54,691 bases of DNA from Girardia tigrina (taxonomy: Eukaryota): assembly GCA_001938485.1 (NCBI GenBank), contig MQRK01215702.1:1-54691 (forward strand), given 5' to 3'. The notes beneath the pieces were generated by a model. That model was given only the letters and a program-made list of their open reading frames with translations. It had not been told where the DNA came from and searched no databases. Both the position numbers and the translations under genes were made by a program. How positions within the stretch are numbered: the first letter of the stretch is position 1; every line of letters begins with the position of its first letter. This document shows positions 1 through 54,691 of this stretch, piece by piece.

Positions 1-38
<38 letters not shown>
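1..38. repeat. (AT)n microsatellite
   Basis: Perfect dinucleotide run. Similar runs at about 331-363, 7633-7660, 8259-8300, 15053-15094, 20761-20782, 22077-22101, 46762-46785. Confidence 0.95.
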
Positions 39-41
<3 letters not shown>

Positions 42-328
42 ATATGTAATTTAATTCATTCTGAAACAAATATTGTTCCTCAAAAATATTGTTTAAATAA
101 TAGTTAATTGTTATGAAATAAATTTTAGTGTTATGAATTCTATTGTTGATCACAAAAGTAAAAAAGTGGTTAGAATTTAATTATATAATGAAGATAGGTA
201 GATTTGATTTTGAATTCAAAAAGTAGCCCTAATATTGATATTTTCACGTCAAAACCTTCTGAATTGAAAAACATCGGGAAGTTTAATACTTTACATTCAG
301 GGAATAATTTATTAAAATTAAAATATGC

Positions 329-363
<35 letters not shown>

Positions 364-365
<2 letters not shown>

Positions 366-1023
366 CATTTAGATTTAATGACAATTTATTTGTAAAAAAT
401 GAAGAAAAACGTCATTTTAAGTCTTATTTTTCAAAACATGTTTCGGTATTTCGGCAACAAGAGTTGTGAAGTAAATTTCGAATTACAAGTCATTTCTATG
501 GCACATTGACTATTATGCAATTAATCTTTTTTTTAAGTTTTTTTAATTAATATTAAAAGATAATATGATTGGAAAATTCACTTTGAACATTTGAAGCATG
601 GTTTTAAATTTTTTATTAATAATTTTTCTTCAAAACTGTAAATTCAGTTTCATAGTTAACTTTATCTCTATTTCTGCATTTTTTTAATGTGATCTAGAAT
701 CGAGCTATTCCTACTCAATTGGGTGTGTTCATCTATTCTAGTGCGGAGATGACGATTTGTTTCTACAATGTACAAGGATTCACACTTGTGACATTTAAAT
801 TGATATACTAGATTAGCTTGTACACCCGATGGAGTTTTCGATTTATTTGAGAAATATCTCGATAGTTTATTAGTTATGAAGATCACCCGCAAATTAAAAC
901 TCGAAGGAATCTTTTCAGTAGGCCTTTCCTCAAATCAGACGCGCCTTCAGAAAATGGTAATTTTAAATTTATTGTTTTTATTACATTACTGCTATCATTA
1001 TTTATAATGTTTTCATTTTTATT
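364..1023 (-). mobile_element. Penelope-like element 3' fragment (GIY-YIG endonuclease relic)
   Basis: ORF 668-892 NLVYQFKCHKCESLYIVETNRHLRTRIDEH is a PLE GIY-YIG motif; abuts (TA)n; part of its upstream end is repeated in inverted orientation at 1039-1067 and 1278-1315. Confidence 0.8.
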
Positions 1024-1411
1024 CGTGAAAAATCTAATAATAAAAATGAAAACATTATAAATAATGACACTTATGAGGGGTTAATTTAAATTATTATCTC
1101 GCCTGAATAATTTATTATTTTTTTAATTTAAAGGGTAAAATATTTTTATGTTAATATGCTTATTCAATATTTTAAAATTAAAAATGATATAATAAAACAA
1201 CTATTAAAAAATAAATAAATTTTGGTGTTACAAAAATGAATCCTGATATTGAGGTTGCAACCACTTCTCACAACACTAGTAATGTAATAAAAACAGTAAA
1301 TTTAAAATTACCATTTTTATAAAAATGACATTTAATATAAATTATATTAAATTATATAAATTATATTAAGGGATTTCACTTTCATCTCCTACTTTACGTT
1401 TTATCTTTTGA

Positions 1412-1810
1412 ATCAAATAAAGTAAGCGTCTTTGTAAGCTTGCATTATGAAAAGCAGATGAGAAAGCATCTATCACTGCTACCGCAAATTGTAATAATGT
1501 CTCATTAAAATAAAAGTTAGGACAAAATTAGATTATCATTTGAATCATTCTAGTAAACTGTTACTCCTGGTTATTCGGTAGAAGAGCGTATATAGTAGGT
1601 AATACATAATCTGCACGTTTAACCGTCATGACAAAAATTTGTGCAAAGTGTTGACGCTAGTTTAAATGTTACATCCACAAATAATGTGTTAATTTTATTA
1701 ATCAATTTTCCTCCAATGGCTTTTGCAAATCTGATAATTTGGTATCAATATGTACATGCAGAATTAAATATTAAAAAACATTCTTCTTCATAATTTTAAA
1801 TTTCAAAGGA
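1412..1810 (-). pseudogene. MULE/Mutator transposase relic
   Basis: Manual translation with stops and frameshifts: LFVDVTFK...QIFVM...VLPTIYALLPN...FCPN...AVIDAFSSAF, matching the MULE DDE pattern DGTFK...PxxYALLPNK. Confidence 0.65.
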
Positions 1811-2310
1811 AGCTTCATTAACTAGTTTGGCTGGTGATTCGAATAGGTTTCATAATAGATAGTTCACCGAGTGCCACACTAGTCATTCCTTGAAATGCGA
1901 ACGCTCGAATCTGAAAAGGAATTTCCCGTGTTTCTGTGGATGTGTTTTTTAAAACCGCAATAATTCGAGAAACTGCAACAGTTGCTACACTTACTAAATT
2001 TGTGTTCGTAGCATAAAATTTACAGTAAAAATACTGGCGTCGAAACAGCTAGCGCTGTGATGCCCGGAGTCAAAATGCCCAGCATCGAGATGTCTTGCAC
2101 TCATAAACTTTACGGTACTTTTTATACTATCAAATTTTGGTGTATCGATGACACGATGACACTATCTAACAATTTTATGAAGATTGTCACTATTTGTTTT
2201 CTATCGAATAACGTTAACAAATTAGATAACGTAAACAGAAGAACTCAATTTATTTTGAATGTAAAGTACAATAATTCTCAACGTCTTTTTTATATCTGTG
2301 CTAATTTAGT

Positions 2311-5300
2311 CTAATCATCTTCTTCCTCTCCTTCTTCCTCTTCCTCTTCAGCATCTTCGGCTTCTTCAGCTTCTTCTGCTTTTGCTTGATTTGCTCTAAA
2401 AGCTGCTTCGTCATCCGGGGTTGGATCTTCAATTTCAGTAATTTCTGGACCTGAAAGAAACTCAGTTTGGACTGGTGCCAACGAAAGGGGACTCAGATTT
2501 GGTGTAATATACTTTTGACCCCATCCAATATAAATATTATCAAACGTTCTAAATAATTAATTAATACCAATAAAATGAATATTAAATTAAAATAATCCAA
2601 CTTCCCCGTAGCAAAAGCGTGAGCTCCTGGCCACAAATTCGATGACATTATAGCAACAGCATATTGCTGCACGAGATTTGATGATAGTTTCGTCGACCAG
2701 GCCGGCATTCCATTAATTTCTTCATCTTCATTAATTGGTGTTAATAAAGGAGGTCCTGACTCTGGTTCTGGTTCATCCATTTCTTCTTTTTCTTCTTCTT
2801 CTTCGTCTTCTTCTGCTTCATCTGTATTTTTTGAAGCAGGATTCCACCTTTAATTGATTAAAGTGAATATTTTTATTAAAAATACTTCGGTATTTAAAAC
2901 ATAATTATTAAATTATTTGAGAGACAAATGAAATAGAATATCAAATATTTTCATCATTATAAGCGATTACTTGAATGTTCAATATGTATATGGATGAGGA
3001 ATAGATAAAATAATAATAAATAATATTTTAATAAAATCAAACAACTAAAAAATAGAATTTATATAAAAATATGTCTGTGAGGAATGCTTTGAATTGTGTG
3101 TTGATATTGTGCATGTTGTATGTTGATTCGGATTGTGCCTCTCCTGCACAGATGGATGATTCGTATTTTCTTTCATTCCTACTAATTAAAAATAATTTAA
3201 TTTAATTTTAAAGTAAAAAGATTTAAAATAATTTTTGAATGTATTATTTATTTTTTTAATGTAATTTAAAATTGTTAATATATTAATTTAATATGTTCTT
3301 TTTTAAAAAATGTTTAGATTTAATTTTTACCAATTAGATTCTTTATAATTAATAATTTTTATTAACAGATTTTCATTTATTGAAAATAATTAGTTTGAAC
3401 TCAGAAATATATTGATGAAGAAAAATGTCAAATAGTGAATGCGCTTGTGATATTAATAAATGTTGTAAAACTCATATTGATGTTGTTAATAATGTCCAAG
3501 TAAATGGTAATTCAGAGATTTATAAAACTAATAAAAAGTACAAAATATTGGAAAACGAAAAAAAGGATGTCGAGCGACCCTTTACTCAATTTTCGTCACT
3601 TGAAATAATAACTTTTTCAACAATTATTTCTTTTTTCTGTTATTTAGGCCTCATAAACCACTAAAATAATTTAAGGCAAAGTTTTAGAAAGTGTAGCTTA
3701 ATTCATATTAGCCACATCACAATTTGCATGAACATATTTATTTACAACTCAAACAAACTCGTTTTCGGAAGCACTTTCTGCGGGAAGCATGGATCTTGAT
3801 TAATATACTGAGCGACAAATTTTTTAAAACACTTGTATTATTAAAGAAATAAAAGAAAATAAACATTATTTTGAGTAATGAATGTAGTGAATCAAATAAT
3901 TTTGTCAAGTGTTATGTTTAGTATAAATGGAAATGGGTAAATCATTTTGTTTAAATAAATCATTTAAATATATTTATTACGTAAAAATTCAAAGTCGACA
4001 TATTTTTTAAAACAGTAAGATTTGTTATATTATTAAACGATTTACCCAGTTTAATTGTTATTAATTATAAATATACAGATATTTTCTGAAATTCTAAACA
4101 GAAATATGAAGTAATTTTGAAAGATATTTGGCAAAGAAGTGAAAAACGGAAGGGTTGAGTTATTTAGAGATTTCTAGAAGATTATCGATTTCTAGAATTT
4201 CGGCAATTAATCTTTGTCGATATAATAAGAAAAGATGTCTCAAGAACACAGGACCTCGACAAAAATTAATAAAAAATATGAAGTTATCAATTAAGAGGAC
4301 GATAGAACATTTGCAGTCAAATTTTCAAAAAATTAATTCGTCTAAATTGATTGCAGAATGCAATTTAAATTGTTCAATTCGAACAGTACAAAGACATCTG
4401 AAAGCTGTAGGTTACAAATATCAAAAAATTAAAGCAGAAATATCGTTATAAAGGAAGCAGAAGAATGATAGAATTGATCATATTTTTAGATGGATTAGCG
4501 AAAACCACAGTTGGGAAACGACAATATTTACGAATGAGAAAAGATTCACATTGGATGGGCTAGACGATTGGAGAACATATGTACAAAAAATCGAAAATAT
4601 ACTCGTCAAAAGCGCCAATTTAAAGGTGGTAGTGTTATGATCTGGATGATGGTTCTGCCTATTGAACTTCTTTCATACAAAATCATAGAATGAAAATTTG
4701 GATCTAAAGATTATAAGCAATTATTAATACATAAATCTATACCTATCATAAAACTTAACTGTGGTTAGAATTTCTACTTCCAGGAAGACAATAGTCCGTT
4801 TCATAAAAACAAACTTATAAAGGACTTTATGAAAGAAAGCGAAATTTCTGTACTTAATTGGCCTGCGAAAAGTCCAGCTTTAAATATTACTGGGGACATG
4901 TGGAAGAAAATATCCGACATTGTTTACGATGGCGCTCAGTATAAAAATAATTTTATGTTTATCCATCAAAAATGTCATACACTTGATTAACTCATCATTA
5001 TCGAATTGTATAGGTCAATAAGAAGTCGACTGCGCAAGATATTAAAAGTGAATGGAAATCTGTACAACAGTTTAGTGTCCTAGAATAAATATTACTGTTT
5101 TAAAAAATTTGTCGTTTTTAACTATGCATGAAATTTAATTTTTCAATAATTTTTTTAGCACAAATGCAATGTAATTAGTGACAAATTTTTATTTACTTTT
5201 TCTAAACCTTAAAATTTAAAATAACGCATAAAAATTTTAATATTTGTACATATCATTACGATATAAACTAAAGTGTAAGTGTGTTAAAAAATTTGTCACT

Positions 5301-5661
5301 CAGAATATGTTTTTTGTATCTATATTCAAACTTTTGATTAATGAATGAGATTTTATAATTATTATCTTTTAATTTGTCGAAATTTAATTGGATAAAAATG
5401 CAATAAGTAAATTTTTAAATAAACATTAGTTTTTAAAATATATTAAATTTAATAAGTTAAATCGAATACTAAAATATTATTATAATTTATAGTTACAAAA
5501 TTTTTAATTAATTAGTATTTAAACATTAATCTCATTAGATTACAATAATTAATCAATAACATATAAATCACATGTGAGTAGGAAAGTCACCAATCTAAAC
5601 GCATTGAAACATTCAGAATTGTCTCTCACAATTCCATTGTAAAAAATATTTTTAATGACCG

Positions 5662-5692
<31 letters not shown>

Positions 5693-6989
5693 CATCCCTT
5701 GATAGTTTTCTGCGAAATTTAATTAAAATTATAAAATTAAAAAAGTTTTAAATTTGATTGCGAATGATTTTTTATTTTTCAAATGTTGTGAACATTTCAC
5801 TGGATAAAAATTTCAAAATCAAAACTGCTTATAATGATTGATAATGATAATTAGTCTGAACAACAACATTAAATTCTAAAATGAGCCCAGTAGGAAGCAT
5901 CTAAGCTTAAAATTTTCCATCAGCGATGCACCTCTGCTACTACTGTCCGGTCTTCAGAGCAACATGTGGATCTGGCGGAAACAAGGGAATTCCTTGATAA
6001 CGGTTCATTTTATAAATAACTAAACAATGATGCAACACTGGATAATCGACAAAAAATATCAATTATTTCTGTTGTGCACTTGGATTCATGTTTCGGTTCT
6101 ATCAAAAAACGTATAGTAAACATTCAAAATAAATTATATTTCATTTTCGCTCCTGAGCCAATGGTACCCGTACGAAATAAAAGTCCCAAATAATCATCCT
6201 TTTTGCAGTGTATCCCTCTCACAGCTAGGGCATATCTCTTATAGTTCAACCAAATTGCTAATTAAAGAAAAATATTTTTCAGTCCCAGACAATGCCATGT
6301 TAAAAATAAAAAAAAACTCGAACAAAAATCAAAATGATATTTTCATTTACTGAAAACAATGAGTAGAATAATTGTCAAGAAAACATGAAGAATAAAGAAA
6401 CAATATAAATTATAATTATTTATATAATTTATAATATTATTATTGTTATTGTTATTATTATTAAGAACACCAACATGGCTTTTCGAACTTTTATTTTCAA
6501 TATAATTAGAATTGTCTTTTGGACAACTCTCAGCAAAACTTTCGTAGTTCGACATCGTTCTAAATTGATAAATTTTAGTTAATGTTTTTAATAAATAATT
6601 ATTCGAACAAATTTTTCATTATTTTCAGATTTTATTTTTAAAGTTCAAATTTTGTAATTTTAGTAATAATTTTATCTAAATATTAATTTTATTTAAAAAT
6701 GATTTTATTTAAAGAAAGAACATTTAATTAATTTAAAACTTAGTTAAAAGTTATTTACTTTATTTAAATTTTTAATATTAAAATTTGAAACGATTTTATA
6801 TTTTTAAGTTTTTTAAATATTTTATGCTGTACTTTAAAATGCAAATTATAATCGAATAACTATTCATCGTGAACATCTAAAATATCAATTTTCCATCTGG
6901 GTGGGAGAAACAAATTTCCAAATACTAAACTCAACATACAAAATTCAACAAACCAATTTCAACATCCCAAATTTAAAATATTCCTCACA

Positions 6990-7055
<66 letters not shown>

Positions 7056-7629
7056 ATCAAAATAACTTTATTAAAATTCAATTATCTTGAAAAGAAGATT
7101 TTTTAATTTAAAAATTTCCTGACAAATGTCAGAAGAAAAACAAAAAAATAAAATTTATTGTCAAAGCCAAAATGAATATTTTAATTCGAATTCTCTCTAA
7201 ATGTTGAGCGATATTTTCATCATTCAATTAATGCCAAAATTATTAATTTATTAAAAAACATTTTCAATTTTTTTATTATTATTATAAAAAATATTTTTAT
7301 TGTTTAGAAAGCAACCAAACTTTAATGGAGTTAGTGATTTTTCTTTAATGTCAAAAAAATAAAAATAAGTTTTCTTTTAAATCAAAATTTAATTACATAT
7401 TCCACGAAACAATAACCACAGGAGGGAACAGGAGATGCTACGTTGATCACTATAATTATGTAAAGTGGTAGTTATAGATTCAACCATAAATATATCAAAT
7501 AACCCAGTCACTATAAAATTAGGTTAAATTATAATCAACGACGAATAAGCAACAAGATGTTTCACGCTAAATTGAATACAAAGGATTAGATTAAAGTTAA
7601 CATTTTATCTTCTACATGATTATATATCC

Positions 7630-7660
<31 letters not shown>

Positions 7661-8253
7661 TTCGAAAATATAATTTGATTAAAGCTTTTTTAATACAACT
7701 ATTGGACATGTTTCGATTTTTAAAAAAATCATCATCAGCAATTTTCTATTNNNNNNNNNNNNNNNNNNNNNNNNNNNNNNNNNNNNNNNNNNNNNNNNNN
7801 NNNNNNNNNNNNNNNNNNNNNNNNNNNNNNNNNNNNNNNNNNNNNNNNNNNNNNNNNNNNNNNNNNNNNNNNNNNNNNNNNNNNNNNNNNNNNNNNNNNN
7901 NNNNNNNNNNNNNNNNNNNNNNNNNNNNNNNNNNNNNNNNNNNNNNNNNNNNNNNNNNNNNNNNNNNNNNNNNNNNNNNNNNNNNNNNNNNNNNNNNNNN
8001 NNNNNNNNNNNNNNNNNNNNNNNNNNNNNNNNNNNNNNNNNNNNNNNNNNNNNNNNNNNNNNNNNNNNNNNNNNNNNNNNNNNNNNNNNNNNNNNNNNNN
8101 NNNNNNNNNNNNNNNNNNNNNNNNNNNNNNNNNNNNNNNNNNNNNNNNNNNNNNNNNNNNNNNNNNNNNNNNNNNNNNNNNNNCCAATAGTTGTATTAAA
8201 AAAGCTTTAATCAAATTATATTTTCGAAATACTAAACTTGCGTTCACAAGACT

Positions 8254-8302
<49 letters not shown>

Positions 8303-11300
8303 CTGTATTACGTCGATTTAACGCCATGGCGTTTATTTCAAATGCTGATTCGAAGGTGCGGCGTTAAATCGAAGTAATACATAAAAATATATCACAATTA
8401 TATAAAAAATTTTTATTTTATTATTTTTTATTACATAAAATAAATACATCATGTCTGCTAATTTCGTTGATTTCGTTTTCCATTTTTGAAGTAAAATTCA
8501 TTTTTATTAGCAAAAATTAATAATTTTTATTTAAAAAACAAATTTTCCGATTCCTTTTTATTAAAAAGTTTGTAAAAATCGATTTGCCGACATTTATTTT
8601 AGTTTATACATTCTGATCAATTTTCAAAAAACACAAATTTCAAAATTTATATTTAGTTCGATTTATTTTTAATATTTTTCCATTCGTTTTATTAACTAAA
8701 ATTCTATATAGGTGTATTTATATGTATCCATGGAATTTAGAAACCTCTTTTTGAAGGCCTTCTACTCATTCAATTTTCTCCAATCTTTGCACATTTACCC
8801 ATTCTCAATGACAATAAATGATTATGTGAAAATTTGATCGAAAAAAGCTTTTTAAAATCCAAAAATGGGAAAAAAGCTTTTTAAAATCCAAAAATGGGAA
8901 AAAACGGAAAATTCGCAGTTCTCGAACAATATTAATTGCAAGATATCTGTGAGGGATAATTGTGAATGTTGTAAGTTTGTTGTTTTTATGCTGTTTAGAT
9001 TTGTGACTCTCTCCTACTCAGATGGGATTGATATGTTTATTGAGTGATTATTTGAATCTAATGAAATTAATTTTAAGTACTAATTAATTATAGTTTTATA
9101 ATTATGAATTTTAATAATATTTTTAGTAAAAGATTTTAAATTATTAAATTTAATATATTTTAAAAATTAATGTTCATTTAAAAAATTATGTAAACCCCTT
9201 TTCATCCAATAAAATTTAAGAAATTAAAACTTTATATTAAAAACTTTTCCATTCATTGTTTTTTTTAGATTTGAATACTTAAACGAAAACTATATCAATC
9301 AAAGAAAGATGACCTCTGAAAATTGTTGTGAAGAATCTGCTTGTGTTGTCAATAAATGTTTACATTCAAATTGTGATGTTGTTAATAATATCTATTGATA
9401 AATTATAAGTAGTTTATATTGATTTTTATTGTTTTTCTAATTAAAATTTTTTTAAATCCCTAATTTTTAAATTTTAAAAACTTTGTTGGCAAAGTAGAGT
9501 TTGGTCTGCATAAAGAATGGATATAAAAATTTTAATTTTTTCATTTACTAGTTTTATAATTGTTTTAATGTTTTATTGTTTATTATTAAATTTTAATGTT
9601 TTTTTACTTTAAAATTTTCAAAAAATTTATTTTATTACAAACTTATAAATAAAAATTTAACCTTAATTCGATTGTAATGTAATCTTTTTTTATCAAATAG
9701 TATTTACTGAAATTAAATTTAAAAAAAATTGCTTTAATATTTTAATTTTAAATATTTATAAAAGATTTTTAAATTATGTACTAAAATTTGAATCATTTCC
9801 AAATTATTAACCTAACCTATTTGTAAGCGAAATAAAATGAACTAACTCACCATACAACAAATGAATCACAAACGGAAAGGTAAACGATATCCTTAATAAC
9901 AACACAATTATCAGAAAAACTATAAATGCAGAAAGCAGCCAGTTCACAAATAAGTATCTTTACAGTTTTTTTTACTTACTTTGACATCTTTATTTATTTT
10001 TAGAAACATTATTTTTTCATTTTCCTTAAATTAGAAATAACAATCGGGTTGAAGATGATGTAACGGATTTAAATAGTTAGGTAAGATATATAGTGGCTCT
10101 ATTTCATTCTGTATATTTTGTGGAATGGTTGCTTTCTGCATAACCACGCTCAATTATGGAACACTTGAAAATAATTAAGCGAATGAAAAATCAAAATACA
10201 TTAACCTAAAACAAAATACACAAAGTTAATTGCTCAAATCCAATGATTATCTGATAATAATTTTAAAAAGATTCTTAAAACCAAGAAAGAAAATATAAAA
10301 TTAACTAGTTTTATTATTAAATGAAAAAAACATTAAATATTGTTCTGCTGTCCTTCGAAAATTAGTAAAGCACCAAATGTGTAGCGCATCACAGTTAATC
10401 TTTAATCGATAACGACATTATTTATTGGGATCCCTAATGATATTTAAAAGCTATATACGTTTTATATTTTGCATATTACGAAAAATTCTTAAATGTTTAG
10501 TTTAAAAATCCTTTCATTAAGTTATTTTATTTTTTGAAAAAGAAAACGTTATGGTTGAGTTAATAATACTCAATCAAATTTGTTGAAGGATAAATGTTAC
10601 CTAGGGTTATAAATCAAATGTAAAAGGGAATCATCTTATTACAAACAAGTCGAGTATTTCTGTGAATCATTATCAATAAGACACTAAATCCCAGTAATAA
10701 ATATTCAAAAGGGGGAAAGTGACGCTGTGTCAATTCTTAAAATCTTTAATAAATAAATAAATAAATTTTCCAAATAAGTCGAGCACTTCTTGCAGTGTAA
10801 AAGTTAAAAAAGATAAACTTCATTTCTTAAATTATTTGAAAACTGAAAAGAATAAAAGATTCACTTTGATTTGTATACTTGTTGGAATATTTGTTGTCAA
10901 GATCAACAGATCCCATCAATCCACGCAACATGTATTGCTATTGGTAGACTTCATTCCCAAAGGTTAATTTTTTTATTTAGAAACACGACTTTATTTTAGC
11001 AAAAATAAATAATGAATTATAATGATAATAATAAATCATCAATTAACATTACAGTAATCGTGTAATTGTAGATTTAAGATTCGTTCTATACACTTGAGAA
11101 TATTGGGATAATTTTGGTAATTATTTATTTCTTTCAGAAAAAAATAAAATTAATTTTAATAAAAATAAAATAAAATATTAAAATTATATAAATTTTAAAA
11201 AAAATAACAATAAAAAAAAGAGAAAAACAAATGGTTTATTTATGTTCCTAATAATGTCCTTATACTTTCCAAAGACGTTTCACAAGGTGGGTCTGACGGA

Positions 11301-14300
11301 CGGATAATTGCTGTATTGTTGCGTTTAAATTTGAAACTAAAATAGTCTTCCTTGGTTTTGTGAGGCACTGTAACCAAAGTAGATTAGTTAATAACCTTAT
11401 AATACGTTGTCCGATTACCCGGGGGAAATGAAGGGGGATAGGTTTGTGTGGATTTTCAAGAATCATTGAATTGAAAGCCATTGATGATAACAAACCGGCT
11501 TTGGAGAAGGCACAAAATAATTTGGAATCATATATATTTTTAAAAAGATCTGGGAGAAAACCCAAATAATGGTCAGAAAAAACGTCAACCGTTCTATTCA
11601 GAGCTCGAAGTCCGATTACAACGAGAACAATGAATCCTTTCAATGTAATTTAAGCACTCATTCAAGATCGAGTTTTTCAAAATAAAAAAAAACATTAACC
11701 AAATCCAAAACACAAATGTTCTCAGTCAACCCAATAATCGCTCCTCTGTTTCCGTCAGTTTTGTTTAATATTGACTCTTACTCAATTTGTTCATAGTGAA
11801 TTTTGTGATCTACAAGTTTTTACTGTTTTTTTTAAAAAAAAGAAAAATAAAACGTTTACTTATTATGCAAAAAAGATTAAATAAAAAAGAAAAAAAAAAT
11901 AAATCAAGAAAACGAACAAACAATGTTGTCAAAATGGCATTTAAAAAGAATCGTTAAAATTAACACATTACGGTCCGCAGCGTTCCGCATTATATGTTGT
12001 ATAGAGTCCGGGCGAATTACGCAAAAAATGCCAATTACACACATTTTCGTAAAATCGATATAATTATTAAACCAACAGATCAATTGCAACGAAAGTTCAC
12101 AGATACCTTCAAATTGGTATACTGCATCGATATATGTAAACATAACAATGGGTTTCAATCTGTGGTGCATTTACCAGCGTGATAAAGTACATAAAAGCTA
12201 TTTTATTATAGAAATAATATGGCCCTTGATATCCTTGAACTTGATACATGTGTGTATAGTAAAAAATGTTTCGGGGTCAGTCATAAAAAATCTAGGCTAA
12301 AAATAAATACAAGGAGAGCTCTATCACACATGTGTCTTATGGATGCCAATGCGTTTTCAGTGGCGCCGCGCGCATTAATTATTTTATAAATTATATAGAA
12401 TATAAATATTATTTAAATATATTTATTTTTAAACTAATAAGCTTTATTAAATTATATGGTTGTTAAGGGTTTAGGTACCCAAATTTTCTACCGTGAAATT
12501 AGTATAGAGTGCCATAAGACGGTGTTATTATTATTTATTACACATTTATAATTATTACATTTGATCACAAATTATTAGTTATCATATCATGATACCACTG
12601 ATAATGAAAGACTGTCCAAAAACTTCCCCAAAACGCAATTGTGTATGTAAATTACTATAAAACGTCATCCAGATACTTGTCAGATATTTGGTGGCAATGA
12701 CGGAACTATATTCAATAATAGAATAGCATTTTAAATATTTATACTGCCATCTCTTGAAGAAATTAGAATAGCTCTCGTCGCTAACCATTTTATACAAAAA
12801 TAAAAATATTTTTCCTAATTCAAATTATTAAACAGTATCTAAAATATTTGTAACACCATCTCATGATGGAATCAAAAAAAATTTTAGTTCGTATATATTT
12901 TTTGTACACACAAAATTCATATGAAAAATAGTATGCATTTTCGCGCGAACGGACTCACAGAAGTGCCGCGCATAGTGTGCGTTTTCGGGTGAGCGGACTC
13001 TAATGTGTTAAAATACCACGTCATAGTAGTTTCGAGAAATTTCTTTTCTCGAAAATTCACGGCTTTATCTGATTGGCCAAATTTTTATTATAGAAAAAAA
13101 TGATTGATTGTTCTTTAAAAAAGGAAAGACTGATTGTATAAAAACATCCAGGGGCTCGTGATCGATTCAGAAATCATTGATATTATTTTTATGGAATTTT
13201 TGTGTCGAAATAAATCAATTGAGAAACAAAAATTCAAATTGATTTCTTATTGTTTTTACAGGATTTGAAAGGTTTTTCGTTTTTTCGCATTGTAATCTGG
13301 AACGAAATCGATAATTGTAAAATATAGCTTTATCGTTGATTTTGGTTGTCATCGATTGTTACGAAATTTCTTTTCTGCTATGTTTTGCATCGGAAAATAT
13401 TGATTGTGATGCTGGAAATTATGTGGGGAAAGTCGTGGACAAAATTTAATAGGAATAAAGATACTTGTAAAAATTAAATTTTGGGAAATAAAATTTTTGT
13501 GGAGAATTGTGTTTGAGTGATTCTTTAGAACTTTGACATTATTTCCTATGATAAATAAATTGGATATGGCGTATCATTCTGAATTTACTGAATTCTCTAA
13601 TTCGATATGTCACATGGATCTTTTTTCGCAATTTGATCCGAAAATTCAAGAAATATCTTTCTATATTTTCAATCAGCTTCTATCAATCAAACCAGGAGAA
13701 ACAAGACCAGCATTACTCAGCGGTCAAATATCATCACACAAGTTCTTGACAAACGGAGTTGCCTCTATTTCAAGGATTGACGAGATCCTAGCATTCAGTG
13801 AGCCATTGTTGCGTTATTGCCCCCACGACCCACCAACCCCCCACCTTAACCTTTGAGCGAATGACGCGCCCAGCCCGTTCTCGCACCAAGATACATGTTC
13901 TTTTTTCGGTATTTAATATTTTATTTTTTGTTGCTGCTCAACAAGATATTGCATTCTTCTTATTTATTATCTATATCAAATAACAACATCTTTATGTACG
14001 CGGTCTGTCCGAAAAGTTCTTAGTCTATCAATGAAAAACAAAAGTTAAATTTGAAAAGATATATTTATTCTTCAATATAATCTCCCAATACATTAATACA
14101 TTTATTCCAACGTTTTTCTAACAATTCTATCCCTTGATATAAATGATTTTCCTCGAGCTCTGCAAAATAACCGTTTACAGCTGCAATAGCTTCATCATTT
14201 CATATGAACATTCCAGCAAGGAACATTTTTAAGTTAGGAAGAAAATAATAATCACTGGGAGCCAAATCTGGTGAATACGGTGGATGGTCAAGTAATTCGT

Positions 14301-15048
14301 ACTTCAATTCATTCAATTTAGCCATCATCAAACCACTTTTGTGAGAAGGTGCATTGTTTTGATGAAGAATGATTTTTCTCACGAATTATTGCATCCAGTT
14401 ATTATCCGAATTATTTAGCCATTTTTAGTGCACTTCCATCAGCTTCAAAAACAGTGTTTCACTGTTGTTTTGTTTCTGGTGTATAATTGTGGATCCATAT
14501 CTCATCAACAGTTGTAAACGACATTTAAAATCCACTTTATTTTGTGTAAAATGATCCAAACAAGCGTTAGAATTTCTCATTATCATTCTCAAAGCGTTTG
14601 TGAATGATAATTAGCAAATGCGGCACCATCTTGCGTAAAGCTTTTTTATGTGTAATTATTCATGCAAAATATATCCAAATCGATCTTTTGAGATGCACAT
14701 GGTATCAGTTATTTCACTTACTTTGACACATCGAACATGTAACACCATATCATGTACTTTATAAACGATATCTGGAGTTGTCACAGTTTTTTGACGTCCA
14801 TTACGTGGTTCATTTTCAATGCTTTTACGATCACGTTAAAAATCCGAAATTCAATTTTTTACTGTGACATACGAAGGAGCACTTTCGCGTAACACAATCA
14901 CTGTATCAGTATGAATTTCCTTTTCTTTTAATCCTTTCATAATTCCATTACCACCCGATTCTTGAAAAAAAGCAATGTAAAGTCAATTTTAAATGGCTTT
15001 TAAATAAAGAAAGAAATGACACACTAAAATGAAATTTAACATGTGTTC

Positions 15049-15097
<49 letters not shown>

Positions 15098-18000
15098 CGT
15101 TCTAACTAACTTATCCTTTTGCAATTTATAGTGCCATATCTGTGTTAGGCTAAGAACATTTCTGACATCATACGTAAAGTGAAAGGAACGTCATTTTTTA
15201 AACAATATAATTAGAAGTCATTTAGGAGCAGTTTTGATTCAATCTTCAAACATTTTACCGGGCTAATTTGCTCCAAATAATTTTATATAATATATACAAT
15301 AAATTAAATGAAAGTACAAAATATAGTGATATTTTAAAGTAATTATTCTTTTTTATGTACCGTATTTTTAAACATATAACCCGCGGGTAATGTGTAATTT
15401 TATCTACACAGCATGTCACTCACAGAGTATTAAAGTAGGCGTGGTATCCTATAAATATTTTACACTATAGCAACTAACATTTCACGATTATAGCCAATGG
15501 GTAATATGTTATTTTACCTACTCCAAGTGTACCTGGTTAGAAAATACTACGCGGTAGTCAAGTTTACTTATTTATTGATTGTTCGTCACAGGCTGCAGAT
15601 GTTTATAAGAGAGAAGTCTAAAATACGCTAAAACTTTGAAAAGGAATTTAGACAATTGATTAGAAAAGAATTAAAGATTATAAAATCAGTTTATGTAATC
15701 TTCATTAAAGGAGATTGATTTTGTCTAATTTAATGATGAAAATTAAGTTCCATGTGATAGTTCTTTAAGCATTCACCAAAAGAGAGGACCCCATAATAAT
15801 ATTGACATATAACGTGAGTTCTTTCTTTTCCTATTTTTAACTTTTGGCTTTTTTCTGAATTTTGTATCCCTCAATAAAGTGCTTTGGCGTAAGACTTAAT
15901 GGATCGGCGGCTGTCTTCTTAATAATGTTAATATTTGTGCACAATAGATGATCATTATTTGTATTTATAGGAAAAAAATTTTAATTTAAAACTTATTTAA
16001 ATTTTTCAAATAAAACAAGAAAATTAGATGTAAAAAATAGAATTTCAAAGGGAAGAGATAAGTAAAACGCATTTTTATTTAATCGGAATTTAATTAATAG
16101 ATCACTAACGACCAATATCCTGGACATTTAGGAACATCAAAAAATAGAGGGAGTAATCTTACTCCTGAGTATCTGAGATGAACCATGTTTCTTCAGTTAT
16201 AATTCCCTTGATTAAATTTTAGCTTCTTTAATCTTTGTGAATACAAATATTGTATTTTTATAAGTATTTAAGATTATATTAAGTACGGAAATCTTTAAAA
16301 TATTCACCATTGTGTTCTGCCTTGAGGTAAAATGTATTGACTATGATGAACCCAATTGGCTAAGCTTGGGTCTACTAAATCTTTTAACGGAATAGGTTCA
16401 AATTCTTCATCTTCAATAAATTTGCTTCGTGATCCTTTTTCTTCATCTTCAGCTTCTTCTTCCTCCTCATCAAACTTATAAAATCCAATCGGCGATATAG
16501 TGGTTGTAGCAGTGATTCGAGTAATTAGGGCTCGTAAATAATCTTTCTCTACTCCCGGGAAAGGAGGATAAGATACGATCTTTGCTGTGAGATCTCCAGT
16601 AAGATATTTTCTTATAAGCCGAGATGTACCAATCTTAACGCAATAAATTTCAATATAAATGGCTTTAAAAATGATTCTTACTTGTGCTGGAGTAACTTTT
16701 GATAATCTGGTCCATCCTTCTCCTGGCGTGTTACAAACGAAATAAACTTTTCTATTTACACCGACTCCATTTTCTTCATATGGAATAGCAACCGGCGGTT
16801 TCCAGTCTGGTTTTGGAGGTTCGTCCAAAATTTCTGTAAACATTATTACTTTTAATTGATTAAAAACATTCTTTTATTCAATATTCTTAATCTTAAATCA
16901 TTAGGAAAAAAAATTTCGCTAATGTCAAGAAACAAAGAACAGAAGGTAAGATAAGGAATATTTTGAATATTACGTTTTTTGTGTTGTGTATTTGTTTGTT
17001 ATTCTAGATGGCTGACTCACCTACCTTGATAGCTAATTGAGATCTTTTGACTGACCATTTGAAATTAATTCGATAAAGTAAATGAATTAATGTTCTAAAA
17101 TAGATTAATTATGAGAAATAAGGAATTCAAATGGAAGTACTGAAAACTATATTGACGATTCTGTTAGTATTATTAGTAAATGTATTCCGCAAATGATATT
17201 GTTTATGTGTTCAGTTAAAGAAACATTTATTTTATTTATATTTTAGAAACATTTATCTAAATTCAAGCAAAACACTTTTAACGCCTTATTGAAATGCTTT
17301 AGTCAGGAGATTAACAAAGTACAAACCGCCAGATTATTTTTTGTAGGCCGCGATCTAATTGGCCAAGGATCTAATTTCAATATATGAAGCTTTGGATCCA
17401 AAGATCATCAAATTCGATGAAAGGTTGAAAGCGGCTTTCGAGAAACAATCTTCATTGATTAAGGACTTCATGAATCTATACAATTATGAAAAAGGAAGTG
17501 ATCGCGCTGTACTGTTTTTCAGAAGATTGATTCAATGGTGACTAAACATTTGTTTCACAAGTGGAATAAAGAGTAATTGTCCTCCTATTTCATGGTTCAT
17601 TGTGTGAAAAATGTTGAAACAAAGAAAGAGTTAAAAATGCGCGACGCGACGAAAATTGAAGACATCAAAAGTATTGTCAAGAAAATGGAATATGTTTTAG
17701 AAGACAACGAAGTAACAGTCATCAATTGAAAATAAATTTTCAGAATACACCGGAAAATAAATTCTCGAGAAACACTTCAAATCGGAGAAAATATAATGCC
17801 AATTAAAATATATGAAATCAGAAAGAAGAAATCAAATGCTTTTACTGCAAAAAAGAAGGACATTCCTACAAAAACTGCAACTAAAGCCATTATACATATA
17901 GATTTGAGGAATCACGGCATAGAGTAAAATAATGCTAATCACACTACATACGACAATATGATATAAGAAATAAAAAACAGAAACGCTTGGGAAACAAATA

Positions 18001-21000
18001 TCTAAAGTTTAGATTCTAAACAAATGTTTTTAAAAATATATTTTCACTGAATTAAGCATCATTTTCAGCAGGAAATGTAATGGCACAAGAAATTGTCAAA
18101 AATTAAACCATTTAATGATGATAAGTTTGTTAAAGTGTACTAAACGTTGTAAACATAATTTAACTCGAAATAGAATCTGAATTTAAAGATAAAAGTTTGT
18201 CTAATATGATAATTCCTCGTGAAACATACCATCTCACAATTCAAGAACAGTTTAAAAAAAATCACAAACATTTGTGATTTTTTCATTAGTACTTTATGAA
18301 AGTAATGATATTAAAGATACTGCTTATCTTGTGATATTTATTCGTGGTATTACTCCAGATTTTAATATGATTGATGAGCTATTGTTTTTCTTTATGGTAC
18401 TGTAGCCGTTGGGCCGTGGGTGCACTCAAATATACACAAACATTATGGCTTGGGTTTGTATATATTTGAGTGTCTCAGTAGGCAAGGAACCTGGTGGCAC
18501 CTATCTCCTCTCCAGGTATGGATGGCCGTTGGCTCCAAGGAGCTCATCCTTCCTTTGCTAGGTTTTGTTTTTCATCCTGCTAGGTGTCCACACACCTCTT
18601 CACCCAGGTTGCTCTGGGTGAGGAAGCCGGTTTAGTCGCCAACTATTCGACCATGGACAGGTATTACAGGTTTACATGGTACCTGTACCAGATAAATTGT
18701 CTGACCGGACCTGTCAATGGCCCCGCGATTTCCCTATCGGTCACCCAAATAAGTACTAACTCGGCTGTTGGTTGCCTAACTTCAGAGATCGAACGAAATC
18801 CGACGTACCCAACTGCGGCTATTGATTACCATTTGTCTTAAGAAATAAGTATTTTCATTATCACTTCATTATAAACCATCAATCTCTTGAAGCGGCTGTT
18901 TTACAAATGAATCCTATCATGAATGGGGTTACTAAGACTGAGAATTTTATTAAGAGTAGTGAATTAAAGCAGCAGATTCCGCATTCTGGCACTTGGTTTA
19001 TGTGACATGTATTAGTTTTTTGAGATATTATATTATTTTCTAATAGTTGCACTACCCAATTTTGTTTGTCTTTGATTATTGCATAAACCGTTTATTAAGA
19101 ACATTTAGACAAGTCTCGTCTGAATATTTATTACAATCACATTTAGAGTCATTCTTATTTCTCTTTTAATCATGATTATTCGAACAGTTTTTCTAAGTAA
19201 TTTTTTTAATAAATTAATTAATATTAATTAAAAATAATAAATTTTACCATTTCTCAATAAATCCCAAATTATAAAAATATCATCATTAAAAATACATTAA
19301 ATTTAAATTATACCAAAAATATTAAACTTAATTTTAATTGTTAAATTAAAAATATGAACTTATCAAATGATTATTTTAATTATGTTCGAATAGTCAATCA
19401 CTTTAAATTTAAATAAAAAATACCAATTTCCATCTGGGTGGGAGAATCACCATTCTAAATTCAACATACTTAAATCAACATACAGCATTCATACATTTAC
19501 ACATTCAAACAATATAAAATATTCCTCACAATGACAATTAATTTCGACGGTATAACCGTCATCGTCAGGTCTCAAGAAAAAAATGAGTTTTAAATCTTCT
19601 TATAAAGCTATGAGATAATGACTCCTTATGACAGAAGGAATACGAACACTACCACATCGACATTATTTGTTGTGAATAAACAACTTGTATACTATGCACA
19701 TATTTGTTACATCTGTACATATTATGTAAATAAATGTTTGTTGAAAATACTCCTCTTATACATGCCTTCATTCAAAACCTTGTAAACAACAACTTTTATT
19801 ATATATATACACCAAAGCCCCGCTATGCGTTTATTCGTTATGCGTCTATTCGCTTTTGCGTCGATTGATTTTTTATTTTTTGCCATATATAATTTCAGGG
19901 AACTTTTCACAGCCACGGAAGGAATTGTTTATATTACAATGAAAACGTTCTGGACAAACTTCACTATATTAGATGGGATTAAATATATTGCAGGATCCTG
20001 GAATGAAGTATCCAACAAAAGCATAAACGGTTGTTAGCGTAAATTATGGCCGGAATGTGAACATAGCCCATTGGAAAATGACACGAATAATGATAGGATA
20101 ACTGCAATTAAAGAGATAGTTGACTTAGCATCCGCATTGCAAGTTGAAGGAATGGAGGTCGAAGACATAGAAGAACTATTGGATTCGCACAATGAAGAGA
20201 TAACAACTTCTCAATTAATGGAAATTGAATTTCAGACAGCACACAGTAGTGATTCTGAGGAAAGAATCGAAGATATTGCCGTAGAACAAACGTTAACGAC
20301 GAAACGTTTAGCTCAAGCTTTTCAATTAATTGATCAAGCTCTGCAGATATTTAATCAAGATGACCCTAATCACGAAAGAAGTTCGAGGGTAAACAGATCA
20401 GTTCTGGGTAGCATAAATTGCTATAAAGAAATTTATGCGGAAAAAAAGACAATGCACTACAAACCACTTTGGAAAAAATTTTTAAAAAGTAAATTTTGAT
20501 TTGGAAAAAAGTTTTGATAATTATATTTATAATACATACTTACTTTTTACTGATTTTATATTATTAATTAGTTTTAATGGATTAAGATCACAATTTTCGT
20601 ACTATTTCTTGATAAAGATTTGTCTTATTTTGATTTTTATTTAGATAGATATATTGTAATAGTCTTTCTGATCAAGATTACCACATATTCGTTATGCATC
20701 GGAACTCATTTAGCGTCTCAACTTTCGGAACCGAATAGAGACGCAAAGCAGGGCATTGGTATATATATATATATATATATATTTCGAAAATATAATTTGA
20801 ATAAAGCTTTGTTTATATAATTATTGGACATGTTTCGATGTTTATATACATCATCATCAGCAATTTGAAAACAATCAGAAATCAATCCCTCATAGAACCA
20901 TTCCTAACATTCATGAATGATCTTCATCCTAATATTAAATTTACCACAGAATTGGAAGTAGATAATAAACTTCCCTTCCTGGACATTCTTGTCACTAGGA

Positions 21001-23674
21001 TGAATGGAGGCTATAAAACTGAATTATTCAGAAAGACAACAGATACAGGTCTTTACACAACACCACAGAGTTTTTGCGAGGAAAAATATTGAAAGGATAT
21101 GATAAAAGGGCTTGTTCACAGAGTTTGGAATTTGTCGTCCAGTTTTGAAATTGCAAATCAGGGTTTAAATATTCTTAGAAGGCGCTTGAAGGACAATATG
21201 TATACAAACAAGCAAATGGAACACAACATTAGGGTAACATTAGACAAATTATGTACAGATGCACGAGTTTAAAAACAACTAAAAGAAGAAAATACTGAAG
21301 AATACAAACAAATCATTAAAATTTCATATTCTGAAGGATTTAGAGCGTTTAAGAAGAGTATTTGTAGAACAATAAGTAGTGCTAAAGTAGTCTCTGTCNN
21401 NNNNNNNNNNNNNNNNNNNNNNNNNNNNNNNNNNNNNNNNNNNNNNNNTGTCACATCCAAAGTTCAAAGTTTCCTCTCAAACCAATCGAAAACAGTTTGT
21501 GATTTGCAAGCTAATCTGGTATATAAATTTAATTGTCACGGGTGTCAAAACTCGTACATCGGAGAGATAAATCGTCATCTCAAAACCCGGATTAACGAGC
21601 ACTCGCAAATGAGTCGATCGAGTAAGGTTCTTGATCATTGGTTATGTTGTAAGGATAGAACCTCATCCATTTCAAAAGATGAGTTTTNNNNNNNNNNNNN
21701 NNNNNNNNNNNNNNNNNNNNNNNNNNNNNNNNNNNNNNNNNNNNNNNNNNNNNNNNACTACAACCCATCAATTAACATTCAGAATGGGCAAAGTAAGGTT
21801 ATTTCAATACTTAAAATTTTTAATTAAAATATTTTTGCCATTATTACACAATAATACTTTAATAAATAATAATATTTAATCCCTAATATACCTTTTAAAG
21901 TAAATGTATCTATTAAAATTGTGTTATTCAAACAATTCAATATTAATATATTAAACATCCGAAAATTGCTGATGATGATGTATGTAAACATCGAAACATG
22001 TCCAATAGATGTATAAAAAAGCTTTAATCAAATTATATTTTCGAAATACTAAACTTGCGTTCACAAGACTCAATATTATATATATATATATATATATATA
22101 ATAAAATGTTAGCTGTGCAATTCGTTGACATGATGAATACATGACAATATCACCTTGGGAAAATCATCATTCTAAATTCTTTTCTTCTTTAACCGGATAG
22201 AAGAGTCTTTTGGACTCTTTTCATTAACCGTACGTAAATCAAAATAAAAATACTAATTCAAATTCAATTTTTTAGCACTTTTTTTTAACTAATCATGAAT
22301 TTTATTAAAAGAATGTTCGGATTTTCAAGGATTTCTTATGTATACATTCAATTTTCAGCTTAAGAGTCCTTCGGATTCTTCTGTCCGTTTATGTTACAAA
22401 AACATTCTGTCCGGTTAAATGTTAAATCAACATACAGCATCACTACATTTACACATTCAAACAATTTAAAATATTCCTCACCCAGACAAATGCTAAATCT
22501 AGGAGGAAAACTAATCAAACACACTGATCGGCAGTACAGAAAGAAATGCTCAAAATGGTTCTGATGAAAATAATTAATACTGTTGTTGAGCGTGTCATTG
22601 TTGACACCAATCACGCCAGTATCAATTCCGTCCCCGAGAATATGTGATCCATGCGGTCATTAATCACTGTTGTGTTTGTATGGTCACAAATTGATCTATT
22701 CCTTCTGTCTATTTCTACTTGAACGCCTCTGATTTCTTTTAGTAAAATGATCAAAAATCAATCTTCAAATTGTAAATTTGTCCAATGTCAATTTTCTTCG
22801 ATATTTAAGAATTATTATCTCTTTCAAAAGAAAACGTATCATAAATAATTCCAGATAAACAATCAGTGTCTTTCAATCGTAAATATTTTACCATTATCCT
22901 CTTCGTTTTCATTCAGTTGATTGATTTCCTCTTTCGACTGATTGTTTAAATTGTCCATTTTCTTTTGCAAATCTAATTCATCAGAAAAATTGTCTTTTCC
23001 CTCAATCATTTCCGCCTCGACAATATAGTAGTTTTTATTTCGTCCAAAAATCTTTCCCCAAAATCTCATGTCGGCAATCGGTTGTTCATCCAGCAATTGT
23101 CTCATCGCCAACCAAACCCGAATAATTTCCTCTCGATTGAAGCCGATTTGAGCTTGCTCGAAATAGAATAACGTTTGCAATAAATTCGGCAATTTCGGTT
23201 TCTCTTCGATTTCATCGTCGCTATGATTCGATTTGAAATTGGTATTAATCTGCAATAATGATTCTATTTCATTTCATTCAAATAATAAATGATACTCTAA
23301 ATAATGTCTTCTGAATTTCCGCCAAATTTAATTCCATTGATGCTTCATTTGACAGTTTGATCGTGTTAGATTTGTGTTTGTAGTTCTCTCGTTTGATTTG
23401 CCGACAAAGATCTTCAATATTTACCGGCTTATTTCCGGATTTTTGTTCGTACAATTTGCGAATTAATAAAACCAAAAAATCATATCTGAATTAATTATTG
23501 CATTATAAAACAATAATTAAAATTAATAATTTACAAAGCAATTTCGGTTTTTTCTGACGGTTGTAAGAGATAGGATTTTGCGTTAATAAAATCCTTTTCT
23601 CGTGGTATTAAGACATTTTGACTTTCTCCTGTCAAAGGTCTCGATGAAGCATTTGATTTACTGTAATTAGACAT
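2311..23674 (-). CDS. RSPH4A: Radial spoke head protein 4/6 homolog, 7 exons, 549 aa
   Basis: Exons 23674-23535, 23485-23296, 23249-22892, 16833-16682, 16633-16308, 2847-2602, 2548-2311. All introns are GT-AG with compatible phases; total 1650 nt, ATG to TAG. Family motifs: [98 protein letters not shown], acidic tail. RSPH4A versus RSPH6A cannot be distinguished. Confidence 0.95.
3076..3491 (+). mobile_element. Solo LTR, TGTGAGG family
   Basis: Begins TGTGAGGAAT, carries the TCTCC..CAGATGGA motif, ends GTTAATA; exact 5-bp TSD ATGTC (3071-3075 / 3492-3496). Confidence 0.85.
3706..5630 (-). mobile_element. Solo LTR, TGTGAGG family, split by a Tc1 insertion
   Basis: 5' end TGTGAGAGACAATT at 5630; 3' end ...AATAAATATGTTCATGCAAATTGTGATGTGGCTAATA at 3706, similar to the 8948 copy; TSD ATTCA/ATTCC (1 mismatch). 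Confidence 0.75.
3806..5305 (+). mobile_element. Tc1-family DNA transposon, full length, degenerate transposase (about 4106-5083)
   Basis: TIRs TACTGAGCGACAAATTTTTTAAAACAC / GTGTGTTAAAAAATTTGTCACTCAGAA flanked by TA. Translation gives [44 protein letters not shown], with stops. Confidence 0.9.
5880..6295 (+). pseudogene. Possible Gypsy pol relic (RNaseH-integrase linker / zinc-binding region)
   Basis: Degenerate translation ...[16 protein letters not shown]...[20 protein letters not shown] resembles the integrase H2C2 GHxxxxxTxxxIxxKYF pattern. Confidence 0.35.
6459..6989 (-). mobile_element. Solo LTR, TGTGAGG family
   Basis: TGTGAGGAATATTTT...TCTCCCACCCAGATGGA...GTTCTTAATA; TSD ATTAT; inserted in an (ATT)n tract; close paralog of 41200-41722. 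Confidence 0.85.
6990..7049. repeat. (ATT)n microsatellite
   Basis: About 20 perfect ATT units. Confidence 0.95.
7660..8258 (+). mobile_element. Short Penelope-like element with inverted pseudo-LTRs (middle in gap)
   Basis: Both ends are near-identical to the ends of the PLE at 20782-22075 and inverted relative to each other; flanked by (TA)n on both sides. Confidence 0.75.
7701..7742 (-). ncRNA. Minimal type I hammerhead ribozyme (PLE)
   Basis: AUUG-CUGAUGA-U-GAUUUU/uuu/AAAAUC-GAAA-CAUG-UC-CAAU. Confidence 0.85.
8303..8382. mobile_element. About 80-bp MITE
   Basis: 22-bp inverted repeats TGTATTACGTCGATTTAACGCC / GGCGTTAAATCGAAGTAATACA (1 mismatch) in a TA context. Confidence 0.65.
8948..9387 (+). 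mobile_element. Solo LTR, TGTGAGG family
   Basis: TGTGAGGGAT...TCTCCTACTCAGATGG...GTTGTTAATA; exact TSD ATATC. Confidence 0.85.
11964..13007. mobile_element. Non-autonomous piggyBac-like element
   Basis: TTAA on both sides; TIRs CACATTACGGTCCGC / GCGGACTCTAATGTG; subterminal GAGTCCG/CGGACTC repeats; no transposase ORF recognised. Confidence 0.7.
13999..15174 (-). mobile_element. mariner element, degenerate and internally deleted
   Basis: Imperfect about 29-bp TIRs with flanking TA; HQNNAPSH and [14 protein letters not shown] motifs; TVDEIWIH and GRQKT in degenerate upstream frames. Confidence 0.9.
16951..17930 (+). mobile_element. Old relic of a divergent Gypsy (degenerate LTR plus gag)
   Basis: ATAAGGAATATTTTG resembles the family LTR start. 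Peptides [14 protein letters not shown] and [21 protein letters not shown] align by eye with gag EEKMRAAFSKEKSI and EIAIRDVTKVEKIENIQMRMYE of the 30054 element. Confidence 0.6.
18400..18826 (-). mobile_element. 5S rRNA-derived SINE (SINE3-like)
   Basis: GC-rich island; 5S-like head followed by about 310 nt of hairpin-rich body; no TSD seen. Confidence 0.7.
18713..18826 (-). pseudogene. 5S rRNA-derived head
   Basis: Reverse complement contains CGGATTTCGTTCGATCTCTGAAGTTAGGCA and GTTAGTACTTATTTGGGTGACCGATAGGGAA (5S A/IE/C boxes); helix I ATCAATAGCC/GGCCATTGAC; no oligo-T terminator follows. Confidence 0.8.
19093..19530 (-). mobile_element. Solo LTR, TGTGAGG family (no matching TSD)
   Basis: TGTGAGGAATAT...TCTCCCACCCAGATGGA...AATAAATAT...GTTCTTAATA; flanks differ. 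Confidence 0.75.
19533..19571 (-). ncRNA. Minimal type I hammerhead ribozyme
   Basis: GAC-CUGACGA-U-GACGG/uuaua/CCGUC-GAAA-UUAA-UU-GUC. Confidence 0.8.
19810..20761 (+). mobile_element. Tigger/pogo internal-deletion derivative
   Basis: 21-bp imperfect TIRs CACCAAAGCCCCGCTATGCGT / ACGCAAAGCAGGGCATTGGTA in a TA context; Tigger C-terminal peptides [34 protein letters not shown]. Confidence 0.85.
20823..20864 (-). ncRNA. Minimal type I hammerhead ribozyme (PLE inverted pLTR)
   Basis: AUUG-CUGAUGA-U-GAUGU/auauaa/ACAUC-GAAA-CAUG-UC-CAAU. Confidence 0.88.
21965..22006 (+). ncRNA. Minimal type I hammerhead ribozyme (PLE 3' pLTR)
   Basis: AUUG-CUGAUGA-U-GAUGU/auguaa/ACAUC-GAAA-CAUG-UC-CAAU. Confidence 0.88.
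22422..22481 (-). mobile_element. Fragment of TGTGAGG-family LTR 5' end
   Basis: About 60 nt nearly identical to 19470-19529. Confidence 0.6.
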
Positions 23675-23707
23675 CTGCTATTTTAAAATTCAAATATTTC
23701 AAATACT

Positions 23708-23721
23708 GTTACTATGGCAAA
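23708..23721. promoter_or_regulatory. RFX X-box-like motif upstream of RSPH ATG
   Basis: GTTACTATGGCAAA, close to the GTTRCYATGGYAAC consensus, 34 nt upstream of the RSPH start codon. Confidence 0.6.
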
Positions 23722-24145
23722 TGTACTTTTTACTTCATTAAAACATTTTAAAATTTTTTTAGTTACAAGAAAATAAATTATTACTTTGTGTTGTTTGGAG
23801 AATCAAATCATTTATTACAAGAACGTTACGATTTAAATTTAAATTTTTTAAAATTAATTTTTTTTATGTTTTTTTTAAATAAGTCTTAAGAAAAACAAAG
23901 TCTGAAAAGATATAATTTCAACAAAGAAAATAATTAAATCTTCACATTTATCTTCTACAATTTATTTATTTCTTCTCTCTTAAAGTGAATTATAATTATT
24001 TTTATTTTGTGAATTTTAATGTTTTGTTCCTAAAACTTTTCGTATTTTTTATTATAAATAATTAAAATATTCTGCAATTAACCAGAATTTCCAAATAAAT
24101 TTTTAATTCTATTAAAAAATTATTTTTCCTTGTTTAAACAGACTG

Positions 24146-24160
24146 GTTGTCATTGGTGAT
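24146..24160. promoter_or_regulatory. RFX X-box-like motif upstream of SAMD15 ATG
   Basis: GTTGTC-ATT-GGTGAT, a degenerate X-box with 3-nt spacer, 20 nt upstream of the ATG. Confidence 0.45.
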
Positions 24161-24179
24161 TAACATTTTACGAATTTGA

Positions 24180-24758
24180 ATGTCAAATAAAAAAGAAATA
24201 GTTAAAATTAAAGATTTAAATTCCAGAGAAGTGCCAAGTTGTCTCTATTGGACATGTGACGATGTGGCAGAATTTATTGATAAAATTGGATTTTCTTGCT
24301 ATCGAGTGTAAAAAACAATTTTGTCAAAATGTTTTTAATCGTTTCTTAGGACTGTTTTCTAAAGAATTTTATCGATGGAAAGAAATTATTTTTGGTAAAC
24401 AATTCAAACCTTCCGAAAATGGGAATTACGAAATATGAACACATCCAAGTATTGATAATATTTGATTGTAAACAATTATATTTTTGTTAGTCAATTTCAG
24501 ATTTGATTCGACAAGAACTGAATTTGGAGAAAGCCGATTATTTCAAGAAAATATATTTGCCACCGCATAATGAACAAGGTGAATGAATTTCATAATCGTT
24601 ATAATAACTTGACAAATGACAAAGGCATGTATCTGGAATATAAGACGCGCACTGGCAAAAAGATCGACGAAATCTGCTTCGAGGAGTTCAAGGAGAAATA
24701 TTCATCAGCGATCTGGCAGCCACCCCTCGCTAATGAAGCTCTTCTGATGCCTCGTTAG
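24180..24758 (+). CDS. SAMD15: Sterile alpha motif domain-containing protein 15 homolog, 4 exons, 148 aa
   Basis: Exons 24180-24305, 24350-24448, 24491-24578, 24625-24758 (GT-AG, 447 nt). Spliced protein ...WTCDDVAEFIDKIGFSCYRDCFLKNFIDGKKLFLVNNSNLPKMGITKYEHIQSISDLIRQEL...GMYLEYKTRTG matches a SAM domain plus the SAMD15-type C-terminal motif. Confidence 0.85.
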
Positions 24759-25429
24759 CCCGACTAATGTTTTTACCGATAATGACTGTTTTTTGAATAA
24801 AAAAATTGTTTTTCTTAAATCAAAATGAATTATACTTCTGAGTTATTTCAAAATACAAGACCTAGAAGTTTGGAGACTATACCAAAATAAAGAATAATGA
24901 ATGATACTTTGATTTATAAACATTTACATTTTCCACCATTTAACTCGACGTACTTTCAAACTCTGTTATTCATCGATGAACAGAATGTGAGAGAAGAGTT
25001 CATTATTCTTTCTTTCAAAGTTTTTGTTGAACGTGGTTTTAATTTGAACACAACGTTCTAGGGTGAGAAATTGAACAATGTTTCATTGAATTCGAACTTT
25101 AGTTCAATTTAGACAATGGTTTGAGTAGTGAGCAGTATTTGCATTTCAATGTACTAGAAAATACTAGTTTGAACTTATGATAAAATTATTTTCTTGTCGA
25201 AAAGATTTTTAAAGCTTCAATAACTTATAATTCAAAATTCCCATTATGATTATTGTGAAATCTAATCAATTTAATAATTAAATAATGACATTTCGAAAAG
25301 TAGATTTATAGATTATGTTAAAATAATATTTTTATAAAATAGCATAAAAACGAAATTCATATAAAAATTATTTTTTAATGTTTAACATGAAACCAATAAA
25401 TAGATTTATTAATAAAGTAAATTGTTAGT

Positions 25430-25960
25430 TGCTTTTAACAATGAATTTTTAAAGTTTTAAACAATGAATTAAATTTAAAAATTATATCACGATCTCATAA
25501 AATTCAAAATATGTTCAGTAATAAATCTATTACACCTTTAACACTTTGTTCTGATATTGTTTATGAATATAAATGTANNNNNNNNNNNNNNNNNNNNNNN
25601 NNNNNNNNNNNNNNNNNNNNNNNNNNNNNNNNNNNNNNNNNNNNNNNNNNNNNNNNNNNNNNNNNNNNNNNNNNNNNNNNNNNNNNNNNNNNNNNNNNNN
25701 NNNNNNNNNNNNNNNNNNNNNNNNNNNNNNNNNNNNNNNNNNNNNNNNNNNNNNNNNNNNNNNNNNNNNNNNNNNNNNNNNNNNNNNCCCTAAAATCAAT
25801 GTTCAATCGGTAGTCTCAACCAGCTTATTGAGAATTTTTGATTAGCATGATTTCATGCAACCGATTACATAATCATCATTTTTGTATTTATATACAGGTG
25901 AATTGACTATTAATTAGTGACCTGAAGATGACGGTAGATCCGTCGAAATATATTGTCTTG
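25430..25960 (+). mobile_element. Penelope-like element 3' fragment
   Basis: MFSNKSITPLTLCSDIVYEYKC...PKINVQ flank a gap; hammerhead downstream. Confidence 0.7.
25919..25957 (+). ncRNA. Minimal type I hammerhead ribozyme
   Basis: GAC-CUGAAGA-U-GACGG/uagau/CCGUC-GAAA-UAUA-UU-GUC. Confidence 0.8.
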
Positions 25961-27076
25961 AAATATATTTTTAAATGGATGACTTTGGTTATTAAAAAAA
26001 GATTTTAAATATATATTTAATTTTTTTATGATTTTCTTTTATTATATCATTTTTAATTTTTAAAATATTTAAAAAACACATTAAAAACATATTTTATTTT
26101 TAAATACGTATTTCATTTTTTAATAGTTGTTTTATTATATCATTTTAATTATAAAATATTTACCAAGCATATTGACATTAAAATATTTTACCTTTTAAAT
26201 TAAAAAAATAATAAATTATTCTGGTGAGATACAAATTTAAATTAACCCCTCATAGTTATAGAAATAAATATTAGCGGCATGAGTTTTACTTTTGAATCCG
26301 AACTCAATAATTATAAAATAAGAATTGAGTTTTTTAAAAGGTTTTAGGAATTGCTCAGAATCAAAAGATCCTCAAAGTTAATAATGATACAAAACGTCAA
26401 ATTTTCCAATTATTATATTTAAACTAATATTGTTTTCTCCAGGCGCCTAAATAATATGTTAATCATTGGGATATACAGCCATAAAAGTTGATTGTATGAA
26501 AATAAAACCTCGTCTCACCAAGAAAAAATTATAAAATAAATTTGCTCTAATATTTCTCGATAAATCTTTTCAGATTTTCAAATGATCTGAACTTTAATTT
26601 TTTTATTAAAAATAATTAAAATTATTTAGATATTCTACTAAATTTTTTTGTGTGAAAAGATTGTCCTTTAGAAAATATTTATTCATTTTTCGAAAAGAAA
26701 CTTAATTCTCTCAATATTTACTTTGAAAGTTTTTATAACAATAATATTACTGTTTATTTTGTTGCAGCTGTTCGAATTGATAACGATTTAATTCGAAAAT
26801 TTAAAAAAAAACTTTAAAATTTATGACATGAATATTAAAGATCTTGTAAATCTAAGAATATTGTTGAATGATTAAATATAATTATACTTATTTCTGTGAT
26901 TAAGAATTATTAATTATTATTTGGAAAGAGTGGCATTTAAATCATTATATATAGGATCTTTGGATCTTAAAATTAACAAGCAAGCTGCCCGTTCTAAAAC
27001 CTTATTAAGAGTTATTTTTAAGTTTGATATCTTCTTTCCATAGATTATTTCTTTCATCTGATTTTTGAAAAATCTG

Positions 27077-27080
<4 letters not shown>

Positions 27081-27109
<29 letters not shown>

Positions 27110-27159
27110 NNNNNNNNNNNNNNNNNNNNNNNNNNNNNNNNNNNNNNNNNNNNNNNNNN

Positions 27160-27221
<62 letters not shown>
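27081..27221. repeat. (AT)n microsatellite spanning a gap
   Basis: AT runs on both sides of an N gap. Confidence 0.9.
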
Positions 27222-27223
<2 letters not shown>

Positions 27224-27740
27224 GTGTATGTATTAAAATATACACATACAATTTAAAAACTTTTCGAACTGGACAAACTTCACATTAATAAAACATAGTA
27301 AAAAATGCAATTTTCAAATTTAAGAAAATTACAGTAACAGTTAAAAAGTTATTTTAATAAGTCGTTTTCTTTATATGTTTTCTGAAAAAGACCACAGCTT
27401 ATAGTATCTTTTTCAGAGCTCCTTTCTTCTTTAAACTAAGAACATAAACATCAACAATATTAGTTAATTTAAAAACATTCTAAAATTGCTACAAGTGAGA
27501 ACATTTCTTACTTTTACTAAAAGTCGCACAAATCCTCAATGGAATTTTCGAATAATTTATGTTAAGGATATTCGAATGATGTTTGAATTTAATTTTGAAA
27601 CATGATATCTTTCCCTGGACAATTGGAATAAAAAAATAATTAATCCAAAAGAAATTATTATGAATTGTATAATTATTTAATTGTTATTTAACAATTAATA
27701 AAATATATAATTGTTTTAATTTTTGGACATTCGGTAATTA

Positions 27741-28239
27741 TTTATTTTCAAGACAATTTGAATTGCCTTTTGGACAACTGTCAGCCAAGCTTTCAGAATT
27801 TGAAATCTTTCTAAATTGATAAATTTTTATTAATAAACAATTATTCGAACAAATTTTTATTATAAATCATTGCAGATTTTATTTTTAAAAATTCTACTTT
27901 AATAATTTCGGTAATAATTTTATCTAAAGTTCAATTAAATTTAAAAAATTATTTTATTTAAAGAAAAACATTTATTTACTTAAAATTAAAAACAAATTAA
28001 AAGTTATTTACTTTATTGAAATTTTTGATATCAAAATTTGAAGCAATTTAATATTTTAAAAGTTTTTTTTATATATTATGCTGTACTTTAAAATGCAAAT
28101 TATACTCGAATAATTATTCATCGTGAATATCCAAAATATCAATTTTCCATGTGGGTGGGAGAAACACATTTCCAAATACTAAACTCAACATACAAAATTC
28201 AACATACCAATTGCAACATACCAAATTTAAAATATTCCT
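27741..28239 (-). mobile_element. Eroded solo LTR, TGTGAGG family
   Basis: Colinear with 6459-6989 over about 500 bp; both termini lost. Confidence 0.8.
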
Positions 28240-30420
28240 AAGAGGGATAATAGTCTGTATTAGAAAGCTAACAAAAATCAGTTGATCATCATTTATTATC
28301 TATATATGTATAAGTACTATAGTAATATTACCCATATTTATATTAAACAATAGATTTTTATTTATATTATAGTAGGAATTTTCTTTCCTTTTTCATTCCC
28401 TAGGGGGACGTATTTTTTGAGTGACTGCCTCTAGTAGGTTAGAATTAGGTACAGAAAGTTTATATTATTGTGTGCTTATATTATTTATAAAAAACTGCTT
28501 AGTATTGTTATTAATACAATAAATAATAATTTTAAAATTTTAATGACAATAGCAATTAACGAATATTTTTCCATAGATAGTTTCATAATAAATTAGCTTG
28601 GATTCCGAAAATCCACAATTGACAACGTCGTTATTAGTGAATTGTTGTTGTCTAGGAAATAGTCGGGAATGTCTAATTTTTGCTTGTTGTTGTATGACTG
28701 TTTCTTGTTGTTTGTGCTAGTTATCAAGTTACTGTTGGGGTCCATTATTTGTGAGGGTCTGCTAGTTGTCGTCTTTTGTAGAGAGAATTTTTTTAAATTA
28801 TGTTCATTTTTCATTCTGACCCCAGCGTATTTATAAAGATAACATAGATGGCAAATGATGTATTTCGTCGAGACTACCTTTTAATAAATATTATGAATAA
28901 AAAAAATAATTAATTAAGGTAAAACAAATTTAATTGACAACAATTTTAATAACGGACTAATAAAAAGAAAAATAATATCACAAATACTGAGGAAGGGAAA
29001 TGGTTAACAATATAGAGAGTTCAAATGCATTTTTCAATTATTTTATACTTCGAATGTAAACTTTTGGCTGTTTGTTTGAGAATTGTTTGTTGTAATATGG
29101 AAACTAATCAATATCTACTTTCAACTAGCGATCGTATATGTATCCCCATGATTGAGAATATTATTTATACAATGTCGGATGATATTGTTCACAAAATTTC
29201 GAATAATAATTATTCTGGGAAAAGGTGATAATTTCGTCCACGTAATGGCGAACAAAAGGTATATAAATGTTTAATCAGAGACTACTTATAACATTGCTAA
29301 TAACATTTTAAATTATTATTTTTTATTTTATTAATGATTTTTGTAAGTAGCGTTTATACCACTTTCATTGATATCACATTCCGAAGTCATAATTTAACAG
29401 TACAAAATTTATTAATATCAACAATTCACATACTTAAACAAATTTCTTATTAATTCAATTATTTCGCCAAAAATTAATTCATAATTTTTTTCGATTAAAT
29501 TTTGAAAATTTTCGAAATTTAAACTTCACATTATACTTACATTTTTTTACGAAAATTTTACAAAATTCAAATTTTAAATTATTTTACATTTTTCAAATTA
29601 AACTTCAAATTATATTTAAATTTTTTACGAAAATTCTACTGTGATATTAAATGAATTATTTAATTAAATATGAAATTCGAATAAAAAGTGCTTGTTTAAA
29701 TATTGTAAAAATTGTAGTTTTTCAAATATATGTTTAGTATTATTAAATCTTAATTTTTAATTCGATTTTATATAACATGGCGACAAGATCAGAAAAACAG
29801 TTTCATGGAGGAATTTTTGTTTAAAGAAAAGGAATTTAAAAATTTGTTTTTGTTTTTAAAAAACATTCAGCGAACCAAACGAAAATTAGAGAACACGTGA
29901 AAAATGTGTTGGAATTCATCAAATTATTTACGTTTGGTGAAAACGAAAAAGGATGAATTGCAACTTTTCCAAAAATATTTTGATGATGAAATCAATAAAG
30001 AAATCAAAAACGATCCATCATACGATGTTGGATCCGAAAATCTTGATGATTACTGTGAGGAATATTTGGTGTGTGGATGTTTTTGTGTAGTTTTTGCATG
30101 TTCAAATGTTGTATGTTGATTTGGGATTGTGCCTCTCCTAACCAGATGGATTATCAATATTTAATTTTTTATAATCTGAAACTAATTTATTTAAATTTAG
30201 ATTTAATATTCAATTTTTTAGTTTTTATTATTGAAACTTTTAAATAATTTTAATGATTTGATTTTTGTAAATTTTTAAATAATTAAAATCAAATTAATGT
30301 TTAAAAATGACTATAAAAATATTTTATTTTAGCCAATCAAATTTAAATTAAATATTTTTAAATAAAATAATCTTATCAAGTATAGTTTAGATTATAATGG
30401 GAGATATTGAAAATTGATTG

Positions 30421-31560
30421 ATGGATTCTAGTGAAACCAATAATATTGATCATCATAAAGATGATAAAAATTGTGAATGTAATAAATGTTCTGTCAAATG
30501 TGTGAGTTCTCTTAACATGGTGACTTCACACCACGTGACTCCGAACATCAAAGGTCCAGAAACATTCAATGGATCCGAGCACAAGTTAGAAGAATTCCTG
30601 ATAAGTTTTAACAGGTATTCAAAGATTATGGGATTATCAGAGGAGAGAAAAATCCTACTGGTAACACCCTACATGACTCCAGAGGCGATTCTGAGATACG
30701 AGAAGGCCCCAGGGAGTACTTGCGAAGAGAAAATGCGAGCAGCATTTTCAAAAGAGAAATCTATTTTGGATTTGATGAAAGATCTCATTGAGTTATGAGT
30801 AGGTTGCGTGACCCGTCATTTGCGTTCCGCAAAGCAGATGAGATAATCGAAAAATTAGTGAAGAAAAAGTTTGGTAAGAAAGAACTATCAAACTTGGTCT
30901 ATGCTAATATGATTGATGATGATAACTTCGATCAAGAGATAGCGATTCGAGATGTAACAAAGGTAGAGAAAATCGAAAACATACAAATGAGGATGTATGA
31001 ATATGGGAAAAAGAAAAGAAATTCACCGATTGCAGCATATAACACAAGGAAAGAAAACGATTGGAAAACTGTGGAGAATAAAAGAAGAACACCAAAACTA
31101 CGGAAGGACGATGAAAGAGAGACGGTACAAGTCGAAACTATGAAGTCAGAGAAATAATTTGTTGGGCATGCCATGAGGAAGGTCATGTTAGAAGAGAATG
31201 TCCGAACGTTAAGTGTAGTCACTGTCAAAGAAGAGGACATTTACGAACACAACGTTATGAAAACCCAAATAGGTTTAAAGAACGTGACCAACGCAAATGG
31301 GACAATAATAGAAATCATTGGAATGACAGGAGAGATTATTCTAATCAGAGATATAGAGAACGACCGGCATATATGAATAAGAAACAACACTTGGCGGAGT
31401 TAGACGACAGAGATGATGAAATGTATAGGAGATCGGAAATGTCTGTTAGAAGATAAGAGAATACAACAGGAGATTATTCTAGAGGTAAAAGAAGATCCGG
31501 AGACGAACAGGGAAACGAGGACGCACGATCACAAGGGGAGGTGATCAGTGTGCTTCATTA
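30421..31560 (+). pseudogene. Inner Gypsy gag (frameshifted)
   Basis: ORF pieces 30418-30798 and 30795-31157; CWACHEEGH and CSHCQRRGH zinc knuckles. Confidence 0.85.
31510..31553 (+). promoter_or_regulatory. -1 programmed ribosomal frameshift signal (gag-pol)
   Basis: G GGA AAC heptamer in the gag frame, 6-nt spacer, stem GCAC-GATCAC/GTGATC-A-GTGTGC; the -1 frame runs uninterrupted into the protease ORF at 31579. Confidence 0.7.
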
Positions 31561-34500
31561 GAAACCAAATGTAAATGTATGTTTGATTGTATGTATGAAT
31601 GTGTGTGTGATTGTATGTTTGATTTTACGGATGGAAATATTTCTCAAGAGATGTGCGAACTTGAATGCAAAGATATTGTAAATCGAGAACAGTGTAATTG
31701 TATGACAACTCAAGATGATAAGAAACTAAATGGTAAAACGGAAATATTGAAGATATCAAAGTTTAAGATAAATTATAAAGAACTGAATGGACGTCCATGT
31801 GTGGATTTTTACGTGAAAGATAGAAAACTTCATTGCCTTTTGTACACTGGAGCAAGAGTAAATGTAATTAAAGCGGAGATAATTAAAAACATGAAAGATA
31901 TTAAAATAAGAGAAACGAAAAAACGTATCCATTGCGCAAATGATTCAGGACTGATCAATTATGGAATCGTTCAATTAAATGTGGCTATTGAGGGAACAGA
32001 AAAGTTAATAGAATTTTATGTGGTTAAAGAACTAGACCCCGAAATGATCGCAGGTATAGATTTCTTGGATAAATTCGGAATAAAACTGAAAAGACAGATA
32101 CCTCGAGGTGGAGAAATATTGGTGATTAGAGACAACCCATCAGATGAGGACAGACAAAGAAGAATAATGGATATATTTGGCAAGCAAATTGACGGGTAAT
32201 TAATGAAGATTCTAGCAAATTATAAATCAGTATTCATGGCTGATAAGTGCGATATTGGGAAAACATCATTAACAAAACACAGAATAGAAACACACGGGGA
32301 TCCAATACTAGTAAAACCTTATCGTCAACCAAAACACTTTGAGGACAAATTGGATGATGTTATTAAAAATTTCGAAGAAAATGACATAATCGAAAAGTGT
32401 AGCTCACCATGGAATTTCCCNNNNNNNNNNNNNNNNNNNNNNNNNNNNNNNNNNNNNNNNNNNNNNNNNNNNNNNNNNCAGTTGAATAGAATTACCGTCA
32501 GGCCAGCGTTTCCTATGCCAAATGTAGATGACATGCTGAACACACTGAATGGTGTGCAATATTTTAGTACAATTGATCTTGGGAACGCGTATTACCAAGT
32601 CGATTTGGAAGAAGAATCAAAGATTAAAACAGCATTCTCAACAAGGAACGGACAGTATTGTTTCAAAAGAATGCCGTTCGGGATAGCAGCAGCCCCAGCA
32701 ACTCTCCAAGAGCTAATGGTCAAAGTCCTAGGAGATTTAAACTGGAAAGAGGCAGTAGTATATTTGGACGATATTTTGGTTTTTGCAAAAAATAAAGAAG
32801 AGCATATGCAACGAATAAAAAATGTACTGGAAAAAATAAAGGAAGCAGATTTAAGAATTAACCCAGAAAAGTGTCAATTTTTAACAGAAAGAACAAAATT
32901 TTTAGGATATATTGTCAGTAAGAATGGTATTGAAACTGATCAAACAAAGATTGAAGCCATTAAAAAATTTCAGAACCCATCATGCATCAAACATCTGAAA
33001 AGTTTCTTGAGTCTAACAAATTACTACAGAAAATTTTTAAAAGATTACGCAAAATACTCAAAAGTATTGGAGGGTTTATGTGGTAAGAATAAAGACAAGA
33101 AAATAATATGGACTGAAGNNNNNNNNNNNNNNNNNNNNNNNNNNNNNNNNNNNNNNNNNNNNNNNNNNNNNNNNNNNNNNNNNNNNNNNNNNNNNNNNNN
33201 NNNNNNNNNNNNNNNNNNNNNNNNNNNNNNNNNNNNNNNNNNNNNNNNNNNNNNNNNNNNNNNNNNNNNNNNNNNNNNNNNNNNNNNNNNNNNNNNNNNN
33301 NNNNNNNNNNNNNNNNNNNNNNNNNNNNNNNNNNNNNNNNNNNNNNNNNNNNNNNNNNNNNNNNNNNNNNNNNNNNNNNNNNNNNNNNNNNNNNNNNNNN
33401 NNNNNNNNNNNNNNNNNNNNNNNNNNNNNNNNNNNNNNNNNNNNNNNNNNNNNNNNNNNNNNNNNNNNNNNNNNNNNNNNNNNNNNNNNNNNNNNNNNNN
33501 NNNNNNNNNNNNNNNNNNNNNNNNNNNNNNNNNNNNNNNNNNNNNNNNNNNNNNNNNNNNNNNNNNNNNNNNNNNNNNNNNNNNNNNNNNNNNNNNNNNN
33601 NNNNNNNNNNNNNNNNNNNNNNNNNNNNNNNNNNNNNNNNNNNNNNNNNNNNNNNNNNNNNNNNNNNNNNNNNNNNNNNNNNNNNNNNNNNNNNNNNNNN
33701 NNNNNNNNNNNNNNNNNNNNNNNNNNNNNNNNNNNNNNNNNNNNNNNNNNNNNNNNNNNNNNNNNNNNNNNNNNNNNNNNNNNNNNNNNNNNNNNNNNNN
33801 NNNNNNNNNNNNNNNNNNNNNNNNNNNNNNNNNNNNNNNNNNNNNNNNNNNNNNNNNNNNNNNNNNNNNNNNNNNNNNNNNNNACTGTCAAAAAAGAAAG
33901 ACTTTAACCACAAAAACGAAAGAAAGTTTTATTAAACAATTTGCTGATGAACCATTTCAAAAGCTGTATATGGATTTTTGCGGACCATTTAAAAGGACTT
34001 TGGATATCAATATATATTAGCTATAATTGATCAATTTAGCAGGTATATAAGTCTAAATGCTGTAATTCATCAAGATAAGAAAACTACTCGGAAGGTACTA
34101 CTGGAAAGATGGATTTGGAAATTCGGACCAACAAAAGAGATCCATGTGGATAGATGTAAAGCATTCGAATCGACACTCTTCAAAGATACACTGAAGAGAT
34201 TTAAAGCATAAATAATTTATTCCAGTCCTTATCATCACAATATCAATGGCATCATTGAAAGACAAATAAAATAAGACGGAAATATTGCCAGAAGTAGAAT
34301 TTATGATGAACAGCACAATTCAAGCTACCACAGGAATCTCACCAGCAGAAATTATATTTGGTAGGAAGCTAAGACATTGGTGGAAAGATACTAAGAAACA
34401 GAGTTGTAATAAGAAAGAAAAGAGCGAAAATACGATAGAGACAAAACGAATATTTCATACAGAGGATAAAGTGTTGATAAAAAAAGAAAATGCTACAAAG

Positions 34501-34638
34501 GAAGAAGATCGATATATGGGTCCAGCCACAGTAAAAAGCAGAAGACATGAAAGAAGTTATGAATTGGAGCTAGATGATGGTAGAATTTTGATCAAAAATA
34601 TGGAATGGCTAAAGCTATTTAAATCGAGGGGGATGTGA
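31510..34638 (+). pseudogene. Inner Gypsy pol (PR-RT-RH-IN), disrupted
   Basis: ORFs 31579-32199, 32203-34020, 34285-34638; RNaseH lies in an N gap. Confidence 0.9.
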
Positions 34639-35097
34639 GGAATATTTGGTGTGTGGATGTTTTTGTGTAGTTTTTGCATGTTCAAATGTTGTATGTTGAC
34701 TTGGGATTGTGCCTCTCCTAACCAGATGGATTATCAATATTTATTTTTTTATAATCTGAAACTAATTTATTTAAATTTAGATTTAATATTCAAATTTTTA
34801 GTTTTTATTATTGAAACTTTTAAATAATTTTAATGATTTGATTTTTGTAAATTTTTAAATAATTAAAATCAAATTAATGTTTAAAAATGACTATAAAAAT
34901 ATTTTATTTGAGCCAATCAAATTTAAATTAAATATTTTTAAATATAATAATATTATCAAGTATAGTTTAGATTATAATCGGAGATATTGAAAATTGATTG
35001 ATGGATTCTAGTGAAAGCAATAGTATTGATCATCATAAAGATGATAAGAAATGTGAAGGTAATAAATGTCCTGTCAAATGTTTGAGTTCTCTTAACA

Positions 35098-38000
35098 ATT
35101 ACATTCAACGAATGTTTAAATTATTAGAAAAGAAGGAGTCAAAAATAAGCAATATCAAACCAATATTTCAGATAATTCAGAATAAAAATGAAAATATCAT
35201 CGAATACGCCAAAATAATACGCATAGGAAGTTTAGGAATAAAAGAAATCAAGGAAGATATAATGATCGAAGCTTTCTTGGAAGGTTTGGCATATAAGAAA
35301 ATCGCAAAAATTGTCCGGTTATTTAAACCAAAAACATTAGAAGAAGTGATTGACCTTATAAAGGACGAGCAAGAACCAGAAAATATTTTCGAGAATGGCC
35401 AAAATTTTTATTACATTAAAAATGATCAGGAAAGTTTGAAACTGCTGAAACTTGAAAATGAAGAACTTAAGAATGAGATACGACAATTGAAATCGATAAT
35501 ATCGAGAATAAGAGAAAAACCACAGCCAAGAAAATATGATCCAGTAAATATGACTGGAAATTTCCCTAAATATTCTATGGATAAAAGAGAGTGTTTCACC
35601 TGTAAAAGGATAGGACATATTGCTAAATTTTTCAGGGAACGCAAATGTTACGGTTGTGGAGCGACAAACCACGTAATTCGGGATTGCGGAATAAAACGAT
35701 TAAGATATTTTCAGGAAGATGAGCAAGAAGTTTTAAGTAACGGGCCATCAGAGAAGGAGAATACTGAATTGCAGGATAATCAAATTAATATGATAAACAA
35801 GTCAGAATGGAACAAAGGAAAGTCAAAGGCCATTTTTATGAACAAACCAATGTTGGAAGAAGCATATAGTAATTATATTCACGGTCAAGGAGCGCTACCA
35901 AAAAAGAATCTGTATAAGTAGGAACCGACGTTAATATCAGAATCAAGACCCGAGAAAGCGAGAAATAAACCGATTGTTCAGTGTAATATGGCGAATATGC
36001 CAGTCAAAGTCATTCGACACAGGTGCTGACTTAAATGTCATCAGTCATGAGTTGGTGGAGAAGATTTGTGAACGAAATCCAGACGTAAACATTTATGATT
36101 CAAGAAAGATAACATGTGCAAATGGTACTACGGAAGAATGCATAGGAAAGGTTCAACTTAATGTGGCAATCGGACCACATATTACAGCCCATGTTTTCGA
36201 CATTATGCCTAAAATATTTCCCCACATTTTCTAGGACTACACAACTAGGAGGGTCCGCGTTGGGGGGTCGTAATGCGGGATACAACCGGATAGAGACTCA
36301 AAATATCGAATTATACAAAATTATTGTATCAGATAATGTTACTACGAGTGTTTATGAAGATTATTTTATTAAAGGAATGATAGTGGACAGTTACAACGAA
36401 AGAATGAGTGATGAAAACCGATAATTTATTTTTACAGGAGAAAAAGAGAAGCTCAGCGAAAAAGGCCTGATGGCAATGGATAGCCTTATCAAATGTTATG
36501 ACGGATATGTTTGGATCAGATTAACTAATATTGAAGGAGGAAGAAGACAGATACGTACTAGGATAATCTTGGGTTATGTAGAGTTATATCATGAAGATGA
36601 ACAAACGACAGAAAAAAAGATCAATATACAGCCTATCGAAGGAGAATCAGAAAAAAAGAGGAAATCGCAATTGAAGAAACGCTGAAGAGCATTAACGAAT
36701 CCATTAAAGCACCGAACGAACAGGCAAGAAATAGCCTAATGGAAATTATACGGGCAAATAAAGATATTTTTAGTACGTATAGACTGGATATCAGGAAAAG
36801 TGATCGAATTGAACACACCATTGAGACCGAAAATGAAAAGCCAATTAATTTTAAACCTAGAAGGATACCCCTGGGACTTGAACAAAAAGTGCAAGTAATG
36901 ATCGAGGAAATGGAAAAGAAAGGAATTATCAGACCTAGCACGTCCGCTTGGAACTTTCCAGTCGTAGTGGCTAAGAAAAAGAATGAAGATATTCGACTAT
37001 GCGTAGATTATAGAGCCCTGAATGCGAAAACAAACAGACCGATATTTCCAATACCATCTTCAGAAGAGATTTTCGATAGTATTGGGGGATCTAAATATTT
37101 TTCTACTCTCGATATATCAAGTGGGTATCACCAAGTACCAGTTGCAGCAGGAGATGTACATAAGACTACATTCAGTACCAGACACGGTCAATACGAGTTT
37201 CTCAGAATACCATTTAGGTTATGTGGTGCCCCTGTAACCTTTCAGAGATTAATGAACTTAATTTTAAGAAAAGAAAATTGGATCAACTGTGTTATATATC
37301 TTGATGATATTTTGATTTTTGGAAAGACGATAGAAGAACACAATCAAAGGTTAGAAATGGTGTTATCGAGAATAAAACAAGCAGGACTAAAATTAGCTCC
37401 AACAAAATGCCAGTTTATGCAAACAGAGATAAAATATTTAGGTCATGTAATCAACGAAGATGGCGTGAAGACAGATCCTGAAAAATCAAGAGCATTAAAG
37501 AATGGAAGTTACCAGGCTGCAAAAAAGAATTACAGACATTCTTAGGATTTTGCAACTATTATCGCAGGTTTATCAAGGATTATGCTATAATGTCTAGTCC
37601 TTTAAGTTCGATGTTAAAAAACGATTCGAAATTTGTGTGGACAGACGAATCGAGAAGTATGTTTTACAGACTCAAGGAACATCTCACACAACCTCCTGTT
37701 TTAGCTTTACCTATAAAAGACGGTAAATATATGTTAGATACGGACGCATCCCATGATGCAATTGGTGCAGTGTTATCACAAATCCAAAATGGAGAAGAAC
37801 GAGTTATTTATTATGCCTCGAAAACACTTACTAAGAGCCAGAGACAATATTGTATTACTCGAAAGGAACTGTTAGCAATCCATACGTTTGTTTTGAAATT
37901 TAAACATTACTTGATAAGATCACATTTTCTTGTCAGGACGGATCATCAGGCACTAAAATGGCTTTTAAACTGGAATAGCCCAAACACATCACAGTACTGT

Positions 38001-39567
38001 ATTTGGAAATCAGAACTGGAAATATTTGATATGGAGATAGAAATTCAGAAAAGGAAAGGACCACAAGAATGCCGATGGTCTTTCAAGACCAGCACCATGT
38101 GAACAGTGTGCCCTACATCATGAAGATCCAAAAAAAAGAAACGTAAAAGAATATCACCCAGTGTACATAGAAAATGGAAAAACTCACAGCGAGTATTCGG
38201 AAACAGAATAACGAGAGTCCAAACGAGTGGGAGCAGGAAACAGATGAAGAGTTACGGAAGTTACGGAATCCAATAACTTACAAAGACGAGAAAAAGAAAT
38301 ATCAATCCGGTGGACATGAAATCAGAATTCGTGGGGACATTATATATTTATTTAAGGATGGAATCTATAGAGTGATAGTGCCAAAACACAAAAGACAGGA
38401 AATAATTTGGAACTACCACCGACAATTGGGACATCCAGGAATAGAAAAAACAGCAGATGTTATTGCAAGAAATCATTACTGGGTGAACATGGTTGAAGAC
38501 GTAAAAGAAACATTAAGTAAATGCATACCATGCATTAGAAACAAAAATATCGATGGAAGAATTAGAGCTCCATTACAGAAGTAATCGGAATAGATATCAC
38601 AGGACAATTTACAAGTACGAGGAAGAGATACCGATACATCCTTGGTGTGATTGACTATTTCTCGAAATATGTATGCTTAATACCGATGAAGACAATAACA
38701 GCAGAAAAAGTGATAAAAAATTTATGGATTCATTGGATATCAAAATTTGGGATTCCAGAACGAATACACTCGGACAGGGGTACTAATTTTACATCAAATT
38801 TATTTATTGAACATTGTCGAGCACTGGGAATAAAGAAGACTTTCACTTCGCCATATTATCTACAGGGAAATGGATTAATAGAAAGGTTGTTCCAAACGGT
38901 AAAACTGATGATCAGCGCAGTGATGGAGGAAAGAAAGATTGAAGACTGGAGTGAAACACTACCATTCATAGAACTGGGAATACGAACAACAAAGCAAAAA
39001 ACCACTAAGTATTCCCCATACGAGGTGTTGTTTGGACGCAAACCAAGAATCAACTTCATTCACTCTGAGCCCTTCTCGGACACGGAATATCACAGCACTG
39101 ATGAATATGTGAATGAAATGAGAAGTAAGATAAAAATAGTTCACGAATTCGTTACTAGAAATTTGAGGGACCAAAATGTTAAAGATAGATTAAGGTATGA
39201 CAATCATCGAAGGAACGCAAAACTACAAGTCGGACAGAAAGTTATGGGCAAAAATCAAGGAGCATAAGGCTTTGAAAATAAATACATTGGGCCATTCGTT
39301 ATCAGGAGAATTATTGACGACTGGACATTCATTTTATATCATGAAGGGGTGAATAAAGAAATACAACGTAACTACAACCAGATCAAAGAAGTGAGAGAAA
39401 CCGAAGATCAGAGTGGGGAAACAAAGACTCAAACCAGTATACGAACTTGGAGAATAAAGTGCAATGAAACTGCTCAGGTCAAAGAGAGAAGATACCCGAC
39501 CAGAAGTACGCGGAATCCAACACCGATATACAGATGGTTTCGAAGAGGGGAATGTGATATTAAATGA
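35098..39567 (+). pseudogene. Outer Gypsy gag-pol (3' part), disrupted
   Basis: CFTCKRIGH and CYGCGATNH knuckles, FDTGAD, RT 36739-37545, RNaseH 37590-38102, integrase 38174-39267. Confidence 0.92.
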
Positions 39568-40856
39568 ATTATTTAATTAAATATGGAATTCGAATAAAAA
39601 GTGCTTGTTTATATATTGTAAAAATTGTAGTTTTTCAAATATGTTTAGTATTATTAAATCTTAATTTTTAATTCGATTCAATTATTTTATATAACATCTA
39701 CAAAATCTAAACCTTAAATTATTTTACATTTTTCTACGAAACTTTATCATAAAAACTAATTAATTTAAATTTACAATAGACCCTTTTATTAAAAAAAATA
39801 TTTCTTAAATATTAATCCGTTAATTATTTATTTCATATTTATTAAAACTTATTTCAAACATTTATCAAAATATATCAATTGTTGTTACTGTAAACATATT
39901 TTAAATAAGTATTTATTTAATCATATTTTTACTCTACATTTTAGTTCTTTAATTTATTTCTTTTAAATTTTCAAATCAAAAAAACAATAAATTATTTTTG
40001 CGAAACTTAAATTTAAAACTAACCCTCATAATTTTAATAATCTGATAATTAATTTCATCATTCATTATTCATTACTTAACATATTTATATATATTTTTTG
40101 GTGATAAGAAAAATAAAAAGAGAAAATAGCAAACACTAATATATTATTTTTATTGAGAGTAGTTGGTCACTAAAAATGAGTTGTACAGGGTTTTTCTCCC
40201 TAACCTACTTTCTTACGCTAAAGTGAATGTTCTTTTCAAAAAAGAACAAAATTTCACTATTTTCACTCAACTATCAAATTCATTATCGTTCAGAATTCTA
40301 CATAAATCTTACAGTAACATTGGGTTCTTGATCAATAGAAGAAGTCATTAACGCAAAACTTTATTTCTAACAAACAATGATTTTTTAAACAAATTTTGGA
40401 GGAACAATGTTTCATTTTTAGCACAACCAGATATCCCATTTAAAATATAAATATTGATATATAATTTTATTTAATTTAAATTTTATACTTTAAGTATAAT
40501 AAAGTATAGTTTTAAATTTTTTAAGGAAATTAAATCCCAATCTGTTTTTTTTATTTTATCATACTTTTGTAACTTCTATTATAAATTAATTTTCTTAAAA
40601 ATAAACTTCTCTTATCATTATTTATAAAATAAAAATTTAAAGAGATTCATCGACGTAATATTTTTTTGATCGATTAGCTTCCTCTTACTTGTACAATTTC
40701 TTTTTAGAATATACATAAAATAATGAACAATAACAAAAACTATCATTTCCATGGTTCAAAAAGTATCATACTAATTATGAGTATCAATTACATATTATAA
40801 AAAAATATTTCATAAACTCGTGTGTTATTAAAGACCTAACAATCCTATCTGTAGTG

Positions 40857-42094
40857 ACCTACCTAATCACTGTTATATTTATATATAAATATACATAAAA
40901 ATTAAATATATAAATATAAATATAATTATTAACTATTGATTCAATGAAAAATAATAAGCAATAAAAAAATAATGAGATCGAATCTTACCAGTAACTACAA
41001 CGTTCGGAATCTGTAAAATCAAGGAAACTAAAGATTTTGTTTTGGAAGAACAATTTTGTTTTATTTCCCCCGATGATTTATGAACAATTTCTGTTTTTAT
41101 CAGATCTACGTTTTTGATTAATTCTTTATTAAGACAAAATTTCCACGATAATCTCAATCATACCATATCTCTATTCGTCATCTATGATTTCTTCGTCACT
41201 GTGAGGAATATTTTAAATTTGGTATGTTGAAATTGATATGTTGAATTTTCTATGTTGAGTTTAGTATTTGGAAATGTGTTTCTCCCACCCACATGGAAAA
41301 TTGATATTTTAGATGTTCACGATAAATAATTATTCGAGTATAATTTATATTTTAAATTACAGCATAAGATATTTAAAAAACATTAAAAATATTAAATCGT
41401 TTCAAATTTTAATATTAAAAAATTTAAATAAAGTAAATAACATTTAACTAAGTTTTAAATTAAATAAATGTTCTTTCTTTACATAAAATCATTTTTTAAA
41501 TAAAATTAATATGTAAATAAAAATTATTACTAAAATTTCAAAATTTGAACTTTAAAAATAAAATCTGAAAATAATGAAAAATTTGTTTATTAAAAACATT
41601 AACTAAAATTTATCAACTTAGAACGATGTCGAATGACGAGAGTTTTGCTGAGAGTTGTCCAAACGACAATTAGAATTGTATTGAAAATAGAAATTCGAAA
41701 ACCAAAATTGGTGTTCTTAATAGTCACAACAATTCTATATATATTTAATCGTTATGTTAATTACGATCAATTGTCAAGTAACTATTCATTTTCAAAGTTA
41801 AATAGTTTATTAATTAAAAATATACTTTGATTAATAATAGTTTTGCTATTGCTATTCTTATATTATTGTTTGAGTAAAAGTGAATTAAATCAAACCACCT
41901 AGACTTCCGATCAGTTCACTTTTAACCATTGGAGTCAGAAGTTGGATTTGAGCTATTCCAAACGTTGTAGGTACAGTTGAAATTCCATCTCATATTTTTT
42001 TATTGCTTATTACTTTTTATTGATTTAATAATTATATTTATATATTTAATTTTGATTTATATTTATGTATAAATATATTAGTGACTAGGTAGGT
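40857..42094. repeat. About 150-bp diverged inverted repeat pair (40857-41010 / 41955-42094)
   Basis: ATTCC(G/A)AACGTTGTAG...ATCTCAT...TTATTGCTTATTA...GTGA(T/C)TAGGTAGGT present on opposite strands. Confidence 0.65.
41200..41722 (+). mobile_element. Solo LTR, TGTGAGG family
   Basis: TGTGAGGAATATTTT...GTTCTTAATA; exact TSD GTCAC. Confidence 0.88.
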
Positions 42095-44076
42095 TCGATC
42101 AATAAAAATCCTCACTAACAATCCTCACAAAATAGTATAATGGAAGAGTCTAAAATCAGCACTTTTTGAGTGTAGAAAGTTGACGTTCAAATAATAATTC
42201 AATCGCCGATTTCACTATGGTGTCTCAATAAAATTTGATTTTCGGTGAGAAGCTTAGATTTTCAGTTTCATATATATTATATGACCATTTGAATATATTG
42301 TATTTATAAGAACAAAACAATTTCAAAAGTTTCTATATAAATTCTGTGTGTTTAAAAGATCCATTGTCTTCTTTTGTTGGGAAGTTGTACTGTAATTGTT
42401 AATAATAGTAATTCTTGTTTCCTAAACCGTTGTTGAAATTTTTCTAATTATACTATCTTATTCTAACAATACACATATTTATAATGACAAAATAATTATA
42501 GAAAAACATTTCATTAGTCATAATTATTCTAATTTATCATAATTTCAAAATAATTATTTTTTATCTGATTAAAAATTTTTTGTTCTTTTTATAATAAAAC
42601 AGGCATATTGTTAGCCTAGTCTATTGGTAGTGTTAGTTATATCAATATTTGAATTCAAAAATAACACAAATAATATATTTTTATAATACACAAATTTAAA
42701 AAAAAATTAGATAAAACAGCCTATACACGAAAGTTTCAAATCTTAAAAAAATTGCTGGGAAGGTTTTCATAATGCTCTCAACTCAATTTTTCATTGTTAT
42801 TATTTGATGTGATGTTCGATCTGGTCGTTATCAATCTACACATTCAATTATCGAGCGCTGTACAACATTATTACAATGAAGTTGATAAATTAGGCTATAT
42901 GTGGTATATTACTTTTTTATACTAAAATTAATGTATTTTATTTAAAATTATGTTGTAATTATATTATCTGTATATTTTTTTCCGAAAATGTTCGGTATAT
43001 GGATTTGCCCTGTGCGGAAAAGTTCGGTCACATATTGTTTGTCATTTCAGAATCCAAATTCATCTTTAACAAAATTTTATTATTAAAAAGAATACAAAAT
43101 ATTTAAATAAATTTCTCGTTAATTTAAATTTTTTCCAAAATCAATTCATTAAACTTTCTTTAGACTTGAAATATAAAATTTAAATGATAATTATAAAATT
43201 TATTTTATTACACAATTATTAAATTTTAATTTAAATAAGCTTTTTTTTCAAAATTATTTTATAAAAATATTATAAAGTTTACCCTGTTTAATAATAATTT
43301 TAAAATTCTTATTTTAAAACTTTTGTTTATCAATTTCTTACTAATATATATCGATTTTAATTAATTTAAACTTTTTTGGTTTTATATAATTATTTAATTC
43401 TTTTTGGTTTTTTTTTAAAATTATTTTTATGTTTTTAAAGTTTTATAAACTTTATGCATGTTTTATATTTTTTAAATTTTTTAAATTTTAAATAAACCGA
43501 ATTTTATAAATTATTTCGCGTATCGACAATTTCAACTAAGTCCTCATATTAGTGAACGATTATTTTTAAATTTTATAAACTATAAATTTAAAAAAAAACT
43601 TATAACATTTTACATACACCATAAAATTTTTTTACATACACCTTCGAAGTGTTAAAAATTAACTAAGTTAATCATATTAAATCTTTTAAATATATTATAT
43701 TTTTTAAAATATAAAACACGTTCAAAACTCTTAATTTTCATTTTTTTTTCTTCAATTATAACAAATTAAAATTAATTTACAAAAAAAAGATTTTCTATTT
43801 TTCTCTTGGAAATTTAAAATTTCATTTAAAAAATTAATATTTGTTTAAATGATATCGGGAAATTGATTATTTTTTTCCGAGATAAAAAATAGTGAACGGA
43901 ACAGATTTTGACAACAAAACATAATTATTTTTGAGATATGAGAGTTGTCTTCGGAAATAAAAAGTTTCAATTTCGTTTTTGTCTGATTTTTGTAATATTT
44001 TTTTTCTTGAAAATAGATGCACTTTCTGAATTTTATATATGAAACTGTAGTGATCAAAAAATTAAATCATATTAAT

Positions 44077-45771
44077 ATTACATTTACTCTTGCTCCAGTG
44101 TCCAAAAGGCAATGAACTTTCCTATCTTTCATGTAAAAATCCACACTTGGACGTCTTTCCAGTTCTTTTTAATTTATCTTAAACTTTGATATCTTCAATA
44201 TTTCCGTTTTACCATTTAGTTTCTTATCATCTTGAGTTGTCATACTATTACACTGTTCTCGATTTACAATATTTTTGCATTCAAGTTCGCACATCTCTTG
44301 AGGAATATTTTTATCCGTAAAATCAAACACACAATCACACAGATCTTCTTTTACCTCTAGAATAATCTCTTGTTGTATTCTCTTATCTTCTATCAGACAT
44401 TTCCGATCTCCTGTCCATTTCATCATCTCTGTCATCTAACTCCACCAAGTGTTGTTTTTTATTCATATATGCCAGTCGTTCTCTATACCTCTGCTTAGAA
44501 TAATCTCTCCTGTCATTCCAATGATTTCTATTATTGTCCCATTTCCGTTGGTCACGTTCTTTAAAATTATTTTGGTTTTCATAACATTGTGTTCGTAGGT
44601 GTCCTCTTCTTTGACAGTGGCTACACTTAACGTTCGGACATTCTCTTCTAACATGACCTTCCTCATGGCAGGCCCAACAAATTCTTTTGACTTTATGATT
44701 TCGACTTGTACCGTCTCTCTTTACTTCGTCGTTCCGTGGTTTTGGTGTTCTTCTTTTAATCTCCACAGTTTTCCAATCATTTTCTTTCCTTGTGTTATAT
44801 GCTGCAATCGGTGAATTTATTTTCTTTTTCCCTTATTCATACATCCTCATTTGTATGTTTTCGATCTCCTCTGCCGTTGTTACACCTCGAATCGACGTTA
44901 TCATCGTCAATCAAATTAGCATAGACCAAGTTTGATAGTTCTTTCTTATCAAACTTTTTCTCCACTAATTTTTCGATTATCTCATCTGCTTTGTGAAACG
45001 CAAGTGACGGGTCACTGCAATTTACTCTTAATTCTATGATATCTTTCATCAAATCCAAAATAGATTTCTCTTTTGAAAATGCTGCTCGCATTTTCTGTTC
45101 GCAAGTACTCCCTGGGGCCTTTTCGTATCTCAGAATCGCATCTGGAGTCAAGTAGGGTGTTACCAGTAGAATTTTTCTCTCCTCTGATAATCCCATAATC
45201 TTTGATTACCTGTTAAAACTTATCACGAATTCTTCTAATTTGTGCTTGGATCCATTAAATGTTTCTGGACCTTTGATGTTCGGAGTCACGTGGTGTGAAG
45301 TCGCTATGTTAAGAAAACTCACACATTTGACAGAACATTTATTACATTCACATTTCTTATCATCTTTATGATGATCAATAGTAATGCTTTCACTTAGATC
45401 CGTCAATCAATTTTCAATATTCTCTCATTAGAATCTGAACTATACTTGAAAAGATTATTTTATTTAAAAATATTTAATTTAAATTTTATTGGCTGAAATA
45501 AAATATTTTTATTGTCATTTTTAAACATTAATTTTATTTTAATTATTTAAAAATTTACAAAAATAAAATCAATAAAATTATTTAAAAGTTGCAATAATAA
45601 AAATTAAAAATTTGAATATTAAATCTAAATTTAAATAAATTAGTTTCAGATTATAAAAAATTAAATATTGATAATCCATCTGGTTAGGAGAGGCACAATC
45701 CCAAATCAACACACAACATTTAAACATGCAAACACTACACAAAAACATCCACACACCAAATATTCCTCACA
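44077..45771 (-). mobile_element. 3'-truncated second copy of the inner Gypsy (5' LTR, gag, start of protease)
   Basis: LTR 45307-45771; gag highly similar to 30418-31500; protease LLDTGARVNV intact, then truncated; the frameshift region is deleted. Confidence 0.92.
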
Positions 45772-47863
45772 GTATTAAAATTCCATATTACTATTTATAG
45801 AAAAACAGTTCCAACTACTCAACTAAAAACAGAAAATGATAGAAACAAAAAAATAATTATTTTTTGCGATAATTACAATTTGTTTTACTGTATTTTGTTG
45901 CTTAAATAAAAGCTTTCTAATTCGAATTCGACAGTAAATTAGAACCATCGGACTGAGACGATATTTGCCTGATGAAATTCGAGAAAAACTTTTACAAAGA
46001 ATCCTCGCTTATATTTGGACGAAGGAATTGTCGAATTGTTGACGTTAGCCAAGAAACCGCAGTGGGTCGAGACCACGCCGCTGAAGTTGCTGTCAGACAA
46101 GACTGCTGTGAACTTGACCGTGATAACATCCAGCATACTGATGTCAATTGCGGCTTCTCAAGTCACCTACCGGTCTTCAGTCAAAAGCACCTCGCGATCG
46201 ATCACCTCGACTCTACCAAATCAGAGCCGATAGAAACAAAAAGAAAATTTCTAATAAAAAATAAAATCAAAATTTTAACATTGTAATCGTGTTTTTATTT
46301 TGTCATTAAAATTAAGAGTAAAAAATATTAAATAATATTATTACGTTTTAAAGAAATACAAAAGAAGTAAAAAAAGTAGTTTTCAGTTATGTTTCTTAAT
46401 CCCGTTTACAAACGTTTCTTTCGACTTGTGTATCAGGGAATTGAAAACTGAAAAACAATTCTCTTCCAGTACAGAAAGAGAGAAGTTCTCATATTCTCTA
46501 CACACGTACAGTTTTCCTTCTAAAATATAAATATTACTATGACAAATATTATGTAGTATAAGATCTTAGAGAAGATATTTGATACAACTGTTGTTCCATT
46601 AGTAGAAAGAAACATTTAATTCCGAAAAAAATATTCTTGCAACAAAAAAGAAGCATGAAAAAAACTTACAACTTTTTACCATCAAGTTTTTAATAAAATC
46701 TAATAAAAAAAATAAAATTAAGAAAAAAATAAATAAAATAAACTTTATTTTACTCATTTAATATATATATATATATATATATATAAATGAAAAAAAAGAA
46801 AAATATAATATAATAAATATTTACATTTCCAATGCTTTTTTTCTATCGATTTTTAAATTGAAATTTTACTGACAAAGTAAATATTGAATAAAGTGAAATA
46901 TGTTTATAACTCTGAAAAATATTTTTTTATATTTTTGCTGTTTTTTATTTGATGTATTTCTTTCATATTTTTTTGTTGAAGGAAAATAAATCCAGTGAAG
47001 AGTTGAACACTTGTTGTTGTCTATGCTGAAATAATTAAAAGTAATATAAACTGTCGACTTTATTTTATATTTTCTAGAGAAAAAATAATATTTTTACTCT
47101 ACTTCATTTGGAAATAGATGTTTCTTTTTCCATTTCCGAATTTCCTCATCACGCAAAATAAATCTCAAAATCGTCTTCTAACCGACTGATTTAATGAACG
47201 AATAATTCAAATAACAAACATCCAAAGTCTTAATGTATTTATTAATTAAGGATGTATAAATAATAATGATGTATTATTTTTTATGTTTCTTACAATTAAA
47301 ACTATTTTAAGCCTTATTTCTATCCTAAAAATTATATTTCTTCTTTATGAGATTAATATATTTTAAAAATATGTTTTGTCAAAACGTTCCCACAGAAACG
47401 AAAACATTATTTGAAAATTATTTATAAATTAATAAAAATTTATTAAAATAACCGTGAGAAAGTCTGGAAAATTAGACAAATAGAAAAAATAAAAACTTAA
47501 AAATATTACTAATAAAACATACTAACACAACTTTTATAAAATTTTTAAATATGAATACATTACATTTTTATGTAAAGAGTGGTGTAATGGTACGTAATGC
47601 AATTCGCTCTCATCTTTAGAGTTCAATCGGCAAGTTGAGGCTTTTTTACAAGGTAATTAATGTTGGGTTTTCAGATAAAATTTCAGTATTTACTTGTTAT
47701 TCACAATCTTTTTATCCGACTCCAAATAATCATGATAGTCTTCCAACACAAATATATAGATAAATGAACACAAATTCTTGTATTAATCCTTATTTTCAAT
47801 AACACATATTAGCACACAGCTTTATAAATGTTCAGATCGTTATTAACAATAATATGTATGCAA

Positions 47864-48792
47864 CACGCTCCGGTCGACCAGTTGAAGTTGATGGCGACAA
47901 AATATCAGCACTGATCAAATCTAATTCACATATGACGACAAGAGAAGTTACAGAGACTATAGAAATATCAAAATCAAGTGTTGGAAGTCATTTAAAGAAA
48001 CTTGGATTCGTCAGTAAACTCGATATGTGGTTACCACATGAACTGAAAGAAATTTATTTGGTGAAACTTATAGACATTTGCGATTCCATTTTGAAGCGAG
48101 AACAAAGTGATCCATTTTTGAAGCGGGTGACGATCCATTTCGGGTGACGAAAAATGGATTGTTTACAACAATGTGGAACGCCGACGATAATGGACAAAAT
48201 GTGGTGAGCCTGCCAAAACGATCCCAAAAGTAGAAATTCACCAAAAGAAGGTTATGCTTTCCGTCTGGTTGGATTTTAAAGGAATTGTGTTTTTGAACTC
48301 CTTCCGAGAAATAAAACCATAAATTCAGACAGATATTGTGGTCAGCTGGAGAAATTGGCTCATTCAATTCAACAGGAACGTCCTGAATTGGCAAATCGAA
48401 AAGGAGTTGTAATTCAGCATGATAAAGCAAGACCGCATACAAGTTTGACCACTCGCCAGAAACTCTTATCACTGGGTTGGGAGGTTATGCCGCACCCATC
48501 ATATTCTCCAGACTTGGCCCCATCGGATTTTCACTTATTTAGATCACTGCAGAATTCCTTAAACAGAAAAATATTCGCCAGTGATGATGATATCAAATCG
48601 TTCCCAGACGGCTTTTTTGCTGACAAAGGCAAAGGTTTTTATGAATCAGGAATAATGAAACTACCGGAAAGGTGGAAGAAAGTGATTGAAAATAATGGAC
48701 AGTATATCGTGTAAAAATATTTGTGCATCCATGTCATTTTTTGATAAAAAACATTTTAGTAAAAAACGCAATGAATTTTTGACCAACCCATT
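47864..48792 (+). mobile_element. 5'-truncated mariner element
   Basis: [39 protein letters not shown]; 3' TIR AAAAAACGCAATGAATTTTTGACCAACCCA. Confidence 0.92.
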
Positions 48793-49485
48793 AGAAATAT
48801 TTGGGCCATTCTAACTGAGTTCATTCTCGTTTATATAATCATTTTTCTCACCTTGAGAATTGATTTATCAAAACAAATATCAAAATATTTACAATTACTA
48901 ATCCGATTTGTATTAAAATAGATATGTTAACCGAAATTGATAATTTTGATCGAAAAATTATTTTCAATTTTTCAACAAAAATTTAAGTTAAAATTCTAAT
49001 TTATATTTTTCGGAACCCCAACAATAACATGGATGGATAAACATATAGCATAATACCGAAATCGCATAATCAAGGTCAAAACATGTAACTCAGAATTTTT
49101 ATGTAAATGAGGAGTAGTTGCAAAGATTTTTGATGCTAAATAAAAATATGAATTTTGTTTTATTATAAAAAAATCGAAGGATCAAAAGTTTTTGTAGAGG
49201 CTTATTAATTAAAATCAAAATGATCTAATTGAATTTTATCGTTACTTTATTTCTACCCTTTATTTTTTTTGACAGAATTTCCTTATTTTTAAATCATATT
49301 CATTTGGCTGTGATATAATTTTTTTTTATTGTATATTTTTTTTACTTTCATTTCGTCGATTTTTTTGTTTATTTTTATGTCATGCAAGATATTATTTATT
49401 AGTATAGATGGATTACAATAATTGATAAAAAGAATTTGAAAAATAAAATTGAATGATCATTGATGATTCATTAAATTACCTGCAG

Positions 49486-49755
49486 ACAATAAAAAGGAGT
49501 TTCTTTCTTTTTCACGTTCTTCAATCATTAATTTATCGCCATTAGAGAAGAAGAAATAGTCGATTCTCTATATTCTTTGAAGTACGAAGAAGAATATTCG
49601 AACAATTTCAAGTAGAAATCCGAAGAACTATATTCGAAACAATAAAAAGAAATTTCTTTCTTTTTCACATTCCTCAATCATCAATTTATCGCAACTCGAG
49701 GAGAAGAAATAGTCAATTCTCTATATTCTTTGAAGTACGAAGAAGAATATTCGAA
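49486..49755. repeat. Direct duplication, 117-bp units with a 153-bp period
   Basis: 49486-49602 versus 49639-49755, roughly 90 percent identical. Confidence 0.85.
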
Positions 49756-50632
49756 GTAACATTTGTTTTTTATTCAGTCCTCCCCACTGACCTCGTTTCT
49801 TCTTTTAACTGTGATCGATTTTAATTATCTTTTTTTTAATTCTTTCTGTTATTGTTGAATATTTAACATTTTTTTGATTGTTTGGTCTTCTTTTTTTATT
49901 TATTTATTCTATTGTAAAAGCAATTTCAAATTAACAACCACTAAACTTTAGGTTGCTTTTACAGTTTTGTAAAAAATATACTCTTTCTAATATGTATTGA
50001 ATGTAGTAATTGTTTTTAAATTATAAATTTCAATACTAATACAATACTTTTTTTAGTTACTTTTCAATCACCCTGTACGGATTGACGTAAATATCTGAAA
50101 TCATTCATAATGTAATCTTCTTGTTTAATTTGTGAATCTAATTGAGAAGGCCTACATCAGCAAATCCTTTACAATTTGTCAGATTCTTAAGATTTAGCTT
50201 TCTATTAAATGGTATGGCTTTAAACAGATAATATGTTGTGTTTACACTATTCATTTTTGTTACAACATATTGAAATATCAGTTTGCGGTAATGAGCTTTC
50301 AATGTTGAAATTATTATAAAATTTTAGGGTCTAAGAATAGGATTTGCATTTATTGACAAAATATTGACTGTAAAGTTTGCGAGATTTGGTAGATCAATAG
50401 TATTTTTACAAGCTTTTCTCAATTATTAATCTAAAACCCCGAAAAAGTCACTTTTTTTTTAATTTGAATCACTCTTATTTTTTGATAATTAAATATGAAA
50501 GACAACAACATTAGTTTTGTTTATAACCACAAATTTTTATTACCATAAATTTGAAAATAAAAATGCATTTATTTTAATTGTTCACAAATTCTGATCAACA
50601 AAAAATCATTTTTCCATTCTTTTTATTAGCTT

Positions 50633-50637
<5 letters not shown>

Positions 50638-50723
<86 letters not shown>

Positions 50724-50791
50724 NNNNNNNNNNNNNNNNNNNNNNNNNNNNNNNNNNNNNNNNNNNNNNNNNNATATATATATATATATAT
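50638..50791. repeat. (AT)n microsatellite spanning a gap
   Basis: Long AT run with an internal N gap. Confidence 0.9.
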
Positions 50792-52039
50792 CGATGGAAT
50801 TTTGAAACCTATTTCTGAAGGCATTTTACTCAATAAAAAATGATGAAAAAAGAAACTATTTTAGAAAGCCATTTACTTACCTTAGTTTCGCCTTCTACTA
50901 TAGACTTACCTAAAATTATTTCCAAATTTCCCATTGGGATTTTCGATGAATAAAACAAGATCAAAACGAACATAGTTATCGGAGAAATTTTGAACGCTAC
51001 TTTGTTATCAATCCAAGCGGACAAAATCCGAAAGAGCGAACAAAATAATACGAATTCTGGAAGGATCGGATCTGATTTGGAACCACCTAGATGGGACGAA
51101 TCGGATATACGACAAGGAGAACCGATGGATTCGGCCAGAAAGGAACCGTTATATCGACCGACCGATCGATAAAGAAAATACAGAATATCGATGAATTTGA
51201 CGACAGTTATCGTGATTTTCGGGGTTATTTTACTATTAATAAAAATGATTTTTTATTTGAAATAATCGATAATGAGTTTCATAATCTTTATTTCTGTTTT
51301 ATTAATAAATCGTCTTTTAAAAATTTTAAAAATTATACTAATAATATTAAAATATTGAATAATTTTTTTTCTAATAAAGTTGATATTAATGAATTTATTA
51401 ACATTAGGATTAAACGATGAATTTATAACTGAACTTAATAGTAAATTTTTCAATAAAAATAATAGAAAAAGATTTTAAAATTTATTTCAAAAATTTTTCG
51501 ATGAAATTTTTATCAAATAAATTATTTAAAAATAATTATTCTATTGAAATTGATTAAAAAAATAATTGAATTAGATGAAAATAACTTTAATATTTTACTC
51601 TGTAAAACTCGAAATAAAATATTTGAATTTTTTCTAACTGAATTTATTGAAATAATAAAATCAATAGACACAGATTATGATGGTTTGGAGACCGTAAAAA
51701 AAAGAAAAAAATAAAGCACAATTTCTCTACTGATTACGGTCGAAACAACGATAAGAAAACTAATAATAATGAAAAAATCGATATTAATAAAAAGAAATTT
51801 AACTAGTTGTTTAAACTGGGTGAAATAAATACCAGTTTAAAAAATGATGAAAAAATTTTTCCTCTAGGAAACCCATTGGGTTTCCTTTCGGCAGAACCCG
51901 AAAAAAAAGGCGGGCCGTGCAGTCTCGACAGAGTTGCGAATTACTATTCATAATGAATTCCAAAATACGGATTTGGTTAAAAATAATAATGACGAAAAAC
52001 TTTTAAATAATAAAATTAAAGACTATCTTTTTACAACAT

Positions 52040-54155
52040 GTCAGCGTTTCTAAGAAATCCCTGGTTCTGCCAGACCATGTTGCTACTAGATTGTTTCACG
52101 ATGAAGAGGACTTGATATATGTGTTTGAAGGTTTAAAGGTAGAAAAAAGAGAACTGTGTGTCACTCCAATCAACTATAACAACTCACATTGGTTGGTACC
52201 ATGCTGCACACTAAAGCATGCATTTATATTTAACTCTTTAAACAATTTACCTTTAGAGAAGATAATTACAGCTCTTGTCTCGCCGTTAATTACTGCCATT
52301 AACAAAACTGTTACCGATAGAAAAATAAATTATTTAACATAAAATTACCTCTAATTTTTCCGTAGTGTGAGCAACAAAAGAACAATAAGGACTGCGGTCC
52401 TTTGGTCTGTGGCTTTATAGAAAACAATAAACGAAACAATCGACCCCCTTTTTGAAATCAACATAGAAAATATCCGAAAACGCTGTAATCAGCTGCGCCC
52501 TCATGTATCGGATCGTCCTGCAGGAACAACTCGGGGTGGGGACAGTTCAGTTACTGAAACAAAGGTTGGATCTTGAAAAAAATCCAATGATTTACCAACT
52601 TCACAAAAATTTACAGAGAGTGGATACTGGATTGCCAACTTTATATTGTAATTGTATCACAACAACCCCCAAAAATGATGTACAAGAAATAATTTACAAC
52701 ATCACTAAAAAGAAAGTTCAAAAGTAAATTAGACGACAAGAAAAAACTATGAAATAAAAGAATAACAGAGAATTGCGTTACAAAAAAATCTCAGAGATAA
52801 TAGTGGCTAATTCCACAAAAAGTGCTGAAGAATTGGACTTGCTCATTACCAGATACATTTTGCAAGCAAGAGTCAAAAAGCAAAACGGTCAAAAATCTCA
52901 ATGCATCAAGAAACATCAGGAACATTAGAAAAAAACGGATTACTTAGAAAAATAAACGACATTACTTTAAAATAAAACCGAAAAGCCCATGGAAACAATT
53001 CTAAGTGACACAACTGTTGATGGAGAGCTATCTATCAAAAAGCGACTATCCTCCTGAAACAGACTGAAGTAATGCACCAAACATCAAACCTGGCCCAAAA
53101 TTTCAATTTCAGCATGTCACTCCAGAAGAGATTGCCAACATACTCAAGAACACCAAAAATACTAGTCCCGGTATATCAAACATTGACTATGCGGATATTG
53201 ACTATTGCGACCCGGGTTGTCAATTTCTGGCCATATTATTCAACAAAATTATTGATACAGGAGTCATTCCACCCAGTTGGAAGAAATTCCTAACGGTAAT
53301 GATTCATAAATCCAGTAAGTCAGGAAATTACAAAGATAGGATCATGGAGACCAATAGCCCTGATGGAATGCATTGCCAAGTTGTTCACATCTTGCCTATG
53401 CACTCAACTGGAATGGCTGGTGAAGAACAATTTAATTTCAAATTTCCAAAAAGGCATCGGACCATCAGACGGGTGCACTGAACACAATAACGACATGAGA
53501 ATTTTACTGGAGTAATATGAACATCTTCACATTGCATTCCTCGATCTAACTGATTCGTTTGCCAGCATTCCAATTAATCATATATTAGAAGTTCTCAGAA
53601 GAAAAGGTCTAGATTCATTCTCCTGCTCTCTCATTGCCAATCTTGGATTGTTCATCAACATATACCTGCAATGATTGTACGACTGAAGACATATCCATCA
53701 GGAGGGAGTTTAGACAATGATGTCCTCTTTCAATGCTGCTGTTCAGCGTTGGAATTGATCCAATTTTGGCTGTCCTACAAGATAATGATGCGTTTGGTAT
53801 TGACACCGAGGCTGGTAAAATTACTTGTCTGGCATATGCAGATGATATTGTACCAGCAACTCGTGTTTACAAGCCATGGTTTCATCTGCATGTGACATGG
53901 TTGAATGGACTTCTATGAAGTTTAACCCAGCCAAACAGAACTCCTCTTATGAATGAATCAATCAATGACGTTACCTTATCTTGGAGTAGATTTTACCAGA
54001 AAGACAAAATTCACTCCTGAACGTCTATTTTTATCAGCTATTAAGGACTTGAAAAAAATAACCAAATCAATACTATTTCCCTGGCAGAAAATCGAAGCGT
54101 ATAGAATCTTTATACACTCTCGATTCACCATCTATTTTCGAAACTATAATATATA
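52040..54155 (+). mobile_element. Degenerate NeSL/Utopia-like non-LTR retrotransposon (Ulp1-like protease plus RT), endonuclease missing
   Basis: PINYNNSHWL...FNSL...QQKNNKDCG (C48 protease), then TSPG, IPPSWK, WRPIAL, FQKG...DGCTEHN, AFLDL..F.SIP, GVRQ*CPLS.LLF, LAYADD, LFPWQKIE; many stops and frameshifts. Confidence 0.85.
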
Positions 54156-54331
54156 TGTTGGGGAATGATTTTAATGAGTTTTTTTTGTTAAAAAAAAAAT
54201 TTAATATAAAAGAAAATTTTTATTTACTTTTGGTCGAGTAAATTAATTCCATCATAAAATTGCGAATTCATCCAAATGCTGATCCTAAAATTCTAATATT
54301 TATGTATATAAAAAAAAATTAAATAAAAATT

Positions 54332-54562
54332 GATGTTTTACCCACTCCTGGGGTATCCTCGGGAATGGAGCATAATCGGTGTTCCATTCCTCCGGATATT
54401 CCCGGAGTCGGGCTTATTTTTCATGATTGGCGGTGGAAAGAAAAAAAAATAATTATTAATAATAAATAAAAATAAAAAAAGATGTTTTACCCACTCCTGG
54501 GGTGTCCTCGGGAATGGAGCATAATCGATGCTCCATTCCTCCGGACATTCCCGGAGTCGGGC
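54332..54562. ncRNA. Two tandem copies (period 149 bp) of a 72-nt GC-rich stem-loop, putative structured RNA
   Basis: 54341-54412 and 54490-54561; the four differences are one compensatory pair and two G-U to Watson-Crick changes. Confidence 0.55.
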
Positions 54563-54691
54563 ATATTCTTATTTGTTTTTTGGAGGAGTGAAAAATAAAA
54601 ATGGAAATAAAATTATGGGGCTTTTAGCCCATTAACAATTTTCGGGGATTAATCCCCTGATGTTGCCAGTTAATCTGACGTTAATGGGCAT

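Follow-up and report, generated by a model that had tools for sequence, protein, structure and literature searches.

In Girardia tigrina, the gag reading frame of a Ty3/Gypsy retrotransposon family opens at an ATG inside the 5' long terminal repeat (LTR) and continues over the LTR boundary and through the primer-binding site as far as the capsid. This in-frame ATG is a real, conserved feature: it recurs, 22-32 codons from the LTR end, in nine diverged subfamilies (A-I). We consider it probable that Gag is initiated there, the LTR end doubling as coding sequence and the extra 22-32 residues forming a tolerated tail. The family is described here from a focal copy in a window of 54,691 nucleotides (the whole stretch of DNA that was analysed, contig MQRK01215702.1) and from further copies in the 1.43 Gb, A/T-rich host genome.

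The focal copy is an element of the 5-kb class (5,044 bp, 30054-35097) flanked by two direct LTRs, which were paired by self-BLAST of the window among the matches listed (Table 1). It is nested in the gag of an outer Gypsy element (29639-39707) with LTRs of about 140 bp; the gag frame of the latter opens at a junction ATG (29777), without an LTR leader, and served as a control. A purine run, the polypurine tract, lies directly before the 3' LTR at 34634. The final pol frame of the focal copy (34623-34638) crosses this tract and stops 3-5 nt into the 3' LTR, so that between its LTRs this copy lacks an untranslated stretch on either side. Among solved structures the reverse transcriptase (RT) best matches that of Ty3 (E 9e-45; next family 1e-26). 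Pfam matches in the focal pol come in the order protease then RT, with integrase-like text recognised by eye beyond them, and the RNase H stretch is an N gap (33119-33883). Gag has two CCHC arrays and no Pfam match; its top fold matches are weak (Copia, dArc1 and Ty3 capsids, E 0.02-0.05), and its atlas neighbours are the Retrotrans_gag and Ty3_capsid clusters. The CCAAT box-like motif upstream of the leader may act in the promoter.

Table 1. Features of the focal element and of related LTR copies in the window.
Feature	Position	Strand	Remarks
Left 5-bp target-site duplication, ATTAC	30049..30053	+	Right copy 35098-35102
5' LTR, subfamily A, 464 bp, TG...CA	30054..30517	+	97% identity to 34634-35097; duplication ATTAC
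CCAAT box-like motif	30333..30337	+	81-104 nt upstream of leader ATG in 5/8 subfamilies
Upstream micro-ORF, 6 codons, gag frame	30397..30417	+	Stop 3 nt before leader ATG; typical of subfamily A
gag, capsid and two CCHC knuckles	30421..31561	+	Focal copy broken from about 30795 onward
LTR-encoded in-frame Gag leader, 32 codons	30421..30516	+	Predicted disordered
AATAAA, likely poly(A) signal, coded Asn-Lys	30481..30486	+	Position kept in 7/8 representative copies
Second in-frame ATG	30517..30519	+	Last LTR base and first two primer-site bases; 2342 junction matches vs 0 control
Primer-binding site, in reading frame	30518..30524	+	Complementary to tRNA-Arg(ACG); adjoins LTR
pol: protease, RT, assembly gap, integrase-like end	31489..34638	+	Broken
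G GGA AAC heptamer, candidate -1 frameshift site, gag/pol	31510..31516	+	From reading frames; QGNE in 7/10 close Gags
3' LTR, 464 bp	34634..35097	+	14 mismatches vs 5' LTR
Solo LTR, subfamily B, ends TA	3076..3491	+	ATG 3425, 22 codons; duplication ATGTC
LTR 3' end	3706..3790	-	28-codon leader with one stop
Solo LTR, subfamily D	6459..6989	-	ATG 6555, 32 codons; within AAT microsatellite
Solo LTR, subfamily C, ends TA	8948..9387	+	ATG 9309, 26 codons; duplication ATATC
LTR, subfamily E type	19093..19530	-	Leader ATG lost by deletion
Solo LTR, subfamily D	41200..41722	+	32 codons with one stop; duplication GTCAC
Second, partial subfamily A element	44077..45771	-	LTR 45307-45771, ACG for leader ATG; broken gag

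The first-pass annotation of this DNA had placed the gag start inside the 5' LTR, and rightly so: the ATG at 30421, at 97 nt from the LTR end, is in frame with gag, the 32 codons running to CTT AAC A|TG GTG and then into the capsid frame. It had also read AATAAA in frame as Asn-Lys about 35 nt from the LTR end. The distance is in fact 37 nt (40 nt in subfamily E and 43 in I; the single F representative copy lacks the hexamer), and the Asn-Lys coding is limited to subfamilies A-I, because three further families, J, K and L, have the signal ahead of the leader ATG, at a distance of 10-18 nt. The bias towards NNT codons was correctly noted as well, with T at 0.61 of third positions versus 0.24 of first and 0.21 of second ones; in the upstream LTR, T content by codon position is flat (0.39/0.37/0.37).

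The conservation of this arrangement was assessed on three samples. A junction-pattern search of the genome contigs returned the 2342 matches of Table 1, from which 90 junction loci were read (the 30 first listed and 60 picked for flank length from the other 70 listed) with the LTR frame ignored; to these were added 120 LTRs similar to four window copies and 25 loci of a more distant Gag. The nine subfamilies come from these samples. From A to I their leaders count 32, 22, 26, 32, 31, 32, 32, 32 and 26 codons, and the 3706 copy adds a length of 28. The leader ATG is found at the expected site in 165 of 192 copies of A-H, with small support for F, G and H (5, 7 and 1 copies), and at 10 of 14 junctions of I. 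Over the last 22 LTR codons, the gag frame is stop-free in 61 of 75 copies, against 37 and 0 for the other two frames, 15 of the 90 loci having been left out for a short flank, N or a poor LTR match. The same count gives 5, 8 and 4 of 75 for the three frames of the upstream LTR, 69 of 75 for gag itself, and a stop-free fraction of 0.08-0.18 per subfamily for dinucleotide shuffles. Frames of at least 20 codons led by an ATG occur in 49 of 75 copies in the gag frame, versus 9 and 0 elsewhere.

Five subfamilies with 32 codons can be aligned without gaps over 96 nt. They are 44-75% alike per codon position; of the 32 triplets, the ATG, one AAT and the AAT within AATAAA are the three that never vary. 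Among variants common to at least three copies, the 621 leader nt show 0 stops and 0 frameshifts, and the 672 nt upstream show 11 non-triplet indels; within subfamilies the indel contrast is not significant alone (p=0.16-0.18), and copy counts overstate independence because copies of one subfamily are related. The earlier proposal of a dual-coded LTR end with a fast-evolving Gag leader is supported by this conservation of frame and ATG.

The layout extends to more distant relatives. A profile search gave 147 new Gag matches, and 71 were inspected, the other 76 (weaker, mostly knuckle-only or partial) being uncounted. The junction motif is visible in 56 of the 71, and 46 of these 56 have an in-frame extension of 3-38 residues, as read from gene calls, which tend to take the furthest upstream ATG, the LTR location having been checked only for the families in the host genome. 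Asn ends 41 of the extensions, and the chance of an ATG before a stop is 0.05-0.22. Asn, Ser, Glu, Thr and Asp abound in these leaders, whose sequences are unrelated among the 46. Gag starts at the junction in the remaining 10, which are dispersed over a tree of 58 Gag proteins (leaders excluded, FastTree, midpoint root); we claim no order of gain and loss, because scattered leaderless proteins may be effects of gene calling or contig ends. Short leaders of 8-18 codons are found in families J (11/11 copies), K and L (2 copies each), and a single genome holds leaders of 0, 8, 10, 15-18 and 22-32 codons.

The first-pass annotation overlooked that A|TGG at the junction spells an ATG of its own. 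Because LTR and primer site adjoin directly, the final LTR base and TGG together make a second in-frame start codon, with A at -3 and G at +4. The sequence N-M-A-T is invariant at this point in 10/10 close Gag clusters, which is no sign that its Met is a start, because the LTR end and the primer site dictate those codons. In another family, M (3 copies), and in the outer Gypsy (0/20 copies with a leader), no in-frame start other than the junction ATG was seen, and such leaderless relatives likely start there.

The primer, judged by sequence, is tRNA-Arg(ACG). The focal site, TGGTGAC, is a minority form of the family's TGGCGAC; a tRNA-Arg(ACG) gene is present in the genome, and six aberrant copies carry a 16-18-nt copy of this tRNA after the LTR. 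Given the latter, tRNA-Arg(TCG), with an 8-nt match, was dropped as a candidate. We also discarded a primer site in two parts, 8 nt and GTGAC separated by a 9-nt bulge, as neither host tRNA-Arg continues so. The six copies (L284, L286, L296, L300, L309 and L312) belong to subfamilies A, B, D, F and G, and the tRNA copy takes the place of the original primer site; where L300 and L309 return to gag, they do so out of frame. They are likely by-products of reverse transcription.

If Gag starts at the LTR ATG, transcription would begin a few tens of bases upstream of it, and the LTR end would, as follows from such a start, form the 5' leader of the mRNA. The ribosome would then start at the LTR ATG and translate poly(A) signal, LTR end and primer site before it reached the capsid. 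T/G-rich poly(A) elements would bring in out-of-frame ATGs, selection would keep the first ATG in frame, and the leader sequence would be set mostly by needs at the RNA level. Out-of-frame ATGs do occur between the two in-frame ATGs, 20 in all and 1-4 each, in 7/8 representative copies. In the leaderless family, two of three copies have no ATG in the last 100 nt (2.9 expected). The third has 2, and the outer Gypsy LTR has one at -47 although it has no leader; both count against this reading. The out-of-frame ATGs between the two starts favour initiation at the LTR ATG, because they would be expected to be purged if ribosomes scanned to the junction and would be harmless if initiation lay upstream; the purge argument is one that we infer from cap-dependent scanning.

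The main difficulty for a start at the LTR ATG is subfamily A, that of the focal element, where the ATG has a weak context (T at -3 in 32/34 copies) and the upstream in-frame micro-ORF (ATG in 33/35 copies, TGA in 32/35) has a stronger one. A purine at -3 of the leader ATG in 7/8 subfamilies carries little weight, the DNA being A-rich. Contigs from public runs (8 of 17 listed) cover the whole LTR, with solo-LTR flanks as loose ends, and may hold DNA; among the matches listed in them there is no poly(A) tail.

A translated leader could also have a job of its own, for example as a Cys-rich lipid or metal anchor, with long and short Gag made by leaky scanning; this is possible, though we hold it to be unlikely. 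The eight representative leaders contain 28 Cys, many of them in CC or CxC pairs. Both start codons are conserved, that at the junction in the context given above, the distant leaders are rich in the five residues listed, and pairwise dN/dS is about 1 or below in 9/10 comparisons. There is, on the other hand, no invariant Cys column among the five alignable subfamilies, and leader lengths range over 3-38 residues. The first-pass annotation had called the leader fast-evolving and Cys/acidic: the fast evolution stands, but the Cys richness is local (1.3% Cys in the 46 distant leaders) and fits a G/U bias at the RNA level, because 27 of the 28 Cys codons are TGT. UGUA elements were rejected as the cause of these codons, only 6/28 being in a TGTA context. 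The junction Met, forced by the LTR end and the primer site, is uninformative as to its use, and the version with two starts faces the out-of-frame ATGs that intervene between them.

Amino-acid constraint on the leader is weak: the dN/dS check suggested with the first description gave 0.54-2.5 between subfamilies. Non-synonymous divergence (pN) is 0.28-0.51 in the leader versus 0.13-0.28 in the capsid, and shared non-synonymous/synonymous variants number 37/15 in the leader (p=0.21 versus singletons) and 8/9 in the capsid (p=0.006). Constraint is evident at the nucleotide level: T occupies 38 of 58 fourfold sites in the leader versus 12 of 76 in gag, and leader pS is below gag pS. In the predicted structure, residues 1-40 have a pLDDT near 48 and the capsid part exceeds 80, the fold beginning about 8 residues past the junction ATG; the leader is thus predicted to be a disordered tail. 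These observations fit selection that keeps a start codon, an open frame and signals in the RNA, not one that keeps a peptide motif. Metaviridae commonly have an AATAAA close to the LTR end that is followed by a GT-rich stretch (PMC3601003, in excerpt).

We regard as unlikely that Gag starts at the junction ATG, with the LTR ATG and its frame serving as a promoter or RNA element, or with the transcript beginning downstream of the LTR ATG. Such a start would suit the leaderless family M and the outer Gypsy, the position of the predicted capsid fold, the weak context and micro-ORF of subfamily A, and a TCAAT/AGAA motif found immediately upstream of the leader ATG in several subfamilies. A DNA motif, however, needs neither a gag frame kept across five lengths nor the absence of stops and non-triplet indels. 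For R to form, the transcript of an LTR element has to begin before AATAAA, and A-E, G and H have out-of-frame ATGs beyond that hexamer.

A bolder scenario holds that a widespread, undescribed Gypsy clade moved its 5' control region (poly(A) signal, integrase end and primer site) into translated sequence, that ribosomes shield the primer site from silencing by 3'-tRNA fragments, and that the two ATGs yield a long, membrane-anchored and a short, capsid Gag. We find this quite unlikely. Silencing of endogenous retroviruses by 3'-tRNA fragments through a primer site in the 5' UTR is described in the part of PMC7472051 that was available, and extending it to the leader family would be speculation by analogy.

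Finally, that the open frame is a by-product of a T/G-rich, triplet-like LTR end inherited from a single ancestor is very improbable and largely refuted: the +1 frame is also often open (the 37 of 75 copies above) and the subfamilies share ancestry, but shuffled sequences are rarely stop-free, the ATG is one of the few invariant triplets, the equally A/T-rich LTR end of the outer family has stops in the gag frame, and 46/56 distant Gags carry leaders of unrelated sequence.

The other LTR copies in the window had been cited as keeping the same frame. The leader peptides quoted for the copies at 3425, 9309 (given as 9310) and 6555 are correct, as is the ACG at the leader-ATG position of the 45307 copy. 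Of the single lesions reported in three others, those at 41200 and 3706 are indeed one stop each, and that at 19093 is a deletion that removes the ATG. Truncated copies of the same clade without an intact 3' end lie at 27743-28247 (-), about 5340-5630 (-) and about 22420-22490 (-). The LTRs of B, C and D have TG...TA ends in 82/89 copies (L031-L120 set), and those of A have TG...CA in 30/30.

It had also been suggested that solo LTRs scatter ATG cassettes through the genome. Such cassettes are real in form but weak in effect: in 74 copies of B-D (solo or 3' LTRs) whose leader is intact, the frame ends a median of about 8 codons beyond the LTR (maximum 72), which makes these copies poor gene starters. 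An ORF of 307 codons (34998-35921) was rejected as a single gene, since it is the leader of the 3' LTR (ATG 35001) read into the gag of the outer element; it arose by chance nesting, and the window has no other long fusion. Any effect of solo LTRs on host genes looks small. The window also contains an exon of a radial spokehead-like host gene (16304-16873, -; Pfam PF04712, E 4e-66), an open frame at 20038-20499 that we take, by eye, to be a DNA-transposon relic, and another at 21273-21827, presumably a GIY-YIG (Penelope-like) relic by the same reading.

If the LTR ATG is indeed the start of Gag, a large Gypsy clade translates the end of its LTR in the manner of Ty1, a case of convergence between the two big LTR superfamilies, and annotation that places the gag start after the primer site misses the N-terminus. 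The series of leader lengths in one genome provides a natural test of how a poly(A) signal, primer binding and translation share about 100 bases. Our literature search found no description of an LTR-encoded Gag leader in Gypsy elements; Repbase and GyDB, which lay outside this search, may hold cases.

Among known systems, glyco-Gag of gammaretroviruses is alike in that two in-frame starts give an N-terminally extended Gag. Its start is a CUG downstream of the primer site, outside the LTR, and its product is a membrane glycoprotein. LTR-supplied start codons are not mentioned in the available part of PMC5131818. The length of about 5 kb, the primer site directly after the LTR and the TG...TA ends recall Spoink, a Micropia-Mdg3 element (PMC10965091, in excerpt), and the two CCHC arrays recall the Micropia/Mdg3 group (PMC2577118, likewise). 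We do not file the focal element there, because the GIGG flap (PMC2577118) was not found in its protease translation, read by eye, and its target duplication is 5 bp versus the 4 bp of Spoink (PMC10965091). The excerpts of these two sources do not mention a gag start in the LTR. With Ty3 and other Metaviridae the family shares the gag-pol layout, the RT, a short primer-site match and, as far as weak fold matches indicate, a capsid-like fold. The Ty3 primer site lies beside the 5' UTR and is contrasted with the in-gag site of Ty1 in the accessible text of PMC4974528. Unlike in Ty3, the gag frame here opens within the 5' LTR, and the pol frame of the focal copy closes within the 3' LTR.

Tca5 of Candida albicans is a Copia-type element. 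It has a similar layout according to the portion of PMC4139406 available, but differs from the Gypsy family in its single ORF, initiator tRNA-Met primer and low copy number; a test of conservation does not appear in that portion. Ty1 (Saccharomyces cerevisiae, Pseudoviridae) likewise has its GAG start inside the 5' LTR and its primer site within the GAG frame (PMC4974528, in part). From its 334-bp LTR, a construct from nt 241 that holds R and U5, and a 53-nt 5' UTR (figures in the excerpt of PMC5454406), arithmetic would put the Ty1 AUG about 40 nt inside the LTR. Ty1 belongs to the other superfamily, whereas the RT here is closest to that of Ty3, and it is primed by initiator tRNA-Met rather than tRNA-Arg(ACG). 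By analogy, the Gypsy family would work like Ty1 without belonging to the Ty1 or Tca5 families, and it differs from Ty1 in that the leader has up to 32 codons, the frame includes AATAAA, and the junction supplies a second ATG.

Follow-up and report, generated by a model that had tools for sequence, protein, structure and literature searches.

A conserved hairpin in the U3 of Burro-like gypsy elements of Girardia tigrina as a candidate cis-acting RNA signal

Known retroelement hairpins and the LTR at the contig end

Burro and GYPSM1 of dugesiid planarians are the described retroelements that most resemble the one studied here. The hallmark of Burro is an envelope placed between gag and pol together with a Ubi/SUMO-like domain, and the part of its description available to us mentions no hairpin in the LTR (PMC6431247). 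Burro is also depicted as a giant of over 30 kb, with MATH, BIR, BCL2 and ankyrin domains. According to the accessible sections of a further report, planarians have Burro-like elements in abundance, and these are active and kept in check by PIWI (PMC8532177). Two systems described elsewhere have hairpins in the LTR itself. Foamy virus cassettes, which our locus resembles in that a retroelement LTR contains one or two hairpins, give microRNAs with virus-specific seeds that need not agree between relatives; in the sections available to us, their Pol III A and B boxes and terminator were shown by mutation, and the precursor is a dumbbell (PMC3993851, PMC7104284). The U3 of the maize Sirevirus offers another likeness, being GC-rich, with hairpin-forming duplicated motifs of variable copy number ahead of the TATA box; as far as the available text goes, its units are short perfect palindromes and the element is a plant copia element (PMC4728375).

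The window, by which we mean the whole stretch of DNA analysed, is an entire contig of the 1.43-Gb G. tigrina assembly and is 54,691 nt long. A sequence-only reading of it had drawn attention to two 72-nt units with a period of 149, separated by only four differences and each preceded by the same sequence. These points were confirmed: the units occupy 54341..54412 and 54490..54561 of the plus strand, they differ at unit positions 15, 39, 42 and 57, and the shared sequence ahead of each is GATGTTTTA. Each unit folds into a single rod of 30 pairs with a 5-nt loop. The loop had been read correctly; the upper stem had not, as it has 13 bp with a terminal G·U rather than 12 bp, and two G·U pairs of the middle stem were absent from the first list. 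The folds have minimum free energies of -46.6 and -50.5 kcal/mol (z of -6.86 and -7.25), 0 of 200 shuffles were as stable, and the minus-strand folds are weaker, at -34.9 and -44.8. An unpaired GANG motif stands below each hairpin on the plus strand, at 54332..54335 (9 nt below hairpin 1) and at 54481..54484. An Rfam comparison had also been suggested, and the hairpins match no known family: at the gathering score nothing fell over them in the window or in eight loci of families A, B and C, which are described below, and the relaxed threshold gave 14 sub-threshold matches in the window, dispersed and far under the cut-off. The sole gathering-level Rfam match in the window is a divergent 5S rRNA copy on the minus strand at 18712-18826 (43.8 bits).

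A genome-wide search with the first hairpin, likewise suggested at the outset, found it to be a repeat with 309 candidates; the 40 that were scored gave 66 matches, many of them paired 130-150 nt apart. Every copy whose flanks were read sits in an LTR. The 5' boundary of this LTR, TGTTGGGG, is sharp and is common to 25 listed places of the first 30 loci, the 3' boundary of oriented loci is CCCAACA, and the ends are TG...CA. Whole copies elsewhere are 0.9-1.6 kb long, most about 1.1 kb. Exact 4-bp target duplications flank 15 of 25 whole LTRs; 6 others follow a polypurine tract, 3 precede a primer-site-like leader and 1 has none of these. A conserved leader with TGG, a putative primer site, lies 3' of the 5' LTRs in families A and B. 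Copies of the LTR carry one, two or three hairpins, and the tandem pair is a duplication inside the U3. The initial suggestion of an RNA array in its own right had to be abandoned, as the hairpins are present in one to three copies inside an LTR; the idea that they are cis elements belonging to a mobile element or a virus was right as to location. The target sites of these LTRs are AT-rich 4-mers, and insertions are often in members of the same clade, inside the LTR or the ubiquitin-like ORF (L007, L016, L089 and L114).

The LTR of the window begins at 54156 on the plus strand and runs to the end of the contig (54156..54691), with its hairpins starting 185 and 334 nt into it. Measured along one gap-free whole LTR, the two hairpins begin at 185 and 319, the 14-bp palindrome at 568 and the TATA-like box at 744. 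Because the hairpins precede the TATA-like box, and granted the role that we assign to this box, they are in the U3, and the window would hold the 5' half of the LTR. A cluster of short perfect palindromes, which in whole LTRs reaches the TATA-like box, starts in the window at 54615..54691 (plus strand) and is likely to be a DNA enhancer zone. Upstream, at 53000..54153 on the plus strand, lies the RT region of a decayed non-LTR retrotransposon (2934 genome candidates), the host of the LTR insertion: its relatives, 84% identical, continue past 54153 where the window turns to LTR, and an uninterrupted relative holds an RVT_1 domain. We also considered the hairpins as part of the 3' UTR of this upstream element and rejected that origin because the LTR interrupts the element. 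Some LTR copies have a polypurine tract ahead of them; as the window copy has none and interrupts the non-LTR element, it is read as a solo or 5' LTR. Its orientation makes the plus strand the sense strand of the element. In an LTR of either kind the TATA-like box comes after the hairpins, so that those of the window are probably passengers.

A Burro-like element and its sister families

Judged by domain order, the LTR with the hairpins belongs to a multi-copy, envelope-bearing, Burro-like gypsy element; the kind of element had at first seemed unrecognised, and its order in fact agrees with that of Burro-like planarian gypsy elements. A sister family, B, is 73-78% identical to the family of the window, A. 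Family B contains RT, RNase H and integrase, and the order protease-RT-RNase H-integrase was met in three of its copies (L049, L050 and L220); family A is tied to that order by an integrase tail (49% identity) and by a DEDDh exonuclease ORF beside the 3' LTR. In one family B copy (C252468) a viral fusion glycoprotein (PF24664, 284 bits) is followed on one strand by protease, integrase, polypurine tract, LTR and hairpin. The envelope was thus seen directly in family B, the internal region of family A not being assembled. After the 5' LTR leader come zf-CCHC and Retrotrans_gag, the latter match being under the cut-off, and ubiquitin domains lie further downstream.

The DEDDh exonuclease ORF (PF00929; 2682 genome candidates) is separate and lies upstream of 3' LTRs, and its catalytic D, E, D, H and D are invariant in 14 aligned proteins. 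It is preceded by an fn3-like, membrane-ended tail that a sister family has fused to integrase. At L032:6955-8319 and in relatives, the ORF stands directly ahead of the 3' LTR with its catalytic residues intact. Beyond the genome, relatives comprised 14 DEDDh homologues, and a metagenome scan gave four distant loci (30-39%); downstream of the three that were examined there was no hairpin of this sort. The metagenome contigs L118 and L119, which are distant relatives, carry the same fn3-like/transmembrane ORF, degenerate and intact DEDDh ORFs in tandem, and a ubiquitin-like ORF, and no LTR hairpin was seen after these.

The element shares with Burro and GYPSM1 a Gag with a CCHC knuckle and ubiquitin/SUMO-like domains, a mononegavirus-like fusion glycoprotein ahead of protease-RT-RNase H-integrase, a high copy number and an AT-rich host of flatworm type, so far as the available portion of their description covers these features (PMC6431247). 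It is unlike them in its LTRs of about 1.1 kb and its internal region, apparently much under 25 kb, and unlike Burro as that portion describes it in having an fn3-like/transmembrane tail after integrase and a separate DEDDh ORF before the 3' LTR (PMC6431247). MATH, BIR, BCL2 and ankyrin gave no Pfam match in the 16, 9 and 4 frames scanned, all from assembled pieces. We use the name Burro-like because MATH, BIR and BCL2 were absent from what was scanned and the assembly contains no whole element; the element looks like a compact relative of Burro, not Burro itself.

The family is also present outside the assembly. Twelve runs were considered, all made up of contigs and none labelled as small RNA. 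Contigs from three runs of one sample aligned to the whole LTR (411, 23 and 19, with 0 from a fourth run), spanning both hairpins and stopping at the 5' end of the LTR. As the status of these runs as RNA is a guess, the contigs speak for the presence of the family in another sample, not for its transcription.

Pairing in the three hairpin families

In 32 distinct rows of family A, 97.3% of 959 cells are paired, three G·U pairs are invariant in all 32 rows, and double changes occur at three pairs; in the subfamily with a single hairpin, two pairs show true double changes. The number of pairs with a double change was matched by 48 of 500 shuffles, which ignore relatedness. Because the first rows had mostly been selected by hairpin likeness, 29 loci chosen by a neighbouring region were added, and these yielded 34 hairpins with the same variant pattern. 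Among 91 gap-free copies (those with indels or N being excluded), the variants found in at least 5 copies are all G·U or Watson-Crick, except for a standing A·C mismatch, and variants that create A·C occur in at most 4 copies each. Counted as distinct types, 15 G·U against 12 A·C is not a clear excess, so that rare changes look like neutral decay and the skew is confined to lineage-level polymorphisms, five of G·U type against one A·C. The copy-number skew toward G·U thus reflects a few lineages. We rejected an origin of the variants through ADAR, as A>G in the stem (9) is not in excess over T>C (6) and G>A (10); editing does occur in planarian transposable elements, and the available part of the report on it does not mention this element (PMC8797187).

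These counts alter the argument that the sequence-only reading had made for structure. The pair that it cited as a compensatory change from A-U to G-C is A·C in 46 of the 91 copies, A-U in 28, G·U in 11, G-C in 5 and A·G in 1. Since this pair is mostly an A·C mismatch genome-wide, the two window copies represent separate single changes from the mismatch. Fully structure-preserving substitution is a fair description of the two window copies and fails for the genome, where the 91 copies include, all at low frequency, 12 variant types that give A·C and 18 that break pairs in other ways. Selection on a plus-strand RNA structure is supported all the same, with the invariant G·U pairs and the covariation of family B taking the place of the cited pair.

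Fourteen family B loci were fetched by way of the exonuclease, and 12 of them carry, in the corresponding position, a hairpin that differs from that of family A, in many cases as tandem copies. Across 35 rows, from which two palindromic assembly artefacts had been removed and to which one row was added by hand, 94.3% of 1004 cells are paired. Double changes at 6 of 29 pairs amount to 47 cells, against 19.4±3.2 in shuffles and 1-14 in slid controls, such counts being inflated by relatedness; they include 14 C-G to A-U and 12 A-U to G-C cells. As many doubly changed pairs were reached by 198 of 500 shuffles, in which relatedness is again ignored. Searching the genome for a core pattern shared by A and B gave 599 matches, of which some were counted once per strand; the control gave 1. 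When a model was built from family B only, it found every family A locus given and both window hairpins on the plus strand, the first at 27.9 bits and the second at 28.5 bits (17.6 on the minus strand), with E about 1e-4, a rough value; it found no family C hairpin. The hairpins of A and B are homologous, and that of family C, at the same place in the LTR, is analogous.

Family C was met among 22 loci at 54-67% exonuclease identity, where this third hairpin type was present in 10 and a family A hairpin in 1, and no hairpin was detected in the other 11. Its hairpin, ~70 nt in length, sits close to where the LTR starts; two U·G pairs occur in every one of 28 rows, all chosen by that motif and 11 of them from loci first fetched by way of the exonuclease. 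The apex pattern has 1257 genome matches against 0. The unpaired GANG just below the stem recurs in all three families (64 of 65 copies in A, 50 of 54 in B, 17 of 29 in C). Register shifts limited RNAalifold to the upper stem in B and C (13 and 12 pairs), and the lower stems were therefore counted with a named structure or anchored scripts. In L091, L100, L105, L106 and other loci the family C hairpin lies about 100-165 nt from the LTR start and combines an invariant apex, a variable loop of 4-6 nt and covarying lower stems; for testing the idea of a 3p microRNA or of a protein-binding loop it may be the better choice. Downstream of it, about 250-470 nt into the LTR, there is another long and conserved stem-loop (L092, L100 and L105).

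Taken together, the invariant wobbles and the double changes over long range indicate selection on an RNA rod of the sense strand. The alternative, that this part of the U3 is a DNA enhancer made of nested palindromic factor sites, with the RNA hairpin as a by-product, is in our view unlikely. The region does lie in the U3 upstream of other palindromes and of the TATA-like box, and CATTCC/GGAATG hexamers, which we take to be TEAD-type sites, number 1-4 per hairpin in family A and 1-4 in family B; the two commonest family A states, the A·C mismatch included, each spell a CATTCC. However, invariant G·U and U·G pairs are mismatches in DNA, the double changes of the basal stem join bases 70 nt apart, the internal loops are conserved where palindrome repair would erase them, and family C keeps the rod with no CATTCC/GGAATG in 29 of 29 copies. 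The adjoining perfect 14-bp palindrome behaves differently, having A·C in 8 and G·U in 5 of 48 copies and hence no G·U bias. The palindrome-rich U3 of the maize Sirevirus is a precedent for an enhancer of this kind, within what is available of that report (PMC4728375), but here the element is a gypsy element of an animal, and its 72-nt units are irregular rods that show invariant wobble pairs and covariation over long range.

Readings of the hairpin as RNA

The units could also be independent Pol III small-RNA genes, owned by the host or the element, that ride in the LTR, as was proposed at first; we consider this highly improbable. They are GC-rich in AT-rich DNA, the shared GANG could be a start site, a relaxed B-box match is present in 32 of 66 family A copies, and T-runs follow some copies. 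The T-rich run reported after each unit is not general, however: TTTT occurs within 10 nt in 29 of 65 distinct family A copies and 15 of 54 family B copies, and after the stem in 1 of 29 family C copies, so the terminator is not conserved. By the usual box patterns, an A box is found in 0 of 66 copies in A, 0 of 57 in B and 5 of 29 in C, and a strict B box in 0 of 66, 1 of 57 and 2 of 29, respectively. No Rfam family and no flank-read copy outside an LTR argues for such genes, and the hairpins are not a new host RNA gene family.

A precursor of microRNA type, from which Drosha and Dicer would cut a guide of ~22 nt that tunes host or element genes in the manner of foamy viruses, is possible and, on balance, doubtful. 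The family A rod has about 33 positions and AT-rich unpaired flanks, and overall rod size is similar in B and C despite insertions and deletions. The canonical precursor has a stem of about 35 bp, a 10-nt loop and unpaired flanks; family B, with about 35 positions and a loop of 8-10 nt, agrees with it, and family A has 33 positions and a loop of 5 nt. The 5' arm of family B has a 23-nt block that starts with U and is conserved at at least 0.93 at 22 of 23 positions (57 copies); it is flanked by variable positions, the strand opposite it is variable too, and covariation is seen in the basal stem. In 26 of 29 family C copies the 3' arm opens with the same 8 nt, a partly circular count, since the rows were selected by motif. 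LTR microRNAs with virus-specific seeds provide the precedent, in the available sections of the foamy virus reports (PMC3993851, PMC7104284).

Several features weigh against a microRNA precursor. With its 5-nt loop, family A would leave a precursor of about 47 nt under the 13/11-nt ruler, the usual measure for precursor cut sites. On assumed cut sites, the candidate seeds of family A split 32/31 on the 3p side and 51/10/4/1 on the 5p side, and they differ among families A, B and C, so that no seed is conserved. The basal UG is present in 1 of 66 family A copies and CNNC in 17 of 66. A Pol III cassette, which would spare the genomic RNA from Drosha, is lacking. The hairpins thus differ from foamy cassettes, as their boxes and terminator are not conserved and they stand 130-150 nt apart with full basal stems. 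A more far-reaching form of the idea, which we hold to be more doubtful than its general form, is that an envelope-bearing gypsy clade of flatworms carries in its U3 a microRNA-type precursor kept by covariation in three families, with family-specific guides and beside a dsRNA-era DEDDh gene, as an independent counterpart of the foamy cassettes without the Pol III cassette.

Our preferred explanation, to which we give a probability of roughly 0.45, is that the element RNA carries the hairpin in its 3' untranslated tail as a folded cis-signal. It starts from what was directly observed, namely the location in the LTR, the sense orientation, the copy number, the domain order of the element and the conservation of pairs. 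In LTR elements the tail of the genomic RNA is the U3 of the 3' LTR. By this standard biology the hairpins of a 3' LTR would be transcribed at the end of the genomic RNA. The rod, on our reading, would fold in vivo and be selected during replication. A protein may bind the rod together with its short conserved sequences, and the bound rod could aid the stability, export or packaging of the RNA. A cis-acting, protein-bound signal fits best with the fixed sequence near the apex and at GANG, the held length and the tolerance of one to three copies. Retroviral 3' cis-acting stem-loops for export or packaging, such as CTE and RTE, are similar in being long irregular stems that have conserved internal sequence and belong to the 3' untranslated region of a retroelement RNA; the present hairpin is unlike them in lying inside the U3, not before the polypurine tract, and in having no Rfam match.

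As far as our searches go, the kind of element is already known and the hairpin is a newly described part of it. Hairpins or microRNAs of the LTR were not found described in the literature on these elements, and the supplement of the original Burro paper may cover LTR features. The available published section on Burro-like elements covers proteins only, and within what was searched the U3 RNA element would be an undescribed functional part, kept by paired changes in several families, with sites in the genome that number from hundreds to more than a thousand. If the cis-signal is real, it is a new RNA motif of retroelements; if a guide RNA is made instead, an invertebrate gypsy element would be encoding its own microRNA.

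Elsewhere in the window, at 30400-39550 on the plus strand, two decayed gypsy-type elements stand in tandem, with gag-, protease-, RT- and integrase-like frames read by eye, and they are unrelated to the LTR with the hairpins. The cox1 copies of the assembly have ATA as Ile at conserved sites, which fits the flatworm mitochondrial code and also table 4.
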